Source of the DNA: Parcubacteria group bacterium
Lineage (GTDB): Bacteria; Patescibacteriota; Minisyncoccia; UBA6257; Colwellbacteraceae
Direction of reading: 5' to 3'
Assembly (NCBI GenBank): GCA_041649615.1
Contig: JBAZMT010000001.1
Location: forward strand, 90,981 to 154,980
Length of the DNA: 64,000 nt
The position numbers and the translations under genes are program-made. Within the stretch, counting starts at the first letter, position 1. The number at the start of each line of letters is the position of its first letter. Below, one piece after another: positions 1 through 64,000 of the stretch. The notes beneath the pieces are model-generated. The model saw only the letters and a program-made list of their open reading frames with translations. It was not told where the DNA came from and ran no database searches.

Positions 1-412
1 CGGGTATTTCAAATTCCGGATCAAAGACGGTTTGGGCGATGCTTGTTCTTTTACGGACTTCTTTAATCTGTCCCACAAGCGCGTTTCCCAAAAGAACTAT
101 GTCTCCTTCGCTTATTCCTTTTTCACTTCCGGCGTTCAAAGTAAGCTCCGAGCGATCAGCGTAAGGATAAACGGAAAAAACTTTCGCTTCCGTTCCCTTC
201 CGTTCACCGGTTTCCGGATTGCCTTTTTTTAAATTCAAGAGCTCTATCTCAAGGCTTTGGTTTTTTTCGCGAAGATAATCTTTTTCACCTTCGGCGGAAA
301 GACTTTCGCGGACGAAAGCGAGAAAAGTTCCCTTTCCTTCAATCAAAAACTCGCCTGAGAGAACGGCATAAGCGCCCGCTATAATGATGAGAACGAGTAG
401 CCACTTTTTCAT
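1..412 (-). CDS. mreC: rod shape-determining protein MreC (N-terminal part; C-terminus lies beyond window start)
   Basis: Manual minus-strand translation from ATG at 410-412: MKKWLLVLIIIAGAYAV (TM) then coiled coil then GISEGDIVLLGNALVGQIKEV...FDPEFEIP; directly downstream of mreB. Confidence 0.6.
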   Translation of the reverse strand, partial: MKKWLLVLIIIAGAYAVLSGEFLIEGKGTFLAFVRESLSAEGEKDYLREKNQSLEIELLNLKKGNPETGERKGTEAKVFSVYPYADRSELTLNAGSEKGISEGDIVLLGNALVGQIKEVRKRTSIAQTVFDPEFEIP

Positions 413-416
413 TCTT

Positions 417-1460
417 TTAAAGACTGATTTCTTTCGGCTTGGATTGACTGCTCAAAACTTTTTCAAATCGGCTAAAGTCCTCAAGGATAATGCCGAGTCC
501 CCTGATGACGCAGGTTTGCGGGTCTTCTATCAAATTCGTTTTGACCGTTGTCTCTTTTTCAATGCATTTGTCTAGTCCCCTCAAGAGGCTTCCTCCGCCG
601 CAAACGTTTATGCCTTTATCAAGAATATCTCCCACTAATTCCGGAGGAGCGTTCTCTATAAGAGCTCTCGCCGCATCCGTAACGACAAGAAGAGATTTGG
701 CGATGGCAAGCCTCACGTGAGAATTTTTAATCGCCACTTCTTTCGGGAGTCCCGAACCCAAATCTCTTCCGCGCACCATCATCTCAAGTTTCTCATCAAC
801 GGGAACGGCCGAACCGATCCTTATCTTGATCTCTTCGGCGGTCGGTTCTCCCACCGCCAGCTGGAATTCCTCTTTTAGGAATTTGACTATATCTTCGTTT
901 AATTTTTCACCGGCGATCTTCAAACTGTCCGAGATCACGGTGCCGCCGACCGAAATAATCGCGAGCTCTGTCGTTCCTCCGCCGATATCCACGATCATAT
1001 TGGCAGAAGGATCTTCAATCGGAAGTCTCGCGCCGATGGCGGCGGCAATCGGCTCTTCAACGAGATAAACCCTTGAAGCGCCCGCCGATATAAGCACGTC
1101 TTCCGCCGATTTTCTTTCAACTTCGGTTAGATTAGCGGGGATCCCCAGAACGGCGAGTCCGCATCGGTTGAAGATTCCCTCGTCCAAGTTTTTCAGATGG
1201 AACTTCATTATTTCCTCCGCCATTTCAAAATCGGAAATGACGCCTCCGGTAACGGGACGAATGATGCTTATGTGACGCGGGGTGCGCTCAAGCATCCGCT
1301 TAGCTTCAGAGCCGATTGCTATTATTTGATCGGTCTTATTATTGACGGCGATGATGGTCGGCTCATTTACCATGAGCCCCTTGCCTTTCAGATATACGAG
1401 CGTGTTTACCGTTCCAAGATCAGTTCCTATGCTTCGGCTAAAGTTTTGAAATATCCTCAT
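417..1460 (-). CDS. mreB: actin-like rod-shape protein MreB
   Basis: 347 aa; IGTDLGTVNTLVYL phosphate-1 motif, DIGGGTTE, actin/Hsp70 fold signature throughout. Confidence 0.85.
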   Translation of the reverse strand: MRIFQNFSRSIGTDLGTVNTLVYLKGKGLMVNEPTIIAVNNKTDQIIAIGSEAKRMLERTPRHISIIRPVTGGVISDFEMAEEIMKFHLKNLDEGIFNRCGLAVLGIPANLTEVERKSAEDVLISAGASRVYLVEEPIAAAIGARLPIEDPSANMIVDIGGGTTELAIISVGGTVISDSLKIAGEKLNEDIVKFLKEEFQLAVGEPTAEEIKIRIGSAVPVDEKLEMMVRGRDLGSGLPKEVAIKNSHVRLAIAKSLLVVTDAARALIENAPPELVGDILDKGINVCGGGSLLRGLDKCIEKETTVKTNLIEDPQTCVIRGLGIILEDFSRFEKVLSSQSKPKEISL

Positions 1461-2655
1461 AGTTAATCAGTTTTATCTTTTCTTCGTTTCTTTTTTTCGC
1501 CTCAATCTTCTCTCCGGTCTTAGAGCTTACAACTAGTCTTACGGGAATGCCAATGAGGTCGGCATCGGCGAACTTTTCGCCTAAACTTACGTCGCGATCG
1601 TCATAGAGAACTTCGTATCCGTCATGCGTAAGTTTCTCATAAAGTTCCGCGGCTCCACCGGGGACTTGTTCCAACAAGTGATATTTAAACGGCGATATCG
1701 TTTCAGGCCAGATCAATCCTCTGTCGTCGTGAGACGCTTCCGTAATCGCTCCCAGGAGCCTGCTTACACCGATGCCGTAACAACCCATTTGAACGTTTTT
1801 TTCTTCCCCGTTTTCGTTTTTGAATTTCAGTCCGAAAGGAACGGAATATTTGTCTCCCAGTTTAAAAATATTTCCCACTTCAATCGCTTTTTCGGAACGC
1901 AATTTCTTACCGCGACACACAGGACAGGCGGAATCCGTTTCTTTGAACACTTCTTCATTTACGGCAATGCCGCACTTGTCGCAGATATGAATGTCATCCT
2001 CGCCCGCCGGAGTGACCATCTGGAACTCGTGAGAAAATTTCGAAAAAGTGCCTCCGGAAGCGAGAGTATAATACGTTTTGTCCCCTATCCCGACACTATT
2101 AAAAATGCGCTTGTAGGACTCGGTCATTGCCTCGTAAAACGAGTCTAAATCGGCTTCATCCGCATGAAAAGAATAGAAATCCTTCATATAAAATTCCCTT
2201 CCCCGAAGGAGTCCCGATTTGGCCCTTTTTTCGTCCCTAAACTTGTTCTGGAACTGAAAAACGTAAACAGGCAGATCTCTATATGAAAAAATGTGCTGCT
2301 TTAAAATCGGAACCAACTCTTCCTCGTGAGTGGGACCTAAAACATAATCTATTCCCGAATAATAACTCGTGAAACGGAAAAGCACGTCAAAATTCTCAAA
2401 ACGACCGGTCGTTTCCCAATCGCTTTTCGCCTGAAGCGCGCTCATCAAAATTTCCTGTCCGCCGCAAGATTCCATTTCGCGGCGAATGATATTTTCGATT
2501 TTTTTAATCACGCGAAGACCCAAGGGCAGAAAAGCGTAAACTCCCGCCATCACCTTATAGACGAACCCCGCGCGAACTAAAAGTTTCGCGTTTAACGACT
2601 CTTCGTCTTTCGGATCTTCTCTTAAAGTCTTGACGAATAATTCACTTTGTTTCAT
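1438..2655 (-). CDS. proS: prolyl-tRNA synthetase, bacterial-type core without INS editing domain, Zn-ribbon insertion
   Basis: 405 aa; class II motif 2 FQNKFRDEKRAKSGLLRGREFYMKDFYSFH, motif 3 GCYGIGVSRLLGAI, C-terminal anticodon-binding domain; CDKC...CPVC insert where INS normally sits. Confidence 0.85.
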   Translation of the reverse strand: MKQSELFVKTLREDPKDEESLNAKLLVRAGFVYKVMAGVYAFLPLGLRVIKKIENIIRREMESCGGQEILMSALQAKSDWETTGRFENFDVLFRFTSYYSGIDYVLGPTHEEELVPILKQHIFSYRDLPVYVFQFQNKFRDEKRAKSGLLRGREFYMKDFYSFHADEADLDSFYEAMTESYKRIFNSVGIGDKTYYTLASGGTFSKFSHEFQMVTPAGEDDIHICDKCGIAVNEEVFKETDSACPVCRGKKLRSEKAIEVGNIFKLGDKYSVPFGLKFKNENGEEKNVQMGCYGIGVSRLLGAITEASHDDRGLIWPETISPFKYHLLEQVPGGAAELYEKLTHDGYEVLYDDRDVSLGEKFADADLIGIPVRLVVSSKTGEKIEAKKRNEEKIKLINYEDISKL

Positions 2656-2665
2656 GAGGGTTATA

Positions 2666-3655
2666 TCAGAACAGCCTGATTATATCCCTTATTGTAACAA
2701 TAAACATTAGGAGCAACAAAAGCGCGTAGCTTACGGAATTTACGACCGAAATGATTTTTTTATTGAGGGGCTTCTTTCTGATTTTTTCAACCAAAAGGAA
2801 TAAAAGACGCCCTCCGTCAAGAGCCGGCAAAGGGAAAATATTCACGATCATAAGGTTCAACGAGACTACTCCGAGGAGCTGAAGGAAGTAAGGAAGTCCC
2901 ATGTCTTTCGCGACTTGCACGGCGGAGAAAATTCCCACGGGACCGGTACTGCCGGTGAAGTCGCCGTGCCTGAACATGGAAATGAAAGCGTTCACGATTC
3001 TTAAAGAAAACGCTCCGGCGCTTTTTGCTCCGGAAACTAAACTCTTGAAAAAGTTTTCTCTGGGAAATCCGCTTTCAACAAGTTCCACTCCTATGCGTCC
3101 GCCGTTTTCGCCTTCGGTCGGAATGACTCTAACCTCCGAAATTTTTCCCTCGCGTTCCACTTTTAGCGCGAGTTCGCTTCCCGTACTTTTTCCTATGAGG
3201 TCAACGAGGGGGGTAATGGAATCAAAATCATTCAGTTTGTCCCCCGATTTGAGTCCGGCTTCCGCAGCGGGAGAATTTTCCAAAACCGCGCTTATATAAA
3301 CGCCTTTCGGCGTGCCAACCATGAAAATGACCGAAAAAGCGAACCAGGCGAGCACGAAATTCATGACCACTCCCGATGAGTAAACAACCGTTTTTTTCCA
3401 CGCGGGTACATCCATATATTTCTCCGAGGAAATTTCAATGGCGTCCACTTTGACGAATCCACCGAAAGGGATGGCGTTTAAGGAATATTCCGTTCCGCGC
3501 CATTTTTTGCCGATAAGTTTCGGAGGCAGACCGAAGCCGAATTCCTGAACTTCAAGCTTTAATAATTTTGCGGCCGTAAAATGCCCCACTTCGTGACCGA
3601 GAATCAGAATGGCGAAAAAAACAATTATGAGAAGTGCGGTTAAAATGAATTCCAT
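2666..3655 (-). CDS. rseP: site-2 protease RseP-like (M50 zinc metalloprotease with PDZ domain)
   Basis: 329 aa; HEVGHF (HExxH) in first TM, PDZ-like middle, LDGG motif near C-terminus. Confidence 0.75.
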   Translation of the reverse strand: MEFILTALLIIVFFAILILGHEVGHFTAAKLLKLEVQEFGFGLPPKLIGKKWRGTEYSLNAIPFGGFVKVDAIEISSEKYMDVPAWKKTVVYSSGVVMNFVLAWFAFSVIFMVGTPKGVYISAVLENSPAAEAGLKSGDKLNDFDSITPLVDLIGKSTGSELALKVEREGKISEVRVIPTEGENGGRIGVELVESGFPRENFFKSLVSGAKSAGAFSLRIVNAFISMFRHGDFTGSTGPVGIFSAVQVAKDMGLPYFLQLLGVVSLNLMIVNIFPLPALDGGRLLFLLVEKIRKKPLNKKIISVVNSVSYALLLLLMFIVTIRDIIRLF

Positions 3656-3659
3656 CAGT

Positions 3660-4190
3660 TTAGGCTTCCAGCTCGGCGGTTTTTTCTTCCAAAAGTTTGT
3701 CTATGCGTTCGTTAAAATCGTCAACGAGTTTCTGAAGATTTTCTTTCCCTTTGAATTTTTGGTCTTCGGGAAGAGAATTCAATTCCTTTACGGATTTGTC
3801 GCGCGCGGCGCGCATTTTAATCCTGTTGTCTTCGGCAATGGATTTGATGAGTTTTACGAGCTCGGCTTTTCTTTCGCCCGTCAGTTCGGGCAACGTGAAC
3901 CGAATAACCGCGCCGTCATTTGAAACACCGAGTCCCAATCCTTCTTCTTCCACCGCTTTTACGATATTCTGAATCACGCTTTTGTCCCAAGGAGAAACGA
4001 TTATATCTCTCGGGGGCTGGATTCCCAAAGTAGCCACGTGATTTATCTGACTCTCGCATCCCATGTAAGACACCTTAATTTGCTCAATTAAGCGAGTGGT
4101 CGGACGGTTTCCGCGAATGCGGGAAAATTCGTCCTTTACCTGGGCGATAATTTCATCCATTTTTTGCGAAACTTCTTTTAACGGGTCCAT
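3660..4190 (-). CDS. frr: ribosome recycling factor
   Basis: 176 aa; typical RRF length and conserved R-rich helices (RIRGNRPTT, VKLIKSIAEDNRI...RAARD). Confidence 0.9.
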   Translation of the reverse strand: MDPLKEVSQKMDEIIAQVKDEFSRIRGNRPTTRLIEQIKVSYMGCESQINHVATLGIQPPRDIIVSPWDKSVIQNIVKAVEEEGLGLGVSNDGAVIRFTLPELTGERKAELVKLIKSIAEDNRIKMRAARDKSVKELNSLPEDQKFKGKENLQKLVDDFNERIDKLLEEKTAELEA

Positions 4191-4942
4191 GGTATTGCTG
4201 ATAATTGCAGTCTTTTATTCGTATTAAACCTAAGCGTGGAGACCATTCTCTTAAGTATTTTCTTGAGCAAAGCCGCGTTCTTCTCCATGTTATCATTATA
4301 CAATCCGGCGAGGCGCATCTTCATAAAGGTTTCAAATTCTTCCGAAGAAGCAAATTTCTGGGGGACGTCTTTTTTTGATTTGGATTTTTTTTCGCTTGCC
4401 AGTTCAAGAGCGAATCCCGGCCGACCGAAGGATCGCTGAACAATTTGTGCCGCTTTAACGGAAGAAATTCCTTCAGAAACAAGCAAAGATACGATTTCTT
4501 CGTTTTTAACCTGCGGGAAATACAATTTCCTTAAACGGGAAGCGAGAGTCGGAAGAAGATTTTCCGAGCCGGAAGCGATGAAGATGATGAGCGCGTGAGT
4601 CGGGGGCTCCTCCACAATCTTCAAGGCGGCGTTTTGCGCTTCGGGAGTCATTTTGTCCGCCGATTCCACGATGACCGATCGAAATTCGGACATAACCGGT
4701 CTTTCGCGGAGGAATCTCCTCATCTCTCTTATTTTGTCAATGCCAATCTTCGTTTCGCCCGCGGTAATAATGAGTCTTTCTTGAGGCACCGAAGGATTGC
4801 CTTCCAACTCACGCGTAAGGATGTCCGCGAAAGAAAATTTGCCTACCTGGGGCTCTCCGAAAAAAAGAAAGCTTCCCGTGAGAAGATTTTTATTCTTCAG
4901 GCGATCAATTATTTCTTTTTCCCGTTCTCTTCCGATAAGCAT
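4178..4942 (-). CDS. holB: DNA polymerase III delta-prime-like clamp-loader subunit
   Basis: 254 aa; AAA+ lid pattern: FGEPQVGK Walker-A-like, ...NAALKIVEEPP..., TLASRLRKL (SRC-like). Confidence 0.6.
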   Translation of the reverse strand: MLIGREREKEIIDRLKNKNLLTGSFLFFGEPQVGKFSFADILTRELEGNPSVPQERLIITAGETKIGIDKIREMRRFLRERPVMSEFRSVIVESADKMTPEAQNAALKIVEEPPTHALIIFIASGSENLLPTLASRLRKLYFPQVKNEEIVSLLVSEGISSVKAAQIVQRSFGRPGFALELASEKKSKSKKDVPQKFASSEEFETFMKMRLAGLYNDNMEKNAALLKKILKRMVSTLRFNTNKRLQLSAIPWTR

Positions 4943-5952
4943 CAGTTATTCTTATTAAGAAGAGTTTTTTTGTAAGTATCAAGATGGTTTAAAATAGTGC
5001 CCGATCCTTTGGCCACGCAGAGAAGAGAATCTTCCGCAATGTAGGACTCTACGCCCAGGATTCTCTTAAAGAACTCATCAATGTTTCTTAAGTTCGCGCT
5101 TCCACCCGAGACGATAATTCCTTTTTCCATAATGTCCGCCACAAGCTCCGGAGGGGTTTCGTTAAACACTTTTTGAATGGAAGCGGCAACGTCAAGAAGA
5201 AGAGGGTTCAGGGCTTCGGCGATTTCATTTGAAGTTATCACGATGTCTTTCGGAAGGCCGCTTACGATATCCCGTCCGCGTATTTCAAATTCCAGTTTAT
5301 TTTTCAAAGGCAAAGCCGAGCCGGCGGCGATTTTAGCCGCTTCGGCCGTTTGCTCGCCGATCGCCAAAGAATTTTTCTTTTTAACGAATTCCATTATGGC
5401 CGTATCAAATTTGTTTCCGGCCACCCGCAGGGAAGACGAACAAACGATACTTCCCAAAGATATTACGGCGACCTCGCTCGTTCCTCCGCCGATATTTACG
5501 ATCATATTACCGGAAGAAGAATTAATGGGGATGCCCGCCCCAAGGGCGGCTAAAAGAGGTTCTCTCACAACGTAGGCGTTTTTTGCGCCCGCTTCGGTAG
5601 CAGCGTTCAAGACCGCTCTTTTTTCGGTGGGTGTTATGCCGGCGGGAACGGAAATAACCACGTCCGGCCGCCAAAAATTAAAGCCGCCGGAGGCTTTTTT
5701 AATGAAATACGTGAGCATGGCTTTCGTGATGTAATAATCAGCGATAACGCCGTCTTTAAGCGGCCGGTAGGCGGAAATATCGCCCGGAGTGCGGCCGATC
5801 ATTTCCTTGGCTTCATGGCCAACGGCCAGTACCCTGTTTTCCGGAAGACTCAACGCCACTATTGTCGGTTCATTGATGACAAACCCCTTTGCTGGGGTGT
5901 AAACAACGGTATTCGTGGTTCCTAAATCAATCCCGATTTGCCTGACGAGCAT
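4942..5952 (-). CDS. second MreB-like actin homolog (paralog)
   Basis: 336 aa; IGIDLGTTNTVVY, NIGGGTSE; same family as 417..1460 but diverged. Confidence 0.8.
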   Translation of the reverse strand: MLVRQIGIDLGTTNTVVYTPAKGFVINEPTIVALSLPENRVLAVGHEAKEMIGRTPGDISAYRPLKDGVIADYYITKAMLTYFIKKASGGFNFWRPDVVISVPAGITPTEKRAVLNAATEAGAKNAYVVREPLLAALGAGIPINSSSGNMIVNIGGGTSEVAVISLGSIVCSSSLRVAGNKFDTAIMEFVKKKNSLAIGEQTAEAAKIAAGSALPLKNKLEFEIRGRDIVSGLPKDIVITSNEIAEALNPLLLDVAASIQKVFNETPPELVADIMEKGIIVSGGSANLRNIDEFFKRILGVESYIAEDSLLCVAKGSGTILNHLDTYKKTLLNKNN

Positions 5953-5983
5953 GGTATGATTATATTACTCACAGCCAGCATCT

Positions 5984-7171
5984 ATGTCTAATTATGCAAG
6001 AAAGGCCGTATTTTTGGCACTTATAGCTGTTTTTATTACCGCGGGAGTTCCTCTCGTCTTCTTTTCGTGCGGATACAGATTCAGCCTGAGTACCTTAAAA
6101 ATCACCAAAAGCGGCGGACTTTACGTGAGAAGCGTTCCGCCAGACGCAAAAATTTACGTGGACAGAAAACCCGTAACAAACAGCTCCAGCATATTGAGTT
6201 CCGGCACTTTGATAAACGGTCTTACTCCGGGGAAATACGAACTTAAAGTGACGAAAGATGGGTATTACGCGTTTTTAGCCGAGGCCGAGATAATCCCCTT
6301 GCAGGCAAGCTCCTTCGGAGGGCTTGTGCTCGCTCCCACCGTTTATAATTCGTATTTAACGGGAGACATTTCCGATTTTTACATTCAGGGAAGCGAAACG
6401 ATCGTTGAAGATTCGGCCGGAAAATTACGCTACAAAAATCAAGTAATTCCGGGAGAACAATTCGGATTTTTCACGGCTGACGGAAAATCGGTTGTCACTT
6501 CGGTTTCAGGGGACGGCGAACGGATATATCTTCTGATTTCGCTTTCAAATCCGAGAGCGTCCACGAACATCAATGAAGTTTTCTGGAGTTTGAAATCCAG
6601 CAAATTGGGCTTTATAGGAGAAGTTCCCGTTCAGGCAATAGCCCCGCATCCCTACGATCCCGATAAATTGCTTGTTAGCACCGCGGCCAGATTATATGCG
6701 GTGGATATAAAAAACATGGCGATAACGATAATGGGCAATGGTGCCGAGAAAATACTGCCGGGAAATCCTTCGGTTATTCTTTTGAGCAATAATTCGCTCA
6801 TAAATTACAATTTAACTCTCAAGACCAGAACGCCCATTATGGGGGTGGAGAATGCTCGAATTATTTCCGTTTCTCCGAACGGCAGAAAAATCGCAACGTT
6901 ATGGGAAAATAAAACGCTTGAGATATACGATGCCACGGACAAGAAATCATTAAGATTCAACCTCTCGGGATTGAATGACATAAAAGACATTTTCTGGCAT
7001 AAAGGGGGAAATTATTTATTTGTTCTCGCCGACAATAACGTTTATTTCGTTTATGCGGAGAAAGAAGGAATAAATCCGCAAATAATATACGAAGGCGCCG
7101 AAAAAGCCGTTTATTCGGATGGCGGACTTTATGTTCTCTCTCAGGGAGAAATTAAGACGTCAAAATTTTAG
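5984..7171 (+). CDS. membrane-anchored PEGA-domain protein with beta-propeller-like C-terminal region
   Basis: 395 aa; N-terminal TM helix; VRSVPPDAKIYVDRKPV...GKYELKVTKDGYYAF resembles PEGA domain. Confidence 0.45.
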   Translation: MSNYARKAVFLALIAVFITAGVPLVFFSCGYRFSLSTLKITKSGGLYVRSVPPDAKIYVDRKPVTNSSSILSSGTLINGLTPGKYELKVTKDGYYAFLAEAEIIPLQASSFGGLVLAPTVYNSYLTGDISDFYIQGSETIVEDSAGKLRYKNQVIPGEQFGFFTADGKSVVTSVSGDGERIYLLISLSNPRASTNINEVFWSLKSSKLGFIGEVPVQAIAPHPYDPDKLLVSTAARLYAVDIKNMAITIMGNGAEKILPGNPSVILLSNNSLINYNLTLKTRTPIMGVENARIISVSPNGRKIATLWENKTLEIYDATDKKSLRFNLSGLNDIKDIFWHKGGNYLFVLADNNVYFVYAEKEGINPQIIYEGAEKAVYSDGGLYVLSQGEIKTSKF

Positions 7172-7913
7172 GACCCGAGATTGACGCAAACACCGTGTGT
7201 TCAAAATGAGCAGCAGGTTTGCCGTCCACGGTTTTGAAGCTTCCGTCCGGAAGTTCAAAGACTTCTGAGGTTCCCAATGAAAACATCGGTTCAAGGGCAA
7301 GAACCATTCCTTCTTCAATCAGAGCGCCCGTTCCAACTCGCCCCACATTAAAAACCAGCGGGTCTTCATGAGGGGCAAATCCGACTCCGTGTCCGGCGAG
7401 ACCGTCAATGACGGAGACGCCGTATTTTTTGGCGACCGAAGAAATGGCAAAGCCGATGTCACCGAGTCTTTTACCGGGACGCACTTCTTCAATTCCCGCA
7501 TACAGCGCTTCTTCAGTCGCACGAAGGAGACGGGTAATTTCGGGCGAAGTTTTGCCTATAACAATCGTTCGCGCCGAATCGGTGAAACGATCTTTATAGT
7601 TCACTCCCATATCAATTTTTAAAACATCTCCTTCTTTCAACTCTCTTTTATCGGGAATTCCGTGCACGACAACGCTTCCCAAAGAAGCGCAAATGGAAGC
7701 GGGATAAGCGCGTTTCGCGCCCTCCGGACGATACCCTAAAAATGACGGCGTGGCGTCATAAGAAGAAATCAGATCAAACGCCAACCGGTCTAAGAAACTC
7801 AATTTGACGCCCGGAGCGGCGGCTTTGGAGACTTCCTCTAGAACGGTTTTTAGAATGCGTCCCGAAACTTCAAGGAGAGCTAGGTCTTTTTCGGATTTAA
7901 TTATCGGCTTCAA
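7152..7913 (-). CDS. map: methionine aminopeptidase type I
   Basis: 253 aa; pita-bread fold metal ligands (D..D..H..E..E pattern: HGIPDKRELKEGDVLKIDMG...). Confidence 0.85.
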   Translation of the reverse strand: MKPIIKSEKDLALLEVSGRILKTVLEEVSKAAAPGVKLSFLDRLAFDLISSYDATPSFLGYRPEGAKRAYPASICASLGSVVVHGIPDKRELKEGDVLKIDMGVNYKDRFTDSARTIVIGKTSPEITRLLRATEEALYAGIEEVRPGKRLGDIGFAISSVAKKYGVSVIDGLAGHGVGFAPHEDPLVFNVGRVGTGALIEEGMVLALEPMFSLGTSEVFELPDGSFKTVDGKPAAHFEHTVFASISGPKILTS

Positions 7914-8517
7914 AAAACTTTTTTACTTCTTTTTCCACGGCGCGTTCCACCGTTTTGACGGAAGGAGTTCCATCTATGCCGGCAACTTTAATTCCCCGTT
8001 TCTTTAACTCACGCACAACAGGAAGAGTTTCACGCTGGTACACGCGGCACCTTACTCTTATGACCGAAGGTTCGTCAAGGCCGGTCCGTCCGCGTTTGGA
8101 ATTTCTTTTGACGGATTCCGAAACGGGAATGCGAAGAAACACAACTAAAATATTTTTGAGTCCGTAGCGCCTTATAAGCGTATCGGCGACTCCTCCACCT
8201 TTGAGATTAAAAGCCTCTCTCATCGTCCGCGGGCTGCCGCTCATTACAAGGCCTTTTCCTTTGACATAAAACTTCTTAATTTGTTTTTTAACTTCCGCTC
8301 CTGCCCAATTTGAGTCGGCCAACTTGCCCGACATAAAGAGTTTTCTTTGCCTTCTTAGAATTGCGTTTTTTTTAAGAAGACTTGTGTCATTTACAAGTTT
8401 TTCAATGTGTTTACCCGTATCAAAATGAGTTAATCCGTATTTTTTGGCGATAATTCCCGCTTGCGTTCCTTTTCCCGCTCCGGGAGGACCATAAAAAAGA
8501 ATGACATGCTTCTGCAT
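7897..8517 (-). CDS. adk: adenylate kinase
   Basis: 206 aa; P-loop GPPGAGKGTQA, LID and NMP-binding regions. Confidence 0.9.
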   Translation of the reverse strand: MQKHVILFYGPPGAGKGTQAGIIAKKYGLTHFDTGKHIEKLVNDTSLLKKNAILRRQRKLFMSGKLADSNWAGAEVKKQIKKFYVKGKGLVMSGSPRTMREAFNLKGGGVADTLIRRYGLKNILVVFLRIPVSESVKRNSKRGRTGLDEPSVIRVRCRVYQRETLPVVRELKKRGIKVAGIDGTPSVKTVERAVEKEVKKFFEADN

Positions 8518-8523
8518 AAATGA

Positions 8524-8532
8524 AGTATAACA
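8524..8532 (-). promoter_or_regulatory. extended -10 element (TGtTATACT) 6 nt upstream of adk ATG; probable leaderless transcript
   Basis: minus-strand CTCTGTTATACTTCATTT-ATG. Confidence 0.35.
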
Positions 8533-8543
8533 GAGCCAGTTAT

Positions 8544-8684
8544 CTTCCTGTAATTCCCTTCAAGACGCGCGTCAGACACTCCAGCGAGTGCCTGCGCTCA
8601 CTCTCAACCTCGCTATTTTCATCCTTCGGATGAAAAACCATGCTAGCAGGGTTTCCGAACGGTCTTTCAGAGAATTACAGGAAG
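8544..8684. other. 141-nt intergenic element closed by 13-bp perfect inverted repeat, internal UUCG-capped 8-bp hairpin (8617-8636) and GACGCGCGUC palindrome
   Basis: CTTCCTGTAATTC (8544-8556) / GAATTACAGGAAG (8672-8684); TTTCATCC-TTCG-GGATGAAA. Confidence 0.4.
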
Positions 8685-8736
8685 AAGATCTATCAGCCAG
8701 GACCTTTGCAGAAGCAAGGGTCAAAAGAGGGGGAAA

Positions 8737-10017
8737 TTATTCCGTAACTTCGTATTCCCTCATCTTTAACTGAGAATCAATTTGATTCCAAGAATCAAGA
8801 GCAACCGAAACGACGATCAAAAGCGCCGTTCCGCCGATTACAAAGCTATGACCCACAAACGATTGAACCGCGATAGGAAGAATGGCAATAAGTCCCAAGA
8901 ACAACGCGCCGAAAAGAGTGATTTTATTAACAATCGTAGAAATGTATTTGGAAGTCGGTTCTCCGGGTCTCGTACCTGGAATAAACCCTCCCGATTGCTG
9001 GAGATTTTTGGAGATTTCTTTCGGATCAAACACGACCGCGGTGTAGAAATAAGTGAATATGAAAACCAAAAAGAAATAGATCAGTCCGTAGGCAAGTTGA
9101 TTGCTCATGAATCGGGTAATGGCGTCATTTATGCCCGTTCCGATACCGGGAGCGAAGCTCACAATGATTTGCCCCAACATTTGAGGGAAAGAAAGCATCG
9201 CCATTGCGAAGATAATCGGAATGACCCCCGCTTGGTTGACTCTTATCGGAAGATAACTTTCAACTCCGCCGTAGACTCTATTGCCTCTTATTCTTTTCGG
9301 ATAAGAGACCAATACTTTGTGTTCTCCCTGGTTCACAAACACCACTCCCGCGATGACGACAAGCGCGATTACGGCGAAAATAAGAAGAGTGTCCCATCTC
9401 ATCAATCCTTCCGAGATCTGGGCGAAAACGTTTCCGAGCGTCATGGGAAGACCGGCGACTATTCCCGCAAAGATTATGAGAGAAACGCCGTTTCCCAATT
9501 TTTGCTCGTCAATCAGCTCGCCGACCCAGAGAAGAATCATTGACGCGGCCGTGGCAGTTAGGGCGTTTATCCAGAAAGACAAATCAAGCAAACTGAAGGC
9601 CGGAAAAACTTTTTGGGAAACGAGAAAAGTGAGCAAGGCGTACGTTTGGAGTATCGCGAGAGGTACGGTTATAAATCGGCTCAACCGGTTGAATTTGGCT
9701 CTTCCGGCGGCTCCTTCTTCGTAGTAAATCTCTTTAAGACGCGGGAAGACCATCGTCAAAAGCTGAAGGATTATAGTCGCCGTGATGTAAGGACCTACAC
9801 CCAAGAGAGCGATAGAAAGTTTGCCGATCGCTCCTCCCGAGAAAATGTTTAAAATCCCAAAAAAATTGTTAGCGGCAAGAAGTCCTTTTAAAGCCTCAAG
9901 ATTTACTCCCGGTAAAGGAATGGCCGCCAACAGTCTAAAGAAAACGAGTAGACCCAAAATCACCAAGATTTTTTTCCTGGTGTCCGGGTGTCTGAATATT
10001 TCTAAAATCTTAGCCAT
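8737..10017 (-). CDS. secY: preprotein translocase SecY
   Basis: 426 aa; 10 TM topology, N-terminus aligns to SecY from residue 1 (…VFFRLLAAIPLPGV…NIFSGGA). Confidence 0.95.
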   Translation of the reverse strand: MAKILEIFRHPDTRKKILVILGLLVFFRLLAAIPLPGVNLEALKGLLAANNFFGILNIFSGGAIGKLSIALLGVGPYITATIILQLLTMVFPRLKEIYYEEGAAGRAKFNRLSRFITVPLAILQTYALLTFLVSQKVFPAFSLLDLSFWINALTATAASMILLWVGELIDEQKLGNGVSLIIFAGIVAGLPMTLGNVFAQISEGLMRWDTLLIFAVIALVVIAGVVFVNQGEHKVLVSYPKRIRGNRVYGGVESYLPIRVNQAGVIPIIFAMAMLSFPQMLGQIIVSFAPGIGTGINDAITRFMSNQLAYGLIYFFLVFIFTYFYTAVVFDPKEISKNLQQSGGFIPGTRPGEPTSKYISTIVNKITLFGALFLGLIAILPIAVQSFVGHSFVIGGTALLIVVSVALDSWNQIDSQLKMREYEVTE

Positions 10018-10198
10018 GCTTTCCTCTGAGCTTCGGCGTCCTCTGCACCAAATCTCTTACGGCAGGTCGGATTTTTCTTCCCGCTCGGGATTTCTGTCCT
10101 TTTTGTCCCCTTCCGGCCGTACGACCGCGTTTTCCTCCGCGAGCGATCCGCTTCTTGTCCTTATTATAGTGCTCTGGTTGTAATTCGTGTAGCTGCAT
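10010..10198 (-). CDS. rplO: ribosomal protein L15, only N-terminal 62 aa (mini-L15)
   Basis: KRIARGGKRGRTAGRGQKGQKSRAG matches L15 N-terminal G/R-rich motif; ORF stops overlapping secY start; no alternative frame continues. Confidence 0.6.
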   Translation of the reverse strand: MQLHELQPEHYNKDKKRIARGGKRGRTAGRGQKGQKSRAGRKIRPAVRDLVQRTPKLRGKHG

Positions 10199-10789
10199 TT
10201 ATTTGGAGCTTTTCAGTTTTTTGAGCGCTTCAATCGTGGCCATGGCGTTCGTAAGTTTGTTTTTCGTTCCGCCCAAACATTTGGCGGTAACGTCTTTAAC
10301 GCCCGATAAGAGCATTACGGCTCTCACCGCTCCACCCGCCATGAGTCCGTGTCCGACTTGGGCCGGTTTGAGTAAGACTTCCGCGGCGGAAAATTTCGCT
10401 TTCGTCTCGTGAGGTATCGTTCCGTTCACGATTTTAAAAGTAATAAGTTTTCTCTTGGCGGCGGTTTTGGCTTTTTGAATGGCGGCTTGAACGTCCGCGC
10501 CTTTCGCCACGCCTACGCCAACCGTTCCTTTGCCGTCTCCAATGACGACTGTCGCTCTGAATCTGAATCTCTTTCCTCCGGCAACAACGCGAGTAACGCG
10601 TCTTAAATCAAGAACGGATTCGTTCATTCCATCTCTTTCTTTTTCCGGCCGAGAATTGCGGCGAGGTCCTCCGTCTCTTCTAGAACCGGTGCGCCTCATA
10701 TTTCTGCCTCTGCCATTATTTTCGGGAGAAGGAGTGTTTCTAACCTCTGTCGGCGCCGTATTATTTTGTATTTCTTTTTCGTGAGCCAT
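10199..10789 (-). CDS. rpsE: ribosomal protein S5 with ~60-aa low-complexity N-terminal extension
   Basis: RVTRVVAGGKRFRFRATVVIGDGKGTVGVGVAKGADVQAAIQKA. Confidence 0.9.
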   Translation of the reverse strand: MAHEKEIQNNTAPTEVRNTPSPENNGRGRNMRRTGSRRDGGPRRNSRPEKERDGMNESVLDLRRVTRVVAGGKRFRFRATVVIGDGKGTVGVGVAKGADVQAAIQKAKTAAKRKLITFKIVNGTIPHETKAKFSAAEVLLKPAQVGHGLMAGGAVRAVMLLSGVKDVTAKCLGGTKNKLTNAMATIEALKKLKSSK

Positions 10790-10796
10790 GATTCGC

Positions 10797-11150
10797 TTAT
10801 ATTTTGATTCCTGATTTTCTTAAGGCTTCCGCGACAGATTTAATCCGACCGTGATATTTATAAGGGCCTTTATCAAAGACCATCATTTCAATTCCCGCTT
10901 CTTTAGCTTTTTTCGCCATAAGAGTACCGAGAGATTCGGCTCTTTCCGATTTCGTTTTACCTTCTTTCAGTTCTCTTGTGGAGGCCGAGGCGATGGTTTT
11001 ACGAACAGAGTCGTCAATCGCTTGAGCATACGTGTATCGGTTGCTTCTAAATACCGAAAGCCTCGGCTTTTTGGCCGTACCCAAAAGTTTCGCCCGCGTG
11101 CGCAAGGCTCTCTTTTTCGTTCTTAGGTTGTTTCTTTTAATTCGGTTCAT
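10797..11150 (-). CDS. rplR: ribosomal protein L18
   Basis: 117 aa; RLSVFRSNRYTYAQAIDD. Confidence 0.9.
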   Translation of the reverse strand: MNRIKRNNLRTKKRALRTRAKLLGTAKKPRLSVFRSNRYTYAQAIDDSVRKTIASASTRELKEGKTKSERAESLGTLMAKKAKEAGIEMMVFDKGPYKYHGRIKSVAEALRKSGIKI

Positions 11151-11171
11151 GGCAACATTAAAAGACGCATA

Positions 11172-11723
11172 TTACTTGGATTCGCCGGCTCCGGCAACTT
11201 TCTTACCGGCCTTTCTTCTTATAACTTCACCCACGTACATTATTCCGGTTCCTTTGTACGGCTCCGGTTTTTTGATCGCTCGGATTTCCGCGGCGACTTC
11301 TCCCACCATTCGTTTGTCCGCGCCGGAAATTTTCAGAATGTTTTTTTCCGTAGAAGCTTTTACGCCCTCGGGAAGTTCAAACTTAACCGGATGAGAAAAA
11401 CCGACGCTTAAGACGATCGAGTTGCCTTCAATGTTGGCTCTGTAACCGACTCCCTCGATTTTCAGCTCTTTCACGAAGTCCGAGGTTACTCCCAAAACGG
11501 CGTTTGCAGCGAGCGCTCTCATCGTGCCCCAGTTAGACTTGGTTTGCTTGTCCGAGGAAGAAATACTGAATGATAAAACGTTGTCTTCCATTTTAGGTGA
11601 GACTCCGGGCAAGATAGGAACTTCTAAATTTCCGTTTTTTCCGGAAAATTTAATCACGTCTTCGTTTATAGCGAGATTTACTCCTTCGGGAATATTTATA
11701 ATTTGTTTTCCGATTTTAGACAT
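11172..11723 (-). CDS. rplF: ribosomal protein L6
   Basis: 183 aa; two-domain L6 pattern. Confidence 0.9.
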   Translation of the reverse strand: MSKIGKQIINIPEGVNLAINEDVIKFSGKNGNLEVPILPGVSPKMEDNVLSFSISSSDKQTKSNWGTMRALAANAVLGVTSDFVKELKIEGVGYRANIEGNSIVLSVGFSHPVKFELPEGVKASTEKNILKISGADKRMVGEVAAEIRAIKKPEPYKGTGIMYVGEVIRRKAGKKVAGAGESK

Positions 11724-11726
11724 GAG

Positions 11727-12107
11727 TTACCAGATTTCAAATAAGACTTCGCCGCCGATTTTTGCCATTCTCGCTTCTTTTCCCGTCATTATCCCTTTCG
11801 GGGTCGTCATAAAATAATCGCCGTATCCTTGTTTGGACGAGCGAATGTCCTTATAACCCAGATAAGTTCTTCGCGAAGGCCGGCTTACGAGCTTTATCCC
11901 GTTAATTTTAGATTCGTCCCCTTCATATTTAACAGCGATATCAATGATTTTTTTGACGCTTCTTCCTTTCTTCTCGGCAGATTCCAAATAGCCCCTTCTC
12001 ACGAGGGCCTCCGCTATTTCGTAATCAAGTCTGGAAAAAGGTGCCTTAAGCCTCCGCTTTCCGGCCATTACGGCATTCCTTATTCTTGTTAGCATGCTTA
12101 TATACAT
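11727..12107 (-). CDS. rpsH: ribosomal protein S8
   Basis: 126 aa; MLTRIRNA motif. Confidence 0.9.
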   Translation of the reverse strand: MYISMLTRIRNAVMAGKRRLKAPFSRLDYEIAEALVRRGYLESAEKKGRSVKKIIDIAVKYEGDESKINGIKLVSRPSRRTYLGYKDIRSSKQGYGDYFMTTPKGIMTGKEARMAKIGGEVLFEIW

Positions 12108-12119
12108 GGGTGGTGTTGT

Positions 12120-12305
12120 TTACCAAGAAGCTTTTTTAACGCCCGGGACCATGCCTTTGGAAGCGAGTTCCCTGAAGCATATTCGGCAAAGGCCAAAATC
12201 CCTTATATAGCCGTGTTTTCGGCCGCATTTAAAACAGCGGTTCACTGCCCGCGTGCTGAATTTTGGTTTTTTTCTAGCTCTCGCTATTACCGATTCTTTA
12301 GCCAT
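12120..12305 (-). CDS. rpsN: ribosomal protein S14 type Z (zinc-binding)
   Basis: 61 aa; [20 protein letters not shown]. Confidence 0.9.
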
Positions 12306-12310
12306 ATTTT

Positions 12311-12811
12311 TTATTTAACGGCGACTAATGGTATCCCTTTTTCCTTGAAAAAATCAATGGCTTCTTCCCGGGTTAATCCTTCCGTGACGAGCGTTACTTC
12401 CAAGCCAAAAGTGACTTTTGACGACTCGGGGCTTGCTTCGGGAAAAACGAACTGATCTTTAAAGCCAAGGTTCAAATTACCCGCTCCGTCAACTTTGCTT
12501 TCGGGAACGCCCCTGAAATCTCTTACGCGGGGAAGAACTATTTTGGCGAGTTTGTTGAAAAAATCTTCCTTTCTTTTTCCGCGCAAGGTAGCGACCACTC
12601 CCACAACGTCGTTTTGTCTAACTTTAAATCCGGCGACCGATTTTTTCGCTTTTCTCACAGCGGGTCTTTGACCGACAATGTTCCCTAACTCCGAAATAAT
12701 ATCCGGAAGAACTTTCTCCTCAAAACTCGCGTTTTGACCACGCATTTTTCCGATACCCGCCGAAACGACTATTTTAAAAAGATTATTTAATTTTTCTCCG
12801 GATTTTCTCAT
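12311..12811 (-). CDS. rplE: ribosomal protein L5 (start taken at internal Met MRKSGEK, ORF caller extends to 12952 over rplX)
   Basis: L5 fold; upstream 47 codons overlap rplX. Confidence 0.85.
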
Positions 12812-12812
12812 T

Positions 12813-13118
12813 TTAAATCGTTGCTTTGCATTTTCTGCAGATCTTCTGCTTCTTGTCATCCTGAATGGAATAACCAATCCTCGTCGGTTTTCCGCATGAC
12901 GGACAAATAAGCATAACGTTATTTGCGGAAACCGGATGGGCGACGGAAACAATCTGGCCGTGCTCGCCCTGCTTCTTCGGTTTCACCGCTTTTTTAACCT
13001 GGTTTAATCCGTGAACGAGGACTCTGTTTTCTTTGGGAAACACTAAATCAATCTTGCCGGTTTTACCGCGATCTTTGCCTTTCATAATCATTACGTTGTC
13101 TCCTTTCTTTATCTTCAT
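12813..13118 (-). CDS. rplX: ribosomal protein L24 with C-terminal C4 zinc-ribbon extension
   Basis: KOW motif KKGDNVMIMKGKDRGKTGKI; CPSCG...CRKC tail. Confidence 0.85.
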   Translation of the reverse strand: MKIKKGDNVMIMKGKDRGKTGKIDLVFPKENRVLVHGLNQVKKAVKPKKQGEHGQIVSVAHPVSANNVMLICPSCGKPTRIGYSIQDDKKQKICRKCKATI

Positions 13119-13122
13119 TGTT

Positions 13123-13491
13123 TTAAACTATGTCTTCGGCAAGCGAGACTATTTTTTCATAACCTTTTTCCTTGAGTTCCCGGGGGATCGGACCGAAGAT
13201 ACGGGTTCCGACCGGTTCTTTTTTGGCATTAATAAGTACGGCGGCGTTATCGTCAAAACGGACGTAAAGTCCTCCTCTTCTTCTCATGTTCGTTCTGGCG
13301 CGAACGATGACGGCCTTCACGATGTCTTTTTTCTTAACGTTTTTTCTCGGCTCCGCCACTTGAACGGAAGCGATGATAACGTCTCCCAAACGCGCGATTT
13401 TTTTTCGGCTTCCGCCAAGAATGCGAAAACAACGGATGGTCTTCGCTCCTGAATTGTCGGCAACTTTTAATATGGATCTTTCTTGAATCAT
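13123..13491 (-). CDS. rplN: ribosomal protein L14
   Basis: 122 aa; MIQERSILKVADNSGAK. Confidence 0.9.
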   Translation of the reverse strand: MIQERSILKVADNSGAKTIRCFRILGGSRKKIARLGDVIIASVQVAEPRKNVKKKDIVKAVIVRARTNMRRRGGLYVRFDDNAAVLINAKKEPVGTRIFGPIPRELKEKGYEKIVSLAEDIV

Positions 13492-13495
13492 TATT

Positions 13496-13747
13496 TTAGG
13501 AAGCTTTTGAAATGACCCTCCATCTCTTTTCTCTGGAGAGCGGTCTCGTTTCTTCTATCACGACTTTATCTCCGACATGATAAGCGTTTTCTTCGTCATG
13601 CGCTTTGAACTTTTTATTGAAGCCGAACTGTTTTCCGTATTTCGGTTCGTTTTTTACGCGTAGCACGGATACGACTACAGTCTTGTCGTTCTTGTCGGAT
13701 ACCACTACGCCCGTGAGTCTTCTTGTTTTTTTAGCAGTTTTTTCCAT
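13496..13747 (-). CDS. rpsQ: ribosomal protein S17
   Basis: 83 aa; [18 protein letters not shown]-fold start. Confidence 0.9.
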
Positions 13748-13748
13748 G

Positions 13749-14159
13749 TTATTTGACGATGACTCTTGTTTTAACCGGGAGTTTATGACCGGCTATTCGG
13801 AAAGCATCGCGCGCGACCGATTCGGGGACGCCGTCCATTTCAAAAATTATCCGACCGGGTTTTACCGGACAGACGTAGTGATCAACCGCTCCTTTACCCG
13901 CGCCCATCGTAACTTCGGGCGGTTTCTGGGTTATCGGTTTATCGGGGAAAATCCGGATCCATATTTTTCCTTCTCTTTTAATGAAGTTCGTGAGCGCTTT
14001 TCTCGCGGCTTCAATTTGAGCGGAAGTTACCCAAGACGAGCCAAGCGACTGAAGGCCATAGGAACCAAAAGAAAGCTCCAAACCGCGCGTTTCAGTCGTT
14101 CTTTTGAGGGAGCGTCCTTTTTGCCATTTTCTATGTTTTACCTTCTTTGGAATAAGCAT
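13749..14159 (-). CDS. rplP: ribosomal protein L16
   Basis: 136 aa; [16 protein letters not shown]. Confidence 0.9.
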
Positions 14160-14168
14160 GGGATTTGT

Positions 14169-14864
14169 TTATTTCTGGGACTCCGCGGCCTCTTTTTCCT
14201 TGAAAACCTCGCCTTTATAAATCCAAACTTTTATACCAATTGTGCCGTAAGTAGTAAAGGCGGTCGCTTCGCCGTAATCAACGTCCGCTCGAAGGGTCGT
14301 CAAAGGGAGACTTCCGGCCGTAAGCCATTCGGTTCTTGCGATTTCCGCACCGTCTAATCGTCCACCGACTTTGATTTTCACGCCCTTGACTCCTCTTATC
14401 GCCATCGTTTCATCAAGATATTTCTTAATGGTTCTCCTGAACTTAAATCTGCGCTCCAAATCGGACGCAATGTTTTCGGCGACAACTTGAGCCGCGACTT
14501 CGCCTCTCGGAAGTTCGGAAACGTTAAGACTGACATTCGGAACGGGTTCGTTTATCTTGTTTTTCCTCCTTAGTTTTATGATTCCTTTGATCACTTCCTT
14601 ATTCAAATCTTCTATGCCTTTTCCGCCGCGTCCGATTATGAGTCCCGGACGAGCAGCTTTAATGAATATCCGATAAGCGTTTGCCGTGCGTTCAATAGTA
14701 ACGTGAACAACGCCCGCTTGGGACAGTTTTTTTGAAATAATGTTTCTTATAAGAACGTCTTCCTCAAGAAAACGCCTGGTTTTTTCCGCGTTTCCAATCC
14801 AACGGGCGTTCCATCCTCTCAGTATTCCTAGTCTTAACGAATTGGGTTTAATTTTGTGTCCCAT
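14169..14864 (-). CDS. rpsC: ribosomal protein S3
   Basis: 231 aa; KH + S3-C domains. Confidence 0.9.
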   Translation of the reverse strand: MGHKIKPNSLRLGILRGWNARWIGNAEKTRRFLEEDVLIRNIISKKLSQAGVVHVTIERTANAYRIFIKAARPGLIIGRGGKGIEDLNKEVIKGIIKLRRKNKINEPVPNVSLNVSELPRGEVAAQVVAENIASDLERRFKFRRTIKKYLDETMAIRGVKGVKIKVGGRLDGAEIARTEWLTAGSLPLTTLRADVDYGEATAFTTYGTIGIKVWIYKGEVFKEKEAAESQK

Positions 14865-14870
14865 GATAAT

Positions 14871-15416
14871 TTATATGGCTTTTCGCCTGAACATTCTTTT
14901 AACCGCGTTTTCGGCTTTTTTCTCGGCCGGTTGACGGGCGGCTTTTTCTTTAGATTCCTTTTTTTCTTTCGGTTTGGGTTCTTCTTTCTTCAGAGTTTTA
15001 TCGGAAGTTTTGCCGCGTTTCGGAGCTTTTTTGGTTTTCTTCTTCTGGATCGGTTCGGAAATGGCAAAACGGCTTTTTTTTGAGGAGTCTGAAGCGAGCA
15101 CAATCGTTACATGGGAGAATTTTTTATGCAAAGGCGTGGCCATACCTCTCGCGCGAGGCAACCATCTTTTTAAAACCGGCCCTTCGTCAGCCCAGATTTC
15201 TTTAACAAAAAGAGTATCCGCGGCCAGACCTTTATTTTTGGCGTTGGCAACGGCGCTTCGCAAAAGTTTTAAAATAGGTCGAACGGCGCGTTCGCGTCTG
15301 AACAAAAGCTGCGCTTCGGCTTCTCCAACGGGAAGACCCGAAATAATCCGAATAATACCTCTTACCTTTCTCGGAGTAATATCCAATCTATTCAGTTTTG
15401 CCGTTACGTCTGCCAT
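14871..15416 (-). CDS. rplV: ribosomal protein L22 with ~65-aa Lys-rich C-terminal tail
   Basis: L22 core then KKKTKKAPKRGKTSDKTLKKEEPKPKEKKESKEK. Confidence 0.85.
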   Translation of the reverse strand: MADVTAKLNRLDITPRKVRGIIRIISGLPVGEAEAQLLFRRERAVRPILKLLRSAVANAKNKGLAADTLFVKEIWADEGPVLKRWLPRARGMATPLHKKFSHVTIVLASDSSKKSRFAISEPIQKKKTKKAPKRGKTSDKTLKKEEPKPKEKKESKEKAARQPAEKKAENAVKRMFRRKAI

Positions 15417-15426
15417 TGGTTATTTT

Positions 15427-15735
15427 TTATTTTCCTGCCGGGGAAGGAGTAGCTGCGCCGGCGCTTTTTTCGGCTTCTTTTTGCAGTTTTCCGCCGTGAC
15501 GGACGAATTTCTTGGTGGGAGCGAATTCACCGAGCCGATGACCTACCATTTCTTCCGTAACTCTCACTTCAACGAACGATTTTCCGGTATGCACCGAAAA
15601 AACGCAACCGACCATTTCGGGGGCAATTTCCGAGGACCTGGACCAAGTTTTGATGGGAGTCGTCTTATCGGAAGCGAGCGCTTTCTTCAAGAGCTTCTCG
15701 TCAACGTACGGTCCTTTTCTGGTACTTCTAGACAT
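15427..15735 (-). CDS. rpsS: ribosomal protein S19
   Basis: 102 aa; [23 protein letters not shown]. Confidence 0.9.
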
Positions 15736-15738
15736 GAT

Positions 15739-16575
15739 TTATTTTCTACTCTTTTTCACTCTTCTTTTCACGATGAGGGTGTTTGACCATTTTTTCTTAT
15801 TCCTGGTTTTCCGGCCTCCGGTAACTTTTCCGGTAAAGCTTTTCGGTTTTCTCGTTCCTCTCGGTTGTCTGCCTTCTCCGCCGCCGTACGGATGGTCGCA
15901 AGGATTCATGGCCGTTCCCCTAACGGTAGGTCTTATTCCCATGCCTCTTACGCGTCCCGCTTTGCCGATATTCACAAGCTGCCAGTCGGGATTGGAGACT
16001 TGGCCAATGGTCGCAAAACCGTCGGAAAGAACTCTTCTTACTTCGCCCGAAGCCATTTTAAGATGACTGTATCCGGCATCGTGTCCCTGCACTTCAACGT
16101 ATGAACCGGCCGAACGGGCGAGTTGTCCGCCTTTGCCGGGATTAACTTCCACGTTATAAACCTGGGTACCGACCGGAATGTTTTTAAGCCTCATTCGATT
16201 GCCGACAGTAAAGGAAGCGGACTCGGCGGTAATCACTTTGTCTCCAATTTTTATGCCAAAAGGCGCCAAGGAGTATCTTCTTTCACCGTCTTTATAGAGA
16301 AGCTTCATTATAAAAGCCGTTCTGTAGGGATCGTATTCCAGCGTTTCCACTCTCGCCGGGACGTTAAGCTTGTCGGTCGCAACAAAATCAACCAACCGAT
16401 AAAGTTTCTTATTTCCTCCCCCTTGGTGACGAACGGTGATGCGCCCCTGACTGTTTCTTCCGGATTTTGATTGGATTTTAAAAGTTAAATTCCGATCGCA
16501 GACACCGTTCAAGACGCCGTAATCGGGTAGGCTCATATGTCTTCTTGAGGGAGTTGTCGGATTAAACTTTTTCAT
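15739..16575 (-). CDS. rplB: ribosomal protein L2
   Basis: 278 aa; GGGEGRQPRGT, HPYGGGEG motifs. Confidence 0.95.
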   Translation of the reverse strand: MKKFNPTTPSRRHMSLPDYGVLNGVCDRNLTFKIQSKSGRNSQGRITVRHQGGGNKKLYRLVDFVATDKLNVPARVETLEYDPYRTAFIMKLLYKDGERRYSLAPFGIKIGDKVITAESASFTVGNRMRLKNIPVGTQVYNVEVNPGKGGQLARSAGSYVEVQGHDAGYSHLKMASGEVRRVLSDGFATIGQVSNPDWQLVNIGKAGRVRGMGIRPTVRGTAMNPCDHPYGGGEGRQPRGTRKPKSFTGKVTGGRKTRNKKKWSNTLIVKRRVKKSRK

Positions 16576-16798
16576 TGATGGTTTGTCCCGTTTTTAAGGC
16601 GACTATCGCTTTTTTCCGGTTTGCGATGCGTACGGTTCTAACCGATACCACGTTCACTTTATGGTTTTTCTCAAGCGTTTTTTTGATCTCGCTCTTATTA
16701 GCAGAACGGAGAACGTCAAAAACATACTTGTTCTCGTTTTTGAGAAACCCCGCTTTTTCGGTTATGTGAGGTTTTTTTATGAGTTCCTTATTCGGCAT
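16562..16798 (-). CDS. rplW: ribosomal protein L23
   Basis: 78 aa; position between L4 and L2. Confidence 0.85.
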   Translation of the reverse strand: MPNKELIKKPHITEKAGFLKNENKYVFDVLRSANKSEIKKTLEKNHKVNVVSVRTVRIANRKKAIVALKTGQTINEKV

Positions 16799-17411
16799 GA
16801 TAGTGATTTTCTATTGCGTTCACGGCTTCTTTTTCAAGCAGGATGTCCTTATAACACAAAAGGTCGTAGACGTTAAGGGATTTCGGATCAAGACTTTTAA
16901 CCTTCGGGATATTCGCCGAAGCTTTATAAATATTTTTATTTTCAGCAGAAGGCACGATGAGAGCGCTTTTTGAAAACGGCTGGATCAATGCCACCGCAAG
17001 ACGGGTTTTCGGTTCGGAAATGGAAAGAGATTCCACGACTTTCAATTCTCCTTCGGCGAGCTTTTTGGAAAGAACGGAGAATATGGCCGCTTGTTTCATC
17101 TTCTTGTTTATCTTTCTCGCAAAAATCTTCTCATTGGAAGGCCCGAAGGTAACGCCTCCTCCTCTCCAAAGCGGTGAACGAATTGAACCGTGCCTCGCGC
17201 GACCGGTTCCCTTTTGCCTCCACGGTTTTTTTCCGCCGCCGCGCACTTCTCCGCGTCCTTTGGTGTGTGCGACGGGAACACGCGCGTTTGAAAGCTGCGC
17301 CTTAAGCGCTTGGTTTACAAGATCAGGGTTCCATGGAGCATTGAAGACTTTCTCCGAGAGTTCCACTTTCCCCGTTACTTTGGCTTTATTGTCGTAAAGT
17401 TCCGCAATCAT
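16788..17411 (-). CDS. rplD: ribosomal protein L4
   Basis: 207 aa; KGRGEVRGGGKKPWRQKGTGRARHGS. Confidence 0.9.
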   Translation of the reverse strand: MIAELYDNKAKVTGKVELSEKVFNAPWNPDLVNQALKAQLSNARVPVAHTKGRGEVRGGGKKPWRQKGTGRARHGSIRSPLWRGGGVTFGPSNEKIFARKINKKMKQAAIFSVLSKKLAEGELKVVESLSISEPKTRLAVALIQPFSKSALIVPSAENKNIYKASANIPKVKSLDPKSLNVYDLLCYKDILLEKEAVNAIENHYHAE

Positions 17412-17414
17412 GAT

Positions 17415-17837
17415 TTATAAATATATTTTGACTTTACTGCCGCGAGTTCCGGGAACCGAACCGTTCACGGCAAGCATTTTGTTTTCGGGGACCCAGGAAA
17501 TAACTTTTATCCGCTTCAGTGTTTTTCTGTCCCCTCCCATTCGGCCGCCCATTTTTCTTCCAGGAATTACGCGTTGCGGAGCGGTAGGACCGAGTGATCC
17601 CGGAGCTCTGTGACGATTTTTCTGACCGTGAGTCTTGGGACCTCCGGCAAATCCATGTCTTTTAACCACTCCTTGAAAGCCTTTTCCTTTTGAAACGCCC
17701 ACAATTTTACCCAAAACGAGCCCTTCGGAAAGTTCGGGGCTTTCTGGCTCGTCGATCAAAATCCAGGTGACGGGAAATGCGTCCGCATCCCTTAAAATCT
17801 GATCCATTTTCACTTTTCGGCCGATAATGGGATTCAT
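17415..17837 (-). CDS. rplC: ribosomal protein L3 (short, 140 aa)
   Basis: KGKGFQGVVKRHGF, GSKVKIY; shorter than typical ~210 aa. Confidence 0.8.
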   Translation of the reverse strand: MNPIIGRKVKMDQILRDADAFPVTWILIDEPESPELSEGLVLGKIVGVSKGKGFQGVVKRHGFAGGPKTHGQKNRHRAPGSLGPTAPQRVIPGRKMGGRMGGDRKTLKRIKVISWVPENKMLAVNGSVPGTRGSKVKIYL

Positions 17838-17860
17838 TTTTCTAAAGCGCGAGTTTTTCG

Positions 17861-17891
17861 CAAAAAAATAACCGGGATAGCCTCGGTTATT
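17861..17891 (-). terminator. hairpin (AAUAACCG...CGGUUAUU) plus U7 tract between rpsJ and rplC; possible internal attenuator/terminator
   Basis: 8-bp stem, 9-nt loop, followed on minus strand by UUUUUUUG. Confidence 0.4.
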
Positions 17892-17940
17892 TTTTCCTGT
17901 TTTTCTCGGCTATTCTCTCTAAAGAGAGGCGCCTTGAATG

Positions 17941-18246
17941 TTAAACCATTTTAACTTCTATGTCCACTCCCGCTGGCAGGTTCAAATCGGAGAGCGATTC
18001 CATTAAACGCTGGCTGGGGTTCAAGATGTCAATAATCCTTTTATGGACCCGGAGTTCAAACTGCTCCCGGCTGTTTTTATAGACAAACGATGAGCGATTG
18101 ACGGTGTATTTCCTGAATTCCGTGGGCAACGGGATGGGCCCGATGATGTCCGCGGCGGAACGCAGAAGTACTTCAACTATCTGGCGACAGGAATTATCTA
18201 TCAGCCGCTGATCGTACGATTTAATTCTTAACCTCAGCTTATCCAA
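17941..18246 (-). CDS. rpsJ: ribosomal protein S10
   Basis: 101 aa; LRIKSYDQRLIDNS...GPIPLPT. Confidence 0.9.
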   Translation of the reverse strand: MDKLRLRIKSYDQRLIDNSCRQIVEVLLRSAADIIGPIPLPTEFRKYTVNRSSFVYKNSREQFELRVHKRIIDILNPSQRLMESLSDLNLPAGVDIEVKMV

Positions 18247-18258
18247 GATGGCGTAATC

Positions 18259-19452
18259 TTACTTGTTAATTTTAGTTACGACACCTGCGCCAACGGTTTT
18301 GCCTCCTTCGCGAATGGCGAAACGCTGTTGTTCCTCAAGCGCAACCGGAGCAATGAGAGAAACACTAACCTTAACGGTGTCTCCAGGCATAGCCATTTCG
18401 GTTCCTTCAGGAAGTTTGATTTCTCCCGTAACATCCGTGGTGCGGATATAGAATTGCGGTTTGTAGCCTCCGAATATCGGAGTGTGACGGCCTCCTTCTT
18501 CTTTGCTCAAAAGAAGAACTTCGGCGTCAAAATCAGTGTGCGGAGTAACGCTTCCCGGTTTCGCCAAAACCTGGCCGCGTTCAACATCTTCTTTTTTGGT
18601 ACCTCTTAAAAGAACACCGGTGTTATCTCCAGCCCGGCCTTCGTCGAGCTGCTTGTTAAACATTTCAATACCCGTAATGACCGTTTTCACGGTGGGCTTG
18701 ATTCCGATGATCTCCACTTCATCGTTTAATTTCACGATACCGCGTTCAATACGGCCGGTAACGACGGTTCCTCTTCCTTCAATCGTGAAGATGTCTTCAA
18801 TAGGCATAAGGAACGGTTTGTCGGTTTCACGCTTCGGTTCGGGAATATAAGTGTCTAAGGCGTTAACGAGTTCGAGGATGGGCTTTACGGCTTCATCGTC
18901 CGCGCTCGTCGCTTCAAGAGCTTTAAGAGCCGATCCGCGGATTATCGGAATTTCGCTTCCCGGATATTGATACTTGGAAAGAAGTTCTCTCACTTCCGCT
19001 TCCACGAGGTCAATGAGTTCCGGATCGTCAACCATATCGGTTTTGTTCAAGAAGACGACAATTGCCGGAACGCCGACTTGTCTTGCGAGAAGAATGTGTT
19101 CCCTCGTTTGAGGCATCGGGCCGTCAGCGGCGGAAACAACGAGAATCGCGCCGTCCATTTGAGCGGCACCCGTAATCATGTTCTTGATGTAGTCAGCGTG
19201 ACCCGGAGCGTCAATGTGCGCGTAGTGGCGCTTTTCCGATTCGTATTCGGAGTGATGCAACGCGATGGTGATACCGCGCGCTTTTTCTTCTGGAGCGTTG
19301 TCTATCTGATCAACTTTTTCCTCTTTTTTGGCAAGTCCTTTGAGGAAAAGGGTATGAGTCAAAGCGGCAGTAAGGGTGGTCTTACCATGGTCAACGTGCC
19401 CAATGGTACCGACGTTTACATGCGGCTTTGAGCGTTCAAATTTATCTGCCAT
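18259..19452 (-). CDS. tuf: elongation factor Tu
   Basis: 397 aa; [25 protein letters not shown]. Confidence 0.95.
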
Positions 19453-19498
19453 TTAAACCGTAATTCTTATTGATTTATTGAAATTTTGCGACTTTTGA

Positions 19499-19527
19499 AT
19501 TCTAACGATGACTTGACTAGCTGTCAA
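19499..19527 (-). promoter_or_regulatory. sigma-70-like internal promoter for tuf: TTGACA-17-TAGAAT
   Basis: minus-strand TTGACAGCTAGTCAAGTCATCGTTAGAAT, ~45-nt leader to ATG. Confidence 0.45.
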
Positions 19528-19528
19528 C

Positions 19529-21634
19529 TTATTTCCTCCCCGCGATTATCGCTTCTTCAATGTTTTTGGGAGCGATTTCGTAGTGACCGAATTCCATGGT
19601 GAACGAACCTCTGCCTTGGGTCATTGATCGGAGTTTAGTTGCGTATCCGAACATTTCGGAAAGAGGAATGGTTGAATCAATCACTTTGGAATTTATCCTG
19701 TCCTCAATGGATTCAATTTTCCCTCTCTTCGCGGAAATATCGCCCGTGATGTCGCCCATGAATTCGGAAGGAACGATCACCTGAACTTTCATAATGGGTT
19801 CAAGCAAAACGGGTTTCGCGTTTTTGCATCCCTCCTGCATTCCCATGGAAGCGGCGATTTTGAAAGCAGCTTCCGAAGAGTCAACGTCGTGATAAGAACC
19901 GTCGTAAAGGGTGACTTTGATGTCAACCACCGGAAAACCGGCAATCACGCCTTTGCTCAAAAATTCTTTGACTCCCTTTTCAACGGCCGGAATGTATTCG
20001 CGAGGAACGACTCCTCCTTTGATGGCGTCAACGAATTCAAACCCTTGTCCCCTCTCTACGGGTTCAATTCTAAGTCTCACGTGACCGTATTGTCCCCGTC
20101 CGCCGGATTGTTTGATGTATTTTCCTTCCGCTTCGGCTGAGCTCGTAACCGTTTCCTTGTAGGCAACTTGAGGACGGCCGGCGGTAGCGTTAACCGAAAA
20201 TTCACGTCTCATTCGTTCAACCAAAACTTCCAGGTGAAGTTCGCCCATTCCGGAAATAATGGTTTCACCCGTTTCGGGATCGCCTGAAACTTTAAAGGTC
20301 GGGTCTTCATCCGCAAGTCGCCGCAAAGCAAGACCCATTTTTTCTTGATCCGCTTTTGATTCGGGAGAAATTTTCTGGAAGATAACCGGTTCGGGGAAGC
20401 TGATGCGCTCAAGAATAATCGGTTTTGCCGGATCGCAAAGAGTATCTCCGGTCGTGGTGTTCTTAAGTCCCACAAGCGCTCCGATTTGGCCCGCGTGAAG
20501 TTCGTCAACTTCTTCCCTTGAATTCGCGTGCATACGCAAGATGCGTCCCGCGCGTTCTTGATTGTCTTTTGTGGCGTTTAAAATATAACTTCCTTTTTGA
20601 AGCACGCCGCTGTAAACGCGGAAGAAAGTGAGCGTTCCCACAAAAGGATCGGCCGCCACCTTAAAAGCGAGAGCGGCGAACGGTTCCTCATCGCTCGGCG
20701 CGCGAAGAATGTCGTCTCCGGTTTTCGGATCGTTTCCTTTAACGGGAGGCAAATCCGCCGGGGACGGAAGATAATCAACAACGGCGTCAAGAACAAGCTG
20801 AACTCCTTTATTCTTATAAGCGCTGCCGCAAAGAACCGGCACAATCGTAAGATTAAGGACGCATCTCCTAAGAAGGCTCTTTAAGGCTTCACTCGGGATT
20901 TCTTTTCCTTCAAGATAGTCGCTCATTAACGTTTCGTCGTTTTCAACTATCTTTTCAAGCAAAATGGCTCTTTTGGCTTTAACTTCTTCTTTTAAATTTT
21001 CGGGAATCGGAATTTCGGTAACGCGTTCTCCGTGCTCGCCCTCAAAGTGATAAGCCTTGAGTTCAAGAAGATCTATTATTCCCTCAAAATTCGCTTCGGT
21101 GCCGATGGGTATCTGAAGAGCGACCGCGTTCGGCGTTAAGCGGTCTAAAATAGACGCAAAACTTTTATCAAAGGAAGCGCCAGTGCGATCAAGCTTGTTT
21201 ATAAAACAGATTCTCGGAACTTCGTATTCATCGGCATAGCGCCAATTCGTTTCGGATTGCGGTTCAACGCCCGAGACGCCGTCAAAAACAACCACCGCGC
21301 CGTCAAGAACGCGAAGAGAACGTTTAACTTCAACCGTAAAGTCAATATGTCCGGGGGTGTCTATCAGATTTATTCGGTGTTCAAAAGATTTGTCGCCACT
21401 TTTGTAAGTAGGAACCCAAAAGCAAGTGGTAGCGGCGGAAGTGATGGTAATTCCGCGTTCGCGTTCTTGTTCCATCCAATCCATCACGGCCGCGCCTTCG
21501 TGGACTTCGCCTATTTTATGAGAAACGCCGGTATAAAAAAGAATACGCTCGGAAGTGGTGGTTTTACCTGCGTCAATATGGGCAACTATGCCGATATTTC
21601 TAGTCTTCTCAATTGGGTAGACTTTGCTTTCCAT
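19529..21634 (-). CDS. fusA: elongation factor G
   Basis: 701 aa; [20 protein letters not shown], five-domain EF-G. Confidence 0.95.
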
Positions 21635-21646
21635 ATCAGTCGTAAA

Positions 21647-22111
21647 CTAGCTCGCAAAATGAGCGAAAGCACGATTTCCTTCCGCCATTCTGTGAATGTC
21701 TTGCTTTTTCTTGATGGCCGTACCTTCGTTCGCCGCCGCCGCCAAAAGTTCTTCCGCCAATTTTTCGGAAATCGGTCTGCCTTTCTTAGAACGGGCAGCG
21801 GAAATTATCCATTTGGAAGCAAGCATAAACTGGCGCTCGGGTCTTACTTCCCGGGGGACTTGGTAATTCGCTCCACCGACTCTTCTTGAGACGACTTCCA
21901 AGGCGGGCTTTACGTTTTCCAAAGCGGACTCAAATATCTCAAGCGGTTTTTTGCCGGTTTTTTCAATTACCGCAAAAGCGCCATAAAGATCTTTTTGCGC
22001 TACGGATTTTTTGCCGTCATACATCAAATAATTGATGAACCTCGAAACCGCCACAGAATCGTAAGCGATATCGGGAGCATGTTCTCTTTTGTAATTTTTT
22101 TTGCGTCTCAT
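21647..22111 (-). CDS. rpsG: ribosomal protein S7
   Basis: 154 aa. Confidence 0.9.
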
Positions 22112-22113
22112 TT

Positions 22114-22533
22114 TTACTTTCCTGCCTTTTCTTTCTTGGCGCCGTACTTGCTTCTTTGCTGTTTGCGTCCCGTAACGCCCGCAGTATCCAAAGTGCCGCG
22201 AACGACGTGATAACGGACGCCCGGCAAATCCTTAACCCTGCCCCCTCTTATCAAAACGACCGAGTGTTCCTGAAGATTGTGCTGTTCGCCTGGGATATAG
22301 GCGGTAACTTCCATGCCGTTCGTAAGCCTGACTCTCGCCACTTTTCTCAAGGCCGAATTCGGTTTCTTCGGAGTAGTCGTAAAAACCTTAAGACAAGCCC
22401 CTCTCTTCTGCGGTGAAACGGATTCTACGGGTTTGTTCTTAAGAACGTTAAAATAACGGCCCATGGCCGGTGATTTGGATTTCTTAGATGAAGTTTTGCG
22501 CCCTTTTTTCAAGAGCTGATTCATCGTTGGCAC
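22114..22533 (-). CDS. rpsL: ribosomal protein S12 (GTG start; alternative ATG 9 nt downstream)
   Basis: [29 protein letters not shown]. Confidence 0.9.
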
Positions 22534-22540
22534 GGCAGTA

Positions 22541-22570
22541 AATATAGCAATTAAGCAGAATTAATGTCAA
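22541..22570 (-). promoter_or_regulatory. sigma-70-like promoter TTGACA-18-TGcTATATT, -10 only 7 nt from rpsL start (leaderless candidate)
   Basis: minus-strand TTGACATTAATTCTGCTTAATTGCTATATTTACTGCC-GTG. Confidence 0.45.
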
Positions 22571-22730
22571 TTATTCCAACCATCCTAACTATCTTTTTCC
22601 AGAGACGCGTCGTCCGCCCCTGTGAGTCGGACGCGCTCCCTCCCGGCTTCGCTCTTCTTACTCTATGAGAAGGAATAGTTCTCTAGTTGTTTCTTAAAAA
22701 ATTAATTCTGCCGTGGGGAGGAGATGGGAA

Positions 22731-23462
22731 TCATCCAAATACGTATCCGAATGCGGTGAAAAGTGCGAAAATGAATCTTGCAACGTAGGGAATAATCAGC
22801 ACTCCCAAGAACAAAGCGATGATCAATCCCAAAGGACCGATTGATGAGAGTTTGTCGCGGATTCTTTGAGGGATGAAAGAACCGATGATTTTTGATCCAT
22901 CAAGAGGAGGAACGGGGATGAGATTGAAGAGGGCGAGAAAAATATTCACGTAAATTATAAAAGCGGTGAGAGAGACGAACGTTTGATTTCCCGAAACGAC
23001 GGGAAAAATGAGTCTTATGACAAAAAAGAGAAGGCTCGTGATTCCCGCAATTCCCAAATTAGCAACCGGGCCGCTTAACGCGATTTTGAACTCCCCTTTC
23101 CGATCACGGAGATTCCTCGGATCGTAAGGAACCGGTTTAGCCCAGCCAATGAAAGAGCCCGACAAGAAAAGAAGCGTAAGTGGAACGATGACCGTTCCGA
23201 TGAGATCAATATGAGCCAACGGATTCAAGGTCAATCGGCCGAGTTTTTTTGCCGTCGGATCGCCAAGCTCGTTTGCAACAAAGCCGTGCGAGTATTCGTG
23301 GATCACGGCCGAAAAAACTATCACGACGTAAATAAATATTTTTGAGGCGATATCCGTCAAAAGTTTAGGGTGCGCTTTACATCGCTTGCGCAATTTAATA
23401 GTATACACTCCTACATGAGACAGTGCGAAATCTGCGGGAAGGGTGGAATTATGCGCCGCCAA
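22731..23462 (-). CDS. M50-family membrane metalloprotease (true start probably downstream of the called Met; 5' end overlaps rpmB on opposite strand)
   Basis: HEYSHG (HExxH) in TM helix, multiple TM segments. Confidence 0.55.
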   Translation of the reverse strand: MAAHNSTLPADFALSHVGVYTIKLRKRCKAHPKLLTDIASKIFIYVVIVFSAVIHEYSHGFVANELGDPTAKKLGRLTLNPLAHIDLIGTVIVPLTLLFLSGSFIGWAKPVPYDPRNLRDRKGEFKIALSGPVANLGIAGITSLLFFVIRLIFPVVSGNQTFVSLTAFIIYVNIFLALFNLIPVPPLDGSKIIGSFIPQRIRDKLSSIGPLGLIIALFLGVLIIPYVARFIFALFTAFGYVFG

Positions 23463-23606
23463 AGGATAAAACTAAGGGGCAATTACAACCCTACCCAAAA
23501 GCAGAAGAAACAACCCAATCTTCAACCGACAAGACTTCTCGGAAGGCGGGTGTTAGCGTGCGCTAAGTGCTTAAAGCAGGCAAACAAAGCGGGCGTTTCA
23601 AAATAA
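23415..23606 (+). CDS. rpmB: ribosomal protein L28 (internal Met MRQCEICGK taken as start)
   Basis: CEICGKGG...NPNLQPTRLLGRRVLACAKCLK matches L28 Zn-ribbon family. Confidence 0.7.
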   Translation: MRQCEICGKGGIMRRQRIKLRGNYNPTQKQKKQPNLQPTRLLGRRVLACAKCLKQANKAGVSK

Positions 23607-23640
23607 TAAAATCCCGAGCAAAGTGCTCGGGATTTTTGTT
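23607..23640. terminator. bidirectional hairpin terminator between convergent rpmB and deacetylase gene
   Basis: AAAATCCCGAGC-AAAGT-GCTCGGGATTTT with flanking A/T runs. Confidence 0.5.
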
Positions 23641-24643
23641 AGTAATACTGGGGAATATCGTTCGGAAACCATTTGAACGGCATTCCGCAAGCTTCTATGT
23701 AGTCCTTGAAATCCAGGGTCTCTATACTACGCTCGTTTATAAAACGCAAAAGATAATAGAGATACGAGAAACCGTACTGCTCCGTATACCGCTTGAACTC
23801 GCTCGTTTTGGCAACCGCTTGCGATTTAGGATTATTGACGAGCAAGTTATAGAGATCTACCGACTCAAACATGTCGCCCGTGAGCGTAGAGAAGCCGACT
23901 TTTGACTGCGCGAGCCCGAATTGGTCAATGGGTTTTTCGCCTACGCGATGATGGTTGATTTTCACCTGGGACCGATGATAGCTATAGCCCATCTTCGCTA
24001 CCTCAAAGGCCGTTTTTCCGTCATACATGGCGAGCGGAGTTTTAACGTCCAGAGTTATCTTATTCTCTTTAAAGAGATGCAAGTATAACTTGAGCGGATT
24101 CCACACGCCGTATTTCTCAGCCGATTCCGGATAAGCTTTTGGGTCGCCAGCGAGATTAAATATTTTCTGAACCTCTTCAACCATCCAGATGTGAGCTTTG
24201 TGGCCGTACTCGCCCTTTACATCTTGCGAGACGATGATCGATGACGTGTAAATACGAACCTGTTCCACAAGATAGGCCTCCACTTTTTCCTTAGGCCACG
24301 ATTTCTTCGCGTCTGCCAATTTTTCAAACCAATGATCGGCAAAAGGTCCGAATACGGGTTTTTGTCTCACGCCTACCGCCCAAAGAGCGGCTTCGGCTTC
24401 TTTTTTCCGACTTGTTGAGCAAGGAGTCATAAAGACGACTACAACCGATTTGCCTTGCGCGAGATAAATCGGAATGACAGCTCCCAAATAAAGTTGGTCG
24501 TCATCACTGTGACAAGCGATGATCATCACGTCCGCGTGATGCGGTTCTTCCCAGTTGTACGAGTCGTCGGCCAGAGCAACGGCTTGAAAAAGCGCGAGTA
24601 TCAGCACAAGCGCCAGAACAATGGAAACAACAGACTTCTTCAT
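23639..24643 (-). CDS. secreted PIG-L/LmbE-family deacetylase-like protein
   Basis: signal peptide MKKSVVSIVLALVLILALFQAVALA; MIIACHSDDD (AHPDDE-like), GHKAH. Confidence 0.5.
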   Translation of the reverse strand: MKKSVVSIVLALVLILALFQAVALADDSYNWEEPHHADVMIIACHSDDDQLYLGAVIPIYLAQGKSVVVVFMTPCSTSRKKEAEAALWAVGVRQKPVFGPFADHWFEKLADAKKSWPKEKVEAYLVEQVRIYTSSIIVSQDVKGEYGHKAHIWMVEEVQKIFNLAGDPKAYPESAEKYGVWNPLKLYLHLFKENKITLDVKTPLAMYDGKTAFEVAKMGYSYHRSQVKINHHRVGEKPIDQFGLAQSKVGFSTLTGDMFESVDLYNLLVNNPKSQAVAKTSEFKRYTEQYGFSYLYYLLRFINERSIETLDFKDYIEACGMPFKWFPNDIPQYY

Positions 24644-24732
24644 AACAATTCCCCCTATTTCACCCTAAAAATATTTTTAAAGATGCTCCAGATTAACGAT
24701 AAAATCGGCTTTTTGTCAATTCAAAAATTTTT

Positions 24733-24803
24733 GTCGGGCTGCCGGGAATTGAACCCGGGTCGCACCCACCCCAAGGGTGTATACTGCCGTTATACTACAG
24801 CCC
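24733..24803 (-). tRNA. tRNA-Pro (anticodon GGG)
   Basis: cloverleaf: acceptor CGGGCUG/CAGCCCG (C1:G72, A73), anticodon stem CACCC/GGGUG, loop UUGGGGU, T-arm CCGGG-UUCAAUU-CCCGG; no encoded CCA. Confidence 0.75.
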
Positions 24804-24843
24804 GTCAAAAGCCAATATACATCAAAGTACTTTTTAATCCAAC

Positions 24844-24873
24844 AAAAACCGCTCCTTTTTGGAGCGGTTTTTG
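24844..24873. terminator. bidirectional hairpin terminator
   Basis: AAAAACCGCTCC-TTTTT-GGAGCGGTTTTT. Confidence 0.5.
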
Positions 24874-25106
24874 ATTGTCTCGCCTTCGTATAGATTTCCC
24901 CGGCTTGCGCCAGATTGGTGAGCCTCAATCGCAGTCCACGGACTACAATGATTCGGTTCTCCTTTTAAAAATCACATGATCCGGAATCTAATGAGCGAGC
25001 GAGACAACTTAATTATATCGCCAGAGGATTCGCTCGCAATCCAAGTAAAATAGGCGAAAACGAGCATGAGGGAAAATTATCCACAAGCGAAAAAATAAGG
25101 AATGAG

Positions 25107-25724
25107 TTATTCCAGTATTCCGTCAAGATTTACGTCGTAGAGTATCGCTTCGTTAACGAGGCGGTAATCTTGAAGTTCTTCAGGCTTAAACCATAAGGCT
25201 ATTTCCTTCTCCGCTTCTTCCGGTGTGCTCGAAGCGTGCAGTAAATTCCTTACGGCTCGCTTGTCAATGTCTGCAAGCTCATAGGAATCAATGGTAAAGT
25301 CCCCTCTTATAGTGCCCACATCCGAGGTAAAAGGTTCCGTGGCGCCCGTGATCTTTCTAATAATGCCTGTCGCGTGCATTCCTTGCCAAACCATGGCGAC
25401 AACCGGGCCGGAAGAAAGATATTTCTTTAAATATCCCAAAACGATTTCGGTAACCTTCAAAGGGTCTTCCGAAGGAGGAGTTTTTCCTTGCGCTTTATAG
25501 GCATTAATCGTTTTAACCCCGGTTTTCATTCTCCATTCGGGATCAATCAAGTAGTGCTTCTCCGCGAATTCGGGCGTGGGGATGAGCATCTTAAGCCCAA
25601 CGAGTTTCAATCCCGTTCGTTCGTAACGCTTTATTATTTCGCCGATAAGCCCTCTTTCTACGCCGTCCGGTTTTACAACGACAAGAGATCTTTCGTTTTT
25701 CATCCTATCCGATATTTCTGCCAT
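25107..25724 (-). CDS. ndk: nucleoside diphosphate kinase with ~35-aa internal insertion
   Basis: SLVVVKPDGVERGLIGEII, catalytic His in NLLHAS; 205 aa vs ~140 typical. Confidence 0.8.
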   Translation of the reverse strand: MAEISDRMKNERSLVVVKPDGVERGLIGEIIKRYERTGLKLVGLKMLIPTPEFAEKHYLIDPEWRMKTGVKTINAYKAQGKTPPSEDPLKVTEIVLGYLKKYLSSGPVVAMVWQGMHATGIIRKITGATEPFTSDVGTIRGDFTIDSYELADIDKRAVRNLLHASSTPEEAEKEIALWFKPEELQDYRLVNEAILYDVNLDGILE

Positions 25725-25744
25725 ATTTTTGTTTTCTCTTTTTA

Positions 25745-27115
25745 CTACTTTTGGTCAGTATTAAGCAAGTGATCTATGCGGTTTATGTCTCTCGGGAAAA
25801 GGGTCGCTTCTTTCACGTTGCCAAGTTCCAACAGTTTCTGCGTGAGACGTTCCAGCCCCATGCCAAAACCGCCGTGCGGAGGAAGACCGTATTTGAAAGC
25901 CTGAAGATAAAAAGAAAAGTTTTCCGGATTTAGTCCTTTTTCCTTCATGGAGGCGACAAGGGCATCGTAGTCGTGAATACGCTCGGCTCCCGTCGTTATT
26001 TCTATTCCGCGGAATAAAAGATCAAATCCCTTGGTGTAGGCCGGATCACTTTCATCGCGATAAGTGTAAAAAGGGCGTTTTTCCGTCGGAAAATGGGTAA
26101 TGAAAATAAAATCGGAATTAAATTTTTCTTTTGAGTAAGCGCAAAGCCAGCGTTCGTGTTCCGGCTCCAGGTCCGGTTCTTCGGTGCAATCGTTTCCGGT
26201 TTCATCACTAATGAGTTTTTGGGCTTCCCGCAAAGTCATTTTGGGAATTTCATCGGGAACGGCTGGAATTTCGGCATTTAATAATTTGAATTCGGCGACA
26301 CATTTTTCCTTGAGTTCGCCTTCAAGGTATTTCAAAAAGGCGTTTTCTATGGCCATCACGTCCGTATGGTCTTTTATGAATCCCATTTCAATGTCCAAGG
26401 AAGTGTATTCGTTCAAGTGACGGGAAGTGCTGTGTTTTTCCGCGCGATAAACGTTTCCCACCGTAAATACCCGCTCAAACACGCCAACCATTATCTGCTT
26501 GTAAAGTTGAGGGCTCTGCGCAAGATGAGCCGTATGACCGAAATATCCGACTTCAAACGTATTTGCTCCTCCTTCAGCGTCGTCGCCGATAAGTTTCGGT
26601 ACTTGGATTTCGGTGAAATTTTCGTTCCTAAAGAATTCCCTGAAAGCTTCCGCCACGACCGCTTGTACCTTAAATGTGGCCTGCGACTTTGTTCTTCTTA
26701 AAGTAAGAGGTAAATAATCAAGATAGGTATCAAGATTCAGCTCCGCGTCAGATTCAAAAGGAATTTCTTTGGCTTCGGAGAGCACTTCAAGTTCTTTTAT
26801 TTCAATTTCCAAGGCGCCGTTCGGTTCCGTCTCGTTTACCATCTTTTCCGGACGCGCGTTAACGAGTCCTTTAACCCTAATCACCCATTCCGGACGAAGG
26901 GCAGAAGCCAATTCGTGAACGGCTTTTTTTTCGGGGAGGGCCACCATTTGAACCTTACCCGTCCGGTCCCGAAGATCAATGAATATCAGTTTTCCGTGGT
27001 CTCTACGGGCGTTAACCGAACCTTCAAGAATCACTTCATGCCCGATAAGTTCGTTCAATTCCGAGGTTAAATTGCGCATTTTTTTCAGTATAAGCCGAGA
27101 AAGGGCTCTAATCAA
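25745..27115 (-). CDS. aspS: aspartyl-tRNA synthetase, archaeal/eukaryotic type (possibly non-discriminating; AsnRS not excluded)
   Basis: N-terminal OB fold, motif 2 RAEKHSTSRHLNEYTSLDIEMGF, C-terminal PHGGFGMGLERL...LFPRD. Confidence 0.65.
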   Translation of the reverse strand: MIRALSRLILKKMRNLTSELNELIGHEVILEGSVNARRDHGKLIFIDLRDRTGKVQMVALPEKKAVHELASALRPEWVIRVKGLVNARPEKMVNETEPNGALEIEIKELEVLSEAKEIPFESDAELNLDTYLDYLPLTLRRTKSQATFKVQAVVAEAFREFFRNENFTEIQVPKLIGDDAEGGANTFEVGYFGHTAHLAQSPQLYKQIMVGVFERVFTVGNVYRAEKHSTSRHLNEYTSLDIEMGFIKDHTDVMAIENAFLKYLEGELKEKCVAEFKLLNAEIPAVPDEIPKMTLREAQKLISDETGNDCTEEPDLEPEHERWLCAYSKEKFNSDFIFITHFPTEKRPFYTYRDESDPAYTKGFDLLFRGIEITTGAERIHDYDALVASMKEKGLNPENFSFYLQAFKYGLPPHGGFGMGLERLTQKLLELGNVKEATLFPRDINRIDHLLNTDQK

Positions 27116-28016
27116 TGGATTTAACGCGTAATTTACCTCGATTCTTCTCTATTTTTACGCCGCCGGTATCATCGGTTCTAAAGACGGGTATTCCCCTATC
27201 GGTAAATTTTTTAATGGTCTCTTCTTTGGGCAAACCATAACTGTTTTGACCCACGCTTATCACGGCGACAAGAGGATTGATGGCGGAGAGAAATCCGTCG
27301 GATGAAGAAGTGGCCGATCCGTGATGAGGAACTTTCAAAAAATCGGTTTCGGGAAAATTAATGGCGGAAATGACCGCTTCCGATTTGCGAGTTATATCGC
27401 CCGGGAACAAGCCATTCAGTTCGCCGATACTCGCAAAAATCACGAGGGATCCATCGTTATCTTTGAGTTTCTCTTCCGGCGTACCTTTCGGAGGATAAAC
27501 TATCTCCAGTTCAAGTAACTTGGTTTTTACCGAACTGCCGGCAAAGAAATTAATAACGGGGATATTTTTATCCCTGGCTTTGTTCAAAACGGCGTTGAAT
27601 TCTTTTTCCGTTTCCGAGCCGCTAGTAATAATGGCGCCGACGTCGTAATCCGATAAAACGTATTCCAGTCCGCCGAAATGGTCGGCATGAGGATGAGAAA
27701 TCACGATAAGATCAATGTAACGATCCGTTTTGGGAATAACGTGAGTGAGCTCGTACAAAACGTTTTTTCTGGGACCGGTATCAATTAACAAATCAATCCC
27801 TTCCGAACGGATAAGACTGCTGTCTCCTTGTCCCACGTCAAGAAAAGAAACGGAAATTTCGTTCTGATTTTTAACCGCTTCGCGAAAAACGAAAATATTA
27901 GAGATAACGAGCAAAAAAATTAATAATCCCGATTTCATAAGAAAGCAATGATTCCGCCAAAATTGAAAAGGGAAAAGCCAGATAATTGGATATAAAAGAA
28001 AGAATGCCGGAAACAA
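27108..28016 (-). CDS. comEC: ComEC C-terminal metallo-beta-lactamase domain protein
   Basis: LDVGQGDSSLI, HPHADHFGG; preceded by hydrophobic anchor. Confidence 0.7.
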   Translation of the reverse strand: MFPAFFLLYPIIWLFPFQFWRNHCFLMKSGLLIFLLVISNIFVFREAVKNQNEISVSFLDVGQGDSSLIRSEGIDLLIDTGPRKNVLYELTHVIPKTDRYIDLIVISHPHADHFGGLEYVLSDYDVGAIITSGSETEKEFNAVLNKARDKNIPVINFFAGSSVKTKLLELEIVYPPKGTPEEKLKDNDGSLVIFASIGELNGLFPGDITRKSEAVISAINFPETDFLKVPHHGSATSSSDGFLSAINPLVAVISVGQNSYGLPKEETIKKFTDRGIPVFRTDDTGGVKIEKNRGKLRVKSID

Positions 28017-29205
28017 AAGAGAAAAACATGGCTAACGGCACCGACCATATAATCATAGCGTTCGGAATAAACGATAACCAATTAAAGCGACCGAATAAAA
28101 TCGGTATTACCGGCGAAACGGCCAATTCGGCGGAAAAACATTCCGTGATAACCGATCCCATGAAACCGATTTCCCTTTCTCTGAAAAATAACTTTTTGAG
28201 ACGCGGAGCGATGAAAACAATGCCGAAAAAAGCGGCAAAAGAAAGAATAAATCCGGCGTCTTCCATAATGATAAAAGGATCGGAGACGACCATTAAAAGA
28301 GCGGCCAGAGCCATCGGCCCTTTGACGCTCACGAGTCTCCCCATATTTTTGGTAAGCATGGCGATCAATCCCATAATGGCGGCACGAACGACGGAGGCCG
28401 AAGGACCGACCAGTAAAACAAAAATGATTATGCCGAGAGTGGCGGCGAAAGGACGCCACTTAACGGGCAATAAGAAAAATATAATCGCAAAGAAAGAAGC
28501 CACTATTGTAATATTAAAACCCGACAAAGCAACGATATGCGTGGTACCCGTAGCACTTAGATCATCCTTGAACTCCGGTGTAAATCCCGATTTGTCGCCA
28601 AAGATGATTCCATCCGCGAGGGCTGAAGAATTAGGAGATAAAATTCTTTTAAAATTTTCCGACATACGCTTGCGGATGGAAAAAAGAGAGCACATAAATC
28701 CTTTGCATTCGTCACCGATTATTTCCGTGTTTTTACAAAAAACGCTGGGTTTCCCTGAAGCCAGTAGGTCCTTTTTGCAATCCAGCGCCAATATATTCCC
28801 GTATTTTAAGTCCTCATAACTTTCCGCCGTAAGGTTCAGTTTTTTACCGTCCGCCAATTTAAGATTAAACTTCACTAATCCGCCGTAATCCGAAGGATAA
28901 GAAATAATTTTTCCTTCTATGTGAAAATTTCCGCTGTCTGGCGGAATAAAACTCGAAGAAAACGATTTATAAAGGAAAGGATAAAGGCAGCCAAGGGCGC
29001 AGGCAAAAAGAAAGAGAGCAACAATCCGGCTGGCTCTCATGAATATCGCAAAAAAAAGAGATAAGATAAGCAGTCCGGCAAAAACGGCGCCCGGATGATC
29101 TATGACGGATGCGATTATCGTACCCGTGCAGAAGCAAATTGCCGACCAAACGAAAACATTCCCCTTCGCCATTTTAAAAAAAATAGCGCTAGAGCATTTG
29201 GGCAA
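27898..29205 (-). CDS. comEC: ComEC/Rec2 membrane (competence) domain protein
   Basis: 435 aa polytopic membrane protein with ComEC competence-domain pattern; overlaps downstream MBL ORF by 119 nt in a different frame. Confidence 0.7.
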   Translation of the reverse strand: MPKCSSAIFFKMAKGNVFVWSAICFCTGTIIASVIDHPGAVFAGLLILSLFFAIFMRASRIVALFLFACALGCLYPFLYKSFSSSFIPPDSGNFHIEGKIISYPSDYGGLVKFNLKLADGKKLNLTAESYEDLKYGNILALDCKKDLLASGKPSVFCKNTEIIGDECKGFMCSLFSIRKRMSENFKRILSPNSSALADGIIFGDKSGFTPEFKDDLSATGTTHIVALSGFNITIVASFFAIIFFLLPVKWRPFAATLGIIIFVLLVGPSASVVRAAIMGLIAMLTKNMGRLVSVKGPMALAALLMVVSDPFIIMEDAGFILSFAAFFGIVFIAPRLKKLFFREREIGFMGSVITECFSAELAVSPVIPILFGRFNWLSFIPNAMIIWSVPLAMFFSFVSGILSFISNYLAFPFSILAESLLSYEIGIINFFARYL

Positions 29206-29707
29206 TAGTTTTTCCGAATTCTTCCGCCGAAAGATGATTAAAGGCCGTTATTATATTTCCATCGGTAACGACAGACTCGCCGGAATAGATTCCTCCCTTT
29301 TTCACTATCAATTCGGGAACTTCGTTGTTATCTTCCGTTTTCCATCCGGTTGCGCGTTTGCCTTTAAGCAGTCCGGCTTTCGCAAGAATCGCCGGCGCGT
29401 AGCAAATCGCCCCGATCGGTTTCCCCGATGAGGCAAATTTGCGGGCAAGATCGGAAACAGCAACGTCTCCGACATATTCTTTTGATCCCGGGCCGCCGAT
29501 AAAAGCAATCCCGTCGTAATCATCGGGGTTGATGTCGCTCAGAAGCAAATCAATCGGCGTGGTTCCTCCTTTGACGCCTTTCGCTTCCGTAAGATCGGTA
29601 CTCGCGACTTTGACAACAACACCCGAGGCAATAAGCTCGGAGAGCGTTCTTTCGTATTCCTCGTCCCTATAATCTTCATGCGCTAAAACCAATACGATGT
29701 GCTTCAC
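29189..29707 (-). CDS. DJ-1/PfpI family protein
   Basis: 172 aa; nucleophile elbow AICYAP, class I glutamine amidotransferase-like fold. Confidence 0.7.
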   Translation of the reverse strand: MKHIVLVLAHEDYRDEEYERTLSELIASGVVVKVASTDLTEAKGVKGGTTPIDLLLSDINPDDYDGIAFIGGPGSKEYVGDVAVSDLARKFASSGKPIGAICYAPAILAKAGLLKGKRATGWKTEDNNEVPELIVKKGGIYSGESVVTDGNIITAFNHLSAEEFGKTIAQML

Positions 29708-29728
29708 TTATTCCGTAATTATATCAAA

Positions 29729-30844
29729 TTAAGAAACGATTACTCCCCCGCCGAGCATTTCACATTCGGATGAATAAAAAACGGCGGATTGTCCGGGCGC
29801 TACAAACGGAACCGGTTTCTCAAAAACGATAGTTCCCTTCCCTCCTTTAAGCATATTGATCTTCGCTTTTGCCGGAAAAGTTCGATATCTTACGCGGACA
29901 AATATTTCAGAGTTATCTTTAACTGATTCTGAAATGAGACTTACGCTTTCAAGCGTAACCGTCTTTGCAAAAAGAAGAGGATGATTTTTGGGAGCAACGA
30001 TGAGCGAGTTCGTACCCATGTCTTTTCCCGCGACATAGAAAATTTCGTTGCCGCCCATGCCCTCAATTCCCAAGTGTCTTTGGCCGAGGGTGTAAAAATA
30101 AAGGCCTTTGTGATTCCCTATCTTTTTTCCTTCCGGAGTTATTATCGGCCCCGGATTTTCTTCAATGAATCGGGATAAAAATTCCGGCATTTTAAGACGT
30201 CCCAAAAAGCAGATTCCCTGCGAATCTTTCCGGTTCGCGTTCGGAAGGTTCGCGCGTTTCGCTATTTTTCTCACATCCGATTTGAGTAAATTCCCCAAAG
30301 GAAATAACGTTTTTTTCAGAGTTTCTTCATTCAAGGTCCAAAGAAAATAGCTTTGGTCTTTCGTCTTGTCTTTCGCTTCATAAATCGCATGCGTTTTTTC
30401 ATCAAGACGAGCGTAATGGCCGGTCGCGATAAAATCGGCGCCAAGTTTCATACTGCGTTTAAAAAAAAGGCCGAATTTAATCTCTTTATTGCACATCACG
30501 TCCGGATTCGGCGTGATCCCTCGTTTATACGCGGAAATCATATAATCAACGACTTCGCTTTTGTATTCGCGTTCCATATCCCAAACGTAAAAGGGAATAT
30601 TCAATTGTTCGGCGGCTCTGCGCGCCATAAGGGCGTCTTCTTCGGCGCAGCCGTCAACATTATAGCCTCGGATATAAACGCCCGTGACGTCATAACCTTT
30701 TTCTTTCAGTAAAAAAGCGGCAACGGACGAATCCACGCCACCAGACAATCCCACAAACACCCGTTTCGCCTTCCGCTTTGGCGCGAGACAGGTCGGCTCG
30801 CCGAGGCCAGCCCTTTTATTTACTTTTTTCGACGCGCTCAACAT
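29729..30844 (-). CDS. mnmA: tRNA-specific 2-thiouridylase
   Basis: PP-loop VGLSGGVDSS, catalytic Cys region. Confidence 0.85.
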   Translation of the reverse strand: MLSASKKVNKRAGLGEPTCLAPKRKAKRVFVGLSGGVDSSVAAFLLKEKGYDVTGVYIRGYNVDGCAEEDALMARRAAEQLNIPFYVWDMEREYKSEVVDYMISAYKRGITPNPDVMCNKEIKFGLFFKRSMKLGADFIATGHYARLDEKTHAIYEAKDKTKDQSYFLWTLNEETLKKTLFPLGNLLKSDVRKIAKRANLPNANRKDSQGICFLGRLKMPEFLSRFIEENPGPIITPEGKKIGNHKGLYFYTLGQRHLGIEGMGGNEIFYVAGKDMGTNSLIVAPKNHPLLFAKTVTLESVSLISESVKDNSEIFVRVRYRTFPAKAKINMLKGGKGTIVFEKPVPFVAPGQSAVFYSSECEMLGGGVIVS

Positions 30845-31388
30845 ACAAACCCGTTTCGGTATTCACTCTTATAACGTCTCCTTGATTGATGAAGAGAGGC
30901 GCTGTAATTTTCGCTCCGGTTTCAATTACGACAACTTTATCTCCTCCTTGAGCGGTATTGCCCTTAACCGCCGGCGGGGCATCCGTTACCTCAAACTCCA
31001 TCTTTACGGGCAAGATTATTTTAATGACTTTTCCTTGAAGCACGTAGGCCGTAACGAGCGTGTTCGCTGTCAAGAATTTGGAGGCATCTCCTATAACGTC
31101 TTCCTCTACCATAATTCTTGTTTTCGGGTCCGCGGGTGCCTGAAACCAATATTCGCCGCGATGCGAGTAAAGGAATTTCAATTCTTTTTTTTCAAAATCG
31201 GCTTCTTCAATGTTCTCCGAAGCTTGCCAAGAGCGGTCTACCACTTTTCCGGTTCTTAAACTCTTGAGTTTGCTCTGCACCACCGCTTTTCTTTGCTGCA
31301 TTCTCACGAAGCTCGTATCAACGACTTCATAAGGCTCGTTATTGAGGAGAATGATTACTCCTTTCTTCAGTTCCGTATAGGAAATCAT
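30816..31388 (-). CDS. efp: elongation factor P
   Basis: 190 aa; three OB/KOW-like domains, EF-P N-terminal pattern. Confidence 0.85.
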   Translation of the reverse strand: MISYTELKKGVIILLNNEPYEVVDTSFVRMQQRKAVVQSKLKSLRTGKVVDRSWQASENIEEADFEKKELKFLYSHRGEYWFQAPADPKTRIMVEEDVIGDASKFLTANTLVTAYVLQGKVIKIILPVKMEFEVTDAPPAVKGNTAQGGDKVVVIETGAKITAPLFINQGDVIRVNTETGLYVERVEKSK

Positions 31389-31390
31389 GT

Positions 31391-32854
31391 CTATTCGTCG
31401 TTTATTTCGTTCTTTTCCGCCTTGATATCGGATGAAGATTCGTCCGAATGCATTGCTTTGTCAAGAGCGGCGCGAAGATCGTCCATTACCACCTCTCTTT
31501 TCGGTTTTACGGGCCGAAGGATTTTTTCAAGCGGGAGTTCGGTTCTACGCGCGATTCTTTCCTCGGTCTTTTCATTATTGTCTTCCCAACGTTCCATTAT
31601 CTTTTTTTCTATCTGCGCTCTCGGCATACCGTATTTATTCCGACTGGTCTCAATTATCATATCTTTCACCGAATTCTCCCCTTCTCTGTGAGAAAGGAAA
31701 TCAAGATTACGCGCCGAGAAGGGTCTTGAGGCGATGCCGTCTATCATAAGTTTGATGTAAAAATGATGTTTACCCGTGTTTACAAGATCAGTTGCCATAA
31801 ATTCGGGAGAGAATTCTTTTTCCAAAAATTCAGCGTCTTCGGCGCCGACCCTGAAGGCGATGAGCGTACCGACGTTTCCGAAGATGGCTGGACGCACCGT
31901 TTCCGAGAGCTGTTCAATGTATTGATGGGCAAGAATGAGACTTAACCTGTATTTGCGAGCTTCGGAGAGAATGACCGCAAAAGAATCGGTGGAAAAATTT
32001 TGAAATTCGTCTATATAGAGGAAAAAATCCTTTCTTTCAAATTCGGAAGTGTCTATTCGGCTCATGGCCGCTTGCTGAAGTTTCGTGATCAGCATGGCTC
32101 CCAAAAGAGCGGAATTGTCTTCTCCGATTTTTCCGTGAGAAAGATTGGCAATCAAAATTTTTCCGTCATCCATCACGCTTCTCATATTCACGGACGATTT
32201 CGGCTGACCGATGATATTCCTGATTAAAGGATTCGCGATAAACTGACCTACTTTGTTTTGAATGGCGGCAACCGCTTCTGAAGCATATCTGTCCGTATAT
32301 TTGCCGAATTCGTTAAGCCAAAAGTTTTTGACCACCGGATCTTCCAAGATAGCGGTGATTTTTTCCCTGAAACGCTTATCCGTGAGCATTTTCATCACGT
32401 CTAAGAGCGTAGAGTTCGGAAATTCCAAAAGGGCGAGCAAAGTATTGTTCAAGATGTATTCCATTCTCGCCGACCAGGCGTCAACCCATATTTTTTTGAA
32501 AACGCCCATCATGCCGGAAGCGATGAGATGTCTGAAGCTTCCTTCTACGCCTTCAAGCGGATTGAAACCGATCGGGTGATCAATATCCGCCGGATTGAAA
32601 TAGATAACGTCGTCAATGCGTTCCGGAGGAACGAAATCAAGCATTTTTTCCGCAAATTGACCGTGCGGATCAATAAGACCGACTCCTTTGCCGTTTCGGA
32701 TGTCTTCGGCCACCATATTTTCCATCATGGTGGTTTTACCCATACCTGTTTTTCCGATCAGGTACATGTGCCTGCGGCGATCGTCCACCTTAATGCCAAA
32801 GCGTTCTTCCCGATTCCTGAAACTGGTTTTTCCAAAAAAATTAACTTCTTCCAT
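31391..32854 (-). CDS. FtsK/HerA/TraD(VirD4)-superfamily P-loop ATPase without TM segments
   Basis: Walker A IGKTGMGKTT followed ~20 aa later by LIDPHGQF (HerA/TrwB-like DPxG), C-terminal YIDEFQNF and SEARKYRLSLILAHQYIEQL...FRVG (TraG/TraD/HerA C-terminal pattern). Confidence 0.6.
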   Translation of the reverse strand: MEEVNFFGKTSFRNREERFGIKVDDRRRHMYLIGKTGMGKTTMMENMVAEDIRNGKGVGLIDPHGQFAEKMLDFVPPERIDDVIYFNPADIDHPIGFNPLEGVEGSFRHLIASGMMGVFKKIWVDAWSARMEYILNNTLLALLEFPNSTLLDVMKMLTDKRFREKITAILEDPVVKNFWLNEFGKYTDRYASEAVAAIQNKVGQFIANPLIRNIIGQPKSSVNMRSVMDDGKILIANLSHGKIGEDNSALLGAMLITKLQQAAMSRIDTSEFERKDFFLYIDEFQNFSTDSFAVILSEARKYRLSLILAHQYIEQLSETVRPAIFGNVGTLIAFRVGAEDAEFLEKEFSPEFMATDLVNTGKHHFYIKLMIDGIASRPFSARNLDFLSHREGENSVKDMIIETSRNKYGMPRAQIEKKIMERWEDNNEKTEERIARRTELPLEKILRPVKPKREVVMDDLRAALDKAMHSDESSSDIKAEKNEINDE

Positions 32855-32865
32855 AGGGCTTTAAA

Positions 32866-34161
32866 TTATCCAATAGGCAAATTCGCCGGAGGGGCGCCTT
32901 TCTTTGATTCAAGCTGACCTAGACCCGGAGCCGCAACGCGTCCGATAGGCGGGTGGAAAATGGTCGCGAGTTCTTCCACGTTCATGAGCGAAGGTTCAAG
33001 CGCTTTCTTAAACATTGACTGCACGTTCGTCAAAAGAGAAAGACTTCTTTCAATGTAGCTTTTATATATTTCTTTTTTCTTTCTTAAGATTATTTCTTTT
33101 TTGCGAGGAACGAAAAATCGCGGAGGAATGGTCATAGTGAGAGCGGCCGGACGCATGCCGTTTAGGTTCTGCGTATTGAACTGCTGGAAAGCGCTCATTG
33201 CAGCCTTGAAATTGCTGCCGCTGAAACTATCTTTCTTGTCTATGTAAATTATCCTCGTAATAGTTTCAAAAGCCAGTTTGGACGCTTTAGCGTCTACCGC
33301 TCTGATTATTTCGGCGTCTTGAGCGGAAACGCTTTTGGGTTTTTCTTCGGGTTTGTCACTCCACTCGGGAAGTTTTACGGGCGCCAAAACGGCCTCTCTA
33401 GTAAATTCCAAAAGTCCGCCAACTACGCCTTTCTTTTCTTCTTTCTTTCCGGACTTTTCAGCGATGACTTTTTTAGCCGCTTCTTTCAATTTGTCGCCGG
33501 CCGGACGAACAAGAGTTTGTATCCACATCCGCTCGTCCGATTTCAGACTGGACATTACTTCGGCTAAAATGGCAATCGGATCAACTTCCTGTTCTTCATA
33601 TTTTCTTTCGCCGAAGAAGTAAGGATAGGTTTTCATGGGATAAGCGCTGTCTTTGCCCAAGATCATATCGGCTCCCATAATGTCATACTCCTCATTCGGA
33701 AGATCGGGCGGAAATTCTTTTATGTAATCTTTATCCGCTTCAAATATTTCCGCTCCCGGATATTCGGCGAATATGGCCGATTCCACGAGGGCGCGATTCT
33801 TTTTGTTCGTTCTCAAGAAAAACCTGATGCCTTCTCTTGAAGAAATCATTTCGGCGGAAATCGTTTCTTCAAACTGGCCTTCAAGCCATTTTTTTTCCGG
33901 CTTGATACCGAAACTGTATATCTGATAAAAGCTCGCGAATATTTGTTCCATGGCCTTCGGGAAAGTCTCGTTGTCTTTCGGGAATTTGATCTCCAAAAGG
34001 ATGTATTCTATGCCCGAGGCAAATTTATCCTGCGATTCGTCAAGCCACCAATTTTTGAGAAAAATTATGATAAATCTCAAAACCAAAAAGATGGCGATAA
34101 GCGTCAGCGCTCCCAAGACAATGTCGCCAAAGTACTCCTCTAATCCGGAGAGGAACTCCAT
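32866..34161 (-). CDS. N-terminally membrane-anchored protein of unknown function (431 aa)
   Basis: single predicted TM (IVLGALTLIAIFLVLRFIIIFL) then large soluble domain; no recognisable motifs. Confidence 0.3.
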   Translation of the reverse strand: MEFLSGLEEYFGDIVLGALTLIAIFLVLRFIIIFLKNWWLDESQDKFASGIEYILLEIKFPKDNETFPKAMEQIFASFYQIYSFGIKPEKKWLEGQFEETISAEMISSREGIRFFLRTNKKNRALVESAIFAEYPGAEIFEADKDYIKEFPPDLPNEEYDIMGADMILGKDSAYPMKTYPYFFGERKYEEQEVDPIAILAEVMSSLKSDERMWIQTLVRPAGDKLKEAAKKVIAEKSGKKEEKKGVVGGLLEFTREAVLAPVKLPEWSDKPEEKPKSVSAQDAEIIRAVDAKASKLAFETITRIIYIDKKDSFSGSNFKAAMSAFQQFNTQNLNGMRPAALTMTIPPRFFVPRKKEIILRKKKEIYKSYIERSLSLLTNVQSMFKKALEPSLMNVEELATIFHPPIGRVAAPGLGQLESKKGAPPANLPIG

Positions 34162-34166
34162 AGGTT

Positions 34167-35030
34167 TTATTTTAGCTTAAGTCCGTAAGTTCCGCGACCC
34201 ATAAGGATGAATCGGGGATCTTTAATAAGCTCGTTGTGAACCGTGGGCGCGTGACTCTTTATCATTCTCGCGATTTCCGTGAAGTGCATCGGTTTTCCTT
34301 CTCTCTTCAAGAGAACGAAAGCTTTGGCGCGGACGGTTTTCGGATTTATTTCTTCCCATTCGGAAAGACCGATGTCGCCGTAGGGACCGACTCCCAGACG
34401 CTTGGAAACCTCTAGAAATCCGAGAATAACGCTTTCTTGGACGTTTTTAGGAATGGATATGGAACGGAGCAATTCATCAAATTGTTCGACAGCCGTGAGA
34501 TTTCGCGTGATTTCTTCGTGAATCGTCTCCATTTTCTTCTTCGCTTCGTCGTTTACATACCAATAGCTGTGAAAAACGTTGTTCTCTTCGGAAAAGTAAG
34601 GAAATTCCGTGACCCGAAATACGAATCGCGCTTTATTGCCGAAAACATCTCTTTCTTCCGCGGATTTCGCAATGGAATGAAGTTCTTCCATAAACATATC
34701 GTCTTTTCTGAGTCCTCCGGTGGCAAAAAGATGACGTTCGGCGAATTCCTTGAGCGCCGCTACTTCCTCAAAATTACCAATGCTCTTTTTGAGCTCATTT
34801 ACGGCCTGAGATTCTAACTGGCGAACGCGTTCTCGCGTGATGCCGTATTTGGCGCCAAGAGCCTGGAGGGTAAAAGTCTTTTTGGATTCAAGGCCAAAAC
34901 GCTTGTTTAAGATATTTGAACTTCGCGCGTCCAAATCGGCGTCTTCAAGCAGCTTTTTGATGAAGTTTTGCATATCCAAACCAGAAAGATTCATGGTTCT
35001 GATAGTACAACTTTTTAAATTTGATGTCAA
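34167..35030 (-). CDS. sigma-70 region 4-like HTH protein with uncharacterised C-terminal domain
   Basis: LTLQALGAKYGITRERVRQLESQAVNELKK resembles sigma-70 r4 helix-turn-helix. Confidence 0.4.
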   Translation of the reverse strand: MTSNLKSCTIRTMNLSGLDMQNFIKKLLEDADLDARSSNILNKRFGLESKKTFTLQALGAKYGITRERVRQLESQAVNELKKSIGNFEEVAALKEFAERHLFATGGLRKDDMFMEELHSIAKSAEERDVFGNKARFVFRVTEFPYFSEENNVFHSYWYVNDEAKKKMETIHEEITRNLTAVEQFDELLRSISIPKNVQESVILGFLEVSKRLGVGPYGDIGLSEWEEINPKTVRAKAFVLLKREGKPMHFTEIARMIKSHAPTVHNELIKDPRFILMGRGTYGLKLK

Positions 35031-35041
35031 ATGAAAGTCCT

Positions 35042-36028
35042 TTATTTTGCCGTTTTACGAGCAGCCCGTTTGGCTTGAAGATCATGCCAAAGGGTTAAAA
35101 GCGGGCTTGCGAAGAAAATGGACGAATAGGTGCCGAAAAACATTCCGATAAGGATGGTAAGGGCAAAATATCTCATGGAAACCGGGCCGAAAATGGACAC
35201 GATGAGAAGGGCGATCATCGCGCCCGTCGCGGTAATCAGGGATCTCGTAAAGACTTCGTTTATGCTTCTGTTTGCCGTTTCGTCAAAATCGGCTTTTCCT
35301 TTCTGTCCGATAAGTTTTTCTCTTATGCGGTCAAAGATGACAATCGTGTCCTGAACGGAAAAACCGGCAATCGTTAAGAGAGCGACAATGAAATAGGTGT
35401 CTATAGGAATGCCTTTAAAGTGGCCGAGCGCGGCAAAAAATCCCGCCGGCACTAGAACGTCGTGAACAAGCGAAGCTAAGGTTACAAGCCCGTATTTGTA
35501 CGATTTAACCGGCCAGGACACTTTTCTGAAAGTAAAAGTGACGTAGAGAGCTATAACCAAAACCACGAGGGCGATAATCCATATCGCTTTGTTCCTCAAT
35601 TCGGAAGAAACGGAAGGTGAAGTGGTCCCGAAATCAAGTTCTCGCGCTTCGGGATATTCGGATAAAAGAGAATTCTTAAAAGCCGCGTGCTCTTCTTCCG
35701 AAATTTCCTTGAATATGAGCGAATACGATTCCGTAGAGGCGTCATAAGAAACAACCGGTTCTTCAATGCCGAGTTTCGTTTCCGCAAATTCGCGAACGGC
35801 GCGTTCATCGGTTCCTGGGATGCTTACCTGCCACATGGTGCCGCTCTTGAAATCAATGCCCGGCGTAAATCCAAAAATTGCAATGGAGGCAATCGACAAA
35901 GTGATGAGGAGCGCGGAAAAACCAATAAACCATTTTCTGTTTCCGATTATGTTTAGTTTCATTTTTTTATGCTTGTTTATTGTTTTGTTTTCCCGGGAAT
36001 ACCCGCAGCAAATTTCTCGTGACAACAT
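35042..36028 (-). CDS. secF: protein-export membrane protein SecF
   Basis: 328 aa; 6-TM SecDF C-terminal half pattern. Confidence 0.8.
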   Translation of the reverse strand: MLSREICCGYSRENKTINKHKKMKLNIIGNRKWFIGFSALLITLSIASIAIFGFTPGIDFKSGTMWQVSIPGTDERAVREFAETKLGIEEPVVSYDASTESYSLIFKEISEEEHAAFKNSLLSEYPEARELDFGTTSPSVSSELRNKAIWIIALVVLVIALYVTFTFRKVSWPVKSYKYGLVTLASLVHDVLVPAGFFAALGHFKGIPIDTYFIVALLTIAGFSVQDTIVIFDRIREKLIGQKGKADFDETANRSINEVFTRSLITATGAMIALLIVSIFGPVSMRYFALTILIGMFFGTYSSIFFASPLLTLWHDLQAKRAARKTAK

Positions 36029-37253
36029 AGGTCATCGCGATGTTTATCAAGATACCGACAAGGAGGGTTAAGGCAAATCCTTTAACGAAGCTTGAGGTAA
36101 AGAAGTAAAGGATAAGAGCGGTTAAAACGGTGCCGACGTTTGAATCTCTGATGGAAGACCAGGCAAGACGGAATCCCGATTCTATCGCCTGCGTGTTTTG
36201 CGTTCCGCGGCGAAGTTCTTCTTTAGCCCGTTCAAAGATAAGGATATTGGCGTCAAGCGCCGCTCCGATAGAGAGAATAAAACCGGTGATGCCCGACAAA
36301 CTCATCGTGAATCCAGGGGTGAGTTTGAAAATGGCAAGAGAAAAAATAACGTAAAGGATAAGGGAAAGGCCGGCGACAATGCCGCGTTTGCGGTAAATGG
36401 CAATGATAAAAGCGATAATCAAAAGAATGCTTATCACGCCGGCGACAAGAATACGTCCCAACGAGTCTTCGGCCGCGGTCGCGTTTACCGTGCGCTGGTT
36501 GCCGAGTTTAATCGGCGCAGAAAGGGCGCCGGCATTGAACCTTTCAACGAGTTTCTGCGCCGAATCAAGAGTTATTCCTTCGCCGGATATTTGCGCTTTG
36601 CCGCCGATTATTTTCTCTTGGACGACCGGCGCGCTTATGGGGGCACCGTCAAGAAAAATGGCTACTTGTTTGCCTATGTTACGCGCCGTAATTTCTTCAA
36701 ACAGTTTCGCGCCTTCATCGTTAAATTCCAAACTTACAACCGGTTGAGATACTCCTTGAGAACTGGTGGCAACGGAAGCGCGTTTGATGTGCCTGCCGGA
36801 GAGTTCGGTCGGGTCGCAAACAATCGAATCTTCCGTAATTACGCAATTTTCCCTGAAATCAAGAAAAGGGGTTTCCCCTATCTCTTTGACAGCATCAGAT
36901 ATTTCACTGATGCCCGCGAGTTCAACAAGAAGCTGTCTCGAGTCTCCCTTCTCAATGACGCGAACTCTCGGTTCCGAAACGCCGTAAAGGTCAATTCTTT
37001 TTTCAATAACGTCTTTTAGTCCGTTAGTAACAGCCGTGAAGTCGGCTCTGTCAACGCCCGTAAGGTCAATGTCATAGGTGAGCGCCGTTCCTCCGACAAG
37101 ATCAAGACCGAGTCTCCAAGGCAAAAATCTGTTTAAGAAAACATCGGGAACTTTGACCCCGGAGACGACAGTTCCCGGTTCGGGCAAAACAAAAAGAGAA
37201 GAAGCGACCGCGAGCAGAACGAGCGCAGAGATAAAAATTAGTTTGTGTTTCAT
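35967..37253 (-). CDS. secD: protein-export membrane protein SecD
   Basis: 428 aa; GLDLVGGTALTY motif, periplasmic domain plus 6 TM. Confidence 0.8.
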   Translation of the reverse strand: MKHKLIFISALVLLAVASSLFVLPEPGTVVSGVKVPDVFLNRFLPWRLGLDLVGGTALTYDIDLTGVDRADFTAVTNGLKDVIEKRIDLYGVSEPRVRVIEKGDSRQLLVELAGISEISDAVKEIGETPFLDFRENCVITEDSIVCDPTELSGRHIKRASVATSSQGVSQPVVSLEFNDEGAKLFEEITARNIGKQVAIFLDGAPISAPVVQEKIIGGKAQISGEGITLDSAQKLVERFNAGALSAPIKLGNQRTVNATAAEDSLGRILVAGVISILLIIAFIIAIYRKRGIVAGLSLILYVIFSLAIFKLTPGFTMSLSGITGFILSIGAALDANILIFERAKEELRRGTQNTQAIESGFRLAWSSIRDSNVGTVLTALILYFFTSSFVKGFALTLLVGILINIAMTYVVTRNLLRVFPGKQNNKQA

Positions 37254-37273
37254 ATAAAATTACTTGGTAATTG

Positions 37274-37350
37274 TAGTCCGTCCAGCGGTTCTCCCGACCC
37301 TCTTGAACGTTCGAGTCCGGATGGGCGGAATCCTTCGCTTCGCGGAGGAT
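37274..37350 (-). repeat. partial copy (copy 4) of tRNA-adjacent conserved repeat, immediately 3' of tRNA-Lys
   Basis: minus-strand ...UUCCGCCCAUCCGGACUCGAACGUUCAAGAGGGUCGGGAGAACC matches 5' ~45 nt of the core seen at 46221, 57935, 58399; preceded by imperfect inverted copy of tRNA-Lys 3' half. Confidence 0.45.
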
Positions 37351-37425
37351 TGGTCCGCCCAGGAGGACTCGAACCTCCAACTTTCTGCTTAAAAGGCAGC
37401 TACTCTACCATTGAGTTATGGGCGG
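37351..37425 (-). tRNA. tRNA-Lys (anticodon UUU), CCA encoded
   Basis: acceptor CCGCCCA/UGGGCGG, anticodon loop CUUUUAA, T-arm GGAGG-UUCGAGU-CCUCC, 3' ACCA. Confidence 0.85.
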
Positions 37426-37440
37426 AGGCGCAAAAAAATC

Positions 37441-38505
37441 CTACCACTCGTCCTCTAAATCTTCAAGCGTTTTTTTCGTTTTGGGGTTTATTTTTTTCGG
37501 CGCTTTAAAATCAAGGAATACGACTAAGTCGCCTCCTTTGGCAGCGCCTTCACCCCTCACTCTTATTTCTTTGCGGAGACTTTCCCCCGGAGAAATCGTT
37601 ATCTCCACGTCTTTCCCAAGAATGGTCTTAACCGTTATTTTCTTCCCGAGCAAAATGTCGGAAAACTTAACTTCTTTGAAAGTGATAAGATCATCCCCTT
37701 CTCTTCTAAACGCTTTGTGAGGAAGTACGCGCACTCGCGCGTATAAGTCGCCGGTGTCGGCTCCTTTTTCACCCGCTTCTCCCAGTCCTTTGATTTTGAT
37801 TATTTGTCCGTCCGCCACTCCGGGATGGATCAATACGTCCGTTTCGCGATCTCCCTTTACCCGTCCTTTACCGCCGCAATTTTTACAGGGATCGATGGGA
37901 ATTTCGCCGATACCGTCGCATTCTCCGCATACGGACACTCGGGAAAAGGCGCCAAGGATCGTTCTTTTCATTTCCCTTATACTTCCGCTCCCGCCGCAAG
38001 TCCGGCATTTTGAAAATCCTTTCTCTGGATTATATCCTTTCCCGTTACATTTAGAACAACTTACAAACGTTTTAAACGAAATGGGCACTTTTATCCCTTT
38101 TACGGCTTCTTCAAGAGTAATGTTTAAAATCACTTCCGCATCCGATCCTCTCTTTCGCACCGGGCGCGTAAAATTGCCCATACCAATGCCCCCGAATATT
38201 CCCTCAAAAATACTCGCCATATCCCCCGCGTCAAAGTTGCTGAAATCAAAATTCATTCCGTTCATCCCGGCGGCTCTCGAAAAGGGATTTCCCGAAAAGT
38301 CGGCGGAGCCAAATCGGTCGTAATTTTCCCTTTTTCCTTTGTCGGACAGAACTTGATATGCCTCGCTTATTTCTTTAAATTTGTCGGCATTTCCACCCGT
38401 TTTATCCGGGTGGTATTCGTGGGCAAGCTTACGGTAAGCCTTTTTTATTTCCTCCTCTGTAGCGTTTTTTTGGACGCCAAGAATATCGTAATAATCTTTT
38501 TTCAT
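37441..38505 (-). CDS. dnaJ: chaperone DnaJ
   Basis: J domain with HPD, G/F region, four CxxCxGxG repeats. Confidence 0.9.
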
Positions 38506-38519
38506 TCGAATTTACGGTT

Positions 38520-39536
38520 TTATCTCAGTAAAACCACTTCTTTGCTTTTCGGTTCAAAATAAACCTCCGCAAATTTTATCGCAAGGATCAGCTGATAAAT
38601 TAGAAACGATAGTAACGCGACAAGCCATCCCAAGAGCCAGAACGCTCCGCGAACGGCGGTAAAAATAATTATCGTTGCAATGAGAGCCAGATAATTTGAG
38701 GGAATCGTTTCAATGACGTCCTGGAACTTGTCAGTGGCCGCGTTTCTAAAATTTTCCTCAAAGGAAGCGTCAAGATCAATGTTTAATCCGATGTCGTCTC
38801 GAAGCATTGTTTCATAATCCGCAATTTTTTGATCAATTAGTCTCTCTTTCTGGCCTTCCGGCATCAGGGCAAATTCCACGGCGTCCGGTCTTGCAAGGGA
38901 TTGCCTCGCCGAGATCGTCAGAAAATCGCGAAAACTCATATTTAGAGTAAATCCCGGAGCGTAATAACCAATCACGGGCGAGGAAACGGAAATCATCCCT
39001 CTCACAAATCGTTCCGAGAATAAATCTTCCGCTTTAAAATTCCATCCATAGCTTACGGCTATCGCGAGAGCAATAATGGTAAAGGCTCTCGCAAGCACTT
39101 TGCCGGAAAATTTGGTGAAACTTACTCGCAATGAATTATCCAGTTCTCTTTTTCCGCGCCATATTCCTTCCGTAAGAATAATGACGGAGACAGCCGCAAG
39201 AATAATTATGGGGATAAACGGAATTCTGCCGAAAATGAACAAAGGGAGCGCTAAAAGTACGGAAGAAAACAACGAAACCAAAAAAAGAAACTTTCTGGCT
39301 TTAACAAGAACGGGGACGAGAGTGATAAACGAAGCAAAAACGATTCCTGTCACGATAGCGGAGAAGAAAGACCAGGCAAACAAAGCGTAACCGAACAAAA
39401 AAGCGAAAGCCGCGGTAACGGCGATAACCGCGAAAACTTTAATAGGAGAATAATCCGTTTCGGATATTTCTTCGTTACGCCTGGCCGCCTTCTTTGTTTT
39501 CTCCGTTTTCTCCTGAGTCGGAATTGTTTCCGCCAT
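38520..39536 (-). CDS. polytopic membrane protein of unknown function inserted between dnaK and dnaJ
   Basis: 338 aa, ~6 predicted TM helices, no known motifs. Confidence 0.3.
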   Translation of the reverse strand: MAETIPTQEKTEKTKKAARRNEEISETDYSPIKVFAVIAVTAAFAFLFGYALFAWSFFSAIVTGIVFASFITLVPVLVKARKFLFLVSLFSSVLLALPLFIFGRIPFIPIIILAAVSVIILTEGIWRGKRELDNSLRVSFTKFSGKVLARAFTIIALAIAVSYGWNFKAEDLFSERFVRGMISVSSPVIGYYAPGFTLNMSFRDFLTISARQSLARPDAVEFALMPEGQKERLIDQKIADYETMLRDDIGLNIDLDASFEENFRNAATDKFQDVIETIPSNYLALIATIIIFTAVRGAFWLLGWLVALLSFLIYQLILAIKFAEVYFEPKSKEVVLLR

Positions 39537-41343
39537 CTCCTTTATTGTACAAAGACTCTCCTATTTTTTGAAGCGAAGAAGAAAGCGCGGAAGAAGCGGA
39601 TTCAATTTTTTCCAAATCTTCCGAACCGAGTGTGGAACGCAAATCGGATATTTTTTCTTCAATTTCCGATCTAATCGAAGGATCAATTTTACCTTCCGCG
39701 TCTTTTAGGGCTTTCTCGGAAGAATAAACGAGCGCTTCTCCCCTGTTTTTCGCTTCAATGAGTTCTCTTTTTTTCTTATCGCTTTCCGTATTCGCCGCCG
39801 CTTCGTTTTTGAGGCGTTCTATTTCTTCTTTTGAAAGCGAAGTTTGAGCTTCGACTCTTACCGACTGACTTTTTCCGGTGGCTTTATCGGCGGCTTTGAC
39901 GCTCAAGATGCCGTTCGCATCTATGTCAAAGGAAACTTCTATTTGAGGCATTCCTCTTCTCGCCGGAGGAATTCCGTCAAGAATGAACCGCGCTAAGGTT
40001 TTATTGTCTTCCGCCATCGGACGTTCTCCCTGCATCACGCGAATTTCAACGGACATCTGATTATCGGCAGCGGTGGAGAATATCTGTGTTTTGGTTGTGG
40101 GAACGGTCGTGTTCTTCGGAATCATGGGCGTAGCTATTCCTCCTAAAGTTTCAATACTTAAAGTCAAAGGCGTTACGTCCAAAAGAAGAATGTCCTTGAC
40201 GTCTCCCTGGAAGATGCCTCCCTGGATGGCGGCTCCTTCGGCCACAACTTCGTCCGGATTTATTCCCCGGCTCGGTTCTTTGCCGAAAAGATTTTTAACC
40301 GAAGTCTGGATGGCGGGCATTCTTGTCTGGCCGCCGACAAGGATTACCTCGTCAATATCAGAAACGGAAAGACCCGCTTCCTTAACCGTGTCTTCGGTAA
40401 GGCGAGCTGCGCGTTCCACGTATTCCGAAACGAGTTCTTCAAGTTTGGCCCGGGTGATTTTTATCAAAAGATGCTTCGGTCCAGACGAATCGGAAGTAAT
40501 GTAGGGCAAGTTAATTTCGGTTTCAATGGAGGAAGAAAGTTCGTGCTTCGCCCGTTCCACCGCTTCTTTCAATCTCTGAAGCGCCAAAGGGTCTTTGGAT
40601 ATGTCTATGCCTTCTTCTTCCTTGTACTTCGCAACCACGTATTCGTTTAGTTTTTTATCAAAATCGTCGCCTCCCAGGTGCGTGTCTCCTCCGGTCGCTT
40701 TGACTTCAACGGTATCGTCTCCGACTTCAAGGACGGATACGTCAAAAGTGCCGCCGCCGAAGTCGTAAACAACCAATTTTTCGTTCTTTCCGCGATTTAA
40801 TCCGTAGGCAAGAGCCGCGGCAGTAGGTTCATTAATTATTCTTTTAACTTTGAATCCGGCTATTTCGCCCGCATTTTTGGTCGCCTGACGTTGCGAGTCG
40901 TCAAAATAAGCCGGAACAGTAATAACCGCTTCTTCTATTCTTTCACCCAATCTCATTTCGGCATCGGCGCGGAGTTTTCCCAAAACCATCGCGGAAATTT
41001 CTTCCGGCGTCATCCATTTTTCGCCGAGTTTGATTTCCACTCCGCCTTCCGCGGATTCTTTAAGTTCATACGGAAGCCATTGTTTGTCGCGTTGCACTTC
41101 TTCATCGCTCCATTTACGGCCGATGAGCCTTTTGACGGAAAAGATGGTGTTCTTGGGATTCGTTATTGATTGGCGCTTCGCCAAAATACCGACGAGACGT
41201 TCGTTATTTTTGTTAACGGCCGCTATTGAAGGAGTGGTTCTCGCTCCTTCGGAAGATTCAATTATTTCCGGTTTGCCGTCACTGCCGACAAAGGCCATGG
41301 CCGAATTGGTTGTTCCTAAATCTATTCCTATTATTTTTGGCAT
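39475..41343 (-). CDS. dnaK: chaperone DnaK (Hsp70)
   Basis: 622 aa; IGIDLGTTNS, DLGGGTFD signatures. Confidence 0.95.
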   Translation of the reverse strand: MPKIIGIDLGTTNSAMAFVGSDGKPEIIESSEGARTTPSIAAVNKNNERLVGILAKRQSITNPKNTIFSVKRLIGRKWSDEEVQRDKQWLPYELKESAEGGVEIKLGEKWMTPEEISAMVLGKLRADAEMRLGERIEEAVITVPAYFDDSQRQATKNAGEIAGFKVKRIINEPTAAALAYGLNRGKNEKLVVYDFGGGTFDVSVLEVGDDTVEVKATGGDTHLGGDDFDKKLNEYVVAKYKEEEGIDISKDPLALQRLKEAVERAKHELSSSIETEINLPYITSDSSGPKHLLIKITRAKLEELVSEYVERAARLTEDTVKEAGLSVSDIDEVILVGGQTRMPAIQTSVKNLFGKEPSRGINPDEVVAEGAAIQGGIFQGDVKDILLLDVTPLTLSIETLGGIATPMIPKNTTVPTTKTQIFSTAADNQMSVEIRVMQGERPMAEDNKTLARFILDGIPPARRGMPQIEVSFDIDANGILSVKAADKATGKSQSVRVEAQTSLSKEEIERLKNEAAANTESDKKKRELIEAKNRGEALVYSSEKALKDAEGKIDPSIRSEIEEKISDLRSTLGSEDLEKIESASSALSSSLQKIGESLYNKGDGGNNSDSGENGENKEGGQA

Positions 41344-41361
41344 TGATTTTATACTGACATT

Positions 41362-41853
41362 TTATTTTGAGACGACCACGCGCGCGGGGCGCAAAAGCTT
41401 TCCATTCCACATGTATCCTTTCTCAATTTCTTCAATGACCGTTCCCGATGGCTTATCCGATTCGGTGACGGAGATCGCTTCATGAATGGCGGGATCAAAG
41501 GGATGATCAACGGAAACGATAATTCTTTCAAGGCCGCGCCTTTTTAACATATCCTCCATTTGAGCCCGTATCATGTAAACGCCTTTTGTCATTTCCATGT
41601 CTTTATCTCCCAGAGCGGCAAGGCACAAATCAAAACTATCCATAATGCCAATCATGTCGCGGATAATATCTTCTCCGGCAAAGCGAATAACTTCGTTCAT
41701 CCGCTTCAATTCGTCATTCTTGTAATTTATGAGTTCCGCTTTCGCCCTTTTCCAGCCGTCAAGATATTCGTCTCTTTCCTTCCTCATTTTTTCTTCTTCC
41801 GTCTCCTTTACCTCGGCAGCCGAAGATTCGTTTTCAACTTCTTTTTTTGGCAT
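41362..41853 (-). CDS. grpE: nucleotide exchange factor GrpE
   Basis: 163 aa; coiled-coil N-term, GrpE C-terminal beta domain. Confidence 0.85.
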   Translation of the reverse strand: MPKKEVENESSAAEVKETEEEKMRKERDEYLDGWKRAKAELINYKNDELKRMNEVIRFAGEDIIRDMIGIMDSFDLCLAALGDKDMEMTKGVYMIRAQMEDMLKRRGLERIIVSVDHPFDPAIHEAISVTESDKPSGTVIEEIEKGYMWNGKLLRPARVVVSK

Positions 41854-41955
41854 AAGTCAGCGTTATTCTAAATAAAAGACCCGCATTGTCAAGCGTTTTT
41901 GTATCCCGCAAAAGGGCTTGTCGCTACCCAATTCGGGCGATGTTATAATTCGCTC

Positions 41956-43365
41956 ATGATTTCCTTCTTCAAGGGTAATAGGCCAAAGGCGTCTTTAACG
42001 CTCTATAACACTCTTTCGGAAAAAAAGGAGGAATTTAAGCCGCAGAACGGGCGTACCGTGAAGCTCTATACCTGCGGACCAACGGTTTATAATTTCGCCC
42101 ATATCGGAAATTTAAGAACTTACATATTTGAGGATATTTTGCGAAGGACGATGGAAATCTCCGGATATCGTCCGTTTCAAGTAATGAACATTACGGACAT
42201 TGATGACAAGATAATAAAACTCTCGGTTGAGTCGCAGAAAAAGACGAAAGAAATCACTCTTCCTTTTGAAAAACATTTTTTTGAAGACATCACGAAACTA
42301 AACATTGAAATGCCCGAAAGGACTCCCAGAGCGACGGATCACGTGAAAGAAATGATCTCTCTCGTGGAAAAACTTTTAAACAAAGGATACGCCTACAAAG
42401 AAAAGGACGGTTCGGTCTATTTCAGCATTTCCAAATTCAAAGATTACGGAAAATTATCCCATCAGAATTTCAAAGAGTTAGAATCTTCCGGTCGGATTTC
42501 AAACGATGAATACGAAAAAAACGAGATCAAGGATTTCGCTTTGTGGAAAGTGAAGAAACCGGGCGAGCCTTATTGGGATTCACCCTGGGGAGAAGGAAGA
42601 CCCGGATGGCACATAGAGTGTTCCGCGATGGCGATGAAATATTTAGGAGACACTTTGGATATTCATACGGGAGGTGTGGACAACATTTTTCCCCATCATG
42701 AAAACGAAATCGCGCAATCGGAGGCGGCCACGGGGAAGCTCTTTGCAAAATTTTTCCTGCACGGGGAGCATTTGCTCGTTAACGGCGAAAAAATGGCCAA
42801 GTCGGCCGGAAACTTCTATACGCTTCGGGATATTGAAGAAAAGGGTTACGATCCTCTCTCTTTCAGATACCTTTGCCTTCAGACGCATTATCGCTCCAAG
42901 ATGAATTTCACCTGGGAGTCCCTCGGTGCGGCGGCATCGGCTTTTAATAATTTGAGACATATTTTCGCTCTTCTCCAAAGCGAGCAAAAAGAAGGAAATG
43001 CCGGGAAAATTTCCGTAGAAGGAAAAACGGCAGAGGAAAAAATGTTTGGCGCCTTGAGTGATGATTTGAACACGCCGAAGGCGCTTGCCGTTCTGTGGGA
43101 TTCGCTTAAAGACAAGGATCTATCGGTGAAGGATAAGTTGTGGCTCATAAAATATGCCGATCGCGCGCTGGGACTTAAAATTTCCGGGACGCCGGAAATA
43201 TTTGAAATAATAGTGCCCGAAGAATTGAGTAAATTAGCGGACGAGAGGGAGAAATTGAGAAAAAAGGGCGATTATTTGGCGGCCGATAAAATTAGGAAGA
43301 AAATTGAAGAAAAAGGATACGAGATAACGGATGAGCCGGGCGCATATAAGATAAGAAAAAAATGA
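41956..43365 (+). CDS. cysS: cysteinyl-tRNA synthetase (start at MISFF; ORF caller start 41899)
   Basis: HIGN (HIGH variant), KMAKSAGN (KMSKS), CysRS zinc ligands; extended -10 TGtTATAAT 6 nt upstream of 41956. Confidence 0.9.
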
Positions 43366-44726
43366 TGGAAAGAAGCGACATCAGAATACCTCCTCAAGAC
43401 ATCCAAGCCGAGCAGTCGGTTTTGGGAGCCGTGATGATAGACAAAGACGCTATCGGAACCATAGCCGATACGCTTGAACCGGGAGATTTTTACGATAAGA
43501 AGAACGGAATGATATATGAGGTTATGCTCCGGTTATGGGAAAAAAAGGCTCCGATCGATCTTTTGTCCCTTTCGGCGGAATTAAAAAAAGCCGGCTTTGC
43601 GGAACAAACAGGAGGCATCGGTTATCTGACCGACCTCGTTAACGCCGTTCCTTCAGCCGCTCACGTGGCGCATTATGCCGGAATCGTAAAGGAGAAAAAA
43701 ATATTAAGGGACCTAATAAGCGCTTCCGGCACCATTACCGAGAGCGCGATGGCGGAGTCCGAGGACATAGATACGCTTTTAGACAACATTGAACAAAAAG
43801 TATTTTCCATAACCAACAAGTCGGTCATAAGAACGTTCGCTTCGGTAAAAGACGAATTGCCGGCCGCCTACGAAAGACTTGAAAGAATAACTCACGGAGA
43901 CGTGACTCGCGGCGTGCCGACCGGTTTCACGGAATTGGACAACATTCTTTCGGGGCTTCAAAAGTCGGATTTGATAATAGTCGGAGCAAGGCCTTCTTTC
44001 GGAAAGACTTCGTTCGCGCTTGATATCATACGGCACGTCGGAACAAGAATCGGATTGGGAGTCGGTATTTTCTCTCTTGAAATGTCGCGGGAACAAATAA
44101 TGGACAGGTTTATTTCGGCGGAATCAAAAGTGTCTCTTTGGAAAATACGCACCGGAAAACAATTGGACGCTCTTGATTATGAAATGATACAAGCGGCGTT
44201 CGATCGCCTTTCAACGACCAGAATTTACGTTGATGACACTCCTTCTCCGAACATTTTGGAGATCAGAAGAATGGCGAGAAGGCTTCAGGCAGAAGAAAAA
44301 AATCTGGGACTCATAGTCGTGGATTATTTGCAGCTCATTCAGCCCCGGAAAACTTCGGATAATCCGGTTCAGCAAATAACCGAAATATCCCGCGGATTAA
44401 AAACAATCGCAAGAGAATTGAACGTCCCCATACTGGCCATTTCGCAATTATCGAGAGGAGTTGAACAACGGGACAACAAAGTGCCCAAACTTTCCGACCT
44501 TCGCGATTCGGGTTCAATAGAACAAGACGCGGACGTGGTGCTTTTCATACATCCCGCTTGGCGCTACGAACAAGAATTGGACAATCCGGCGCAGGAAGGA
44601 TTTACCGAAATATACGTGGCCAAGCACAGAAACGGTCCTTTGGGAGTCGTGCAGCTTCGTTTCAACAAAGAGTCCGCAAGCTTTGAAAATATTGACGTGA
44701 TTCATGAAAATACCGAATTCAATTAG
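43362..44726 (+). CDS. dnaB: replicative DNA helicase DnaB
   Basis: 454 aa; N-terminal DnaB domain, Walker A GARPSFGKTSFA, RecA-like core. Confidence 0.9.
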   Translation: MMERSDIRIPPQDIQAEQSVLGAVMIDKDAIGTIADTLEPGDFYDKKNGMIYEVMLRLWEKKAPIDLLSLSAELKKAGFAEQTGGIGYLTDLVNAVPSAAHVAHYAGIVKEKKILRDLISASGTITESAMAESEDIDTLLDNIEQKVFSITNKSVIRTFASVKDELPAAYERLERITHGDVTRGVPTGFTELDNILSGLQKSDLIIVGARPSFGKTSFALDIIRHVGTRIGLGVGIFSLEMSREQIMDRFISAESKVSLWKIRTGKQLDALDYEMIQAAFDRLSTTRIYVDDTPSPNILEIRRMARRLQAEEKNLGLIVVDYLQLIQPRKTSDNPVQQITEISRGLKTIARELNVPILAISQLSRGVEQRDNKVPKLSDLRDSGSIEQDADVVLFIHPAWRYEQELDNPAQEGFTEIYVAKHRNGPLGVVQLRFNKESASFENIDVIHENTEFN

Positions 44727-45303
44727 GCTTTTCGTGGACGGTTTTTCCAAGTTGCCCGGCGTCGGTCCGCGTCAGGCCATTAGGCTTGCGTATTATCTCG
44801 CAGAAAGAAAAAAAGAAGCCGCCGATTTGGCGATCGCGATAGGCACGCTTCAAAAACTTAAAATTTGCCCGAACTGCTTTTTCACGCACGATCGCGAAGA
44901 AGAATTGTGCGGAATATGCGGCAGTCAGACGAGAAATAAAGAGGTTGTCGCCATAGTGGAAAAAGAGACGGATTTGATTTCCATTGAATCGGCAGAAAAA
45001 TATCGGGGCGTTTATTTGTGTTTGGGCGACATTAAAAAAGCGGGAAAGCTTGACTCAAATCAAAAAGAGAGGCTTGATCTACTCCGAGAAAAGGCAAGAA
45101 CTCTGCCCCAAGGAAAATTAAAAGAAATAATAATCGCTTTCAGTCCAACAACCGCGGGAGACATATCGGCTGAAATAATAGCGGAATACGTCAAACAAGC
45201 GGCGGAAAAAACGACAAGACTCGGCAGAGGAATACCGATAGGAGGAGAAGTGGAATTCGCCGATGCGGAAACTTTGATTGAAGCATTGGAAAGCCGAAAA
45301 TAA
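44704..45303 (+). CDS. recR: recombination protein RecR
   Basis: HhH, C4 zinc finger CPNC...CGIC, Toprim domain. Confidence 0.9.
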   Translation: MKIPNSIRLFVDGFSKLPGVGPRQAIRLAYYLAERKKEAADLAIAIGTLQKLKICPNCFFTHDREEELCGICGSQTRNKEVVAIVEKETDLISIESAEKYRGVYLCLGDIKKAGKLDSNQKERLDLLREKARTLPQGKLKEIIIAFSPTTAGDISAEIIAEYVKQAAEKTTRLGRGIPIGGEVEFADAETLIEALESRK

Positions 45304-45330
45304 AAAACCGCCAGGTAGCGGGTCTTTATT

Positions 45331-45639
45331 TTAGGCGATGCTTATAATTTCCACTTCCGAGAACGCTTGGCGATGAGTTTTCTTCTTATCAAAGCGGTTT
45401 TTGGAATGGAACTTAAAAACGATTTTCTTTTCGTCTCTTCCCTGATTTAAGATTTTTCCTTTGACTATGGAGCTTTCCAAATACGGATATCCGATTTCTA
45501 TGCCGGAATCGGTTTCCTTCAAAAGGACTTTATCAAACAAAACCTCGCTTCCTTCGGAAACGTCCAGTTTTTCGGTTTTGATTTTTTCTCCGGGGAGAAC
45601 GACATACTGTTTCCCTCCGGTTTCTATTACGGCAAACAT
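45331..45639 (-). CDS. rplU: ribosomal protein L21 (start at MFAVIETGGKQY; upstream ORF extension judged spurious)
   Basis: MFAVIETGGKQYVV L21 N-terminus. Confidence 0.8.
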   Translation of the reverse strand: MFAVIETGGKQYVVLPGEKIKTEKLDVSEGSEVLFDKVLLKETDSGIEIGYPYLESSIVKGKILNQGRDEKKIVFKFHSKNRFDKKKTHRQAFSEVEIISIA

Positions 45640-45686
45640 TCTAGTTTCGCATTCTATCAGAGTGGTGGGGATTCTTGCAAATCGGG

Positions 45687-46016
45687 CTAGTAAATGAAAA
45701 CGATGGTCGCGATTTTCAGTAGAATTATGGCCGGGATGAAGACGGCGAGACTTCCCAAAAGATGAGAAACCATCCTGTCTTTTTTCATGATTCCCGCGGA
45801 GGCGGCGATGTTTATGCCGCAAATGACAAGAGCTACAACAGAGAGACTTAAGAGGGAATGTTTGTCCCCTATCGCTCCCTTAAGGATCAAAAACGCTCCT
45901 TCAGGAACGGCGAAAAGAGCGGAAAGAAAAACGGTAATCAAAATGGCGAGAGAAATTATGCCGTAAACGGCGAAGAGAGGCAGTCTCATTTTGAATTGTA
46001 ATTTTTCTTCGTTCAT
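45687..46016 (-). CDS. small membrane protein, unknown function
   Basis: 109 aa, 3 predicted TM helices. Confidence 0.25.
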   Translation of the reverse strand: MNEEKLQFKMRLPLFAVYGIISLAILITVFLSALFAVPEGAFLILKGAIGDKHSLLSLSVVALVICGINIAASAGIMKKDRMVSHLLGSLAVFIPAIILLKIATIVFIY

Positions 46017-46082
46017 TTAACGGACTAATAATAAATTAAAATAGACAAAATGGAAATTTTATTGTTAAACTCAAGCCGTACA

Positions 46083-46154
46083 GGCCCTATCGTCTAGTGG
46101 TTAGGACGCCAGGTTCTCATCCTGGTAACAGGGGTTCAACTCCCCTTGGGGCTG
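46083..46154 (+). tRNA. tRNA-Glu (anticodon CUC)
   Basis: acceptor GGCCCUA/UGGGGCU (two G:U pairs), anticodon stem CCAGG/CCUGG, loop UUCUCAU, T-arm AGGGG-UUCAACU-CCCCU; no CCA. Confidence 0.8.
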
Positions 46155-46162
46155 CAGTTTAA

Positions 46163-46196
46163 AAGACTATCCTGATGGTTTTTGGATAGTTTTTTA
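46163..46196 (+). terminator. hairpin plus U-run immediately after tRNA-Glu
   Basis: AAGACUAUCC-UGAUGGUUUUU-GGAUAGUUUUUU. Confidence 0.4.
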
Positions 46197-46211
46197 AAAT
46201 TCAGTTTTTGT

Positions 46212-46347
46212 AAGGGGAATTGAACGTTGAGTGGGGTCGGGAGAACGCTTTAAGCGGTCTCCCGTGTAGGAAGATATTAGAAACCGAGGGTTTCTAAAAC
46301 GGAGCGAGCCTAGAGCGAGCGAGTAGTTCAATTCCCCTTGGGGCTGC
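46212..46347 (+). repeat. tRNA-adjacent conserved structured repeat, copy 1 (14-bp perfect terminal inverted repeat; 3' end duplicates tRNA-Glu 3' end)
   Basis: AAGGGGAATTGAAC...core GAACGUUGAGUGGGGUCGGGAGAACGCUUUAAGCGGUCUCCCGUGUAGGAAGAUAUUAGAAACCGAGGGUUUCUAAA...GTTCAATTCCCCTTGGGGCTGC (21/22 identical to tRNA-Glu 3' end). Confidence 0.6.
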
Positions 46348-46376
46348 TATTAAAAAATGAGCGAAAAATCGCTCAT

Positions 46377-46880
46377 TTAGCACGTCATAATCGAGTGATA
46401 ATTATGATCAACCCATGACGCATCGATGCTTTCCAATTCTTCAAGAAGGTTAAATTCCTCTTCACGTCTGAGCCACCTCATAAATTTAATCCACCTGACA
46501 AACCGGAACATTGCTTTTCCATTTCTGTTTGGCTGGAATTTGGCGCAAAGGCCCGTTCCAAAAGTCGTTCCGAAACACAGAGATGAGATGACGGTGCCAC
46601 ATTCACAGGCGAGAGGAAAATAAATCGAGTCCGTTTCATAGATTTTCCCGACGCAAGCGGCCCTTCGCGTTTTCATTTGAAAACCGCTCATATGCCAAGA
46701 AATATTTTCGTGGCCGCGATAAGGCGTGTCATCAACTTTCCCTTCGGCGTTAGGCTTAATCCCCATAAATTCACAGTGCCGAAGAATACAATGTCCATCG
46801 TTTACGCACCACTGACAATACGGAAAATAATGCCCTTCTATAAATTTCTCTTGGGACATTTCGCTTCCGCCTCCTTTCAA
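46377..46880 (-). CDS. Cys/His-rich hypothetical protein
   Basis: YCQWCVNDGHCILRHCEF, CVGK, CECG, LCFG...GLC; no family recognised. Confidence 0.3.
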   Translation of the reverse strand: MKGGGSEMSQEKFIEGHYFPYCQWCVNDGHCILRHCEFMGIKPNAEGKVDDTPYRGHENISWHMSGFQMKTRRAACVGKIYETDSIYFPLACECGTVISSLCFGTTFGTGLCAKFQPNRNGKAMFRFVRWIKFMRWLRREEEFNLLEELESIDASWVDHNYHSIMTC

Positions 46881-46923
46881 TGAACTGCGCTAAAGTTACA
46901 GCGCATCAGCTTGAGAATCAAGT

Positions 46924-48540
46924 CTACTTCAATTTGTCGGGAGCAACGCCGTAATACGAGAGTGTGAATTCGGCGAGTTCTTTAAAAGCGGGAATGACGG
47001 ACGCTCCCGCGAGGGGGTTTCCTTCGGGTTCGTCTATTCTTATCAAAATGGAAAATTTGGGATCATAGGCGGGAGCGAATCCAACATAAGTATTGATATA
47101 AGCGTCTTTATAACCGCCTTTTACCAAATCGGGTACGAGAGCCGTTCCGGTTTTTCCCGCCACGGAATATCCCAAAATGTCCGCTAATACGTTTTTCTTA
47201 ACCGCCGAGACCATCATGTCCGTAATTTTTTTCGCGGTTTCTTCCGAGATCGGTTTGCTTTCGATTTTTGATTCGCCCACGGTAATACGAGGGGCCATCA
47301 TAACGCCTCTGTTTGCGATGGCGTTTACGGCCGTAAGCATCCGAATGGGCGAAATAGATATTCCCTGTCCGTAAGAAGCGGTCGCGTAACTGATGTCATT
47401 CCCGTTTATGAGAGACTTAATGGAACCGGTAATTTCTCCCGGAAGATCAATGCCGGTGGTATGCGTAAGACCGAATTTCTCCGCATAATCAAGAAAAGTG
47501 TTTTTGCCCATTTTTTTGACGGCAAAAACGGTACCCGTGTTTATTGATTGTTCTATCACTTCGGTCATCGTAAGCGTTCCGTGCGCTTTTTTATCCCAGT
47601 TTTGAATCGTTCGGCCGTTAATCGTAAGCGAGCCTTCATCAATATAAGTCGTTTCCGGCGTAACGCTTCCCGAATCAATGGCTCCCGCCATAGTCACGAT
47701 TTTAAAAACCGAACCGGGTTCGTAGACTTCTTGAACGGCCGGATTCATGTAATCCGACATTTTCGCCGAGCCGTAATTATTCGGATCAAAAGTCGGCACG
47801 GCGGCCATGGCTTTAATCTCGCCGGTTTTCGGATCGGAGACGATGACAACTCCGCTTTTCGCGTTGAATTTATGCACCGCGTCGGCAAGTATTTTCTCGG
47901 CGCGCGCTTGAATCGTCTGGTCAATCGTAAGATACACGTCTTTGCCGTCTTTCGGCACGATAAAAGTGTCTCCGGACGCCTCGCCGGGAACTCCCGTCAA
48001 TTCTTCGTTATAAAAAGACTCTATGCCATATTGTCCGACTTCATTCGCCACAAATCCCAAGACATGAGCCGCCAAAGAAGCGTACGGATAATATCTTTTT
48101 GGTTTTTCACCCACTTTGACCCCGGGAATATCGAGATTTCTCACTTTATCGGCGACTTCATCCGAAGCGATTTTTAAGAGTTCTTCAAACGGATCGTCTT
48201 TTTTTTGGAGTTTCTGCATTATTTCTTCCGCCGGCACCTTGATCACTTCTTCAAGGCGCGCCGCGGTTTCGCTCAAATCCGTTCCCGCTTTAGCCAGTTT
48301 TTCGGGTTCGCAATAGATGAAGGGATAATTTTTCTTTATGGCCACCGGAACCGGTGTGCCGTTTTTATCGGTCATCATGATGTTGCCCCGCGCCGGATCA
48401 AGCGAGCTATTCAAAATCCGCGAGGCCGCTTCGGCGGCGTAATAATCCCCTTTCTGTATCTGTAAGTTAAAAAAACGGACGCCAAGCGATCCGTATAGCA
48501 AGCAGAACAGAGTTACTACTGCAATGAAGCGAATACCCAT
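46924..48540 (-). CDS. penicillin-binding protein 2/FtsI-type transpeptidase
   Basis: 538 aa; N-terminal TM, dimerisation domain, transpeptidase SxxK, SxN, KTG-like motifs. Confidence 0.85.
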   Translation of the reverse strand: MGIRFIAVVTLFCLLYGSLGVRFFNLQIQKGDYYAAEAASRILNSSLDPARGNIMMTDKNGTPVPVAIKKNYPFIYCEPEKLAKAGTDLSETAARLEEVIKVPAEEIMQKLQKKDDPFEELLKIASDEVADKVRNLDIPGVKVGEKPKRYYPYASLAAHVLGFVANEVGQYGIESFYNEELTGVPGEASGDTFIVPKDGKDVYLTIDQTIQARAEKILADAVHKFNAKSGVVIVSDPKTGEIKAMAAVPTFDPNNYGSAKMSDYMNPAVQEVYEPGSVFKIVTMAGAIDSGSVTPETTYIDEGSLTINGRTIQNWDKKAHGTLTMTEVIEQSINTGTVFAVKKMGKNTFLDYAEKFGLTHTTGIDLPGEITGSIKSLINGNDISYATASYGQGISISPIRMLTAVNAIANRGVMMAPRITVGESKIESKPISEETAKKITDMMVSAVKKNVLADILGYSVAGKTGTALVPDLVKGGYKDAYINTYVGFAPAYDPKFSILIRIDEPEGNPLAGASVIPAFKELAEFTLSYYGVAPDKLK

Positions 48541-48818
48541 TGCGGATTTTTATCAAGAACCAGACCTTTCTCTTCGGCGATAGTTTCAAGCGCTTGCGGA
48601 TCGGTTATTTTGAAAAGGGTGTTCTTTAATTCGGCGTTTGCCGTGAGTTCGGTTTCGGTAGAATTCTTAAGAGAACTTATTTCGTGCTTCAGACTGACTA
48701 TCTTCGAATAAATACAGCCGCAAAAAGTAATGGCGCCGATAAGCAGTCCGCCGGCAAGAAATATAGCCGCTTTCCAGGCTGATTCTTTTCTTTTGTCGTT
48801 TGGTCTTAAAATCGTCAT
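48516..48818 (-). CDS. ftsL: FtsL/DivIC-like small bitopic division protein
   Basis: 100 aa; single TM then coiled-coil; position between rsmH and PBP as in dcw clusters. Confidence 0.4.
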   Translation of the reverse strand: MTILRPNDKRKESAWKAAIFLAGGLLIGAITFCGCIYSKIVSLKHEISSLKNSTETELTANAELKNTLFKITDPQALETIAEEKGLVLDKNPQWVFASLQ

Positions 48819-49688
48819 TTAGTTCATTATCGCCGCTCTTAATTTCGCCGATCTTGCTTTCGGATTTATTTTTATTTCCGAATATTTGGGGGATGTCGGT
48901 TTTTTCGTAAGTAAAGAAACAATTCCCGCGCGCGCCATTTCTTTGAATTTGTTTTTAACGATTTTGTCTTCAAGAGACTGGAAAGTTATTATCGCCGCTC
49001 GTCCGCCGGGTTTAAGGATTTTTGGAAGCGATTCCAAAACGTTTTCCAAGCTTTGGAGTTCTTTATTCGCAAAAATCCTCAAAGCCAAGAACGTCCTTGT
49101 GGCCGGATTGATCCGCCCGTGTTCGTAATGCGACGGTAAAACGGAGCGGATAATTTCCACGAGTTTGCCGGTCGTTTCAATCGGATTTTTTCTTTCCGCT
49201 TTCCAAATAGCTTCGGCGATAACATGAGCGTATCTTTCTCCCGAAACGGAAATAATTTCTTTCAAGTCTTCCCTGCTCAATCTCCTTAAAGTTTTATAGA
49301 GAGGTTCGTCTTCGTCGCTATAGGTCATCAAGAGCGGCTCATCGTTTAAAAAAGAAAATCCTCTTCCAGAATCAAGTTGATCGGAAGAAAAGCCCAAATC
49401 CAAAAGTAATCCGTCCGCGAGCGGAAGAGATTTACTTTCCAGTATTTCGGGTAAGCGGGCAAAGTTCGCGTTTACGAGAATCACTTTCACGCCGGGAATG
49501 TTAATCTCGGTCTTTTGAATAACGTTTTCGTCTCTATCTACGCCAAGAAGAGTTCCTCCGGGAGAAATCAAACGAGCGATTTCTCTCGCGTGTCCGCCGG
49601 CGCCCAAAGTTCCGTCTATGATAAACTCCCCATTTTTTGGAGAAAGCGCCTCCATAGCTTCATCCATCATTACGGAAATATGGCTCAT
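48819..49688 (-). CDS. rsmH: 16S rRNA m4C1402 methyltransferase RsmH (MraW)
   Basis: IDGTLGAGGHA SAM-binding start, 289 aa. Confidence 0.9.
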   Translation of the reverse strand: MSHISVMMDEAMEALSPKNGEFIIDGTLGAGGHAREIARLISPGGTLLGVDRDENVIQKTEINIPGVKVILVNANFARLPEILESKSLPLADGLLLDLGFSSDQLDSGRGFSFLNDEPLLMTYSDEDEPLYKTLRRLSREDLKEIISVSGERYAHVIAEAIWKAERKNPIETTGKLVEIIRSVLPSHYEHGRINPATRTFLALRIFANKELQSLENVLESLPKILKPGGRAAIITFQSLEDKIVKNKFKEMARAGIVSLLTKKPTSPKYSEIKINPKARSAKLRAAIMN

Positions 49689-50116
49689 AATCCGAGTTCG
49701 CTCATTTTTTCGGCGATTTCTTCCGATCTTGATTCGGTTTCGGTTTTATAAGCATTCCATGAATTCTTATCCCAAATTTCCGCCCGGTTGTAGAGACCAG
49801 CCACAACTATCTCTTTTTCCAGTCCAGCATATTTCCGCAAATAATCAGGAATCAATATTCTGCCTTGAGCGTCTATCTCACAATCGGAAGCACCAGCAAG
49901 CATAAGACGGGAAAAAGCGCGTGAATTCGCCGCCGTCAGGGGAAAAGAAATTATTTTTTCGGCGAGTTTGTTCCATTCTTCAACGGGAAAAAGAAAAAGG
50001 CATTTGTCCAAGCCTCTCGTGACGATGGCGCCGCCGGAAAGCTGGTTCCTAAATTTGGCGGGCACGGCAACCCTACCTTTTACATCCATGTTATGTTGGA
50101 ATTCACCAATGAACAT
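49685..50116 (-). CDS. mraZ: transcriptional regulator MraZ
   Basis: two DXXXR repeats (MDVKGRV..., IDAQGRI...). Confidence 0.85.
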   Translation of the reverse strand: MFIGEFQHNMDVKGRVAVPAKFRNQLSGGAIVTRGLDKCLFLFPVEEWNKLAEKIISFPLTAANSRAFSRLMLAGASDCEIDAQGRILIPDYLRKYAGLEKEIVVAGLYNRAEIWDKNSWNAYKTETESRSEEIAEKMSELGL

Positions 50117-50118
50117 TT

Positions 50119-50137
50119 TCCACCACTTTTCCCCACT
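50119..50137 (-). promoter_or_regulatory. putative MraZ operator: GTGGG-N5-GTGGT direct repeats immediately upstream of mraZ ATG
   Basis: minus-strand AGTGTGGGGAAAAGTGGTGGAAAATG. Confidence 0.4.
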
Positions 50138-50147
50138 ATACTAGAGA

Positions 50148-50177
50148 ATTATATCCCTCTCCGCCAAAAAGGGTCAA
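50148..50177 (-). promoter_or_regulatory. sigma-70-like promoter for mraZ operon: TTGACC-18-TATAAT
   Basis: minus-strand TTGACCCTTTTTGGCGGAGAGGGATATAAT. Confidence 0.45.
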
Positions 50178-50280
50178 AGGCGGGTTTTACAAGCTTTTTT
50201 CTGCAAAAAATGAACTTATCCACAAATATGCTCGTTGTTCGGCGCGGTAGGCCGAAAAAACTGTGGAGAACTCAAAATCT

Positions 50281-50308
50281 GTAATTAGTGACGATCGTCA
50301 CTAATTAC
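50281..50308 (-). terminator. 28-nt perfect palindrome (12-bp stem, GAUC loop) just after tgt stop; likely terminator or operator
   Basis: GTAATTAGTGACGATCGTCACTAATTAC followed on minus strand by AGAUUUUGAG. Confidence 0.45.
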
Positions 50309-50313
50309 AAAAA

Positions 50314-51462
50314 TCAAATAATCCCTTTTTTAATTTTTTTTCTTATCTCCGCAACGTAGTTGTTGAAGTAATGCACATTATGGAAGGTTAAAAACCGAAG
50401 TCCCGTGATTTCATGCACTCGGATAAGGTGGGAAAGATACCCTTTCGTATGAGAATTGCAAACGAAGCAATTGCAAGCGGGGTCAAGCGGTTCTTTGGAC
50501 GCTTTTCCTTCCAGATATTTGGTTTTAGTCAAATCAATTTTACCCTTGGAAGTAAAAGCGTTTCCGTGGCGGGCGTAATGAGTCGGAACCGTACAATCAA
50601 AAGTATCCACTCCCGCAGCGGCAATGAGAGCCATATCTTCAAGAAAACCGATTCCCAAAAGATGGCGAGGTTTGTCATCGGGGAGTTCTTTCGTCGTCCA
50701 ACCGATGATGTCCGCCATTTTCTTTTTATCGGATCCGTATTCCCCTCCTATGCCGAATCCGTCAAAAGGACGAGAACCGATGAATTTGGCGCTTTCGCTT
50801 CGCAGACTCTCGTATTTTCCTCCCTGGACTATTCCGAAAAGCGCTTGATTGCTCTTTTTGGCCTTGAGACAAGCGTCCGCCCAACGGTGAGTTTTCTTTA
50901 GCGATTCAGCCGTATATTCCAGGCTCGCGGTCGGAACGGTAGCTTCATCAAAGGCAAAAATAATATCCGCGCCTATATTCTCTTGTATTTTTATGGACTC
51001 TTTCGGCCCCATAAAAATTTTCTTTCCGTCCACATAGGAAGTGAATTCCACGCCATCGTCCGTGATTTTTAAAAGTCTCGGTTGAGCTCCTTTGATTATC
51101 ACCTCTTCCGAATCGTGTTTCATGATTTTGCTCACGCCGTAGTCGTGGCCGAAACCGAGGCTTAAAACCTGAAATCCGCCGGAATCCGTCATTACGGGAA
51201 CTTTAATGCCCGAAAATTTGTGTATTCCCCCGTTATTTTTAACAAGTCTTTCTCCGGGCTTAAGATGCAGGTGATAAGTGTTCGCGATAACCATTTGCGT
51301 ACCCGTGGGAATAATTTCCTCGGGAGAAAGCGTTTTAATGGTCGCCTGGGTCGCCACCGGAACGAAACAGGGAGTTTCCACCTCACCGTGCGGAGTTTTA
51401 AGAACGCCCAGGCGGGCGTTCGTTTTTTTTGATTTCTTTAATATCTTAAAACTTATCATCAC
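50314..51462 (-). CDS. tgt: queuine tRNA-ribosyltransferase
   Basis: 382 aa; TIM-barrel TGT with C-terminal Zn site CxCxxC...H. Confidence 0.9.
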   Translation of the reverse strand: MMISFKILKKSKKTNARLGVLKTPHGEVETPCFVPVATQATIKTLSPEEIIPTGTQMVIANTYHLHLKPGERLVKNNGGIHKFSGIKVPVMTDSGGFQVLSLGFGHDYGVSKIMKHDSEEVIIKGAQPRLLKITDDGVEFTSYVDGKKIFMGPKESIKIQENIGADIIFAFDEATVPTASLEYTAESLKKTHRWADACLKAKKSNQALFGIVQGGKYESLRSESAKFIGSRPFDGFGIGGEYGSDKKKMADIIGWTTKELPDDKPRHLLGIGFLEDMALIAAAGVDTFDCTVPTHYARHGNAFTSKGKIDLTKTKYLEGKASKEPLDPACNCFVCNSHTKGYLSHLIRVHEITGLRFLTFHNVHYFNNYVAEIRKKIKKGII

Positions 51463-52358
51463 TCCTTAAACACTCCTTCAAGCGAAGGAACAACCGTCTT
51501 TTTGCGGGAGATGATTTTGTCAAAATGGAAAGTATCTCCTTTTTCCGCTTGCATGCCGAACGCCAGTTGTATCTTTTCCCTGTCTCCCGCGAAGTACAAA
51601 AGACTTTTTTCGCCAATTATGTCTATAGCCATAAAGAGAGCCGCTTCGCGTCCGTCGCGCTTTATTTCGTTCAAGCGCGCGATGATTTCGTCTTTCATGT
51701 TTTCTATGTCCGACAAATCGATTACTTCCACGTTGCCAATGCCGATTTTATATCCGTTCATGTCAAAATCTTTGAAATCGGCGCTGATAATAGCTTCCGC
51801 TGACGTTCCCGAGATGTCCGTTCCGGCGCGTTTAATTTCCATGCCAAATTCATTCACGTCTTTAACTCCCGCGATCAGCGCAAGATCGGCGGCAATCGCT
51901 TTGTCTTCATCTGTCGTGGTGGGCGATTTGAAAATAATCGTATCAGCAAGAATTCCCGCAAGCAAAAGTTCCGCGAGACGCGGATTTTTCTTTATTTCGC
52001 CCATATAAGTCTTTGCGATAATGGAGCAGGTTGAACCCAGAGTCTCCACGTGAAAGAAAACCGGTTCGGAAGAAGAAAAATTTATTTTGTGATGATCCAG
52101 GACTCCAATGATTTTCGCTTTTTCCCATCCGGCAGCCATTTGATTATTCTCGTTATGATCAACGAGAAATACTTCTTTCCCGGAAATATCGGTAATGATT
52201 TCGGGAGTGGGAACGTTGAGTTTGCTTAAAACGAAGGTTGTTTCCTTATTAATATTTCCAGAAACGGCGGGTTTATAGCCTATAAGTTCCGCGGTCGCGA
52301 TCGCCGAAGTTACGCTGTCGGTGTCGGGATTTTTGTGGCCGATTACGTAAGTGTCCAT
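51459..52358 (-). CDS. ppaC: manganese-dependent inorganic pyrophosphatase (family II, DHH)
   Basis: GHKNPDTDS, VLDHH, DHHA2 C-terminal domain; 299 aa. Confidence 0.8.
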   Translation of the reverse strand: MDTYVIGHKNPDTDSVTSAIATAELIGYKPAVSGNINKETTFVLSKLNVPTPEIITDISGKEVFLVDHNENNQMAAGWEKAKIIGVLDHHKINFSSSEPVFFHVETLGSTCSIIAKTYMGEIKKNPRLAELLLAGILADTIIFKSPTTTDEDKAIAADLALIAGVKDVNEFGMEIKRAGTDISGTSAEAIISADFKDFDMNGYKIGIGNVEVIDLSDIENMKDEIIARLNEIKRDGREAALFMAIDIIGEKSLLYFAGDREKIQLAFGMQAEKGDTFHFDKIISRKKTVVPSLEGVFKE

Positions 52359-52392
52359 ATTACCTGTATATTAAGTCTTTGAGGAACCCGTT

Positions 52393-53103
52393 TCAAGAAA
52401 CCTTGATGTATTTCGTCCACCGGTCATAAAGGTCTTTTGTCGCCATAACGTCGCCCAAGTTATATCTCGCGATTTCCGCAAATTTTCCTTCTCTAAAGAG
52501 TTTGCTTACCTCGTCCCCTTTTACTTCGCCTTCTTTCGGACTTTTAATGCCGAGTGCACGGCACCACATATGAAGGCTTCCGTGGGCAAATCGCGAAGCG
52601 CCATAGAAGGAAAGTTGATCGTAGAGATCCGTGTGTCTTACCGTCCCAAATCGGCCGTAGCGATCGGCCATAAGATCAACCGTCGGACGAATGCCTTTGA
52701 TGGCCGAGCGAACGATTAAAAAAGGAGCGTCAAATCCGCGACTGTTGAAACCGATGAATTCGGAAGCGTTTGCGGCAAGTTCCCAAAATCGGTTAATCAT
52801 ATCCGCCTCGGACATAGGAACAAACTTTATGCCGTTTTCCTCCGTTTCTGGAATATCCGCGCCGGGCGCTTGAAAATATACGGCTCCTTTCATTGAATCG
52901 GCGTCTAAAACGCCGATCACGACGATTTCACCGGTTAAAGGAGATAAGGCGAATCCCGATTCCAAATCGTTTACCAATTCGCCAAATTTTTCCTCGTCAT
53001 CGGCTTCTTTACGGGCCCGTTTCGCGATTAGTTCTCTCGTCGTCTCATCCATTTCGGCGAATTTTTCACCGATAGTCTCAATGTCAAAAACAAGTCTAGC
53101 CAT
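52393..53103 (-). CDS. predicted 3'-5' exonuclease related to PolB exonuclease domain (RNase H-like fold)
   Basis: LVFDIETIG (Exo I DxE), downstream Exo II/III-like acidic residues. Confidence 0.6.
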   Translation of the reverse strand: MARLVFDIETIGEKFAEMDETTRELIAKRARKEADDEEKFGELVNDLESGFALSPLTGEIVVIGVLDADSMKGAVYFQAPGADIPETEENGIKFVPMSEADMINRFWELAANASEFIGFNSRGFDAPFLIVRSAIKGIRPTVDLMADRYGRFGTVRHTDLYDQLSFYGASRFAHGSLHMWCRALGIKSPKEGEVKGDEVSKLFREGKFAEIARYNLGDVMATKDLYDRWTKYIKVS

Positions 53104-53138
53104 TATTTAATGATAAGCGCAAAACGCAAAACGCAAAA

Positions 53139-54401
53139 TTAGGGTTGCTTTCTGCGTTCTTTGTAGTATTTTCTGCCTTTGAGTTTTTCGGGCAGATAGT
53201 CTTGCTCTACTTTCCCCGTAAAATTCGGATTGTATTTGTAGTTTTTTCCGAAGCCTAACTCCTGCATCAATTTCGTGGGGGCGTTTCTTAAATGCAGAGG
53301 AACCGGTTCGTTCGGAAGTTCTCTGATGTCTCTTTGCACTTCGCCGTAGGCGGTATACAAGGCATTGCTCTTGGGACATTTCGCCATGTAAACGACCGCT
53401 TGAGCCAAAGCCAGGGTGCATTCGGGCATGCCGATATATTGGCAAGCGGTATAAGCGGAGACGGCTTGAGTCAGAGCCGCCGGATTGGCGATGCCGATGT
53501 CTTCAGAAGCAAAACGAATTATGCGGCGAGCGACATATAAAGGATCTTCTCCCGCTTCAAGCATGCGTCCCAGCCAATAAAGGCTCGCATTCTCATCCGA
53601 ACCACGCATGGATTTATGCAAAGCCGAAATGATGTTGTAGTGTTCCTCTCCCGCGCGATCGTAGAGCAAATGACTTTTTTGAAAAGCCTCTTTTACCAGA
53701 TCGGTATTGATCTTAATAACTTTTTTTCCGTTAGGCTTCGCCGATTTAACGGCAAGTTCCAAGGCGTTTAAGGCCGAGCGGGCGTCACCCGAGGCCATCG
53801 TCCCCAAAAAATCAACGCTCTCATCGCTTATATCAATTTTTAAATTGCCTAATCCTTTTTCCTTATCGGCTAGGGCGCGGCGAATGATTTTTACGATGTC
53901 TTTTTCTCCCAGGGCGGACAATACGAAAACGCGGCAACGAGAAAGGAGCGCCGAATTAACTTCAAAGGAAGGATTTTCGGTCGTGGCGCCTATGAGCGTA
54001 ATCGTTCCTTTTTCCACGAATGGCAGAAAAGCGTCTTGCTGAGATTTATTGAACCGGTGTATTTCATCAATAAAAAATATCGTTCTTTTCTTATGGAGTC
54101 TCAATCTTTCGTCCGCTTCGGCGATGATCGCCCGCGCTTCTTTTACGCTTCCGCCCGTTGCGGATATTTCGGTAAAGAAAGAACTTGTCATTTTAGCGAT
54201 GATTTTCGCGAGAGTCGTCTTACCGCATCCGGGAGGACCCCAAAAAATCATGGAAGGAATTTCGTCCCGTTCAATCGCCGCCCGAAGCATTTTCTTCTGC
54301 CCCACGAGATTTTCTTGTCCAAAAAAGTCTTCTAGTCGTTCGGGACGCATTTTATCCGCGAGCGGGGCGGCCGTTTTTAAGTTTTCCTCAAAAAGATCCA
54401 T
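53139..54401 (-). CDS. rarA: replication-associated recombination protein A (MgsA/WRNIP-type AAA+ ATPase)
   Basis: FWGPPGCGKTTLA, FIDEIHRFNKSQQDAFLP, C-terminal MgsA helical domains. Confidence 0.85.
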   Translation of the reverse strand: MDLFEENLKTAAPLADKMRPERLEDFFGQENLVGQKKMLRAAIERDEIPSMIFWGPPGCGKTTLAKIIAKMTSSFFTEISATGGSVKEARAIIAEADERLRLHKKRTIFFIDEIHRFNKSQQDAFLPFVEKGTITLIGATTENPSFEVNSALLSRCRVFVLSALGEKDIVKIIRRALADKEKGLGNLKIDISDESVDFLGTMASGDARSALNALELAVKSAKPNGKKVIKINTDLVKEAFQKSHLLYDRAGEEHYNIISALHKSMRGSDENASLYWLGRMLEAGEDPLYVARRIIRFASEDIGIANPAALTQAVSAYTACQYIGMPECTLALAQAVVYMAKCPKSNALYTAYGEVQRDIRELPNEPVPLHLRNAPTKLMQELGFGKNYKYNPNFTGKVEQDYLPEKLKGRKYYKERRKQP

Positions 54402-54445
54402 ATGGCCCTCATTTTAGTCTCCTAAAGCACTAATAAAAAGCCGCC

Positions 54446-54706
54446 TTAAGCGGGCAGTTCTGTCTTTATACGGTATTTGCGGCCATGTTTGACTTCCCCG
54501 TCTATTAAATATGCGGGCTTGTTCTGTCTGTTCGTCACAGGGCCGGTAGAAGAAAAGTGCAGCCGACCACAAGTGTCGCATGCATAGGCAAATGCGGCAG
54601 ACTGGCATCCTGTCCTCAAAGTCGTTCGGTTTTTTATATCGGCCACGTTCACATGCCCCAAGCATCCTTTTTCGGCGTAATTGAAAGTCTTCTCGTTCGC
54701 TTCCAC
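54446..54706 (-). CDS. small Cys-containing hypothetical protein
   Basis: 86 aa; GCLGH...GCQ...CDTCG; alternative overlapping frame 54414..54665 judged less protein-like. Confidence 0.25.
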   Translation of the reverse strand: MEANEKTFNYAEKGCLGHVNVADIKNRTTLRTGCQSAAFAYACDTCGRLHFSSTGPVTNRQNKPAYLIDGEVKHGRKYRIKTELPA

Positions 54707-54788
54707 CTTATTTTCCTCCTCAAAAATTTAGAAATATGCTGTAGCCTTGATACCATATTTTGACTTGAACGTCAAATAAAAAGACCGT

Positions 54789-55073
54789 CTAATGACGGTC
54801 ATAAGGGTGGGAACGAGAGACTCTGTTCGCTGATCTCTCAGAGGGATACATGGTAACCGTACCGCTTTTTTTGCGGGCAAGTCTTTCTTGACTATCTACG
54901 TTTTCTTCCGCTCCATGAGCTTTCGCTCCATCCTCGCGATACAATTGTCCGCACTTGGGATTGGGACAAATGTAGAGCGTCTCTTTGTCCATACACCCTC
55001 TGAAGCAGATGGTCTTCTTTACTTTTGCGGTATCTATCTTGGTTCCGCATTCGGTGCACTTAAATTTGGACAT
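54789..55073 (-). CDS. zinc-ribbon hypothetical protein
   Basis: FKCTECG...CPNPKCG. Confidence 0.3.
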   Translation of the reverse strand: MSKFKCTECGTKIDTAKVKKTICFRGCMDKETLYICPNPKCGQLYREDGAKAHGAEENVDSQERLARKKSGTVTMYPSERSANRVSRSHPYDRH

Positions 55074-55116
55074 TAAGCTCGCCTCCTTTCCCTGATTTGG
55101 AATGTACTTAACCTTT

Positions 55117-55380
55117 CTAGTCTATTTTATTCAAATCAGCAAGAATAGAAGGAAGGTCAAGTCCGTAAGTTTCGGCAATCATGCCGAGAGTGAGTTTATC
55201 CATTTCCATCGCCGCCATAGGGCACGTGGGACAAGGAACACCGTGTTTAACGAGTTTTTCCGCATTGCCCGCGTCGCTTACAATTTCTCCCAAAACCGAG
55301 TTTTCCGAAAAATTTGCCATAACTTTTTTTATCAAATTAAGACGCTCGCGTAAAGCCAGATAATGATATATTATTGCCAC
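55117..55380 (-). CDS. small CPxCP redox-disulfide-like protein (DUF1858-like)
   Basis: 87 aa; GVPCPTCPMAAMEM motif. Confidence 0.35.
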   Translation of the reverse strand: MAIIYHYLALRERLNLIKKVMANFSENSVLGEIVSDAGNAEKLVKHGVPCPTCPMAAMEMDKLTLGMIAETYGLDLPSILADLNKID

Positions 55381-55384
55381 GTTA

Positions 55385-55457
55385 GGGCGCTTAGCTCAGT
55401 GGTTAGAGCGTTCCGTTCACATCGGAGAGGCCACTGGTCCGATTCCAGTAGCGCCCA
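55385..55457 (+). tRNA. tRNA-Val (anticodon CAC)
   Basis: acceptor GGGCGCU/AGCGCCC, anticodon loop UUCACAU, T-arm ACUGG-UCCGAUU-CCAGU; no CCA. Confidence 0.85.
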
Positions 55458-55468
55458 CAAAAAGAATA

Positions 55469-55867
55469 ATGGATACTAAGCAAAAAGCTCTCATCGTTCC
55501 CATTAATTCACGCCGACAAATCTTTATTCAAGACAGGCGCGGATATAAAAAACCCGATTGGGGATTTTTCGGCGGAACAATTGAGAAAGAAGAAACTCCC
55601 ATTAAAACCGTCATTCGTGAAGCAAAAGAAGAATTGCAGATTGACGTTTATGATAATGAATTAATTGACATGGGTGTTTTTGAAACTGTTTGGGATGGAC
55701 AAAAAATAATGCGGTATATGTTCTTATATCCAACCGAACAAACAGAATTTAGTGTTTTAGAAGGCAAAGGCGGAGTATGGTTCACTCTTGAAGAAGCGCG
55801 CGAACATCTGGATATAGGAGAAAGATTTGATGCAATTTTAGAAAAAATTGAGGGAGTGTTGCCTTAA
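55469..55867 (+). CDS. NUDIX hydrolase
   Basis: Nudix box GGTIEKEETPIKTVIREAKEELQI. Confidence 0.75.
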   Translation: MDTKQKALIVPINSRRQIFIQDRRGYKKPDWGFFGGTIEKEETPIKTVIREAKEELQIDVYDNELIDMGVFETVWDGQKIMRYMFLYPTEQTEFSVLEGKGGVWFTLEEAREHLDIGERFDAILEKIEGVLP

Positions 55868-55870
55868 ACA

Positions 55871-55913
55871 AAATCTGCCTGTACTGACAATTTGTCAGTA
55901 CAGGCAGATTTTT
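55871..55913. terminator. strong bidirectional terminator (18-bp perfect stem) between convergent NUDIX gene and rplL
   Basis: AAATCTGCCTGTACTGAC-AATTT-GTCAGTACAGGCAGATTT then TTTT. Confidence 0.6.
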
Positions 55914-55924
55914 ATGACAGAAAA

Positions 55925-56293
55925 TTACTGAAGTTCTACGGTAGCGCCGGCTTCGGTAAGCTGCGCTTTTAAGGCTTCCGCGTCTTCTTTCTTCAATCCT
56001 TCTTTCACCACTTTCGGGGCTCCGTCGACCAAATCTTTCGCTTCTTTAAGTCCCAAACCAGTTACTTCTTTAACGACTTTGATAACGTTAATCTTCTGAT
56101 CTCCGGCGGCGGTAAGCATTACGTTCCAAGAATCTTTTTCTTCGGCCGCAGCGGCTCCCGCTCCGGCTCCCGCAAAGACACTAGCAGCACTAGCGGAAAC
56201 GCCGAATTTCTCTTCAAGCGCTTTAATGAGTTCGGCTAACTCCGCAACGGACAATGTTTCAATTTTAGAGATTATATCTTCAAATTTTTCCAT
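55925..56293 (-). CDS. rplL: ribosomal protein L7/L12
   Basis: 122 aa; Ala-rich hinge, C-terminal [23 protein letters not shown]. Confidence 0.9.
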
Positions 56294-56301
56294 TTTATTC
56301 G

Positions 56302-56811
56302 TTATGCGATTTTTGACGCCCTTTCTTTAAGCACAAACATAAATGACCTTATGGGAGATGCAATCATACCAACCAACTGACCTAGCAATACTTTTCTTGA
56401 AGGTAGTTGCCCCAGCATAATCACTTCTTCCGCCGGAACGAATCTTTTCTCGTTTATGTCGTATCCACCCAATATTTTGGCGCTGGCGAATTTATACGCC
56501 GGTCCCGCCATAGTGAATATTTCATCTCCCGAAAAAATCGTTCCAACTTGAGAATCAAACATTTCAGGATTGAAATCCAATCCGGCTTCGTTCATAGCAA
56601 CTCTTAAAAGTCTTTTCTTTATGACTTTGAGTTCTCCTCCCACGGCGCGGATGGTTTTTCTGAAATTGTTCAAATCTCCGGTTTTAACTCCGGTAAAGTC
56701 TATGAAAACGATCGAATGACTGTTTTTCAAGTCACCACTCTCGTTTTTTATTATTTCTTTCTTTTGATCTTTTGTAAGCATAGGACGCTTGTTTTTACGA
56801 CCTTTAGGCAC
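56302..56811 (-). CDS. rplJ: ribosomal protein L10
   Basis: 169 aa; position upstream of rplL. Confidence 0.9.
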
Positions 56812-56937
56812 CGCGCTTCGGTTTCACGCAAATAAAAAACCGCGGAAACCGCAGCAGGAGTAGAATTATATCCTCCGGAGGGCGCCTTACGGCATTAGTC
56901 CTTTTCAGGAACCCAACCTTCTGCGGATGCTAAAGCC
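56812..56937 (-). promoter_or_regulatory. rplJ 5' leader with attenuator-like hairpin + U6 (possible L10 autoregulatory leader)
   Basis: minus-strand ...CUGCGGUUUCCGCGGUUUUUUAUUUG ~20 nt before SD region. Confidence 0.3.
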
Positions 56938-56966
56938 ATACTACGTAAAAAGGCTCACTGTGTCAA
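56938..56966 (-). promoter_or_regulatory. sigma-70-like promoter for rplJL: TTGACA-17-TAGTAT
   Basis: minus-strand TTGACACAGTGAGCCTTTTTACGTAGTAT. Confidence 0.45.
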
Positions 56967-57592
56967 TCGGAAATAAGAGGTACAAATGAGAAGCCCGGGT
57001 ATTCCTTAACGTCAAATTCCGAACCTGAAATCTTATCGGCGACAACAAGCCTTTCCGAGATCGGCATGACAATCCGTCCTCCGACCGCAAGCGTGTTTTT
57101 CCAAGATTCGGGAACATTGTCATATTCGGCCGCGGAAACGATTTTATCAAAAACCGGCCACGAAGGATCAATATTCAAGGCGTTACCGCTAATCGCTTCC
57201 ACTGTGCCTTTGGAAATAAGACCGAATTTTTCCAAATTCAATTTGGCCGTATCGGCGAGATCTTTGACGCGTTCAACCGTAATGACTTTTCCTTCGGGAG
57301 CAACGATATTTGCGATAAGCGCCGCCTGCCAGCCGGAGCCGGTACCGACGTCAAGAATTTCATCCCCTCTTTGCGGATTTAAGAGATTTAAAATAAAGGC
57401 GACCGTGAACGGCTGGGAAATCGTCTGATCGTATCCTATGGGTAGAGGTCTATCCTCCCCCGCAAAAGATTTTTGATCTTCGGGCAAAAATTTTGAACGA
57501 TCAGTTTCCCGAAACGCCCGTTCTAGTTCCGGCGATTTGATATAACCTTGGAGAACGAGCTTGTTTACCAGATTTTCGTATTCGCTGTCCAC
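56963..57592 (-). CDS. pcm: protein-L-isoaspartate O-methyltransferase
   Basis: SQPFTVAF, ILDVGTGSGWQAA SAM motif I. Confidence 0.85.
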   Translation of the reverse strand: MDSEYENLVNKLVLQGYIKSPELERAFRETDRSKFLPEDQKSFAGEDRPLPIGYDQTISQPFTVAFILNLLNPQRGDEILDVGTGSGWQAALIANIVAPEGKVITVERVKDLADTAKLNLEKFGLISKGTVEAISGNALNIDPSWPVFDKIVSAAEYDNVPESWKNTLAVGGRIVMPISERLVVADKISGSEFDVKEYPGFSFVPLISD

Positions 57593-57603
57593 GAGCGATT
57601 TTG

Positions 57604-57774
57604 TTATTTGCCCGATTCTTTGTGGGCCGTGCGCTTTTTGCAGTGAGCGCAGAACTTTAAAAGATTAAGTTTTCCTTCGGCGGTTTTCTTGTTTTTGCGG
57701 GTGTAATAATTCACCCGTCCGCATTCGGAGCACTTAAGCCTGATTAAATTTTCGGAATATTTGGACTTGGCCAT
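57604..57774 (-). CDS. rpmG: ribosomal protein L33 (56 aa; below ORF-track cutoff, found by manual translation)
   Basis: MAKSKYSENLIRLKCSECGRVNYYTRKNKKTAEGKLNLLKFCAHCKKRTAHKESGK. Confidence 0.75.
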   Translation of the reverse strand: MAKSKYSENLIRLKCSECGRVNYYTRKNKKTAEGKLNLLKFCAHCKKRTAHKESGK

Positions 57775-57851
57775 TCGGAGTTCAATTTAGCTATTTTAGG
57801 CGAATTTTGCAAGATTTAACGTATTTGAGATATTATCGGAAGTGTTAAAGT

Positions 57852-57923
57852 GCCACCTTAGCTCAGCGGCAGAGCAACACTTTTGTAAAGTGTGGGTCCT
57901 CGGTTCAAATCCGAGAGGTGGCT
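57852..57923 (+). tRNA. tRNA-Thr (anticodon UGU)
   Basis: acceptor GCCACCU/AGGUGGC, anticodon loop UUUGUAA, T-arm CUCGG-UUCAAAU-CCGAG, U73. Confidence 0.85.
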
Positions 57924-57925
57924 CA

Positions 57926-58095
57926 CGAGGATTTGAACGTCGAGTGGGGTCGGGAGAACGCTTTAAGCGGTCTCCCGTGTAGGAAGATATTAGAAACCGA
58001 GGGTTTCTAAAGCAAAGCGAATCCGTTTCCGCCAATCGACGGGTAGCGGAAACGGGGGCGGATGAGCGAGCAGTGAAAATCCGAGAGGTGGCTCA
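57926..58095 (+). repeat. tRNA-adjacent conserved structured repeat, copy 2 (3' end duplicates tRNA-Thr 3' end)
   Basis: starts CGAGGAUUUGAAC (revcomp of T-loop GUUCAAAUCC); core 78/80 identical to copy 1; unique 10-bp hairpin CCGUUUCCGC/GCGGAAACGG; ends AAAATCCGAGAGGTGGCTCA (19/20 = tRNA 3' end). Confidence 0.6.
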
Positions 58096-58141
58096 AAATT
58101 CTTGTCATCTTTGCTTAAATACGGCTAAAATGACGAAGCTA

Positions 58142-58213
58142 GCCAAAGTAGTTCAGTGGTAGAACGCCTTCTTGGTAAGAAGGAGGTCGTGGGTCCGATT
58201 CCCACCTTTGGCT
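58142..58213 (+). tRNA. tRNA-Thr (anticodon GGU)
   Basis: acceptor GCCAAAG/CUUUGGC, anticodon loop UUGGUAA, T-arm GUGGG-UCCGAUU-CCCAC. Confidence 0.85.
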
Positions 58214-58273
58214 CAAGGAGCGCTTTGCGATGACGAGTTAGTTTGTTTAAAATAGTAGGCGTTCCGACATTAC

Positions 58274-58359
58274 GCACAGGTGGTAGAGCGGTCAATTACA
58301 ACAGACTGTAAATCTGTCGCCTTCGGGCTACGCAGGTTCGAATCCTGCCCTGTGCACCA
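58274..58359 (+). tRNA. tRNA-Tyr (anticodon GUA), long variable arm with UUCG loop, CCA encoded
   Basis: acceptor GCACAGG/CCUGUGC, anticodon loop CUGUAAA, V-arm GCC-UUCG-GGC, T-arm GCAGG-UUCGAAU-CCUGC, ACCA. Confidence 0.85.
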
Positions 58360-58383
58360 TATCCCGCTTGCGGGATATTTTTG
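58360..58383 (+). terminator. Rho-independent terminator directly after tRNA-Tyr
   Basis: UAUCCCG-CUUG-CGGGAUA-UUUUUG. Confidence 0.5.
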
Positions 58384-58390
58384 TTTAGAA

Positions 58391-58525
58391 GAGGATTCGA
58401 ACGTTCAAGGGGGTCGGGGAAATCTTCTAAAGATTTCCCCGTGTAGGAGAATATTAAGAACCGAGGGTTCTTAAAGAGGAGCAAGTGAAGACGAGTGAGC
58501 AGTGAAATTTCTCCCCTGTGCACCA
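58391..58525 (+). repeat. tRNA-adjacent conserved structured repeat, copy 3 (diverged; 3' end duplicates tRNA-Tyr 3' end incl. CCA)
   Basis: starts GAGGAUUCGAAC (revcomp of T-loop GUUCGAAUCC); core ~75% identical to copies 1/2 with compensatory changes in both hairpins; ends CCCCTGTGCACCA. Confidence 0.6.
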
Positions 58526-58532
58526 AGACCTG

Positions 58533-58578
58533 AAGCCCCTCCCCAGTTTTAATAAAAAACTGGGGAGGGGCTTTTTAT
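58533..58578. terminator. strong hairpin terminator after repeat copy 3
   Basis: AAGCCCCTCCCCAG-TTTTAATAAAAAA-CTGGGGAGGGGCTT then TTTTATT. Confidence 0.55.
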
Positions 58579-58644
58579 TATCTTTTGACCCCTTTGAATA
58601 GAATATGTTATTTAAGAGTTAGGTCTTAAAAAGGAGGAATAATA

Positions 58645-59046
58645 ATGAGTATTAAGCCGATGTCTCTCAAAGACAGGCGAAAAAGCTGCTTGTACCAAGC
58701 CGAACGATGGCTTAAGCTATTGCGTCCCGGTATCCCCAACTATGAAACGGTAGCGGGTTATATACGCGAAGAGATGAAAGAAGGAGGATTTACCCTTTGC
58801 GATCTGGGAATTACCGAAGAAGAATTCAAGGCAATGTGTCTTAAAGGCCGTGAGGCAAAAGCGAGACAGTTATTACACTATCTACGCCGGAGCACTGAAC
58901 GGAGCAGTCTTCATTCCATCATAACCATAGTGGACGGCATTCACGAAGAGGTTCGATTGGGCAAGTTCAATCTTGCCGACATCGGCACGAGTCTGGACGA
59001 GTTAATGTCCTTCATCAACAAGAAAAAAGAAGAGGCCCCCGCTTGA
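58645..59046 (+). CDS. hypothetical protein (133 aa) with canonical SD (AAGGAGG)
   Basis: no recognisable motifs; strong RBS AAAAGGAGGAATAATA-ATG; flanked by terminators. Confidence 0.3.
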   Translation: MSIKPMSLKDRRKSCLYQAERWLKLLRPGIPNYETVAGYIREEMKEGGFTLCDLGITEEEFKAMCLKGREAKARQLLHYLRRSTERSSLHSIITIVDGIHEEVRLGKFNLADIGTSLDELMSFINKKKEEAPA

Positions 59047-59058
59047 GGGGTCTTTTAT

Positions 59059-59367
59059 TTACACAGGGATTCCCGTGCCGTTCTTCTTATTAGAATCTCC
59101 TTTGACGTTTTTTAACTTGTCGGTTACAAAGTTGTCCGCTTTCAGAATAATTATTTTAGTTTTCCGAAGCGCTTTATGCATAATGAGATTCAAAGAATCG
59201 TCTATTTTGTCCAAAGGAATTTTTTTCGCCAGTCGCGCCAATCTTTCTTTTCGCGGTTTACGAACGGCAACTTCGTCCTCAATTCGAGGAAGCGCTCGCG
59301 CCAAAATAAAAACTATCGCGCCGAGCGCCAAAAAAATTATGGTCTCAAGAATGAAGCTATAAAGCAT
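59059..59367 (-). CDS. small N-terminally anchored membrane protein, unknown function
   Basis: 102 aa; TM ETIIFLALGAIVFILARAL then charged tail. Confidence 0.25.
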   Translation of the reverse strand: MLYSFILETIIFLALGAIVFILARALPRIEDEVAVRKPRKERLARLAKKIPLDKIDDSLNLIMHKALRKTKIIILKADNFVTDKLKNVKGDSNKKNGTGIPV

Positions 59368-59800
59368 AGCGGCAGAATTTCGCTATTTGAATGTTCTCGC
59401 CCACTTTGGCGATTACGCCTTTAATGAGATTCTCAATAGTAACACTCTCGTTCTTTATGAAAGGAGATGTCAGGAGCGCGGTAACGTCTTCCGGCTCCAT
59501 TGCGGCGATTTGCATGGCAACGTCGCGCGCCAACTGTTTAAAGTCTTCGGTGCGAGCGACGAAATCGGTTTCGCATCTTATATCAAGCAAAACGCCGATA
59601 CGGTCGTTATGAATGTAAGAAAAAATAAGTCCCGCGCCGGTCGTCCGATCGGCTTTCTTTTCTGCTTTAACGAGTCCCCTTTCTTGGATGATTTGAATCG
59701 CCCTATCCATGTCGCCCGAGGCTTCTTCAAGAGCGCGTTTCGCATCCATTACTCCGGCACCGGTTTTCTCTCTTAAGTCCTTAATGTCTTCCGCAGTCAT
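59357..59800 (-). CDS. tsf: elongation factor Ts (short form)
   Basis: UBA-like N-term LREKTGAGVMDAKRAL, 147 aa. Confidence 0.85.
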   Translation of the reverse strand: MTAEDIKDLREKTGAGVMDAKRALEEASGDMDRAIQIIQERGLVKAEKKADRTTGAGLIFSYIHNDRIGVLLDIRCETDFVARTEDFKQLARDVAMQIAAMEPEDVTALLTSPFIKNESVTIENLIKGVIAKVGENIQIAKFCRYAL

Positions 59801-59815
59801 ATCTGGTTTCTTATT

Positions 59816-60640
59816 TTACTCTTTTTCCCCCTTTTCGGGAACGGTGTTTACTTGGATGACGTTTTTAAGAGAATCTTCCAAGTAATTCATAATCCATTTT
59901 ACGCTTTCGCCAAGTCTGTTGTTCGCCGAAACCGGATAATCGGCGATTTTAGGATCGGTATCCGTATTGATAATCGCGACTACCGGGATGTTCGTAACGT
60001 GCGCCTCTCTTATGGCCGTTTTATTCGATTGGACGTCAAGAACGAGCACGGCTCCCGGAAGTCCCGTCATTTTCGTTAATCCCTCAAAAAGCAGTCTCAT
60101 CTTTTCAATTTTCTTATCAAGAAGAACTCTTTCTTTCTTGGTGTATTTTTGAAGCGCTCCGCTTTCTTTGTCCGAAAGAAGTTTGTTGTAATATTTTATC
60201 CTTCCTTCAATGGCTTTGAAGTTCGTTAAAGTGCCGCCGAGCCATCTTTCGGCAACGTAAGGCAAATCAAGTTTCGTTCCGAATTCTTTGGCCGCGAATT
60301 TGGCGGCCGGAGAGGTGCCCACGATTATTATTTTTTTGCCCGAAGAAGAAATTGATTTCAAAAAAGCGGCCGCTCTTTCAAGTTCTTTTATGGTATTTTC
60401 CAAATTTATTATTTCAGTACCGCTTCTCGTCGCAAAGATACGCGATTTCATCTCCGGATGGGTTTTGCTCTTCGCGAGACCGTAAAGAAGTCCGGCTTCG
60501 GCCATTTCCTGGAGAAGCAAAACTTCTTCAGCCGAAAGAGCGGGCCTTTCGACAACTCCGGGGTTTTCAGCCTCAATCGAGTCGGTTTCTTTGCTGGTTT
60601 CGAGAGATAGATCTTTGGTTTCTTCCTTAGTGGTAGTCAT
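59816..60640 (-). CDS. rpsB: ribosomal protein S2 with ~35-aa acidic N-terminal extension
   Basis: LLEAGLLYG..., GGTLTNF, VLVLDVQSNKTAIREA. Confidence 0.9.
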   Translation of the reverse strand: MTTTKEETKDLSLETSKETDSIEAENPGVVERPALSAEEVLLLQEMAEAGLLYGLAKSKTHPEMKSRIFATRSGTEIINLENTIKELERAAAFLKSISSSGKKIIIVGTSPAAKFAAKEFGTKLDLPYVAERWLGGTLTNFKAIEGRIKYYNKLLSDKESGALQKYTKKERVLLDKKIEKMRLLFEGLTKMTGLPGAVLVLDVQSNKTAIREAHVTNIPVVAIINTDTDPKIADYPVSANNRLGESVKWIMNYLEDSLKNVIQVNTVPEKGEKE

Positions 60641-60682
60641 TATGATAATGACCCACAGTATATGGTCTTAAGAGCTGATGTG

Positions 60683-61330
60683 TCAACGTTTTAGGCCTTT
60701 TTTTTCGCGCCACTCCTTGATTTTCGCGGAATGTCCGCTTAAGAGAACTTTGGGCACAGGCCATTTTTTGTTACTCTCTGGAACAAAAATTTCAGGTCGG
60801 GTATAGGTCGGATACGAGCCCTTGATCGTTTCAAGAGATTCGGTTTTTCCGAGAACGCCCGGGATGCGGCGACTTACCGCCTCTATAAGAACCATGGCGG
60901 GCAATTCACCGCCAGCAAGTACGTAGTCTCCGATGGAAACACTCTCGTCTGCAACGTGCGCGGCCACGCGCTCATCAACTCCTTCGTAGCGGCCGCAAAT
61001 CATAATCAGCCGATCATATTTCGCGAGTCGGCTTATGAGGGCTTCGTCCAGTTTTTTGCCGCGAGGAGAAAAAAGAATAACTCGCGTTTTTTTGGATTTT
61101 TTTCCGCGGATCTTTTTAATCGCTCTATAAACCGGCGCGACTTCTATAACCATTCCGGGGCCTCCGCCAAAAGGTCTGTCATCAACTTTTTTATGTCTAT
61201 TTTCGGAAAAATCTCTTAAATTCCAAGTCCTGACTTGAATTAATTTTTTACTTATGGCGCGCTTAATAAGCGATTCACGGAGAAAAGAATCAAAAATACG
61301 AGGAAATATTGTAATAATCTCAAATTTCAT
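60683..61330 (-). CDS. trmD: tRNA (guanine37-N1)-methyltransferase
   Basis: SPOUT knot motifs DDRPFGGGPGMV, 215 aa. Confidence 0.9.
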   Translation of the reverse strand: MKFEIITIFPRIFDSFLRESLIKRAISKKLIQVRTWNLRDFSENRHKKVDDRPFGGGPGMVIEVAPVYRAIKKIRGKKSKKTRVILFSPRGKKLDEALISRLAKYDRLIMICGRYEGVDERVAAHVADESVSIGDYVLAGGELPAMVLIEAVSRRIPGVLGKTESLETIKGSYPTYTRPEIFVPESNKKWPVPKVLLSGHSAKIKEWREKKGLKR

Positions 61331-61398
61331 TTTAAAAAATGAGACAACGTGAACGAGCCCCGTTATGTGCTAAGCAACGGAAAAACCAATACCACTAA

Positions 61399-61701
61399 TT
61401 AGTACTGCGAGGACGATTCTCCTCCCGTAGAAGGCCTTTGACGTTCTCCTCCGGGTTCTTCTATCTTCAGATTGACTCTCGCGTTATTTTTAACGCCCAC
61501 TATTCGGAGAAGGGAACGGATTGCTTTTGCCGTGCTTCCCTCGCGTCCGATTATCTGTCCCATGTCCTGGGGATTTACCTTAAGAGAAAGCAAGACACCC
61601 ATTTCGTCAATTTGCCTTGTGACAACCACATCTTCCGGGTGGTCAACGATGGACTTAATAAGAAATTCTAGGAATTGCTGATCGGCGGTTGATTGATCCA
61701 T
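61399..61701 (-). CDS. khpA: KH-domain RNA-binding protein (KhpA/YlqC-like)
   Basis: GQIIGREGSTAKAIRSLL GxxG KH motif; location between rpsP and trmD. Confidence 0.7.
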   Translation of the reverse strand: MDQSTADQQFLEFLIKSIVDHPEDVVVTRQIDEMGVLLSLKVNPQDMGQIIGREGSTAKAIRSLLRIVGVKNNARVNLKIEEPGGERQRPSTGGESSSQY

Positions 61702-61729
61702 TCGCGCGGTTTTATTTTTTTAAGAATTT

Positions 61730-61975
61730 TTACGACCTTTTTTCTTCTATTCCCGATTTTTTAATGTAGGCGGCGGCGGTTTCAGAGGGTTTTGCGCCGG
61801 AAGAAATCCAATGAGAAATTCTCTCTTTTTTTAACTCAAATCTGTCGGCGTGAGGATCAACAAATCCCAAGTCTTCAATAAATTTGCTCTTTATTTTTGA
61901 GCGCGCTTCCGCGACCACAACCCTGAAAGAGGCATGGCCTTTTTTTCCGATGCGACGAAGTCTGATGGATAACAT
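61730..61975 (-). CDS. rpsP: ribosomal protein S16
   Basis: MLSIRLRRIGKKGHASFRVVVAE. Confidence 0.9.
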   Translation of the reverse strand: MLSIRLRRIGKKGHASFRVVVAEARSKIKSKFIEDLGFVDPHADRFELKKERISHWISSGAKPSETAAAYIKKSGIEEKRS

Positions 61976-62040
61976 AAGTCTTTCGGAATGGTATTAGAAA
62001 AAGCCCCTTTTGTCAATTTATTCCGGATAAGTTCCCGGTC

Positions 62041-64000
62041 TTAGGACAATCTAAGCGAAACCAATTTGGACGCTCCATCCTCTCCCATCGTTACTCCGTA
62101 CAAGGCGTTCGCCGATTCCATCGTCGCCCTGTTGTGAGTGACGATTATAAACTGCGTTTTACCCTCAAACTGCAAAAGCATTTTGCCGAAAAGACGGGCA
62201 TTCCGCTCGTCAAGCGCCGCATCCACTTCGTCCAAAACGATAAAGGGAGGCGGAGAAATAGAAACGAGACCAAAAAGAATGGCCGTTGAAAGAAGGCTTC
62301 TTTCTCCGCCCGAGAGAACTTCAAGGCCTTTGATTCTTTTTTTAGGCAGAGAAACTTCTATTTCTATGCCCTGTTTCGATTCTTCCTCTTCTATTGGAAG
62401 ATCCGTTTCTCCCGCCACTTTGGGAATAATCACGGGCGGTTCTTCAAGTTTAAAGGCGATTTTTCCTCCGCCGAACATAAGCTTCGAAAAGCCTGAAAGC
62501 TCTTTGTTTATTTTTCCCAAAGCATCGGAAAATTCGCGGTGAATTTTGTAATCAAGTTCTTTGATCAGAGTTTTCAGATCGGCGGAAGCTTTTTCCAATT
62601 CATCAATCTGCGCCGAAGTGGAACTGAATCTGATCTCGGCTTCTTCGGATTCTTTGATTATGGACTCGTCAACTTCGCCGATGGAGGCGAGTTCACCTCT
62701 CAACCGATAAATCCTTCTCTCGGCAGATATCGGGTCGGTTATTTTCGTTTCCGGCTTGCTCGTTTCGCGCCGAGGTAAACCCATAAATTCGGAGAAGGAT
62801 TTCCCCATCGCAGCAAGTTGATGTTCAAGTTCCGTTTTCCGGTATTTTATTTTTTCTTTTTCAAAAGAAAGCTTTTTGTTTCTGTCTTCCAGCTCATCAA
62901 GTTCGTCTTTTTTCGTTTCAACCGCTTTAATCGCTTTCCTAAAAGACGAATTGAAATCTTCCATTTCGGCGGTAAGTTTTTTTTCTATAGTATCCAGTTC
63001 GTCCAACGCTTTGTTGAACGCCTCCATCTTCGCTTCAAATTCGGGATTAAGAGAAGCAGCCGCCCTGATGCCGTTCGGCACGGGGTAAACTTTTTCTTCC
63101 AATTCCTCGGTAAGCGAAATTATTTTTTGGAGAGCTTCTTTAAGAGAATCGGGGTTCCCCGAAATCGCGGAAAAAGCCAGCGCTTTTATCTCGCGGATAA
63201 TGACCATCGGATCTTTTTTGTTCCGAGGCATCGCAGAAACAACGGGAGAAGTGGAAAGACGTTCGTTAAATAGCTCTCTTCTCTTTAGTCTTATTTTTTC
63301 AAGCTGTTTCTTCGCTTCCGGTTCGGAAGATTCCACCTGCCTCAATTCTTTCTCCAGTTCGGAAATTTCTTTCTTTTTCCCCAAAATAATTTCTCCCAAA
63401 GCGGCGATTTCGGGATCATAGCGGGACAAGTCGTTCAAAATTTCTCTCACTTTTCCGCCGTAAAAGGCGGTTTCCAGTTCGGAAAGTTCCGCCAGAAGTT
63501 TGTCTCTCTCGGCGTATCGCCCCACTTGCCTCCGAAGCACTCGGATATGCGGTTTCATTTCCTCAATCATCGCTTTCGCTTTATCCAAGTTTATCCGCGT
63601 GTTTCGAAGTTCGCGTTCCGAAGAATGTTTTTTCAATAAATATTCTTTCAGCCCCAATATTTCTTCAATGAGAATCCTTCTTTCCTCGGGACTCGCTCTT
63701 AGAAACGAATCGCTCTCGCCTTGGCTAATAATATTTAGCCCTCGCGCGCCGAGTCTCCCGCGGGCGAAAAAATCAATGATGTCCCGCAAAAGAACTTCCG
63801 ACTGATTTAGAAGAAATCTGGATTCGCCATCGCGGTCCACTCTTCTCGTGATGGCGACTTCCTTGTATTCAACGGGAAAAAAACCGGACGAGTTATCAAA
63901 ATAAATGGAAGCTTGGGCAAAACCGGAACGGGCGCGTTTTTCGGTGCCCGCGAAGATAAGATCATCCGCCTTGGCGCCTCTCAAGCTTTTCGCTTCTCTT
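62041..64000 (-). CDS. smc: chromosome segregation protein SMC (C-terminal ~650 aa; N-terminal Walker A head lies beyond window end)
   Basis: long coiled coils, hinge, C-terminal ABC signature LSGGERSLLSTAILF, Walker B FIVLDEVDAALD. Confidence 0.85.
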   Translation of the reverse strand, partial: REAKSLRGAKADDLIFAGTEKRARSGFAQASIYFDNSSGFFPVEYKEVAITRRVDRDGESRFLLNQSEVLLRDIIDFFARGRLGARGLNIISQGESDSFLRASPEERRILIEEILGLKEYLLKKHSSERELRNTRINLDKAKAMIEEMKPHIRVLRRQVGRYAERDKLLAELSELETAFYGGKVREILNDLSRYDPEIAALGEIILGKKKEISELEKELRQVESSEPEAKKQLEKIRLKRRELFNERLSTSPVVSAMPRNKKDPMVIIREIKALAFSAISGNPDSLKEALQKIISLTEELEEKVYPVPNGIRAAASLNPEFEAKMEAFNKALDELDTIEKKLTAEMEDFNSSFRKAIKAVETKKDELDELEDRNKKLSFEKEKIKYRKTELEHQLAAMGKSFSEFMGLPRRETSKPETKITDPISAERRIYRLRGELASIGEVDESIIKESEEAEIRFSSTSAQIDELEKASADLKTLIKELDYKIHREFSDALGKINKELSGFSKLMFGGGKIAFKLEEPPVIIPKVAGETDLPIEEEESKQGIEIEVSLPKKRIKGLEVLSGGERSLLSTAILFGLVSISPPPFIVLDEVDAALDERNARLFGKMLLQFEGKTQFIIVTHNRATMESANALYGVTMGEDGASKLVSLRLS

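Follow-up and report, generated by a model that had tools for sequence, protein, structure and literature searches.

The three genes considered here lie on the minus strand of a 64 kb stretch of a Parcubacteria-group genome (the window) and follow each other in the order helix-turn-helix (HTH) protein, membrane protein, ATPase, where a preliminary description of this DNA had placed them. Spacers of 5 and 11 nt separate them, and the stop of the ATPase gene is 2 nt from the start of efp. This tight packing had been taken as a distinguishing feature, which it is not: co-directional genes in the window are a median of 12 nt apart, and 49% of the gaps are 11 nt or less. The real signal of the trio is the gene order kept across other genomes. 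As had also been described, the flanking genes are housekeeping genes and no further gene of a type IV secretion system (T4SS) is present in the window; VirB4, VirB6 and a relaxase were not found there, and neither was a methyltransferase, nuclease, Sir2 or NurA partner. comEC lies four genes downstream of the trio. The features of the locus are collected in Table 1.

Table 1. Features of the three-gene locus; positions refer to the window, residues to the respective protein.
Feature	Position	Strand	Basis
T4CP-like ATPase, 487 aa, soluble: nucleotide-binding domain, all-alpha domain, charged C-terminal tail	31391..32854	-	Pfam, PDB profile, AF2, Foldseek
Walker A GKTGMGKT, residues 34-41	32732..32755	-	read from sequence; invariant residues in homologues
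Walker B strand and family-specific motif DFFLYIDEFQNF, residues 276-287	31994..32029	-	invariant residues
All-alpha insertion between Walker A and Walker B, ~residues 105-230	32165..32542	-	AF2 helices 105-229; TrwB_AAD_bind alignment
Charged C-terminal tail, partly low-confidence, ~residues 385-487	31394..31702	-	AF2 pLDDT
Membrane-anchor half, 431 aa, Pfam PF26449	32866..34161	-	precomputed annotation, AF2, Foldseek, fusions
Single TM helix, ~residues 14-36	34054..34122	-	Kyte-Doolittle; long helix 2-50 in model
Alpha/beta domain, residues 53-401, predicted fold matching VirB4/TrwK	32959..34005	-	Foldseek
Conserved C-terminal tail EELATIFHPP...KKGAPPANLPIG	32869..32958	-	homologue alignment; junction alignment with six fused proteins
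Sigma-70 region 4 + HARE-HTH protein, maximal ORF 287 aa	34167..35030	-	Sigma70_r4, HARE-HTH; Tn-seq of orthologue
Sigma-70 region 4 helix-turn-helix, residues 32-82 of maximal ORF	34785..34937	-	Pfam PF04545; conserved core
C-terminal HARE-HTH / winged-helix domain, residues 225-287	34170..34358	-	Pfam PF05066; conservation profile; orthologue

The ATPase is a homologue of the VirD4/TrwB-type coupling proteins (T4CPs) without a membrane segment. All motifs quoted for it beforehand are present in the reading frame: GKTGMGKTT (residues 34-42), DPHG (62-65), DEFQNF (282-287), ARKYRLSLILAHQ (299-311) and FRVG (334-337). Among 24 homologues, G34, G37, G39, K40 and T41 of Walker A and D282, E283, F284, Q285, N286 and F287 of the Walker B region are invariant. 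The assignment to the TraD/VirD4/HerA branch, rather than to an unrelated P-loop family, agrees with matches to Pfam TrwB_AAD_bind (6e-12, above the cutoff, alignment over residues 23-336), DUF87 (over the Walker A region) and TraG-D_C. The NCBIfam model conju_CD1115 aligns with residues 24-342, and the score lies far below every NCBIfam T4CP cutoff; the VirB4 models stay below cutoff as well (P-loop_TraG, E 0.053; TIGR00929, 17 bits vs 643). Compared with the PDB, the family profile found TrwB (1.7e-5) and DotL (3.8e-5). With the AF2 model (pLDDT 77) and a significance limit of E <= 0.001, Foldseek returned DotL (2e-10), TrwB (2e-8), HerA (7e-8) and the C-terminal domain of VirB4 (5e-6), the closest folds being DotL, TrwB and Cag-beta. 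The all-alpha insertion occupies the place that the all-alpha domain has in T4CPs. At its N-terminus the model has only a short beta-hairpin, and hydropathy bears out that there is no transmembrane (TM) segment (maximum of the 19-residue Kyte-Doolittle window 1.14). The pLDDT of the tail is 89-93 over residues 401-420 and 38-72 over ~431-487; by analogy with the tails of TraD and DotL, it might bind substrates or adaptors.

The membrane protein has, as predicted earlier, one N-terminal TM segment (Kyte-Doolittle 2.82 at residue 14, window of 19). The structure search that had been proposed for its soluble domain gave a uniform result: with the AF2 model (pLDDT 82.5, pTM 0.78), the top 14 PDB matches were all TrwK/VirB4, and the alpha/beta domain aligned with TrwK chains at E 5e-5 to 1.3e-3 (probability 1.0, TM-score 0.33-0.36). 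The only significant matches were full-length TrwK/VirB4 chains; structures of the VirB4 C-terminal domain alone, TrwB and HerA were not matched. This suggests that the cytoplasmic domain has the fold of the VirB4 N-terminal domain. Sequence-profile comparison with TrsD, TrsE, a Patescibacteria VirB4 and a TrsD-like ORF (see below) revealed no similarity.

The membrane protein and the ATPase make up a single membrane-anchored motor protein that is cut in two here and fused in most lineages. Of 80 genome loci, 78 have the ATPase gene directly behind the membrane gene. In metagenomes, which were searched with the Walker B/DEFQNF motif as the pattern, 80 arbitrary loci contained 33 fused ORFs (713-1048 aa) vs 11 split-adjacent ones. 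Saccharibacteria fused proteins of 909-991 aa carry both PF26449 and PF10412 in the precomputed annotation. In an alignment with six fused proteins the junction is collinear and the break falls in a short linker; the conserved C-terminal tail of the membrane protein is this inter-domain linker. Furthermore, both halves match one and the same PHROG profile, phrog_5156. Because relatives have the domain behind the TM helix fused to a cytoplasmic ATPase, the topology of the membrane protein must be N-out/C-in. A soluble ATPase, as described at the outset, with a conserved membrane partner is indeed what the locus encodes.

In some CPR lineages the fused gene is part of a T4SS cluster. In one locus (L101), genes for VirB2 pilins, VirB6, PrgI, the TrsD-like ORF, VirB4 and a CHAP hydrolase are followed by the fused gene, all co-directional, and three other loci (L090, L133, L100) have similar clusters. 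Bacillus phage G encodes a TrbL-like protein (gp153), a VirB4-like protein (gp155) and directly thereafter gp156, which matches the two halves in hhalign with 97.4% and 99.9% and is ~26% identical to a CPR protein of the fused type. Both L101 and phage G carry a true VirB4 gene besides the member of this family. Since the fused gene stands directly behind VirB4 in some T4SS clusters, the family is best read as a variant T4CP.

With VirD4, TrwB and TraD the ATPase has in common a homologous nucleotide-binding domain, the all-alpha insertion and the TraG-D_C region. Unlike those T4CPs, the motor is chromosomal, single-copy, extremely conserved, usually far from a T4SS and without relaxase. T4CPs without a transmembrane domain, which cooperate with a distinct membrane protein, form an established subfamily (PMC7434980), and in its members TraJ (with TraI) of pIP501, TrsK of pGO1 and the CD1115 family the membrane protein is likewise encoded just upstream of the ATPase; the alignment with TrsK is full-length but weak. 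Their partner, however, is small and has several TM helices, whereas the one found here has 431 residues, one TM helix and a domain of predicted VirB4 fold, and is fused to the ATPase in most lineages. The anchoring helix, N-terminal alpha/beta domain and RecA-like C-terminal ATPase are an architecture that the motor shares with VirB4 (TrwK, TrsE) and its frequent VirB3-VirB4 fusions, yet the ATPase domain is nearer to the T4CPs in sequence and fold. gp156 differs from the Parcubacteria pair in being a phage-encoded, divergent single polypeptide, annotated as MsbA-like.

The preliminary description saw no obvious counterpart of the system. The family has in fact been counted before, among the orphan VirD4-like T4CPs of Patescibacteria (Quinonero-Coronel et al. 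2025, PMC12102498), which have the same NCBI name and Pfam set and are chromosomal and mostly away from virB4; in some lineages and in phage G it lies inside a VirB4/VirB6 cluster. According to the 2025 study, T4CP homologues occur in 2,918 assemblies and VirB4 in 2,417 of 3,035, and only 148 of 5,713 homologues are near virB4. SEML1_0293 of Ca. Southlakia epibionticum would be a member, too, judged by its name and length, its Pfam coordinates and its synteny: it has 921 residues, its ATPase domains begin at ~residue 400, and it is immediately preceded by a Sigma70_r4 + HARE-HTH gene. Like the fused Saccharimonas proteins (PF26449 + PF10412) it is a single polypeptide, whereas the Parcubacteria motor is encoded in two genes. 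The papers that we searched on Patescibacteria T4CPs and SEML1_0293 give no account of the N-terminal or partner domain, the split versus fused architecture, the phage G homologue or the unusually high conservation.

The HTH protein contains the sigma-70 region 4 helix-turn-helix recognised earlier (Sigma70_r4, 1.1e-10), with the core TL..G...GITRERVRQ.E kept, and no TM segment by Kyte-Doolittle. Its C-terminal domain, previously called uncharacterised, is a HARE-HTH / winged-helix region (1.7e-5) and the best-conserved part of the protein; PF05066 aligns with residues 232-259 at 25.6 bits (cutoff 25.9) and with residues 225-283 of the S. epibionticum orthologue. As homologue alignments begin at residues 13-18, translation probably starts at the ATG at 34994 (275 aa) and not at the TTG at 35030. 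The HTH gene precedes the fused gene in 5 of 23 loci with upstream room and is absent from the other 18. Its orthologue SEML1_0294 was essential at all three passages in the published Tn-seq of S. epibionticum, but the ATPase orthologue SEML1_0293 was not (Wang et al. 2023). Polarity does not explain the difference, because it is the downstream gene that is dispensable. Hence the HTH protein is unlikely to be a dedicated subunit of the machine; it is a syntenic neighbour and probably acts on its own, as an essential DNA-binding or transcription factor.

These data bear directly on the idea of a self-contained three-gene module for DNA or protein translocation, in which the HTH protein would be a DNA-recognition adaptor that loads the ATPase as TraM does for TraD. 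The co-occurrence across CPR genomes that had been named beforehand as its touchstone was seen: the trio is present in the order HTH, membrane, ATPase in 67 of 69 Paceibacteria/ABY1-type loci with room on both sides, and the order recurs in the Saccharibacteria type. The two DNA-binding modules of the HTH protein and the charged tail of the ATPase would also fit an adaptor. However, secD-secF is nearly as syntenic as the trio (it immediately precedes the HTH gene in 48 loci and is missing despite room in 24), which makes conserved order in these genomes weak evidence of function. Together with the distribution and essentiality of the HTH gene, this leaves the module unlikely: two of its genes are halves of one protein and the third is probably separate. 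Still less can be said for a defence module of the MADS mad8 or HerA kind. The ATPase belongs to the same P-loop superfamily as HerA (HerA-NurA, Sir2-HerA) and mad8, and mad8 is its best PADLOC match (1.3e-20, residues 7-368), followed by weak HerA and DndH matches; beyond this domain-level match there is nothing to sustain the proposal. The HTH protein matches MzaA through region 4 only and the membrane protein has no PADLOC match. MADS is an eight-gene operon, methyltransferase, nuclease, Sir2 and NurA partners are absent here, and a core gene that is single-copy, highly conserved and fixed in its housekeeping synteny is the opposite of a defence island, so that we regard this reading as scarcely credible. 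An FtsK-like pump for DNA in chromosome segregation or cell division would suit a membrane-anchored ATPase of the FtsK-HerA superfamily among housekeeping genes, but it is very improbable. Neither an FtsK/SpoIIIE Pfam match nor a gamma domain was found in the ATPase, FtsK is missing among its significant fold matches, and S. epibionticum has an essential FtsK of its own (SEML1_0096) besides the dispensable motor orthologue.

A more serious alternative, though in our view still a rather doubtful one, is a core translocase independent of the T4SS, i. e. a membrane-anchored motor acting on nucleic acid, for example one that brings DNA in through ComEC, like ComFA in Firmicutes, or handles host-derived nucleic acids. 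Split or fused, the motor ranks among the very highly conserved core genes of the ultrasmall CPR/Patescibacteria. The median identity of the ATPase is 61%, which exceeds that of SecD, SecF, EF-P, MnmA and DnaJ in the same loci and is unusual for coupling proteins. The T4SS genes of S. epibionticum are essential, as is a second T4CP-like gene (SEML1_0142), whereas SEML1_0293 is not; comEC is dispensable for viability there and dprA was called non-essential. A gene conserved above SecD, SecF and EF-P whose orthologue is non-essential may have a role independent of the T4SS. T4CP homologues are moreover found in more assemblies than VirB4, mostly distant from it, and exaptation has been raised by the authors of that survey themselves (PMC12102498). 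Weak hints come from comEC, which is <=6 kb away in 14 of 80 loci, and from dprA, which S. epibionticum has four genes upstream of its HTH gene. Yet comEC and dprA are 3-4 genes off within long conserved housekeeping synteny, and the linkage of the motor, where there is any, is to VirB4/VirB6 clusters and not to competence genes. One TM helix per subunit would also make a poor autonomous membrane channel.

Homology to T4CPs, the split/fused relation, adjacency and the position directly behind VirB4 in some T4SS clusters are demonstrated, and we lean towards the interpretation that the membrane and ATPase genes encode one membrane-anchored T4CP-kind motor that serves a T4SS, with the HTH gene as a separate factor. 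The two polypeptides would then form one hexameric-type P-loop motor of the VirD4/TrwB kind, to which the first contributes the TM helix and the VirB4-fold cytoplasmic domain and the second the motor ATPase, and which would assemble at the membrane. The HTH gene would most likely encode a separate essential DNA-binding or RNA-polymerase-associated factor that shares the neighbourhood and probably the transcript. In the Parcubacteria lineage the motor gene would have been split and moved away from the secretion genes, and the pair could be the substrate-recruiting and energising ATPase for the monoderm-type T4SS that is encoded elsewhere in most Patescibacteria genomes.

The membrane protein gene and the ATPase gene of the window encode, with high confidence, the two halves of one membrane-anchored ATPase that resembles type IV coupling proteins (T4CPs) and whose anchor matches VirB4 in fold. 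When metagenomes were scanned with the family-specific motif DEFQNFxTxSF, 80 arbitrary loci came up. In 33 of these a single fused ORF of 713-1048 aa matched the profile of the membrane protein and then, within a few residues, that of the ATPase; 11 showed the split-adjacent form. In a junction alignment the two proteins of the window are collinear with the fused ones, the gene break lying in a short linker past a PPxxLP motif. With one fused protein as the query, more than 120 clusters of 909-991 aa were retrieved, and both halves match PHROG 5156 (824 positions) at non-overlapping positions. Among 80 genome loci, the ATPase gene was found directly 3' of the membrane protein gene in 78. These loci come from many Patescibacteria lineages (including Wolfe-, Lipton-, Azam-, Moran-, Magasanik-, Komeili-, Terry-, Nealson-, Portnoy-, Yanofsky- and Niyogibacteria), and of the 69 with enough flanking sequence on both sides, 67 had the full order HTH gene, membrane protein gene, ATPase gene.

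Not every ATPase gene has its partner beside it. In the metagenome loci 17 ATPase ORFs had room upstream and no match to the membrane gene, some of them being tandem paralogues. Relaxed HMM settings revealed no cryptic membrane-gene homologue beside the unpaired ATPase genes; thus some ATPase copies are truly unlinked. Two paralogous copies of the ATPase exist in several CPR loci (in tandem in L036, L147 and L151; also in L122), and no separate membrane-partner gene accompanies the second copy. Locus L075 holds a lone membrane-half gene, flanked by dnaJ and rsmI/metG, with neither an ATPase gene nor an HTH gene in the vicinity, and lone ATPase genes were found directly behind alaS (L091) or dnaK (L147), so the halves can be unlinked in the genome. 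Typical CPR loci of this family also occur in records titled Acutalibacteraceae or Gammaproteobacteria (L060, L075, L079), and the split Paceibacteria-type arrangement in many that bear the title 'uncultured Candidatus Saccharibacteria'; such MAGs were probably mis-binned or labelled generically.

The window is part of a Parcubacteria-group (CPR/Patescibacteria) genome, and its membrane protein and ATPase share 100% identity with NCBI MAG proteins from a 203 kb contig. The three ORFs of the preliminary description were confirmed on the minus strand with gaps of 5 and 11 nt, efp beginning 2 nt past the ATPase gene, and all motifs cited there were found in the sequence. By hydropathy the 431-aa protein has a single N-terminal TM segment, and the ATPase and the HTH protein have none. 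The surroundings are indeed all housekeeping (mreB, a ribosomal protein operon, secY, EF-Tu/EF-G, aspS, comEC, mnmA, efp, secDF, dnaJ/dnaK and the mraW/ftsI region), and neither a VirB4-like gene nor VirB6 nor a relaxase was found in the 64 kb window. The close packing of the trio, taken as a special feature, proved ordinary: co-directional gaps in the window have a median of 12 nt, and 49% are 11 nt or shorter. The observation itself held, and its interpretation as a translocation or defence module is supported in part: the assignment of the ATPase to the translocase type stands, the significance of the packing does not. Promoter and terminator scans of the region gave no excess over the shuffled expectation and are thus uninformative on operon structure.

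Some further features of the region were recorded. A tRNA-Lys gene (anticodon UUU) lies between dnaJ and secD within the long co-directional run of the trio. The gene of a 338-aa multi-pass membrane protein sits between dnaK/grpE and dnaJ and shares about 60 nt with the end of dnaK. comEC consists of two ORFs that overlap by about 119 nt, for which a natural split, a frameshift and an assembly error are possible causes.

Coordinates of the trio, of other features in the window and of features in related records
Feature	Record	Position	Strand	Remark
HTH gene	window	34167-35030	minus	ORF
Membrane protein gene	window	32866-34161	minus	ORF, 431 aa
ATPase gene	window	31391-32854	minus	ORF, 487 aa
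Promoter-like match TTGACA-17-TACTAT	window	35002-35030	minus	10 of 12
comEC, both ORFs	window	27108-29205	minus
comEC ORF	window	27898-29205	minus	435 aa, membrane/competence part
comEC ORF	window	27108-28016	minus	302 aa, HxHxDH metallo-beta-lactamase motif
tRNA-Lys	window	37351-37425	minus
Multi-pass membrane protein gene	window	38520-39536	minus
Tandem ATPase copies	L036	3576-5327 and 5563-6999
Tandem ATPase copies	L147	4191-5714 and 5721-7910
Tandem ATPase copies	L151	6119-7993 and 8027-9358
Lone membrane-half gene	L075	4287-5648
Pilin-VirB6 fusion gene	L101	10424-11683	minus
gp153-gp156	Bacillus phage G (L203)	87772-93336

The ATPase matched the Pfam families TrwB_AAD_bind (PF10412; residues 23-336, 45.5 bits versus a cutoff of 20.5, 6e-12) and TraG-D_C (PF12696; 26.3 bits versus 22). 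When a profile of 24 homologues was compared with the PDB, TrwB (1.7e-5) and DotL (3.8e-5) were the closest solved relatives. The Walker residues are invariant across homologues. The AlphaFold (AF2) model (pLDDT 77, pTM 0.78) shows a RecA-like core with helices 105-229 inserted from Walker A to Walker B, between strands 83-86 and 233-237, i.e. an all-alpha domain at the position where T4CPs have it. In Foldseek its fold was nearest to DotL (2e-10), TrwB (2e-8; TM-score 0.5-0.6) and Cag-beta, with HerA and the VirB4 C-terminal domain ranking next. The polypeptide contains no TM domain (maximum Kyte-Doolittle value 1.14). The NCBIfam matches to TraD, CD1115 and CedD were all sub-threshold, and no curated T4CP equivalog cutoff was reached (best SXT_TraD, 38.7 bits versus 366; conju_CD1115, 35.4 versus 250). 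Taken together, the Pfam, profile and fold matches and the missing TM segment identify the ATPase as a VirD4-type coupling-protein homologue that lacks the transmembrane domain. It thus shares with T4CPs the TrwB-type nucleotide-binding domain with Walker A and B, whereas their N-terminal TM domain, at least two helices in the same polypeptide, is absent and anchoring falls to a separate protein with a single TM helix. A recognised T4CP subfamily has no TM domain and works with a membrane protein encoded by another gene (PMC7434980).

For the membrane protein, local Pfam, NCBIfam and PADLOC scans gave no match, and searches against PDB chain sequences, with the single sequence or a profile, gave nothing relevant. 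Precomputed annotation lists PF26449 for it (PF26449.1 for the identical protein P0001), for nearly all of its homologues, numbering hundreds, and for the fused Saccharimonas proteins; among clusters at 50% identity a profile search matched 3,522 representatives. In the confident model (pLDDT 82.5, pTM 0.78) a long helix at the N-terminus is followed by an alpha/beta domain (residues 53-401) and then by a disordered tail with the conserved motifs EELAT.H.P and KKG.PP.NLPI. Its top 14 PDB fold matches were all TrwK/VirB4 chains from cryo-EM of the R388 type IV secretion system (T4SS) (E 5e-5 to 1.3e-3, probability 1.0), with low TM-scores of 0.33-0.36. Only these chains reached E values of about 1e-3 or better; the next matches were unrelated oxidases at 9e-3 or worse. 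Structures of TrwB, of HerA and of the VirB4 C-terminal domain alone were not among the matches. As the C-terminal-only structures were not matched, the likeness would have to be to the N-terminal domain, present in full-length TrwK only, and the hit list suggests that the membrane protein resembles this domain. Comparison of its profile by hhalign with TrsD and TrsE of pGO1 and with the TrsD-like ORF and VirB4 of locus L101 gave no signal. Since the domain is fused to a cytoplasmic ATPase in relatives, it should itself be cytoplasmic, with an N-out/C-in topology.

The two halves differ in conservation. In the genome loci the ATPase had a median identity of 61% to the window protein, compared with 48% for SecD, 43% for SecF, 48.5% for EF-P, 51% for MnmA and 47% for DnaJ; the medians of the membrane half and the HTH protein were about 35% each. 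Among the fused proteins of Saccharibacteria, identity is 79-90% over more than 120 clusters. Such constraint is unusual for coupling proteins.

Readings as a HerA-NurA, FtsK-like or defence system were rejected because the partners that define such systems are missing and because of the context. A HerA-NurA or Sir2-HerA system is not indicated, as no NurA or Sir2 partner is among the neighbours and the DUF87 match is confined to ATPase residues 22-88. An FtsK/SpoIIIE-type translocase would have the FtsK motor domain (PF01580), a multi-TM N-terminus and a gamma domain, for which there were no Pfam matches; moreover, Candidatus Southlakia epibionticum has a separate, essential FtsK (SEML1_0096; Wang et al. 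2023). VirB4 itself is not reached by sequence models (P-loop_TraG E 0.053; TIGR00929 17 bits versus a cutoff of 643), and CagE_TrbE_VirB matches neither half. The MADS defence system is an eight-gene operon, mad1-mad8; here the mad8 profile alone was matched (1.3e-20), and the neighbours are efp, secF and secD.

The HTH protein carries Sigma70_r4 at residues 32-82 and a conserved C-terminal HARE-HTH, the remainder being winged-helix/HARE-HTH. Sigma70_r4 was the only sigma match and the NCBIfam sigma matches span only residues of about 12-90, far under their cutoffs; with region 2 not found, a full sigma-70 family factor is rejected. The best sigma-70-like promoter match in the region begins exactly on the TTG called as the start codon of the HTH gene, and alignments of homologues begin at residues 13-18. 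Thus the start is probably the ATG at 34994, and the transcript would then have almost no leader. We found no literature on a sigma region 4 plus HARE-HTH protein in our search. In S. epibionticum the presumed orthologue SEML1_0294 (349 aa; Sigma70_r4 plus HARE-HTH, three winged helices by ECOD) lies directly upstream of the presumed fused motor SEML1_0293 and was called essential at all three passages (Wang et al. 2023). Of 23 loci with enough sequence upstream of the fused gene, only 5 had the HTH gene there, all five from a Saccharibacteria-like subgroup. Because it is rarely beside the fused gene and is independently essential, it is more likely a general DNA-binding or RNA-polymerase-associated factor sharing the neighbourhood than a motor subunit. 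In 48 of loci L001-L080, secD-secF was found immediately 5' of the HTH gene; it was absent despite room in 24 more. The conserved block is thus really secD, secF, HTH gene, membrane half and ATPase, reflecting either a function (membrane biogenesis) or merely inherited synteny.

No neighbour gene is universal to the family. Locus L101 has a co-directional monoderm-type T4SS cluster that ends with the fused gene, the other members being VirB2-like pilins, a pilin+TrbL/VirB6-like gene, PrgI, a TrsD-like ORF, VirB4 and a CHAP hydrolase; L090, L133 and L100 are similar. The pilin+TrbL/VirB6-like gene of L101 encodes an N-terminal T4SS_pilin domain, i.e. a pilin-VirB6 fusion. Bacillus phage G carries a small T4SS-like cluster with gp153 (TrbL-like), gp154, gp155 (VirB4-like) and gp156, in which homologues of both halves are fused (hhalign 97.4% for residues 46-320, 99.9% for residues 378-751). 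Thus the family is encoded with a T4SS in these four loci and in phage G, though not in the 64 kb window, and has repeatedly held the T4CP slot behind VirB4. Related proteins occur in phages PBC5 (PBC5_050) and vB_BceS-M2 (annotated as a lipid A export protein), in 0305phi8-36 (ORF201) and, for the ATPase part only, in SPO1-like phages. A viral-contig scan for the membrane protein gave one weak 39-residue match only.

We therefore consider, with moderate confidence, that the fused or split motor serves the Patescibacteria T4SS as its coupling or energising ATPase. Alternatively, it may have a T4SS-independent role, e.g. nucleic-acid handling at the membrane. This would fit the extreme conservation of the ATPase and the dispensability of SEML1_0293 (921 aa, PF10412 at residues 402-719), which is flagged as a core, Patescibacteria-enriched family and was called non-essential at all three passages although normalised reads fell from 5817 to 2940 and 1372, whereas a second T4CP-like gene, SEML1_0142, is essential (Wang et al. 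2023, tables S1, S2); the main text of that study does not discuss SEML1_0293. It would also fit the wider distribution of T4CP homologues than of VirB4 and their usual distance from virB4: of 5,713 VirD4-like homologues in 2,918 Patescibacteria genomes only 148 were near virB4, VirB4 was present in 2,417 of 3,035 assemblies, and exaptation could not be excluded (Quinonero-Coronel et al. 2025; PMC12102498). Weak hints are the position of comEC, which lies four genes downstream in the window and no more than 6 kb away in 14 of the 80 loci, and that of dprA close to the S. epibionticum locus.

A more far-reaching and rather improbable reading is that the protein made up of PF26449 and the T4CP-like part forms a separate, ancient branch of the VirB4/VirD4 superfamily, with a VirB4-like N-terminus and a VirD4-like motor, which in Paceibacteria would have become a T4SS-independent core machine. 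One possibility within this improbable reading is that the pair is the missing cytoplasmic motor for the ComEC-dependent nucleic-acid uptake that these nucleotide-auxotrophic epibionts rely on, with the essential sigma-4/HARE-HTH protein perhaps acting to regulate or load it.

The T4CP/VirB4 superfamily is already known, and the family is visible in databases and was counted in one paper. Nothing on PF26449 or the split/fused architecture was found in the literature searched, where the partner domain, the split/fused nature, the phage homologue and the conservation are not described.

A large part of bacterial diversity belongs to the Patescibacteria; these bacteria live attached to host cells, and their T4SS is essential to this lifestyle. 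Thousands of 'orphan' coupling-protein genes counted in them form a distinct architectural class that combines one TM helix with a domain matching VirB4 in fold and a VirD4-like motor; in one large lineage the protein is split, in the others it is fused. The conservation of this class exceeds that of SecD and EF-P, a giant Bacillus phage has a member too, and the class offers a concrete experimental handle in the genetically tractable Saccharibacteria. The sigma-4/HARE-HTH gene is set apart as an essential CPR-enriched factor worth its own study, and the motor may bear on the divergence of VirB4 and VirD4.

Follow-up and report, generated by a model that had tools for sequence, protein, structure and literature searches.

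What occupies the short spacer between the tRNA-Lys(UUU) gene and secD in this Parcubacteria genome? We analyzed a stretch of 64,000 nucleotides (the window) in which three full copies of a structured repeat lie downstream of other tRNA genes (Table 1). A first-pass annotation had described the tRNA-Lys-secD spacer as a truncated fourth copy on the opposite strand. Copy 4 is probably an inert, internally deleted relic of a multicopy family of tRNA-downstream cassettes in this clade of ultra-small Parcubacteria (CPR).

Table 1. Features of the tRNA-Lys-secD spacer and of the three intact cassettes, in window positions
Feature	Position	Strand	Sequence	Basis, score or comparison
tRNA-Lys(UUU) gene, CCA encoded, anchor of copy 4	37351..37425	minus		ARAGORN; Rfam RF00005, 70.1 bits
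Copy 4 spacer hairpin, without U-tract, apex of a long palindrome	37330..37350	minus	atcctccgcgaagcgaaggat	sequence; fold
Copy 4 5' arm: inverted tRNA-Lys T-loop, T-stem 3' strand and acceptor 3' strand	37309..37329	minus	tccgcccatccggactcgaac	
Copy 4 core fragment, family positions ~16-38	37286..37308	minus	gttcaagagggtcgggagaaccg	weight matrix; covariance-model match 37249-37323
Copy 4 3' arm remnant	37274..37285	minus	ctggacggacta	10/12 identical to tRNA-Lys 3' end ctgggcggacca
Native secD leader, 20 nt	37254..37273	minus	caattaccaagtaattttat	empty site in L034; SecD Pfam domains
secD ATG	37253-37251	minus		
Copy 1, full, after tRNA-Glu(CUC): terminator-like spacer, 5' arm, core, 3' arm	46156..46347	plus		137.5 bits
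Copy 1 core	46211-46340	plus		covariance-model match
Copy 1 3' arm	46326-46347	plus		identical to tRNA over 46333-46347
Copy 2, full, abutting tRNA-Thr(UGU) directly, with an additional P4 hairpin	57925..58095	plus		109.6 bits
Copy 2 3' arm	58077-58095	plus		last 19 nt of the tRNA
Copy 3, full, after tRNA-Tyr: terminator-like spacer, 5' arm, core, 3' arm	58360..58525	plus		132.8 bits
Copy 3 core	58388-58516	plus		
Copy 3 3' arm	58514-58525	plus	CCCTGTGCACCA	

The imperfect inverted copy of the tRNA-Lys T-loop and acceptor region, reported earlier on the 3' side of the tRNA gene, is indeed present: the segments 37303-37329 and 37354-37380 are 81% complementary over 27 nt. Read as RNA, tccgcccatccggactcgaac (37329-37309) is the reverse complement of GTTCGAGTCCtccTGGGCGGA in tRNA-Lys except for 3 mismatches, all of them in the T-stem, and the 3' half of the tRNA together with the arm is predicted to form one long hairpin (-55.3 kcal/mol; z = -4.1; 0 of 200 shuffles). 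Every family member regularly has such an inverted copy; copy 4 is not peculiar in this respect. The 5' core of the repeat follows, as annotated, with 77 to 92% identity to the full copies: the segment GTTCAAGAGGGTCGGGAGAACC (37308-37287) is 92% identical to copy 3 over 26 nt, and over 31 nt it shares 81% of positions with copy 1 and 77% with copy 2. Beyond the core, the sequence does not just diverge and run straight into the secD ATG, as had been thought; a 12-nt remnant of the 3' arm and the native leader intervene. The leader was recognized by comparison with the empty site in L034, which reads GGCGGAcca followed by caaattatattcaatcaccaaaATG, and the SecD start corresponds to the MK(N/H)K start conserved in orthologues.

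Family membership of the core was assessed with a weight matrix trained solely on family members of other genomes and leaving out the T-loop complement. The 23-nt core of copy 4 scored 27.8 bits, whereas the maxima of 200 shuffled windows averaged 11.0 (standard deviation, 2.8; highest, 19.0) and the next real site in the window reached 13.0. Local alignments gave z = 11.2 against copy 3 and z = 8.6 against copy 1, with none of 300 shuffles as good. Thus, the similarity exceeds chance in the alignment and shuffle check that had been proposed along with the annotation. A covariance model of the family assigned 110-138 bits to copies 1-3 and only 16.2 bits (E about 0.03) to copy 4, since the latter lacks about three quarters of the model; copy 4 was the top non-self match in the window. 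Its position also agrees with membership: copy 4 lies downstream of a tRNA gene and is co-oriented with it, and both the inverted 5' arm and the direct 3' arm from that tRNA are present.

On the other hand, copy 4 is not intact. Its core fragment comprises the 5' junction and the 5' strand of the P2 hairpin only, and P3 and P4 are absent. About 100 nt, from the P2 loop to the T-stem 3' strand, are gone, and therefore P1, P2, and P3 are unable to form. Beyond this gap, CTGGACGGACTA (37285-37274) shares 10 of its 12 nt with the tRNA-Lys 3' end CTGGGCGGACCA (shuffle P = 1.2e-4); there are 5 sites as good in 128 kb. Because this 12-nt remnant survives, the loss was internal, so that the description of copy 4 as truncated holds for partial loss and fails for a 3' truncation. 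Copy 4 may instead have arisen by partial insertion rather than later deletion. Copy 4 now amounts to a long inverted repeat made from the 3' half of tRNA-Lys, in a spacer that is probably cotranscribed from tRNA-Lys to secD.

The model detected at least 31 copies in the window and related Parcubacteria assemblies. Among 31 pattern matches in GTDB genomes, JGI metagenomes, and the window, 30 lie 10-142 nt downstream of a tRNA gene on the same strand, and the remaining one is at a contig edge. The preceding tRNAs represent at least 12 amino acid identities; the family is thus confined neither to one strand nor to one tRNA cluster, as the first-pass annotation had proposed, and it occurs on either genomic strand, yet always co-oriented with its tRNA. 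An intact cassette begins with a spacer, usually a terminator-like hairpin, followed by the 5' arm, a core of ~100-150 nt, and the 3' arm. The 5' arm repeats, in inverted orientation, the T-loop and T-stem 3' strand of the neighboring tRNA, sometimes its whole 3' half; it tracks the T-loop variant of its own tRNA in 25-27 of 27 copies, and the match fades after about 14 nt. The 3' arm is a direct and exact copy of the 3' end of the cassette's own tRNA that begins in the T-loop and reaches the discriminator or CCA or, in some cases, a point farther downstream (mostly 12-22 nt, up to 71 nt). Inserts measure 130-190 nt, and tandem arrays were found in L014, L031 (three units), and L032. Since most intact copies are set off from the tRNA by a terminator-like hairpin, their cotranscription with the tRNA is doubtful.

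The core is predicted to fold, on the tRNA-sense strand, into two conserved hairpins, P2 and P3, and a variable P4, and the arms close the cassette in a T-stem-like helix, P1, leaving the acceptor 3' strand as a single-stranded tail. In P2, 96% of the positions are paired and 9 of 12 pairs show compensatory changes; the corresponding values are 98% and 8 of 9 for P3 and 75% and 7 of 12 for P1. None of 500 shuffles reached these P1-P3 pairing values, and sliding the partner by 1-3 columns as a control lowered pairing to 36-56%. The pairing between YGAAC and GTGAR covaries as well (C-G in 15 cases, U-A in 5, U-G in 1, and a C-A mismatch in 1). G-T pairs outnumber A-C pairs 11 to 2 in P2 plus P3, which identifies the tRNA-sense strand as the one that folds.

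The cassettes match no family that we could find. At gathering score, Rfam matches in the whole window were to tRNAs only, and a search of region 57800-58600 at E values up to 10 yielded no relevant match; the family is absent from Rfam 15, and literature searches found no published description of it. So far, it is restricted to Parcubacteria assemblies. An interpretation as tRNAs or tRNA pseudogenes was rejected: neither ARAGORN nor RF00005 recognized a cloverleaf inside the cassettes, and the 7 genuine tRNAs were the sole calls in the window. Upstream of the 5' arm, a search for a conserved promoter found only inconsistent AT-rich -10-like hexamers. Among 40 window ORFs scanned against Pfam (the neighbors of all four copies and the ORFs of 417-10017, 22731-27115, 48516-56811, and 59059-63984), no mobility genes were found, all matches being to housekeeping families.

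Orthologous tRNA-Lys-secD sites were compared among relatives. In L040 and L041, whose SecD is 78% identical, the spacer holds a full copy of the same type (105.5 bits, E = 3e-24), which lends support to the annotators' suggestion that copy 4 is an older, partly deleted insertion and settles their question of whether relatives carry a full-length copy. In this full copy, a 58-nt perfect direct repeat, composed of 3' arm, hairpin, and 5' arm, flanks the core on both sides. A divergent full-length type (type B) occupies the site in L009 and L036. Its similarity to type A is weak (z = 1.6-2.7), with no model match, but the motifs AACCGAGGG and GAGCGACGGCGA are common to both, and we therefore provisionally treat type B as a divergent subtype. 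L039 and L008 have the hairpin and arm without a recognizable core, and the L008 spacer shows no significant similarity to a type A or type B core (z below 1). The site is empty in L034, L035, and L037, with 22 nt from tRNA to ATG in L034; likewise, the site of copy 1 is empty in L008 and L009. Since the tRNA-Lys-secD spacer is full, divergent, remnant, or empty among relatives, we conclude that the cassette has been gained and lost. A homology search with the window's SecD found a 100% identical protein.

The closest relative, L008, shares the spacer hairpin of copy 4: hairpin and 5' arm are 86% identical (36 of 42 positions, z = 11.2), while SecD is only 84% identical at the protein level and the sequence beyond the arm is not conserved. 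This identity may be a sign that selection or gene conversion preserves part of the relic.

The closest known architecture is that of the E. coli RtT repeats (RF00391), the 178-bp tyrT/tyrV repeats, which have the same layout and no detectable homology. RtT units, examined in MG1655, lie directly downstream of a tRNA gene, co-oriented with it and in tandem (three RtT matches), like the cassettes. The last part of each unit likewise copies the tRNA 3' end from the T-loop onward (AATCCTTCCCCCACCACCA). In the RtT Rfam consensus, as in the cassettes, an inverted T-stem 3' strand, GGGGAAGG, pairs with the copy CCTTCCCC, and the acceptor strand and CCA are single stranded. The internal hairpins differ, however, and the cassettes lack the Tpr-like ORF feature of RtT. 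Homology was rejected in both search directions: RF00391 had no match in the window at gathering score (45 bits) and none in 57800-58600 at E values up to 10, with 134-138 bits for the E. coli positive control, and the cassette covariance model reached at most 7.4 bits on the E. coli RtT locus. RtT is, as far as we know, tied to tRNA-Tyr in enterobacteria. Unlike RtT, the cassettes are found behind tRNAs of at least 12 kinds, with several subtypes competing for a single site. To our knowledge, the origin and role of RtT have not been clarified since the 1970s-90s.

Other small elements resemble the cassettes less. 3'ETS-leuZ of E. coli is a small RNA from the region immediately 3' of a tRNA gene, released by tRNA processing. 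Unlike the cassettes, trailers of this kind are single copy, lack tRNA-derived arms, and are neither repeated nor moving. MITEs and REP-type repeats are, like the cassettes, short, noncoding, multicopy, and structured, with decayed copies common. The cassettes differ from MITEs and REP repeats in their strict position and orientation relative to tRNA genes and in lacking a target duplication of fixed length (repeats of 12, 15-22, 26, 40+, 58, and 71 nt). Nor do they have terminal inverted repeats intrinsic to the element, since each arm is copied from the local tRNA and varies with it. On these grounds, the MITE interpretation was rejected. An invertible promoter (inverton) was rejected because all 31 copies share one orientation relative to the tRNA. 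A transposon-end guide RNA of the TnpB/IS605 type and a retroviral-type primer-binding site were rejected as well: the left flank carries the T-loop as its reverse complement instead of copying it directly, and the arm usually stops short of the tRNA 3' terminus.

Could copy 4 be ordinary tRNA-flanking sequence whose core match is due to T-loop-like sequence alone? Part of the match, GGACTCGAAC, is the T-loop complement that any tRNA gene supplies, and the exact 22-mer has no further site within 3 mismatches. Chance resemblance is nevertheless ruled out, to a degree that makes it barely conceivable, by the weight matrix score obtained with the T-loop complement excluded, by a 3' arm remnant exactly at the place predicted by the model, and by the full copy at the orthologous site of L040. 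A more serious alternative to a relic is that copy 4 has been kept as a cis-acting element within the tRNA-Lys-secDF transcript, where the hairpin would adjust secD expression or direct processing (e.g., by a double-strand-specific cut). Neither a promoter nor a terminator was called in the spacer from tRNA-Lys to secD, so the arm would be transcribed with the tRNA; its predicted fold is strong; and the hairpin and arm are kept in L008, where the sequence past the arm is not, and in L039. Three relatives, however, do without any such element, including L034 with its minimal spacer, and the arm carries mismatches in the T-stem. Hairpin and arm lie inside the direct repeat of intact cassettes and are therefore expected to outlast a repeat-mediated loss of the core, and gene conversion against the tRNA could equally produce the observed conservation. 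We regard a cis-acting role as quite unlikely and prefer the relic.

For the family as a whole, integration at tRNA genes offers two further readings. The cassettes display the standard mark of tRNA-targeted integration, an intact tRNA with a partial copy of its 3' end, beginning in the T-loop, displaced from it, and they might be the attL/attR scars of integrase-driven prophages or islands that were later almost wholly deleted. Like tRNA-targeted integrative elements and the CIMEs derived from them, which lack an integrase and are bounded by attL and attR, the cassettes leave a complete tRNA and a displaced direct repeat beyond the insert, exist as occupied and empty alleles, and accrete in tandem. 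Unlike CIMEs, they measure ~130-190 nt, carry an inverted tRNA arm, and have a core with RNA-type covariation that is one and the same for many tRNAs. A 130-nt unit that recurs behind at least 12 kinds of tRNA in several genomes, and whose hairpins carry compensatory changes, would not be the convergent outcome of independent deletions. A direct repeat of the tRNA 3' part flanks the insert, and no integrase or recombinase lies within or beside it among the 40 scanned ORFs. The core pattern GGGGTCGGG...CCCGTGTAGG had only two identical chance matches, inside high-GC coding DNA, in IMG/VR, and copy 1 had none in GenBank phages and PLSDB plasmids (distant mode). These observations make deletion scars highly improbable. 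The other reading, which we consider unlikely, is a DNA-level cassette whose folded single strand would recombine as do integron attC and CTX-phi attP sites, which share with the cassettes a palindromic junction element between units and a strand-specific fold. On this view, the 5' and 3' arms would pair to mimic the duplex of the tRNA gene 3' half, and a host tyrosine recombinase would insert the unit. One strand exchange between hairpin and tRNA would then give the order tRNA, element-borne 3' half, spacer, inverted arm, core, and native 3' half. A plain double-stranded Campbell model gives the inverted arm no obvious role, and the repeat-core-repeat structure with its palindromic 58-nt repeat, as well as the tandem arrays, resembles cassette arrays. 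The 5' boundary ...YGAAC/GTTRRR is reminiscent of the integron sequences RYYYAAC / GTTRRRY, a resemblance only, for the GAAC/GTTRRR motifs are adjacent rather than at the two ends of a site as in attC, and no integrase is encoded by the scanned window ORFs. In addition, the cassettes have no linked recombinase, circular junctions were not seen, strongly conserved unpaired nucleotides and G-U pairs suit RNA equally well, and RtT, the precedent, is an RNA.

The sequences directly show how the cassettes are built, that their helices covary, that they are strictly tied to tRNA genes and form tandem arrays, and that orthologous sites differ in holding or lacking them. We infer that the cassette unit may be expressed as a small RNA with a 3' end generated as in a tRNA precursor. 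Cassettes would be gained, multiplied, and lost via recombination across direct repeats of the tRNA 3' part, with a unit of core plus repeat inserted and excised in the Campbell manner. At one tRNA 3' end, cassettes arrive, are replaced by other subtypes, decay, and vanish; they behave like a mobile or recombining element and unlike a fixed gene. Tentatively, and with clear doubt, we raise the idea that the family is a previously unrecognized tRNA-templated mobile cassette of the CPR, a structured small RNA or single-stranded DNA that takes up inverted and direct copies of the local tRNA 3' half. If so, it would represent a new route of templated insertion, perhaps by folded-hairpin recombination or by fold-back or template-switch copying at the palindromic T-loop, or else a functional mimic of the "top half" of tRNA, the acceptor/T-arm, that would tap tRNA end processing, CCA addition, or charging. 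In that event, E. coli RtT would be an isolated, frozen case of the same principle.

Copy 4 itself is a fossil, valuable as evidence. As a multi-tRNA, multigenome relative of the RtT layout, the family provides comparative material on how such units copy the tRNA 3' half, and with the same material one can ask what role a T-stem mimic with a free acceptor strand plays. The cassettes also matter for genome annotation. Many copies are found at contig ends, indicating that they break assemblies, and they cause spurious ORF calls beside tRNA genes. The ORF called at 37102..37380, already dismissed in the first-pass annotation, is indeed spurious and overlaps both the tRNA-Lys gene and, in another frame (127 nt offset), the N terminus of SecD.

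The spacer between tRNA-Lys and secD holds a decayed minus-strand member (copy 4) of the tRNA-linked repeat that is present in three full copies (copies 1 to 3) elsewhere in the window. A repeat search of the window matched copies 4 and 3 at 92% over 26 nt; part of this match is a mere T-loop complement, and therefore only the 23 nt after GAAC were scored, with a weight matrix trained solely on family members from other genomes. Copy 4 reached 27.8 bits and the next real site in the window 13.0, while the maxima of 200 shuffled windows averaged 11.0 (standard deviation, 2.8; highest, 19.0). Local alignments to copies 3 and 1 gave z = 11.2 and 8.6, respectively. With filters off, a covariance model built from 24 full copies returned copy 4 as its best non-self hit (16.2 bits, E of about 0.03), a score kept low by the absence of three quarters of the model. 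The first-pass annotation had proposed this core and left chance as the alternative; alignment and shuffle tests speak against chance, and the similarity is thus real.

The imperfect inverted copy of tRNA-Lys that had been described is likewise present. The 5' arm of copy 4 is the reverse complement of the tRNA-Lys T-loop, T-stem 3' strand, and acceptor 3' strand (81% complementarity over 27 nt in the repeat search), and in a computed fold it forms a single long hairpin with the tRNA 3' half (−55.3 kcal/mol, z = −4.1). The earlier reading of an older, partly deleted insertion is supported, but not its picture of a core diverging straight into the secD ATG. After the spacer hairpin and 5' arm, the core continues to the end of the 5' strand of P2, the first core hairpin, and passes directly into CTGGACGGACTA, which shares 10 of its 12 positions with CTGGGCGGACCA, the 3' end of tRNA-Lys (P = 1.2e-4 by shuffling); the leader beyond this 3'-arm remnant resembles that of a relative with an empty site (L034). 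The loss was therefore internal rather than a 3' truncation: about 100 nt are gone, beginning in the P2 loop and ending with the 3' strand of the T-stem, and the 3' end is kept. The ORF called at 37102..37380 is spurious, as suspected, overlapping the tRNA-Lys gene, the cassette remnant, and, in another frame, the SecD start.

Positions of copy 4, related repeats, and other features (window coordinates run on the forward strand; other coordinates carry their locus identifier)
Feature	Position	Strand	Remark
tRNA-Lys(UUU)	37425-37351	minus	
Copy 4 spacer hairpin	37350-37330	minus	21 nt, without U-tract
Copy 4 5' arm	37329-37309	minus	tccgcccatccggactcgaac
Copy 4 core fragment	37308-37286	minus	gttcaagagggtcgggagaaccg
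Copy 4 3'-arm remnant	37285-37274	minus	ctggacggacta
secD leader, then ATG	ATG at 37253	minus	caattaccaagtaattttat
Full copy 1	46216-46307	plus	after tRNA-Glu
Full copy 2	57929-58020	plus	after tRNA-Thr(UGU)
Full copy 3	58393-58484	plus	after tRNA-Tyr
Stretch downstream of tRNA-Pro	24700-24732	minus	TTTTTGAATTGAC
tRNA-like spacer-hairpin strand	37330-37350		ATCCTCC after tRNA-Lys
tRNA-like spacer-hairpin strand	58360-58382		ATCCCGC vs ATCCTGC after tRNA-Tyr
tRNA-like spacer-hairpin strand	L007 ~460-495		GAGTCC after tRNA-Val
Type B core	L009:9860-9985		tRNA-Lys-secD site
Type B core	L036:1325-1445		tRNA-Lys-secD site
Further tRNA with 3'-end copy	L003:579-652		
Further tRNA with 3'-end copy	L004:4966-5050		
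Further tRNA with 3'-end copy	L006:1053-1136		
Further tRNA with 3'-end copy	L022:3258-3329		
Further tRNA with 3'-end copy	L028:6438-6509		
Further tRNA with 3'-end copy	L029:476-550		
Further tRNA with 3'-end copy	L030:1663-1735		
Second repeat family	L012:5420-5760		
Second repeat family	L014:1110-1240		
Second repeat family	L022:~7740-7870		
Second repeat family	L031:~3990-4100		
E. coli tyrV-rttR (L038)	NC_000913 1286709-1287328		
MreB/Mbl paralogues	417-1460; 4942-5952		Pfam E = 1e-118; 1e-124
TraG/TrwB-like and DUF8128 genes	31391-34161		
ORF, 395 aa	5984-7171		no Pfam match
ORF, 338 aa	38520-39536		no Pfam match
ORF, 133 aa	58645-59046		no Pfam match

The order grpE-dnaK-x-dnaJ-tRNA-Lys-secD-secF is syntenic in L008 to L011, relatives compared with 10-kb flanks, and its dnaJ-tRNA-Lys-secD-secF part in the remaining compared loci. 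Among their tRNA-Lys-secD spacers (percentages, unless stated, are identity to the window SecD), L040/L041 (78%) contain the window's type at full length (105.5 bits, E = 3e-24), with a perfect 58-nt repeat, made up of 3' arm, hairpin, and 5' arm, on either side. The sister L008 (84%) shares the hairpin and 5' arm of copy 4 (36/42, z = 11.2), followed by about 100 nt without similarity to any core; L039 (80%) has a hairpin and 5' arm with no recognizable core. A divergent full-length type with its own arms occupies the site in L009 to L011 (79%) and recurs in L036 (68%), there with a repeat of about 48 to 57 nt that includes the flanking hairpin. The site is empty in L034 (79%; 22 nt from tRNA to ATG), L035 (73%), and L037 (72%). 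L009 and L034 are mutual closest relatives (81%), yet one site is occupied and the other empty. L008 and L009 also lack a cassette behind tRNA-Glu(CUC), where the window has copy 1. Judging by the junctions in L034 (GGCGGA/CCACAAATTAT) and L040 (...AAT/CCACAAATTAT), the insert of L040 lies after the discriminator and before the encoded CCA. The divergent core, type B (ACCGGACTGAAGGTTTTTC..GAAAAACCGAGGGAGGGG..GAGCGACGGCGA), has AACCGAGGG in common with the window's type A; the AAACC pairing partner lies upstream in type B and downstream in type A.

Since P2, the second core hairpin (P3), and the closing helix formed by the arms (P1) cannot form in copy 4, it is regarded as inert, and its own history is one of ordinary decay. 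No promoter or terminator was called between tRNA-Lys and secD, and in empty-site relatives the tRNA abuts the secD leader, so the remnant is most likely a passive part of a tRNA-Lys-secD co-transcript. Retention of hairpin and arm in L008 is the sole observation that a pure relic explains poorly. This conservation would favor a cis-acting role for copy 4, which we consider improbable; it also fits the position of hairpin and arm, which in intact cassettes belong to the direct repeat, and they could be maintained by gene conversion against the tRNA. The 5' strands of several spacer hairpins resemble the T-loop end and T-stem 3' strand of the adjacent tRNA; this resemblance may be left over from older nested arms or be fortuitous. 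Similarly, TTTTTGAATTGAC, near tRNA-Pro, contains a 7-nt complement of that tRNA's T-loop (GAATTGA) and could be a very decayed arm or a chance match.

The window is bacterial DNA with the gene content of a Parcubacteria (CPR) genome, and its SecD is 100% identical to a protein annotated from 'Parcubacteria group bacterium'. Each full copy in the window opens with GGAYTYGAAC, the reverse complement of a T-loop, and closes by directly repeating the 3' end of the tRNA upstream of it. When one genome per GTDB species was scanned with a pattern, five loci matched, all in Parcubacteria-type assemblies, including Candidatus Colwellbacteria; a second scan, of JGI metagenomes, added 22 stretches, three of them duplicates of genome loci. 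Two carriers (L005, CAYHSQ010000028; L006, CAZRNY010000009) are titled 'Candidatus Saccharibacteria', and all others are labeled Parcubacteria or Colwellbacteria; either the title is wrong or the family ranges more widely. A same-strand tRNA (Arg, Ser, Leu, Val, Glu, Gln, Gly, Ala, Asp, Lys, Thr, or Tyr) lies 10 to 142 nt upstream in 30 of 31 matches (28 distinct), the remaining match being at a contig edge. The 3' arm of most copies reproduces the tRNA's 3' end exactly for 12 to 22 nt, starting in the T-loop. The 5' arm agrees with the tRNA's own T-loop variant in 25 to 27 of 27 copies, as well as with the T-stem 3' strand; agreement is gradually lost beyond about 14 nt but in some copies, copy 4 among them, extends to the discriminator. 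Exact 12-nt 3'-end copies also occur 119 to 248 nt downstream of further tRNAs (Lys-CUU, Leu-UAA, Tyr, Gly-CCC, Ala-GGC, Val-GAC, and Met). The model gives several of these inserts only 36 to 74 bits, or no hit, so the search pattern captures only part of the family.

RNAalifold found P2 and P3. When 31 copies were aligned to a model without P1, 96% of P2 cells and 98% of P3 cells were paired, with compensatory changes in 9/12 and 8/9 pairs; P1, which joins the 5' arm to the GTGAGAT motif and T-stem 3' strand, is 75% paired, with compensatory changes in 7/12. None of 500 shuffles reached these values, and sliding the partner by 1 to 3 columns lowered pairing to 36 to 56%. The P1 pair between Y of YGAAC and R of GTGAR (C-G, 15; U-A, 5; U-G, 1; C-A mismatch, 1) is informative because the motif around its 3' partner differs from the tRNA T-loop at the two positions next to it. 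G-T exceeds A-C by 11 to 2 in P2 and P3, indicating that the tRNA-sense strand folds. P1 contains a conserved tandem G-A/A-G; unpaired GGGGUC, unpaired GUGUAGGA, and AACCGNGGGUU, at the top of P3, vary hardly or not at all.

This layout is the same as that of RtT in E. coli, where three units of the tyrV-rttR locus each end in AATCCTTCCCCCACCACCA, the tRNA-Tyr 3' end from the T-loop onward, and score 134 to 138 bits with Rfam RF00391. Its consensus closing helix, which involves an inverted copy of the T-stem 3' strand, pairs GGGGAAGG with CCTTCCCC and leaves CACCACCA single stranded. RF00391 has no match in the window, and our covariance model has none in the E. coli locus (at most 7.4 bits): the two are analogues, not detectable homologues. 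We found no description of the Parcubacteria family in the literature; it represents the RtT-type architecture in a new form, tied to many tRNAs. In the E. coli unit the T-stem 3' strand of tRNA-Tyr recurs inverted as GGGGAAGGAT, which Rfam pairs with the terminal tRNA copy, and GAGAA follows the arm both there (GGATGAGAAGC) and in the type B cassette of L009/L036 (GGACGAGAAC).

The family's fold is conserved and strand specific, its link to tRNA 3' ends is strict, and its arms are copied from the local tRNA; units form tandem arrays and are gained, lost, and replaced at orthologous sites. Tandem units occur in L014, L031 (three units), and L032, joined as 3' arm, spacer, and 5' arm, and the direct repeat extends beyond the tRNA end in L003 (40+ nt, to the contig end), L024 (71 nt), and L014 (26 nt). 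Many copies lie at contig ends, as expected if such repeats break assemblies. We infer that recombination across the repeated tRNA 3' part would insert, multiply, and remove units; it would leave states such as repeat-core-repeat (L040), hairpin plus arm (L039), and empty (L034). For the way in which both arms come to fit a new tRNA, there are two candidate routes, each of which would reproduce the observed forward-inverted-forward order of tRNA 3' halves: a folded single-strand recombination site, by analogy with attC or CTX-phi, and a template switch at the palindrome of the T-loop (TTCGAA). The unit may be expressed as a small RNA whose closing helix would imitate the T-stem and whose 3' tail and downstream terminator would duplicate those of the tRNA precursor, so that the tRNA machinery could produce its 3' end. 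Pfam scans of 40 window ORFs gave housekeeping families only, with no mobility gene, and searches of phage, plasmid, and viral collections found no relatives.

Truncated copies occur as well, some of them cut short by another hairpin-rich repeat family, unrelated to the first (L012, L014, L022, and L031) and absent from the window, with units GTCATTCC...GGAATCCAGGTC and GACCCC..GGGGTGAC. It abuts or truncates tRNA-linked cassettes in relatives, in L012 beginning exactly after the GAAC of a 5' arm.

Elsewhere in the window, two MreB/Mbl paralogues lie 3.5 kb apart. Genes for a TraG/TrwB-type coupling-protein-like ATPase and a DUF8128 protein, named by synteny with L008/L009, sit among housekeeping genes, flanked by EF-P and a sigma-70 region-4 protein, an arrangement kept in both relatives. 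In every syntenic relative, the counterpart of the 338-aa ORF likewise lies between dnaK and dnaJ.

Follow-up and report, generated by a model that had tools for sequence, protein, structure and literature searches.

What follows the tRNA-Glu gene?

How does a short repeat whose two ends read like pieces of a tRNA come to lie behind an intact tRNA gene, and what kind of thing is it? The question arises in a 64,000-nucleotide stretch of the genome of a Parcubacteria group bacterium (the window, as we call the whole of the DNA analysed here), in which tRNA-Glu(CUC) is followed by a hairpin and then by the repeat, an arrangement described in an earlier note and borne out by the sequence (Table 1). 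We lean, a little past the even point, towards the answer that the element is a site-specific, ORF-less, probably RNA-mediated mobile cassette, which spares its target gene by duplicating that gene's end or replacing it.

Table 1. Coordinates in the window of the repeat behind tRNA-Glu (copy 1), of its parts and of the other copies
Feature	Position	Strand	Evidence
Promoter-like site ahead of tRNA-Glu	46042–46071		
tRNA-Glu(CUC), target gene of copy 1	46083–46155	+	ARAGORN; Rfam tRNA 61.1 bits
X, T-loop to 3′ end of tRNA-Glu, upstream copy of the duplicated segment	46134–46155	+	
Y, spacer with hairpin ACTATCC/GGATAGT (46166–46191) and T-run (hairpin and T-run 46166–46196)	46156–46211	+	
Copy 1, 5′ arm A, AAGGGGAATTGAAC, reverse complement of tRNA T-loop and T-stem 3′ strand	46212–46225	+	
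Copy 1, conserved core	46226–46306	+	Covariance model R1, 70.1 bits, E = 2e-17
Core: purine-rich linker, then GGGTC	46234–46238 (GGGTC)		
Core: hairpin 1	46239–46263		
Core: joining strand GTGTAGGAAGATA	46264–46276		
Core: hairpin 2 with GAG loop, then start of GAGCGA-rich tail	46277–46297 (hairpin 2)		
Copy 1, 3′ tail AAACGGAGCGAGCCTAGAGCGAGCGAGTA, variable, ending in family motif GAGCGA(C/G)	46298–46325	+	Compare tails of 51 tRNA-linked copies
X′, second tRNA-Glu 3′ end, first 14 nt pairing with 5′ arm	46326–46347	+	
Hairpin ATGAGCG/CGCTCAT and T's, 3′ of X′	46357–46378	+	
Copy 2, directly 3′ of tRNA-Thr(UGU) (57852–57924)	57929–58095	+	R1 69.6 bits
Copy 2 arm, GGATTTGAAC	57929–57938		
Copy 2 core	57939–58019		
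Copy 2 extra variable hairpin, followed by tail ending GCAGTGA	~58021–58063 (hairpin)		
Copy 2 X′, AAATCCGAGAGGTGGCTCA	58077–58095		
Copy 3, after tRNA-Tyr (58274–58359) and its terminator (58359–58378)	58392–58525	+	R1 78.3 bits
Copy 3 arm, AGGATTCGAAC	58392–58402		
Copy 3 core, followed by tail	58403–58483 (core)		
Copy 3 degenerate X′	58502–58513		
Copy 3 perfect CCCTGTGCACCA	58514–58525		
Copy 4, truncated, 32 nt after tRNA-Lys (37351–37425, minus); retains arm GGACTCGAAC, linker and start of hairpin 1, the remainder replaced by the start of the next gene	37288–37318	–	Inverted-repeat matches I2, I7 and I8, and sequence

The terminal inverted repeat reported earlier is indeed perfect in copy 1, where AAGGGGAATTGAAC and GTTCAATTCCCCTT (46326–46339) are reverse complements at 14 of 14 positions and close the predicted fold; it is perfect in that copy alone, however, and is not a property of the element itself, changing as it does with the target. 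The downstream duplicate of the tRNA end was also read correctly, X′ (GTTCAATTCCCCTTGGGGCTGC) matching the tRNA-Glu 3′ end at 21 of 22 positions, and X forms a direct repeat (D10) with 46326–46356. The compact fold expected of the full element is likewise predicted, at −55.1 kcal/mol (z = −4.4), with the 14-bp stem closing it. The Y hairpin has too few G–C pairs and was not called by the terminator scan; the hairpin beyond X′ is probably the original terminator of tRNA-Glu.

In the window as a whole the element stands complete behind tRNA-Glu, tRNA-Thr and tRNA-Tyr (three full copies) and truncated behind tRNA-Lys, and the core pattern occurs three times where 0.00 occurrences are expected. 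The arms behind these four different tRNAs are GGAATTGAAC, GGATTTGAAC, GGATTCGAAC and GGACTCGAAC. Copy 2 has a predicted fold with z = −3.7, while the core of copy 3 is 72% identical, with compensatory differences in its hairpins. That copies 1 and 2 differ at just two positions holds over the first 83 nt, but over 92 nt (57929–58020 in copy 2) there are five differences, and the recent copying read into this likeness is matched by an equally possible concerted evolution of the cores. Indeed, in one MAG an identical core (100% over 54 nt) is found at a histidine-kinase gene, at tRNA-Gln and at a third site, and such identical cores at different targets carry different arms and tails.

How is the element built around its target?

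The general layout can be written P-[X Y]-[A]-[core]-[X′ Y′]-Q, in which P is the body of the target gene, X Y its intact end (for example a tRNA from the T-loop onward, or the last 7–30 codons and stop of a protein gene), A an arm of 10–25 nt that is the reverse complement of the target across the junction of P and X, and X′ Y′ a second copy of the gene end; the whole element is about 110–230 nt long. The 5′ arm copies, in reverse complement, something local, either the T-loop of the upstream tRNA or a stretch close to where a protein gene ends, and what passes for a 3′ arm is the start of the second copy of the gene end.

This relationship stands out clearly against permuted pairs. At least 10 exact nucleotides are shared between the reverse complement of the arm and its own upstream flank in 117 of 207 elements (8 of 207 permuted pairs) and between that complement and its own downstream flank in 23 of 207 (5 of 207 permuted pairs), and 94 of 207 elements have a direct repeat of at least 12 nt, as against 3 of 207 permuted pairs. 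Median arm duplex energies tell the same story, at −24.4 versus −14.3 kcal/mol for the own upstream flank (p = 5e-24) and −18.0 versus −13.9 kcal/mol for the downstream one (p = 2e-12), so that across the family the better fit of the arm is to the upstream copy of the gene end. Copy 1 does the opposite, its arm matching the downstream gene-end copy at 14 of 14 positions and the tRNA itself at 13 of 14.

As to register, in 86 of 110 loci the complement of the arm begins no more than 7 nt before or 3 nt after the first base of the direct repeat, and X starts a median of 88 nt ahead of GGGTC. The flanking direct repeat is a gene-end copy of 12–85 nt (48–79 nt in the youngest), and in 36 of the 66 tRNA-linked copies 11 nt or more of the tRNA 3′ end is repeated without a mismatch. 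At one locus, L078, a fresh insertion has duplicated the 5′ end of an opposite-strand gene.

Instead of serving as a guide, the arm could have arisen in the course of insertion, for instance by a fold-back copying of the target. X, Y and A do read as one long degenerate palindrome in copy 1, in S9/L105, in L036 and in L092 (aligned and read by eye), while a pure snap-back origin is unsupported for L019 and L092, where an imperfect arm goes with a nearly perfect direct repeat, but may hold at other loci. The idea that the arm was already present at empty targets, making the core alone the insert and the whole hairpin the duplicated part, was rejected as a general rule because an inverted T-loop is rare downstream of tRNAs that lack the core, and where one does occur it belongs to another variant of the element.

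Which of the two gene ends is the native one?

Between the upstream and downstream copies of the gene end there are 70 synonymous and 59 non-synonymous codon changes, and in most cases the reading frame of the downstream copy is still open. Between genomes, the ratio of synonymous to non-synonymous changes is 60:61 for the downstream copies and 58:84 for the upstream ones; on this comparison of sequences, the downstream copies are constrained at least as much as the upstream copies. In addition, there is a weak signal that the downstream copies track the gene body slightly better (Spearman 0.47 downstream versus 0.25 upstream), and frameshifts are found in the downstream copies of L022, L208 and S9 in L105 and L036 (the latter three read by eye). 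Taken together, the open frames, the constraint, the tracking and the occasional frameshifts fit a displaced native end and an imported replacement end. An open frame in both copies could also mean that both are functional.

Another reading is an intron-like or trans-splicing-like ribozyme, in which the arm would be an internal guide bringing the last nucleotides of P, the upstream ‘exon’, against the beginning of X′, the X-Y-A-core unit would be removed, or the gene 3′ end exchanged, at the RNA level, and spread in DNA would proceed by reverse splicing and reverse transcription. We consider this quite unlikely. The position of the arm complement across the junction of P and X (the 86 of 110 loci above) resembles the P1/P10 guide of group I introns, the downstream copies have open frames and a divergence between genomes like that under purifying selection, joining P to X′ after a recurrent GTGA would restore a normal T-arm in the tRNA copies, and the four-way junction of the core holds invariant single-stranded nucleotides. 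Yet splicing is unneeded, since what stands upstream is in every case an intact gene or tRNA, several of the downstream copies are frameshifted or degenerate (L022, L208, the S9 loci L105 and L036, the T-stem part of copy 3), and no splicing model explains the opposite-strand 5′-end duplication at L078. A core of ~100 nt is also far below the size of any known self-splicing RNA, and the intron and ribozyme models of Rfam do not match it.

What does the core fold into?

The core is about 80 nt long with two strongly covarying hairpins, or about 80–130 nt when counted with three hairpins, and its order across the family is GGGTC, hairpin 1, GUGUAGGA, hairpin 2, the variable hairpin and GAGCGAC. 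Among 78 distinct cores, hairpins 1 and 2 are 98% paired, with compensatory changes at 10 of 17 pairs and a covariation score that was reached in none of 500 shuffles. G·U pairs outnumber A·C pairs by 12 to 2. For copies 1 and 2 the predicted fold is a four-way junction in which the junction nucleotides are invariant and single-stranded. The invariant joining strands and the excess of G·U over A·C argue for a fold of the plus strand as RNA (or single-stranded DNA), and we regard the core as a well-supported candidate for a new RNA fold with invariant junction nucleotides. A tRNA-like RNA on the minus strand was considered and rejected, there being no acceptor strand and more G·U than A·C on the plus strand. 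As a separate observation, a compact junction, invariant unpaired nucleotides, many copies and varied contexts are features that bear, indirectly, on a putative self-cleaving ribozyme of a new class.

Core identity across distant genomes is 71–92%, compared with 54–79% for neighbouring coding sequence, and conservation this strong would also fit an RNA that benefits its host. Could the core then be a host RNA with a regulatory or processing role in cis (riboswitch-like, thermosensor-like or a 3′-end stabiliser), multiplied by ordinary duplication and recombination, whose arm toggles between the upstream gene end and the sequence downstream? The covarying hairpins, the invariant junction nucleotides, an arm able to pair with X or X′ and a core better conserved than adjacent coding sequence would all suit such an RNA. 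So would a subfamily that sits in 5′ leaders, immediately before the start codons of Hsp20, NusG, NusB, L20, S18, SecY and FtsX, with fixed ends, a conserved 3′ extension up to the ATG and an arm able to cover the start region; its position and fixed ends recall a cis-regulatory RNA more than they do a mobile cassette. We nonetheless find the idea unlikely: the targets are dozens of unrelated genes, 38 tRNA classes included, with no function in common, the gene-end duplications, tandem arrays and variable occupancy point to insertion events, and copy 3 lies between two terminators (the second, at 58532–58574, a strong one) with no promoter-like site.

How widespread is the family?

More than 230 further copies were found outside the window, almost all of them in Parcubacteria/Patescibacteria MAGs and metagenomes. 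The genome scan gave 115 loci, nearly all in Patescibacteria MAGs (L024, from Streptomyces, is a chance match and was left out), and the metagenome scan at least 120 additional copies. Viral contigs scanned with the longer core pattern yielded none, and the 13 matches to a short core pattern are all chance hits in GC-rich coding DNA. To an inert local duplication, or a similarity that arose by chance, we give next to no credence, with more than 230 copies carrying compensatory changes in distinct genomes and metagenomes where chance would give none.

Over the window, tRNAs alone reach the gathering scores of Rfam, and at E ≤ 10 nothing relevant appears over 46000–46450; riboswitches, small ribozymes, introns, tRNA-like RNAs, Y RNA and omega/HEARO RNAs were among the families tested, and none match. 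In the literature that we searched there is nothing on the repeat element. The group I introns in tRNAs of Patescibacteria sit at position 35/36 (bioRxiv 10.1101/2025.07.03.662931) and are unrelated to it. What we have, apparently, is a large and undescribed family of protein-less, RNA-like insertion elements in the ultra-small CPR/Parcubacteria.

The targets are many and varied. Presence/absence variation is seen among orthologous tRNA genes, with 114 tRNA genes of 38 anticodon classes carrying the core and 150 in the same loci lacking it, and most of the core-carrying classes also include genes without it. Protein-gene targets are numerous, with arms that are unrelated in sequence, and some recur across genomes, as at the 3′ end of PolX (the same codon in 8–9 loci), S9, UvrA and others. 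Tandem or nearby copies occur at L035, L039, L072, L090, L113 and L186, and at L090 and L080 one tRNA is occupied in tandem by different variants. A search via the neighbouring proteins for closely related strains with and without the insertion found no such empty and filled pair: the downstream ORF gave no record, and RecR gave one 1.6-kb contig that ends inside this tRNA-Glu, an end that may be an assembly break.

Does it belong to a known class?

The families that come to mind first are Correia/CREE, RUP, ERIC, REP/BIME-REPIN and the MITEs, which are, like the element, short, ORF-less, present in many copies and located within or beside genes; hairpins in transcripts are possible for MITEs and small bacterial repeats as for the element, and occupancy varies between genomes in both. 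In a MITE the terminal inverted repeats are fixed and come from a parent IS, and the target-site duplication is short and of fixed length. The MITE-like shape assigned earlier is fair in so far as the element is repeated, folds compactly and lies at tRNA 3′ ends, but membership of the MITEs in the strict sense is not supported. The arms follow the local target and the shared part is the interior alone, the direct repeats are gene ends of 12–85 nt rather than a short, fixed 2–10 bp, and within 2.5–3 kb of 244 copies no recurrent transposase-like ORF, and no parent transposon, was found. The target-derived arms, the gene-end duplication and the covarying multi-hairpin interior also set it apart. 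The same survey revealed no recurrent mobile-element ORF of any sort, with no transposase, integrase or reverse transcriptase linked to the elements, and the genes of the window are housekeeping genes only.

Islands, prophages and CIMEs at tRNA ends are another comparison. Duplication of the tRNA 3′ end, its restoration by a copy borne on the element and tandem occupancy are classic features of integrase-mediated insertion, and our element shares with these systems an element-borne tRNA 3′ end, a downstream direct repeat from the T-loop on (21 of 22 positions in copy 1) and tandem accretion. One might see deletion remnants here, CIME-like attL–attR scars of tRNA-integrating islands or prophages with the core as a conserved att arm, in keeping with a duplication that runs from the T-loop onward, a tRNA restored by an element-borne copy with its own terminator and the tandem variants at L090 and L080. 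This reading, which we judge very improbable, is largely refuted by the identical cores at several targets (the histidine-kinase gene, tRNA-Gln and the third site, besides many protein genes, where a single fixed site would be expected) and by the absence of an integrase: none lies inside any copy, the Xer-like genes near 5 loci are outside the element, and no viral contig holds the core. The arm, moreover, changes with the target, and the hairpins covary as a folded single strand would. At ~150 nt, with no integrase, many unrelated protein-gene targets and a target-complementary arm, the element differs from tRNA islands in each of these respects.

Homing-endonuclease cassettes that bring a replacement C-terminal segment are known from Allomyces atp6 and from the mobile ORFs, with C-terminal duplications, of glomeromycotan mitochondria. 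These too lie near a gene's 3′ end, with a diverged functional replacement end and a decaying resident duplicate downstream, and the same site is struck in different lineages; the element differs in that its cargo is a structured core of ~100 nt with an arm, and in that tRNA genes are major targets. In integron attC sites and the CTX-phi attP hairpin an inverted repeat likewise folds into a mimic of the target, which is regenerated and so allows tandem arrays, but those systems need IntI or XerCD and a fixed site, whereas the site mimicked here differs for each target and no recombinase is linked, so that the resemblance looks geometric only.

Several RNA-based classes were also compared. A group I or II intron would call for a catalytic core (P3–P9, or domains I–VI) of at least 200–400 nt that interrupts the gene, and the core is too small, matches no Rfam intron and has an intact gene copy upstream. 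The differences between gene-end copies fall mostly at third codon positions and involve all base types, not adenines specifically, and no reverse transcriptase is nearby, which disposes of a diversity-generating retroelement; tRNA ends are, besides, implausible variable regions for one. An IS200/IS605 PATE or a TnpB/IscB guide RNA, for which subterminal hairpins, a fixed 4–5-nt target without duplication and a guide identical to the flank would be expected, disagrees with the long duplications and with an arm that complements the target in reverse instead of repeating the flank, and no TnpA, TnpB or IscB ORF near the copies and no Rfam omega-RNA match was found. As for a retron ncRNA, a closing stem and several hairpins are present, but a reverse transcriptase adjoins 0 of 244 copies.

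How might it move, and why does it matter?

In the mobile-cassette reading that we favour, the cassette would be directed to its sites, with the arm guiding it there, or at the least pairing with the target so as to bring element and target into line. Insertion would leave a working gene end upstream and the resident end displaced or duplicated downstream, allowing the host gene to survive, and tandem arrays would form because insertion regenerates the target site. An arm complementary to the T-loop would let tRNA-type copies move among tRNA genes. Movement would probably go through an RNA or single-stranded intermediate, made by read-through of a strongly expressed target gene, and the putative activity acting in trans could come from host recombination or repair, from an unlinked reverse transcriptase or from the core itself as a catalyst.

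A more specific proposal, which we put forward tentatively as a minority possibility, is that the element is a guide-bearing mobile RNA of a previously unknown kind that has no protein gene, with a four-way-junction core of ~100 nt and an arm that pairs across the site. Such an RNA would insert close to where a highly expressed gene ends, either acting as its own catalyst or drawing on an unlinked activity of the host; the gene end would be carried in or regenerated, leaving the host unharmed and the site reusable, and retargeting would amount to re-templating the arm on a new target. Group I and II introns (IGS/EBS), IS110 bridge RNAs and IS200/605 omega RNAs do carry, as the element does, a short target-complementary segment that lies beside a conserved structured RNA and spans the insertion junction. 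They differ from it in that they make no 12–85-nt duplication of the target, while the element has no Rfam match, no associated protein and a core much smaller than self-splicing introns.

If the mobile-cassette reading is right, the streamlined genomes of CPR bacteria (~0.6–1 Mb) tolerate a large family of small structured elements that is undescribed in Rfam 15 and in the literature searched, and essential genes (among them tRNAs of at least 38 anticodon classes, S9, PolX and UvrA) survive the colonisation of their ends. It also poses the question of how an element of ~150 nt, with a complementary arm and no linked enzyme, chooses and enters its site. On a practical note, the partial tRNA and gene duplicates that such repeats create can confuse annotation, and the conserved core may offer a portable stretch of homology for recombination between species.

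Copies in the window

The window is an ordinary Parcubacteria-like chromosomal stretch with the ribosomal-protein operon and genes for EF-Tu/EF-G, DnaB, RecR and MreB; none of its genes belongs to a mobile element. The core pattern of the repeat family matches three times in it against 0.00 expected. The earlier note had placed copy 1 after tRNA-Glu and a hairpin, and sequence reading, ARAGORN and Rfam bear out that order; the 14-bp perfect inverted repeat and the near-complete duplicate of the tRNA end are likewise present as described. Its count of two differences between copies 1 and 2 stands for the first 83 nt but not over 92 nt, where there are five (repeat finder). Copies 1 and 3 share 72% identity, and where their hairpins differ the changes are compensatory in both. 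Only the arm, the linker and the opening half of hairpin 1 are left of the truncated fourth copy, which runs straight into the start region of the next gene and looks like a relic shortened by deletion.

Repeat copies, neighbouring features and junction variants (window positions)
Feature	Position	Strand	Sequence or basis
tRNA-Glu(CUC)	46083-46155		ARAGORN, Rfam, sequence reading of 45800-46700
Hairpin and T-run after tRNA-Glu	46166-46196		sequence reading
Left inverted repeat, copy 1	46212-46225		AAGGGGAATTGAAC
Right inverted repeat, copy 1	46326-46339		GTTCAATTCCCCTT; perfect reverse complement of 46212-46225
Second tRNA-Glu 3' end, 22 nt	46326-46347		21/22 match to tRNA 3' end
Segments where GGA-type motifs are usual in the family, copy 1: linker; joining strand; after hairpin 2	46226-46233; 46264-46271; 46298-46306
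Copy 2, after tRNA-Thr(UGU)	57929-58020		repeat finder
Copy 3 core, after tRNA-Tyr	58403-58483		repeat finder; absent from the earlier note
Copy 4, after tRNA-Lys (37351-37425)	37288-37318	minus	absent from the earlier note
ORF of the gene after copy 4	35967-37253	minus
Promoter-like sites, one per tRNA of the Thr(UGU)-Thr(GGU)-Tyr cluster	57807-57836; 58102-58131; 58225-58253
Arm at tRNA-Glu			GGAATTGAAC
Arm at tRNA-Thr			GGATTTGAAC
Arm at tRNA-Tyr			GGATTCGAAC
Arm at tRNA-Lys			GGACTCGAAC
GTGA starts of downstream copies	58073-58076; 58502-58505		also L019, L029, L032, L034, L056, L080, L085, L092, L098, L100, L108, L110, L112
Subfamily junction 1			...GACGTGA|, in place of GTTC
Subfamily junction 2			...GAGCGAC|GTTCGC... 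(GTTCGC: A58 changed to C)
Subfamily junction 3			GGTTCTAG plus small hairpin

Copy 2 takes up the gap from tRNA-Thr(UGU) to the promoter-like site that follows, and since no terminator lies between this tRNA and the copy, nor up to that site, the two are probably co-transcribed; copy 3 sits between two terminators. The sole other public contig found with the same RecR protein (Logan SRR8542065_466842) ends at about window position 46111, inside tRNA-Glu and just short of the repeat. Either the duplicated tRNA end or the element may have broken the assembly at this point.

An arm matched to its own target

Each copy in the window opens with the reverse complement of its own tRNA's T-loop and T-stem 3' strand, and full copies close with a second tRNA 3' end, CCA included where the tRNA encodes it. 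Because arms and ends track the tRNA, the 'terminal inverted repeat' is no fixed end of the element, and the MITE-like reading in the earlier note is only partly borne out. The general layout of the loci can be written P-[X Y]-[A]-[core]-[X' Y']-Q, in which P is the target gene body, X Y the gene end, A the arm and X' Y' a second gene-end copy. In 207 elements, compared with permuted control pairs, the arm's reverse complement matches its own upstream flank over at least 10 exact nt in 117 (control 8) and its own downstream flank in 23 (control 5), while a direct repeat of at least 12 nt occurs in 94 (control 3); duplex energies concur, the upstream flank being the better arm partner in 143 of the 207. 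Chance similarity is effectively excluded. In 86 of 110 loci the start of the arm complement lies within -7 to +3 nt of the direct repeat's start, and the complement thereby spans the left junction; from the start of X to the GGGTC of the core the median distance is 88 nt (IQR 79-98). Downstream of tRNAs without the core an inverted T-loop is almost never found, which argues that the arm arrives with the element, and at a young insertion (L078) the segment duplicated is codons 1-15 of a pth gene in divergent orientation, so the duplication belongs to the DNA target, independent of gene orientation.

In tRNA-linked copies the junction of tail and X' lies at one of a few T-arm positions that differ by subfamily; the junction sequences are inherited by subfamily, and the remainder of X' is target-specific. 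At many independent tRNA targets GTGA opens the downstream copy where the tRNA has GTTC, giving a tandem G·A / A·G mismatch opposite the arm's GAAC; alteration of the downstream copy is systematic in its T-loop part, and its acceptor strand is retained. Copy 3 and L108 have identical arm-proximal parts, linkers and cores, with target-specific distal arms for tRNA-Tyr and tRNA-Val respectively. This shared arm-proximal part favours an arm that is an inherited guide, as do L019 and L092, where arms are imperfect despite near-perfect repeats. A fold-back copy made at insertion is favoured by copy 1, L105, L036 and L092, in which X-Y-A forms one long degenerate palindrome.

A folded core

When 78 distinct cores were aligned, 98% of cells were paired and both sides had changed in 10 of the 17 pairs; the covariation score of 0.459 (0.167 in shuffles) was reached by none of 500 shuffles and collapsed when partners were slid by one column. 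The covariation points to a core that is a folded single strand, and the excess of G·U over A·C pairs (12 vs 2) argues for folding on the + strand, that of the upstream gene. The earlier note's suggestion of a compact structure fares well for copies 1 and 2, whose full elements are predicted to form four-way junctions closed by an arm:X' stem; copy 3 has no clean closing stem in its predicted fold (z = -1.5). The invariant stretches between the hairpins are GGGTC, GTGTAGG and, in hairpin 2, CCGAGGG, an invariance due in part to the search pattern; core variants with GTGGCGRA were also found. No Rfam model matches the core. Family-wide, Shine-Dalgarno-like or GGA motifs are usual in the linker (RRAGG/AGGAG) and after hairpin 2 (AAGGAGC), and GUAGGA is always present in the joining strand; in copy 1 such motifs are limited to the joining strand and a CGGAGCG after hairpin 2. 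They might serve as binding sites for ribosomes or for a GGA-binding protein.

Targets and occupancy

About half of all copies are preceded by tRNA genes. Among the loci collected, 114 tRNA genes of 38 anticodon classes have a core within 200 nt, 150 others in the same loci, many of the same classes, have none, and orthologous tRNA genes are filled in some genomes and empty in others. The remaining copies lie at protein-gene ends (histidine kinase, EF-G-like, PolX, S9, UvrA and glycosyltransferase among them), where the last 7-30 codons and the stop are present twice. In PolX the same codon, in the RRGWAE motif, is targeted in 8-9 very divergent genomes with gene bodies 54-79% identical, each copy carrying an arm matched to its own PolX sequence. 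One tRNA-Tyr is followed by a tandem pair of different variants (L090), and several loci have two copies. Varying occupancy, tandem pairs and the recurrent PolX site are evidence of insertion events and of a preference for certain sites. A host regulatory RNA would account for the strong conservation and for a subfamily in 5' leaders, but gene-end duplications, tandem arrays and the breadth of targets speak against it.

The central 54 nt are identical at three different targets in one MAG while tails and arms differ, which suggests concerted evolution or exchange of the core, so that the similarity of copies 1 and 2 is by itself no proof of the recent copying that had been proposed for them. 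Identical 53-54-nt cores (GGGTCGGGGAAATTGGGTATTTCCCC... type) occur at L016, L052 and L084, all in MAG CAYHHX01, and also at L022, L040, L053, L076, L088, L102-L104, L118 and L124, across different targets and assemblies and again with differing arms and tails.

Which gene end is the resident one?

Comparing the upstream with the downstream copies of 17 protein targets gives 70 synonymous against 59 non-synonymous codon changes; an equivalent stop is kept by most of the downstream copies. Between genomes the downstream copies are at least as constrained as the upstream ones (synonymous to non-synonymous 60:61 vs 58:84), and they track gene-body divergence slightly better (Spearman 0.47, p = 0.04, vs 0.25); some downstream copies have frameshifts, namely those of L022, L208 and S9 in L105 and L036. 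On these small samples the simplest reading, which we favour tentatively, makes the downstream copy the original end of the resident gene, in decay after a fairly recent displacement, and has the contiguous upstream copy come with the element from a diverged orthologue, the same logic as that of integrative elements and homing cassettes carrying a replacement gene end. Selection may instead be continuing on both copies. An intron-like or trans-splicing ribozyme would suit an arm that spans the junction and downstream copies whose frames are preserved; against it speak upstream genes that are intact, downstream copies that have decayed, and the element's small size.

What kind of element is it?

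Clustering of ORFs within 2.5-3 kb of 244 elements returned housekeeping targets as the only recurrent ones and no machinery. Xer-like recombinase genes lie near five loci, outside the repeats, and integrase scars are effectively excluded as an explanation. We envisage a mobile cassette that is site-directed and non-autonomous. Read-through of a highly transcribed target gene would probably account for its expression, and arm-target pairing would align the insertion. A complete gene end upstream of the core would leave the gene intact, and the insertion would regenerate the target site, which would explain the tandem arrays. In its working the element somewhat resembles tRNA-targeting integrative elements and homing cassettes that carry C-terminal duplications, and the arm recalls intron guide sequences; the element fails the defining tests of all the families compared, MITE, CIME, intron, DGR, IS200/605 and retron. 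Conservatively, we class it with the small non-autonomous site-specific insertion elements in the broad sense; a guide-bearing mobile RNA of a genuinely new kind we consider rather unlikely.

Distribution and relatives

Scanning species-representative genomes turned up 115 loci; apart from one chance match, all lie in MAGs of Patescibacteria (Staskawicz-, Nealson-, Wolfe-, Colwell-, Lipton-, Azam- and Wildermuthbacteria and Paceibacteria), and metagenomes added at least 120 more; no member was found in viral contigs, and no description in Rfam 15 or the searchable literature. The Streptomyces match (L024) and those in viral contigs (L001-L013) are chance matches of short GC-rich pattern parts in high-GC coding DNA.

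Inserts with a T-loop reverse-complement arm, other structured interiors and a tRNA 3'-end copy follow tRNA-Arg-CCG (L077, ~6520-6690), tRNA-Thr-GGU (L080, tandem), tRNA-Arg-UCG (L097) and tRNA-Val-GAC (L039), two of them sharing GAGCGACGGCGAA(A/T)AAT; the architecture may thus define a superfamily broader than the modelled core. A fixed-end subfamily (L015, L017, L027, L041, L042, L060, L061, L066, L074, L087, L089, L113, L114) begins with CCCAYATCGGAGAG and ends in GCGAC-TAACTCTCTAGTACCACT abutting ATG. Most members directly precede the start codon of a housekeeping gene, and these genes are unrelated to one another (Hsp20, NusG, NusB, L20, S18, SecY, FtsX), L015 being an exception that precedes a tRNA gene. 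Their arm is able to pair with CTCTC and the AUG region, and the subfamily may be a domesticated leader or translational switch.
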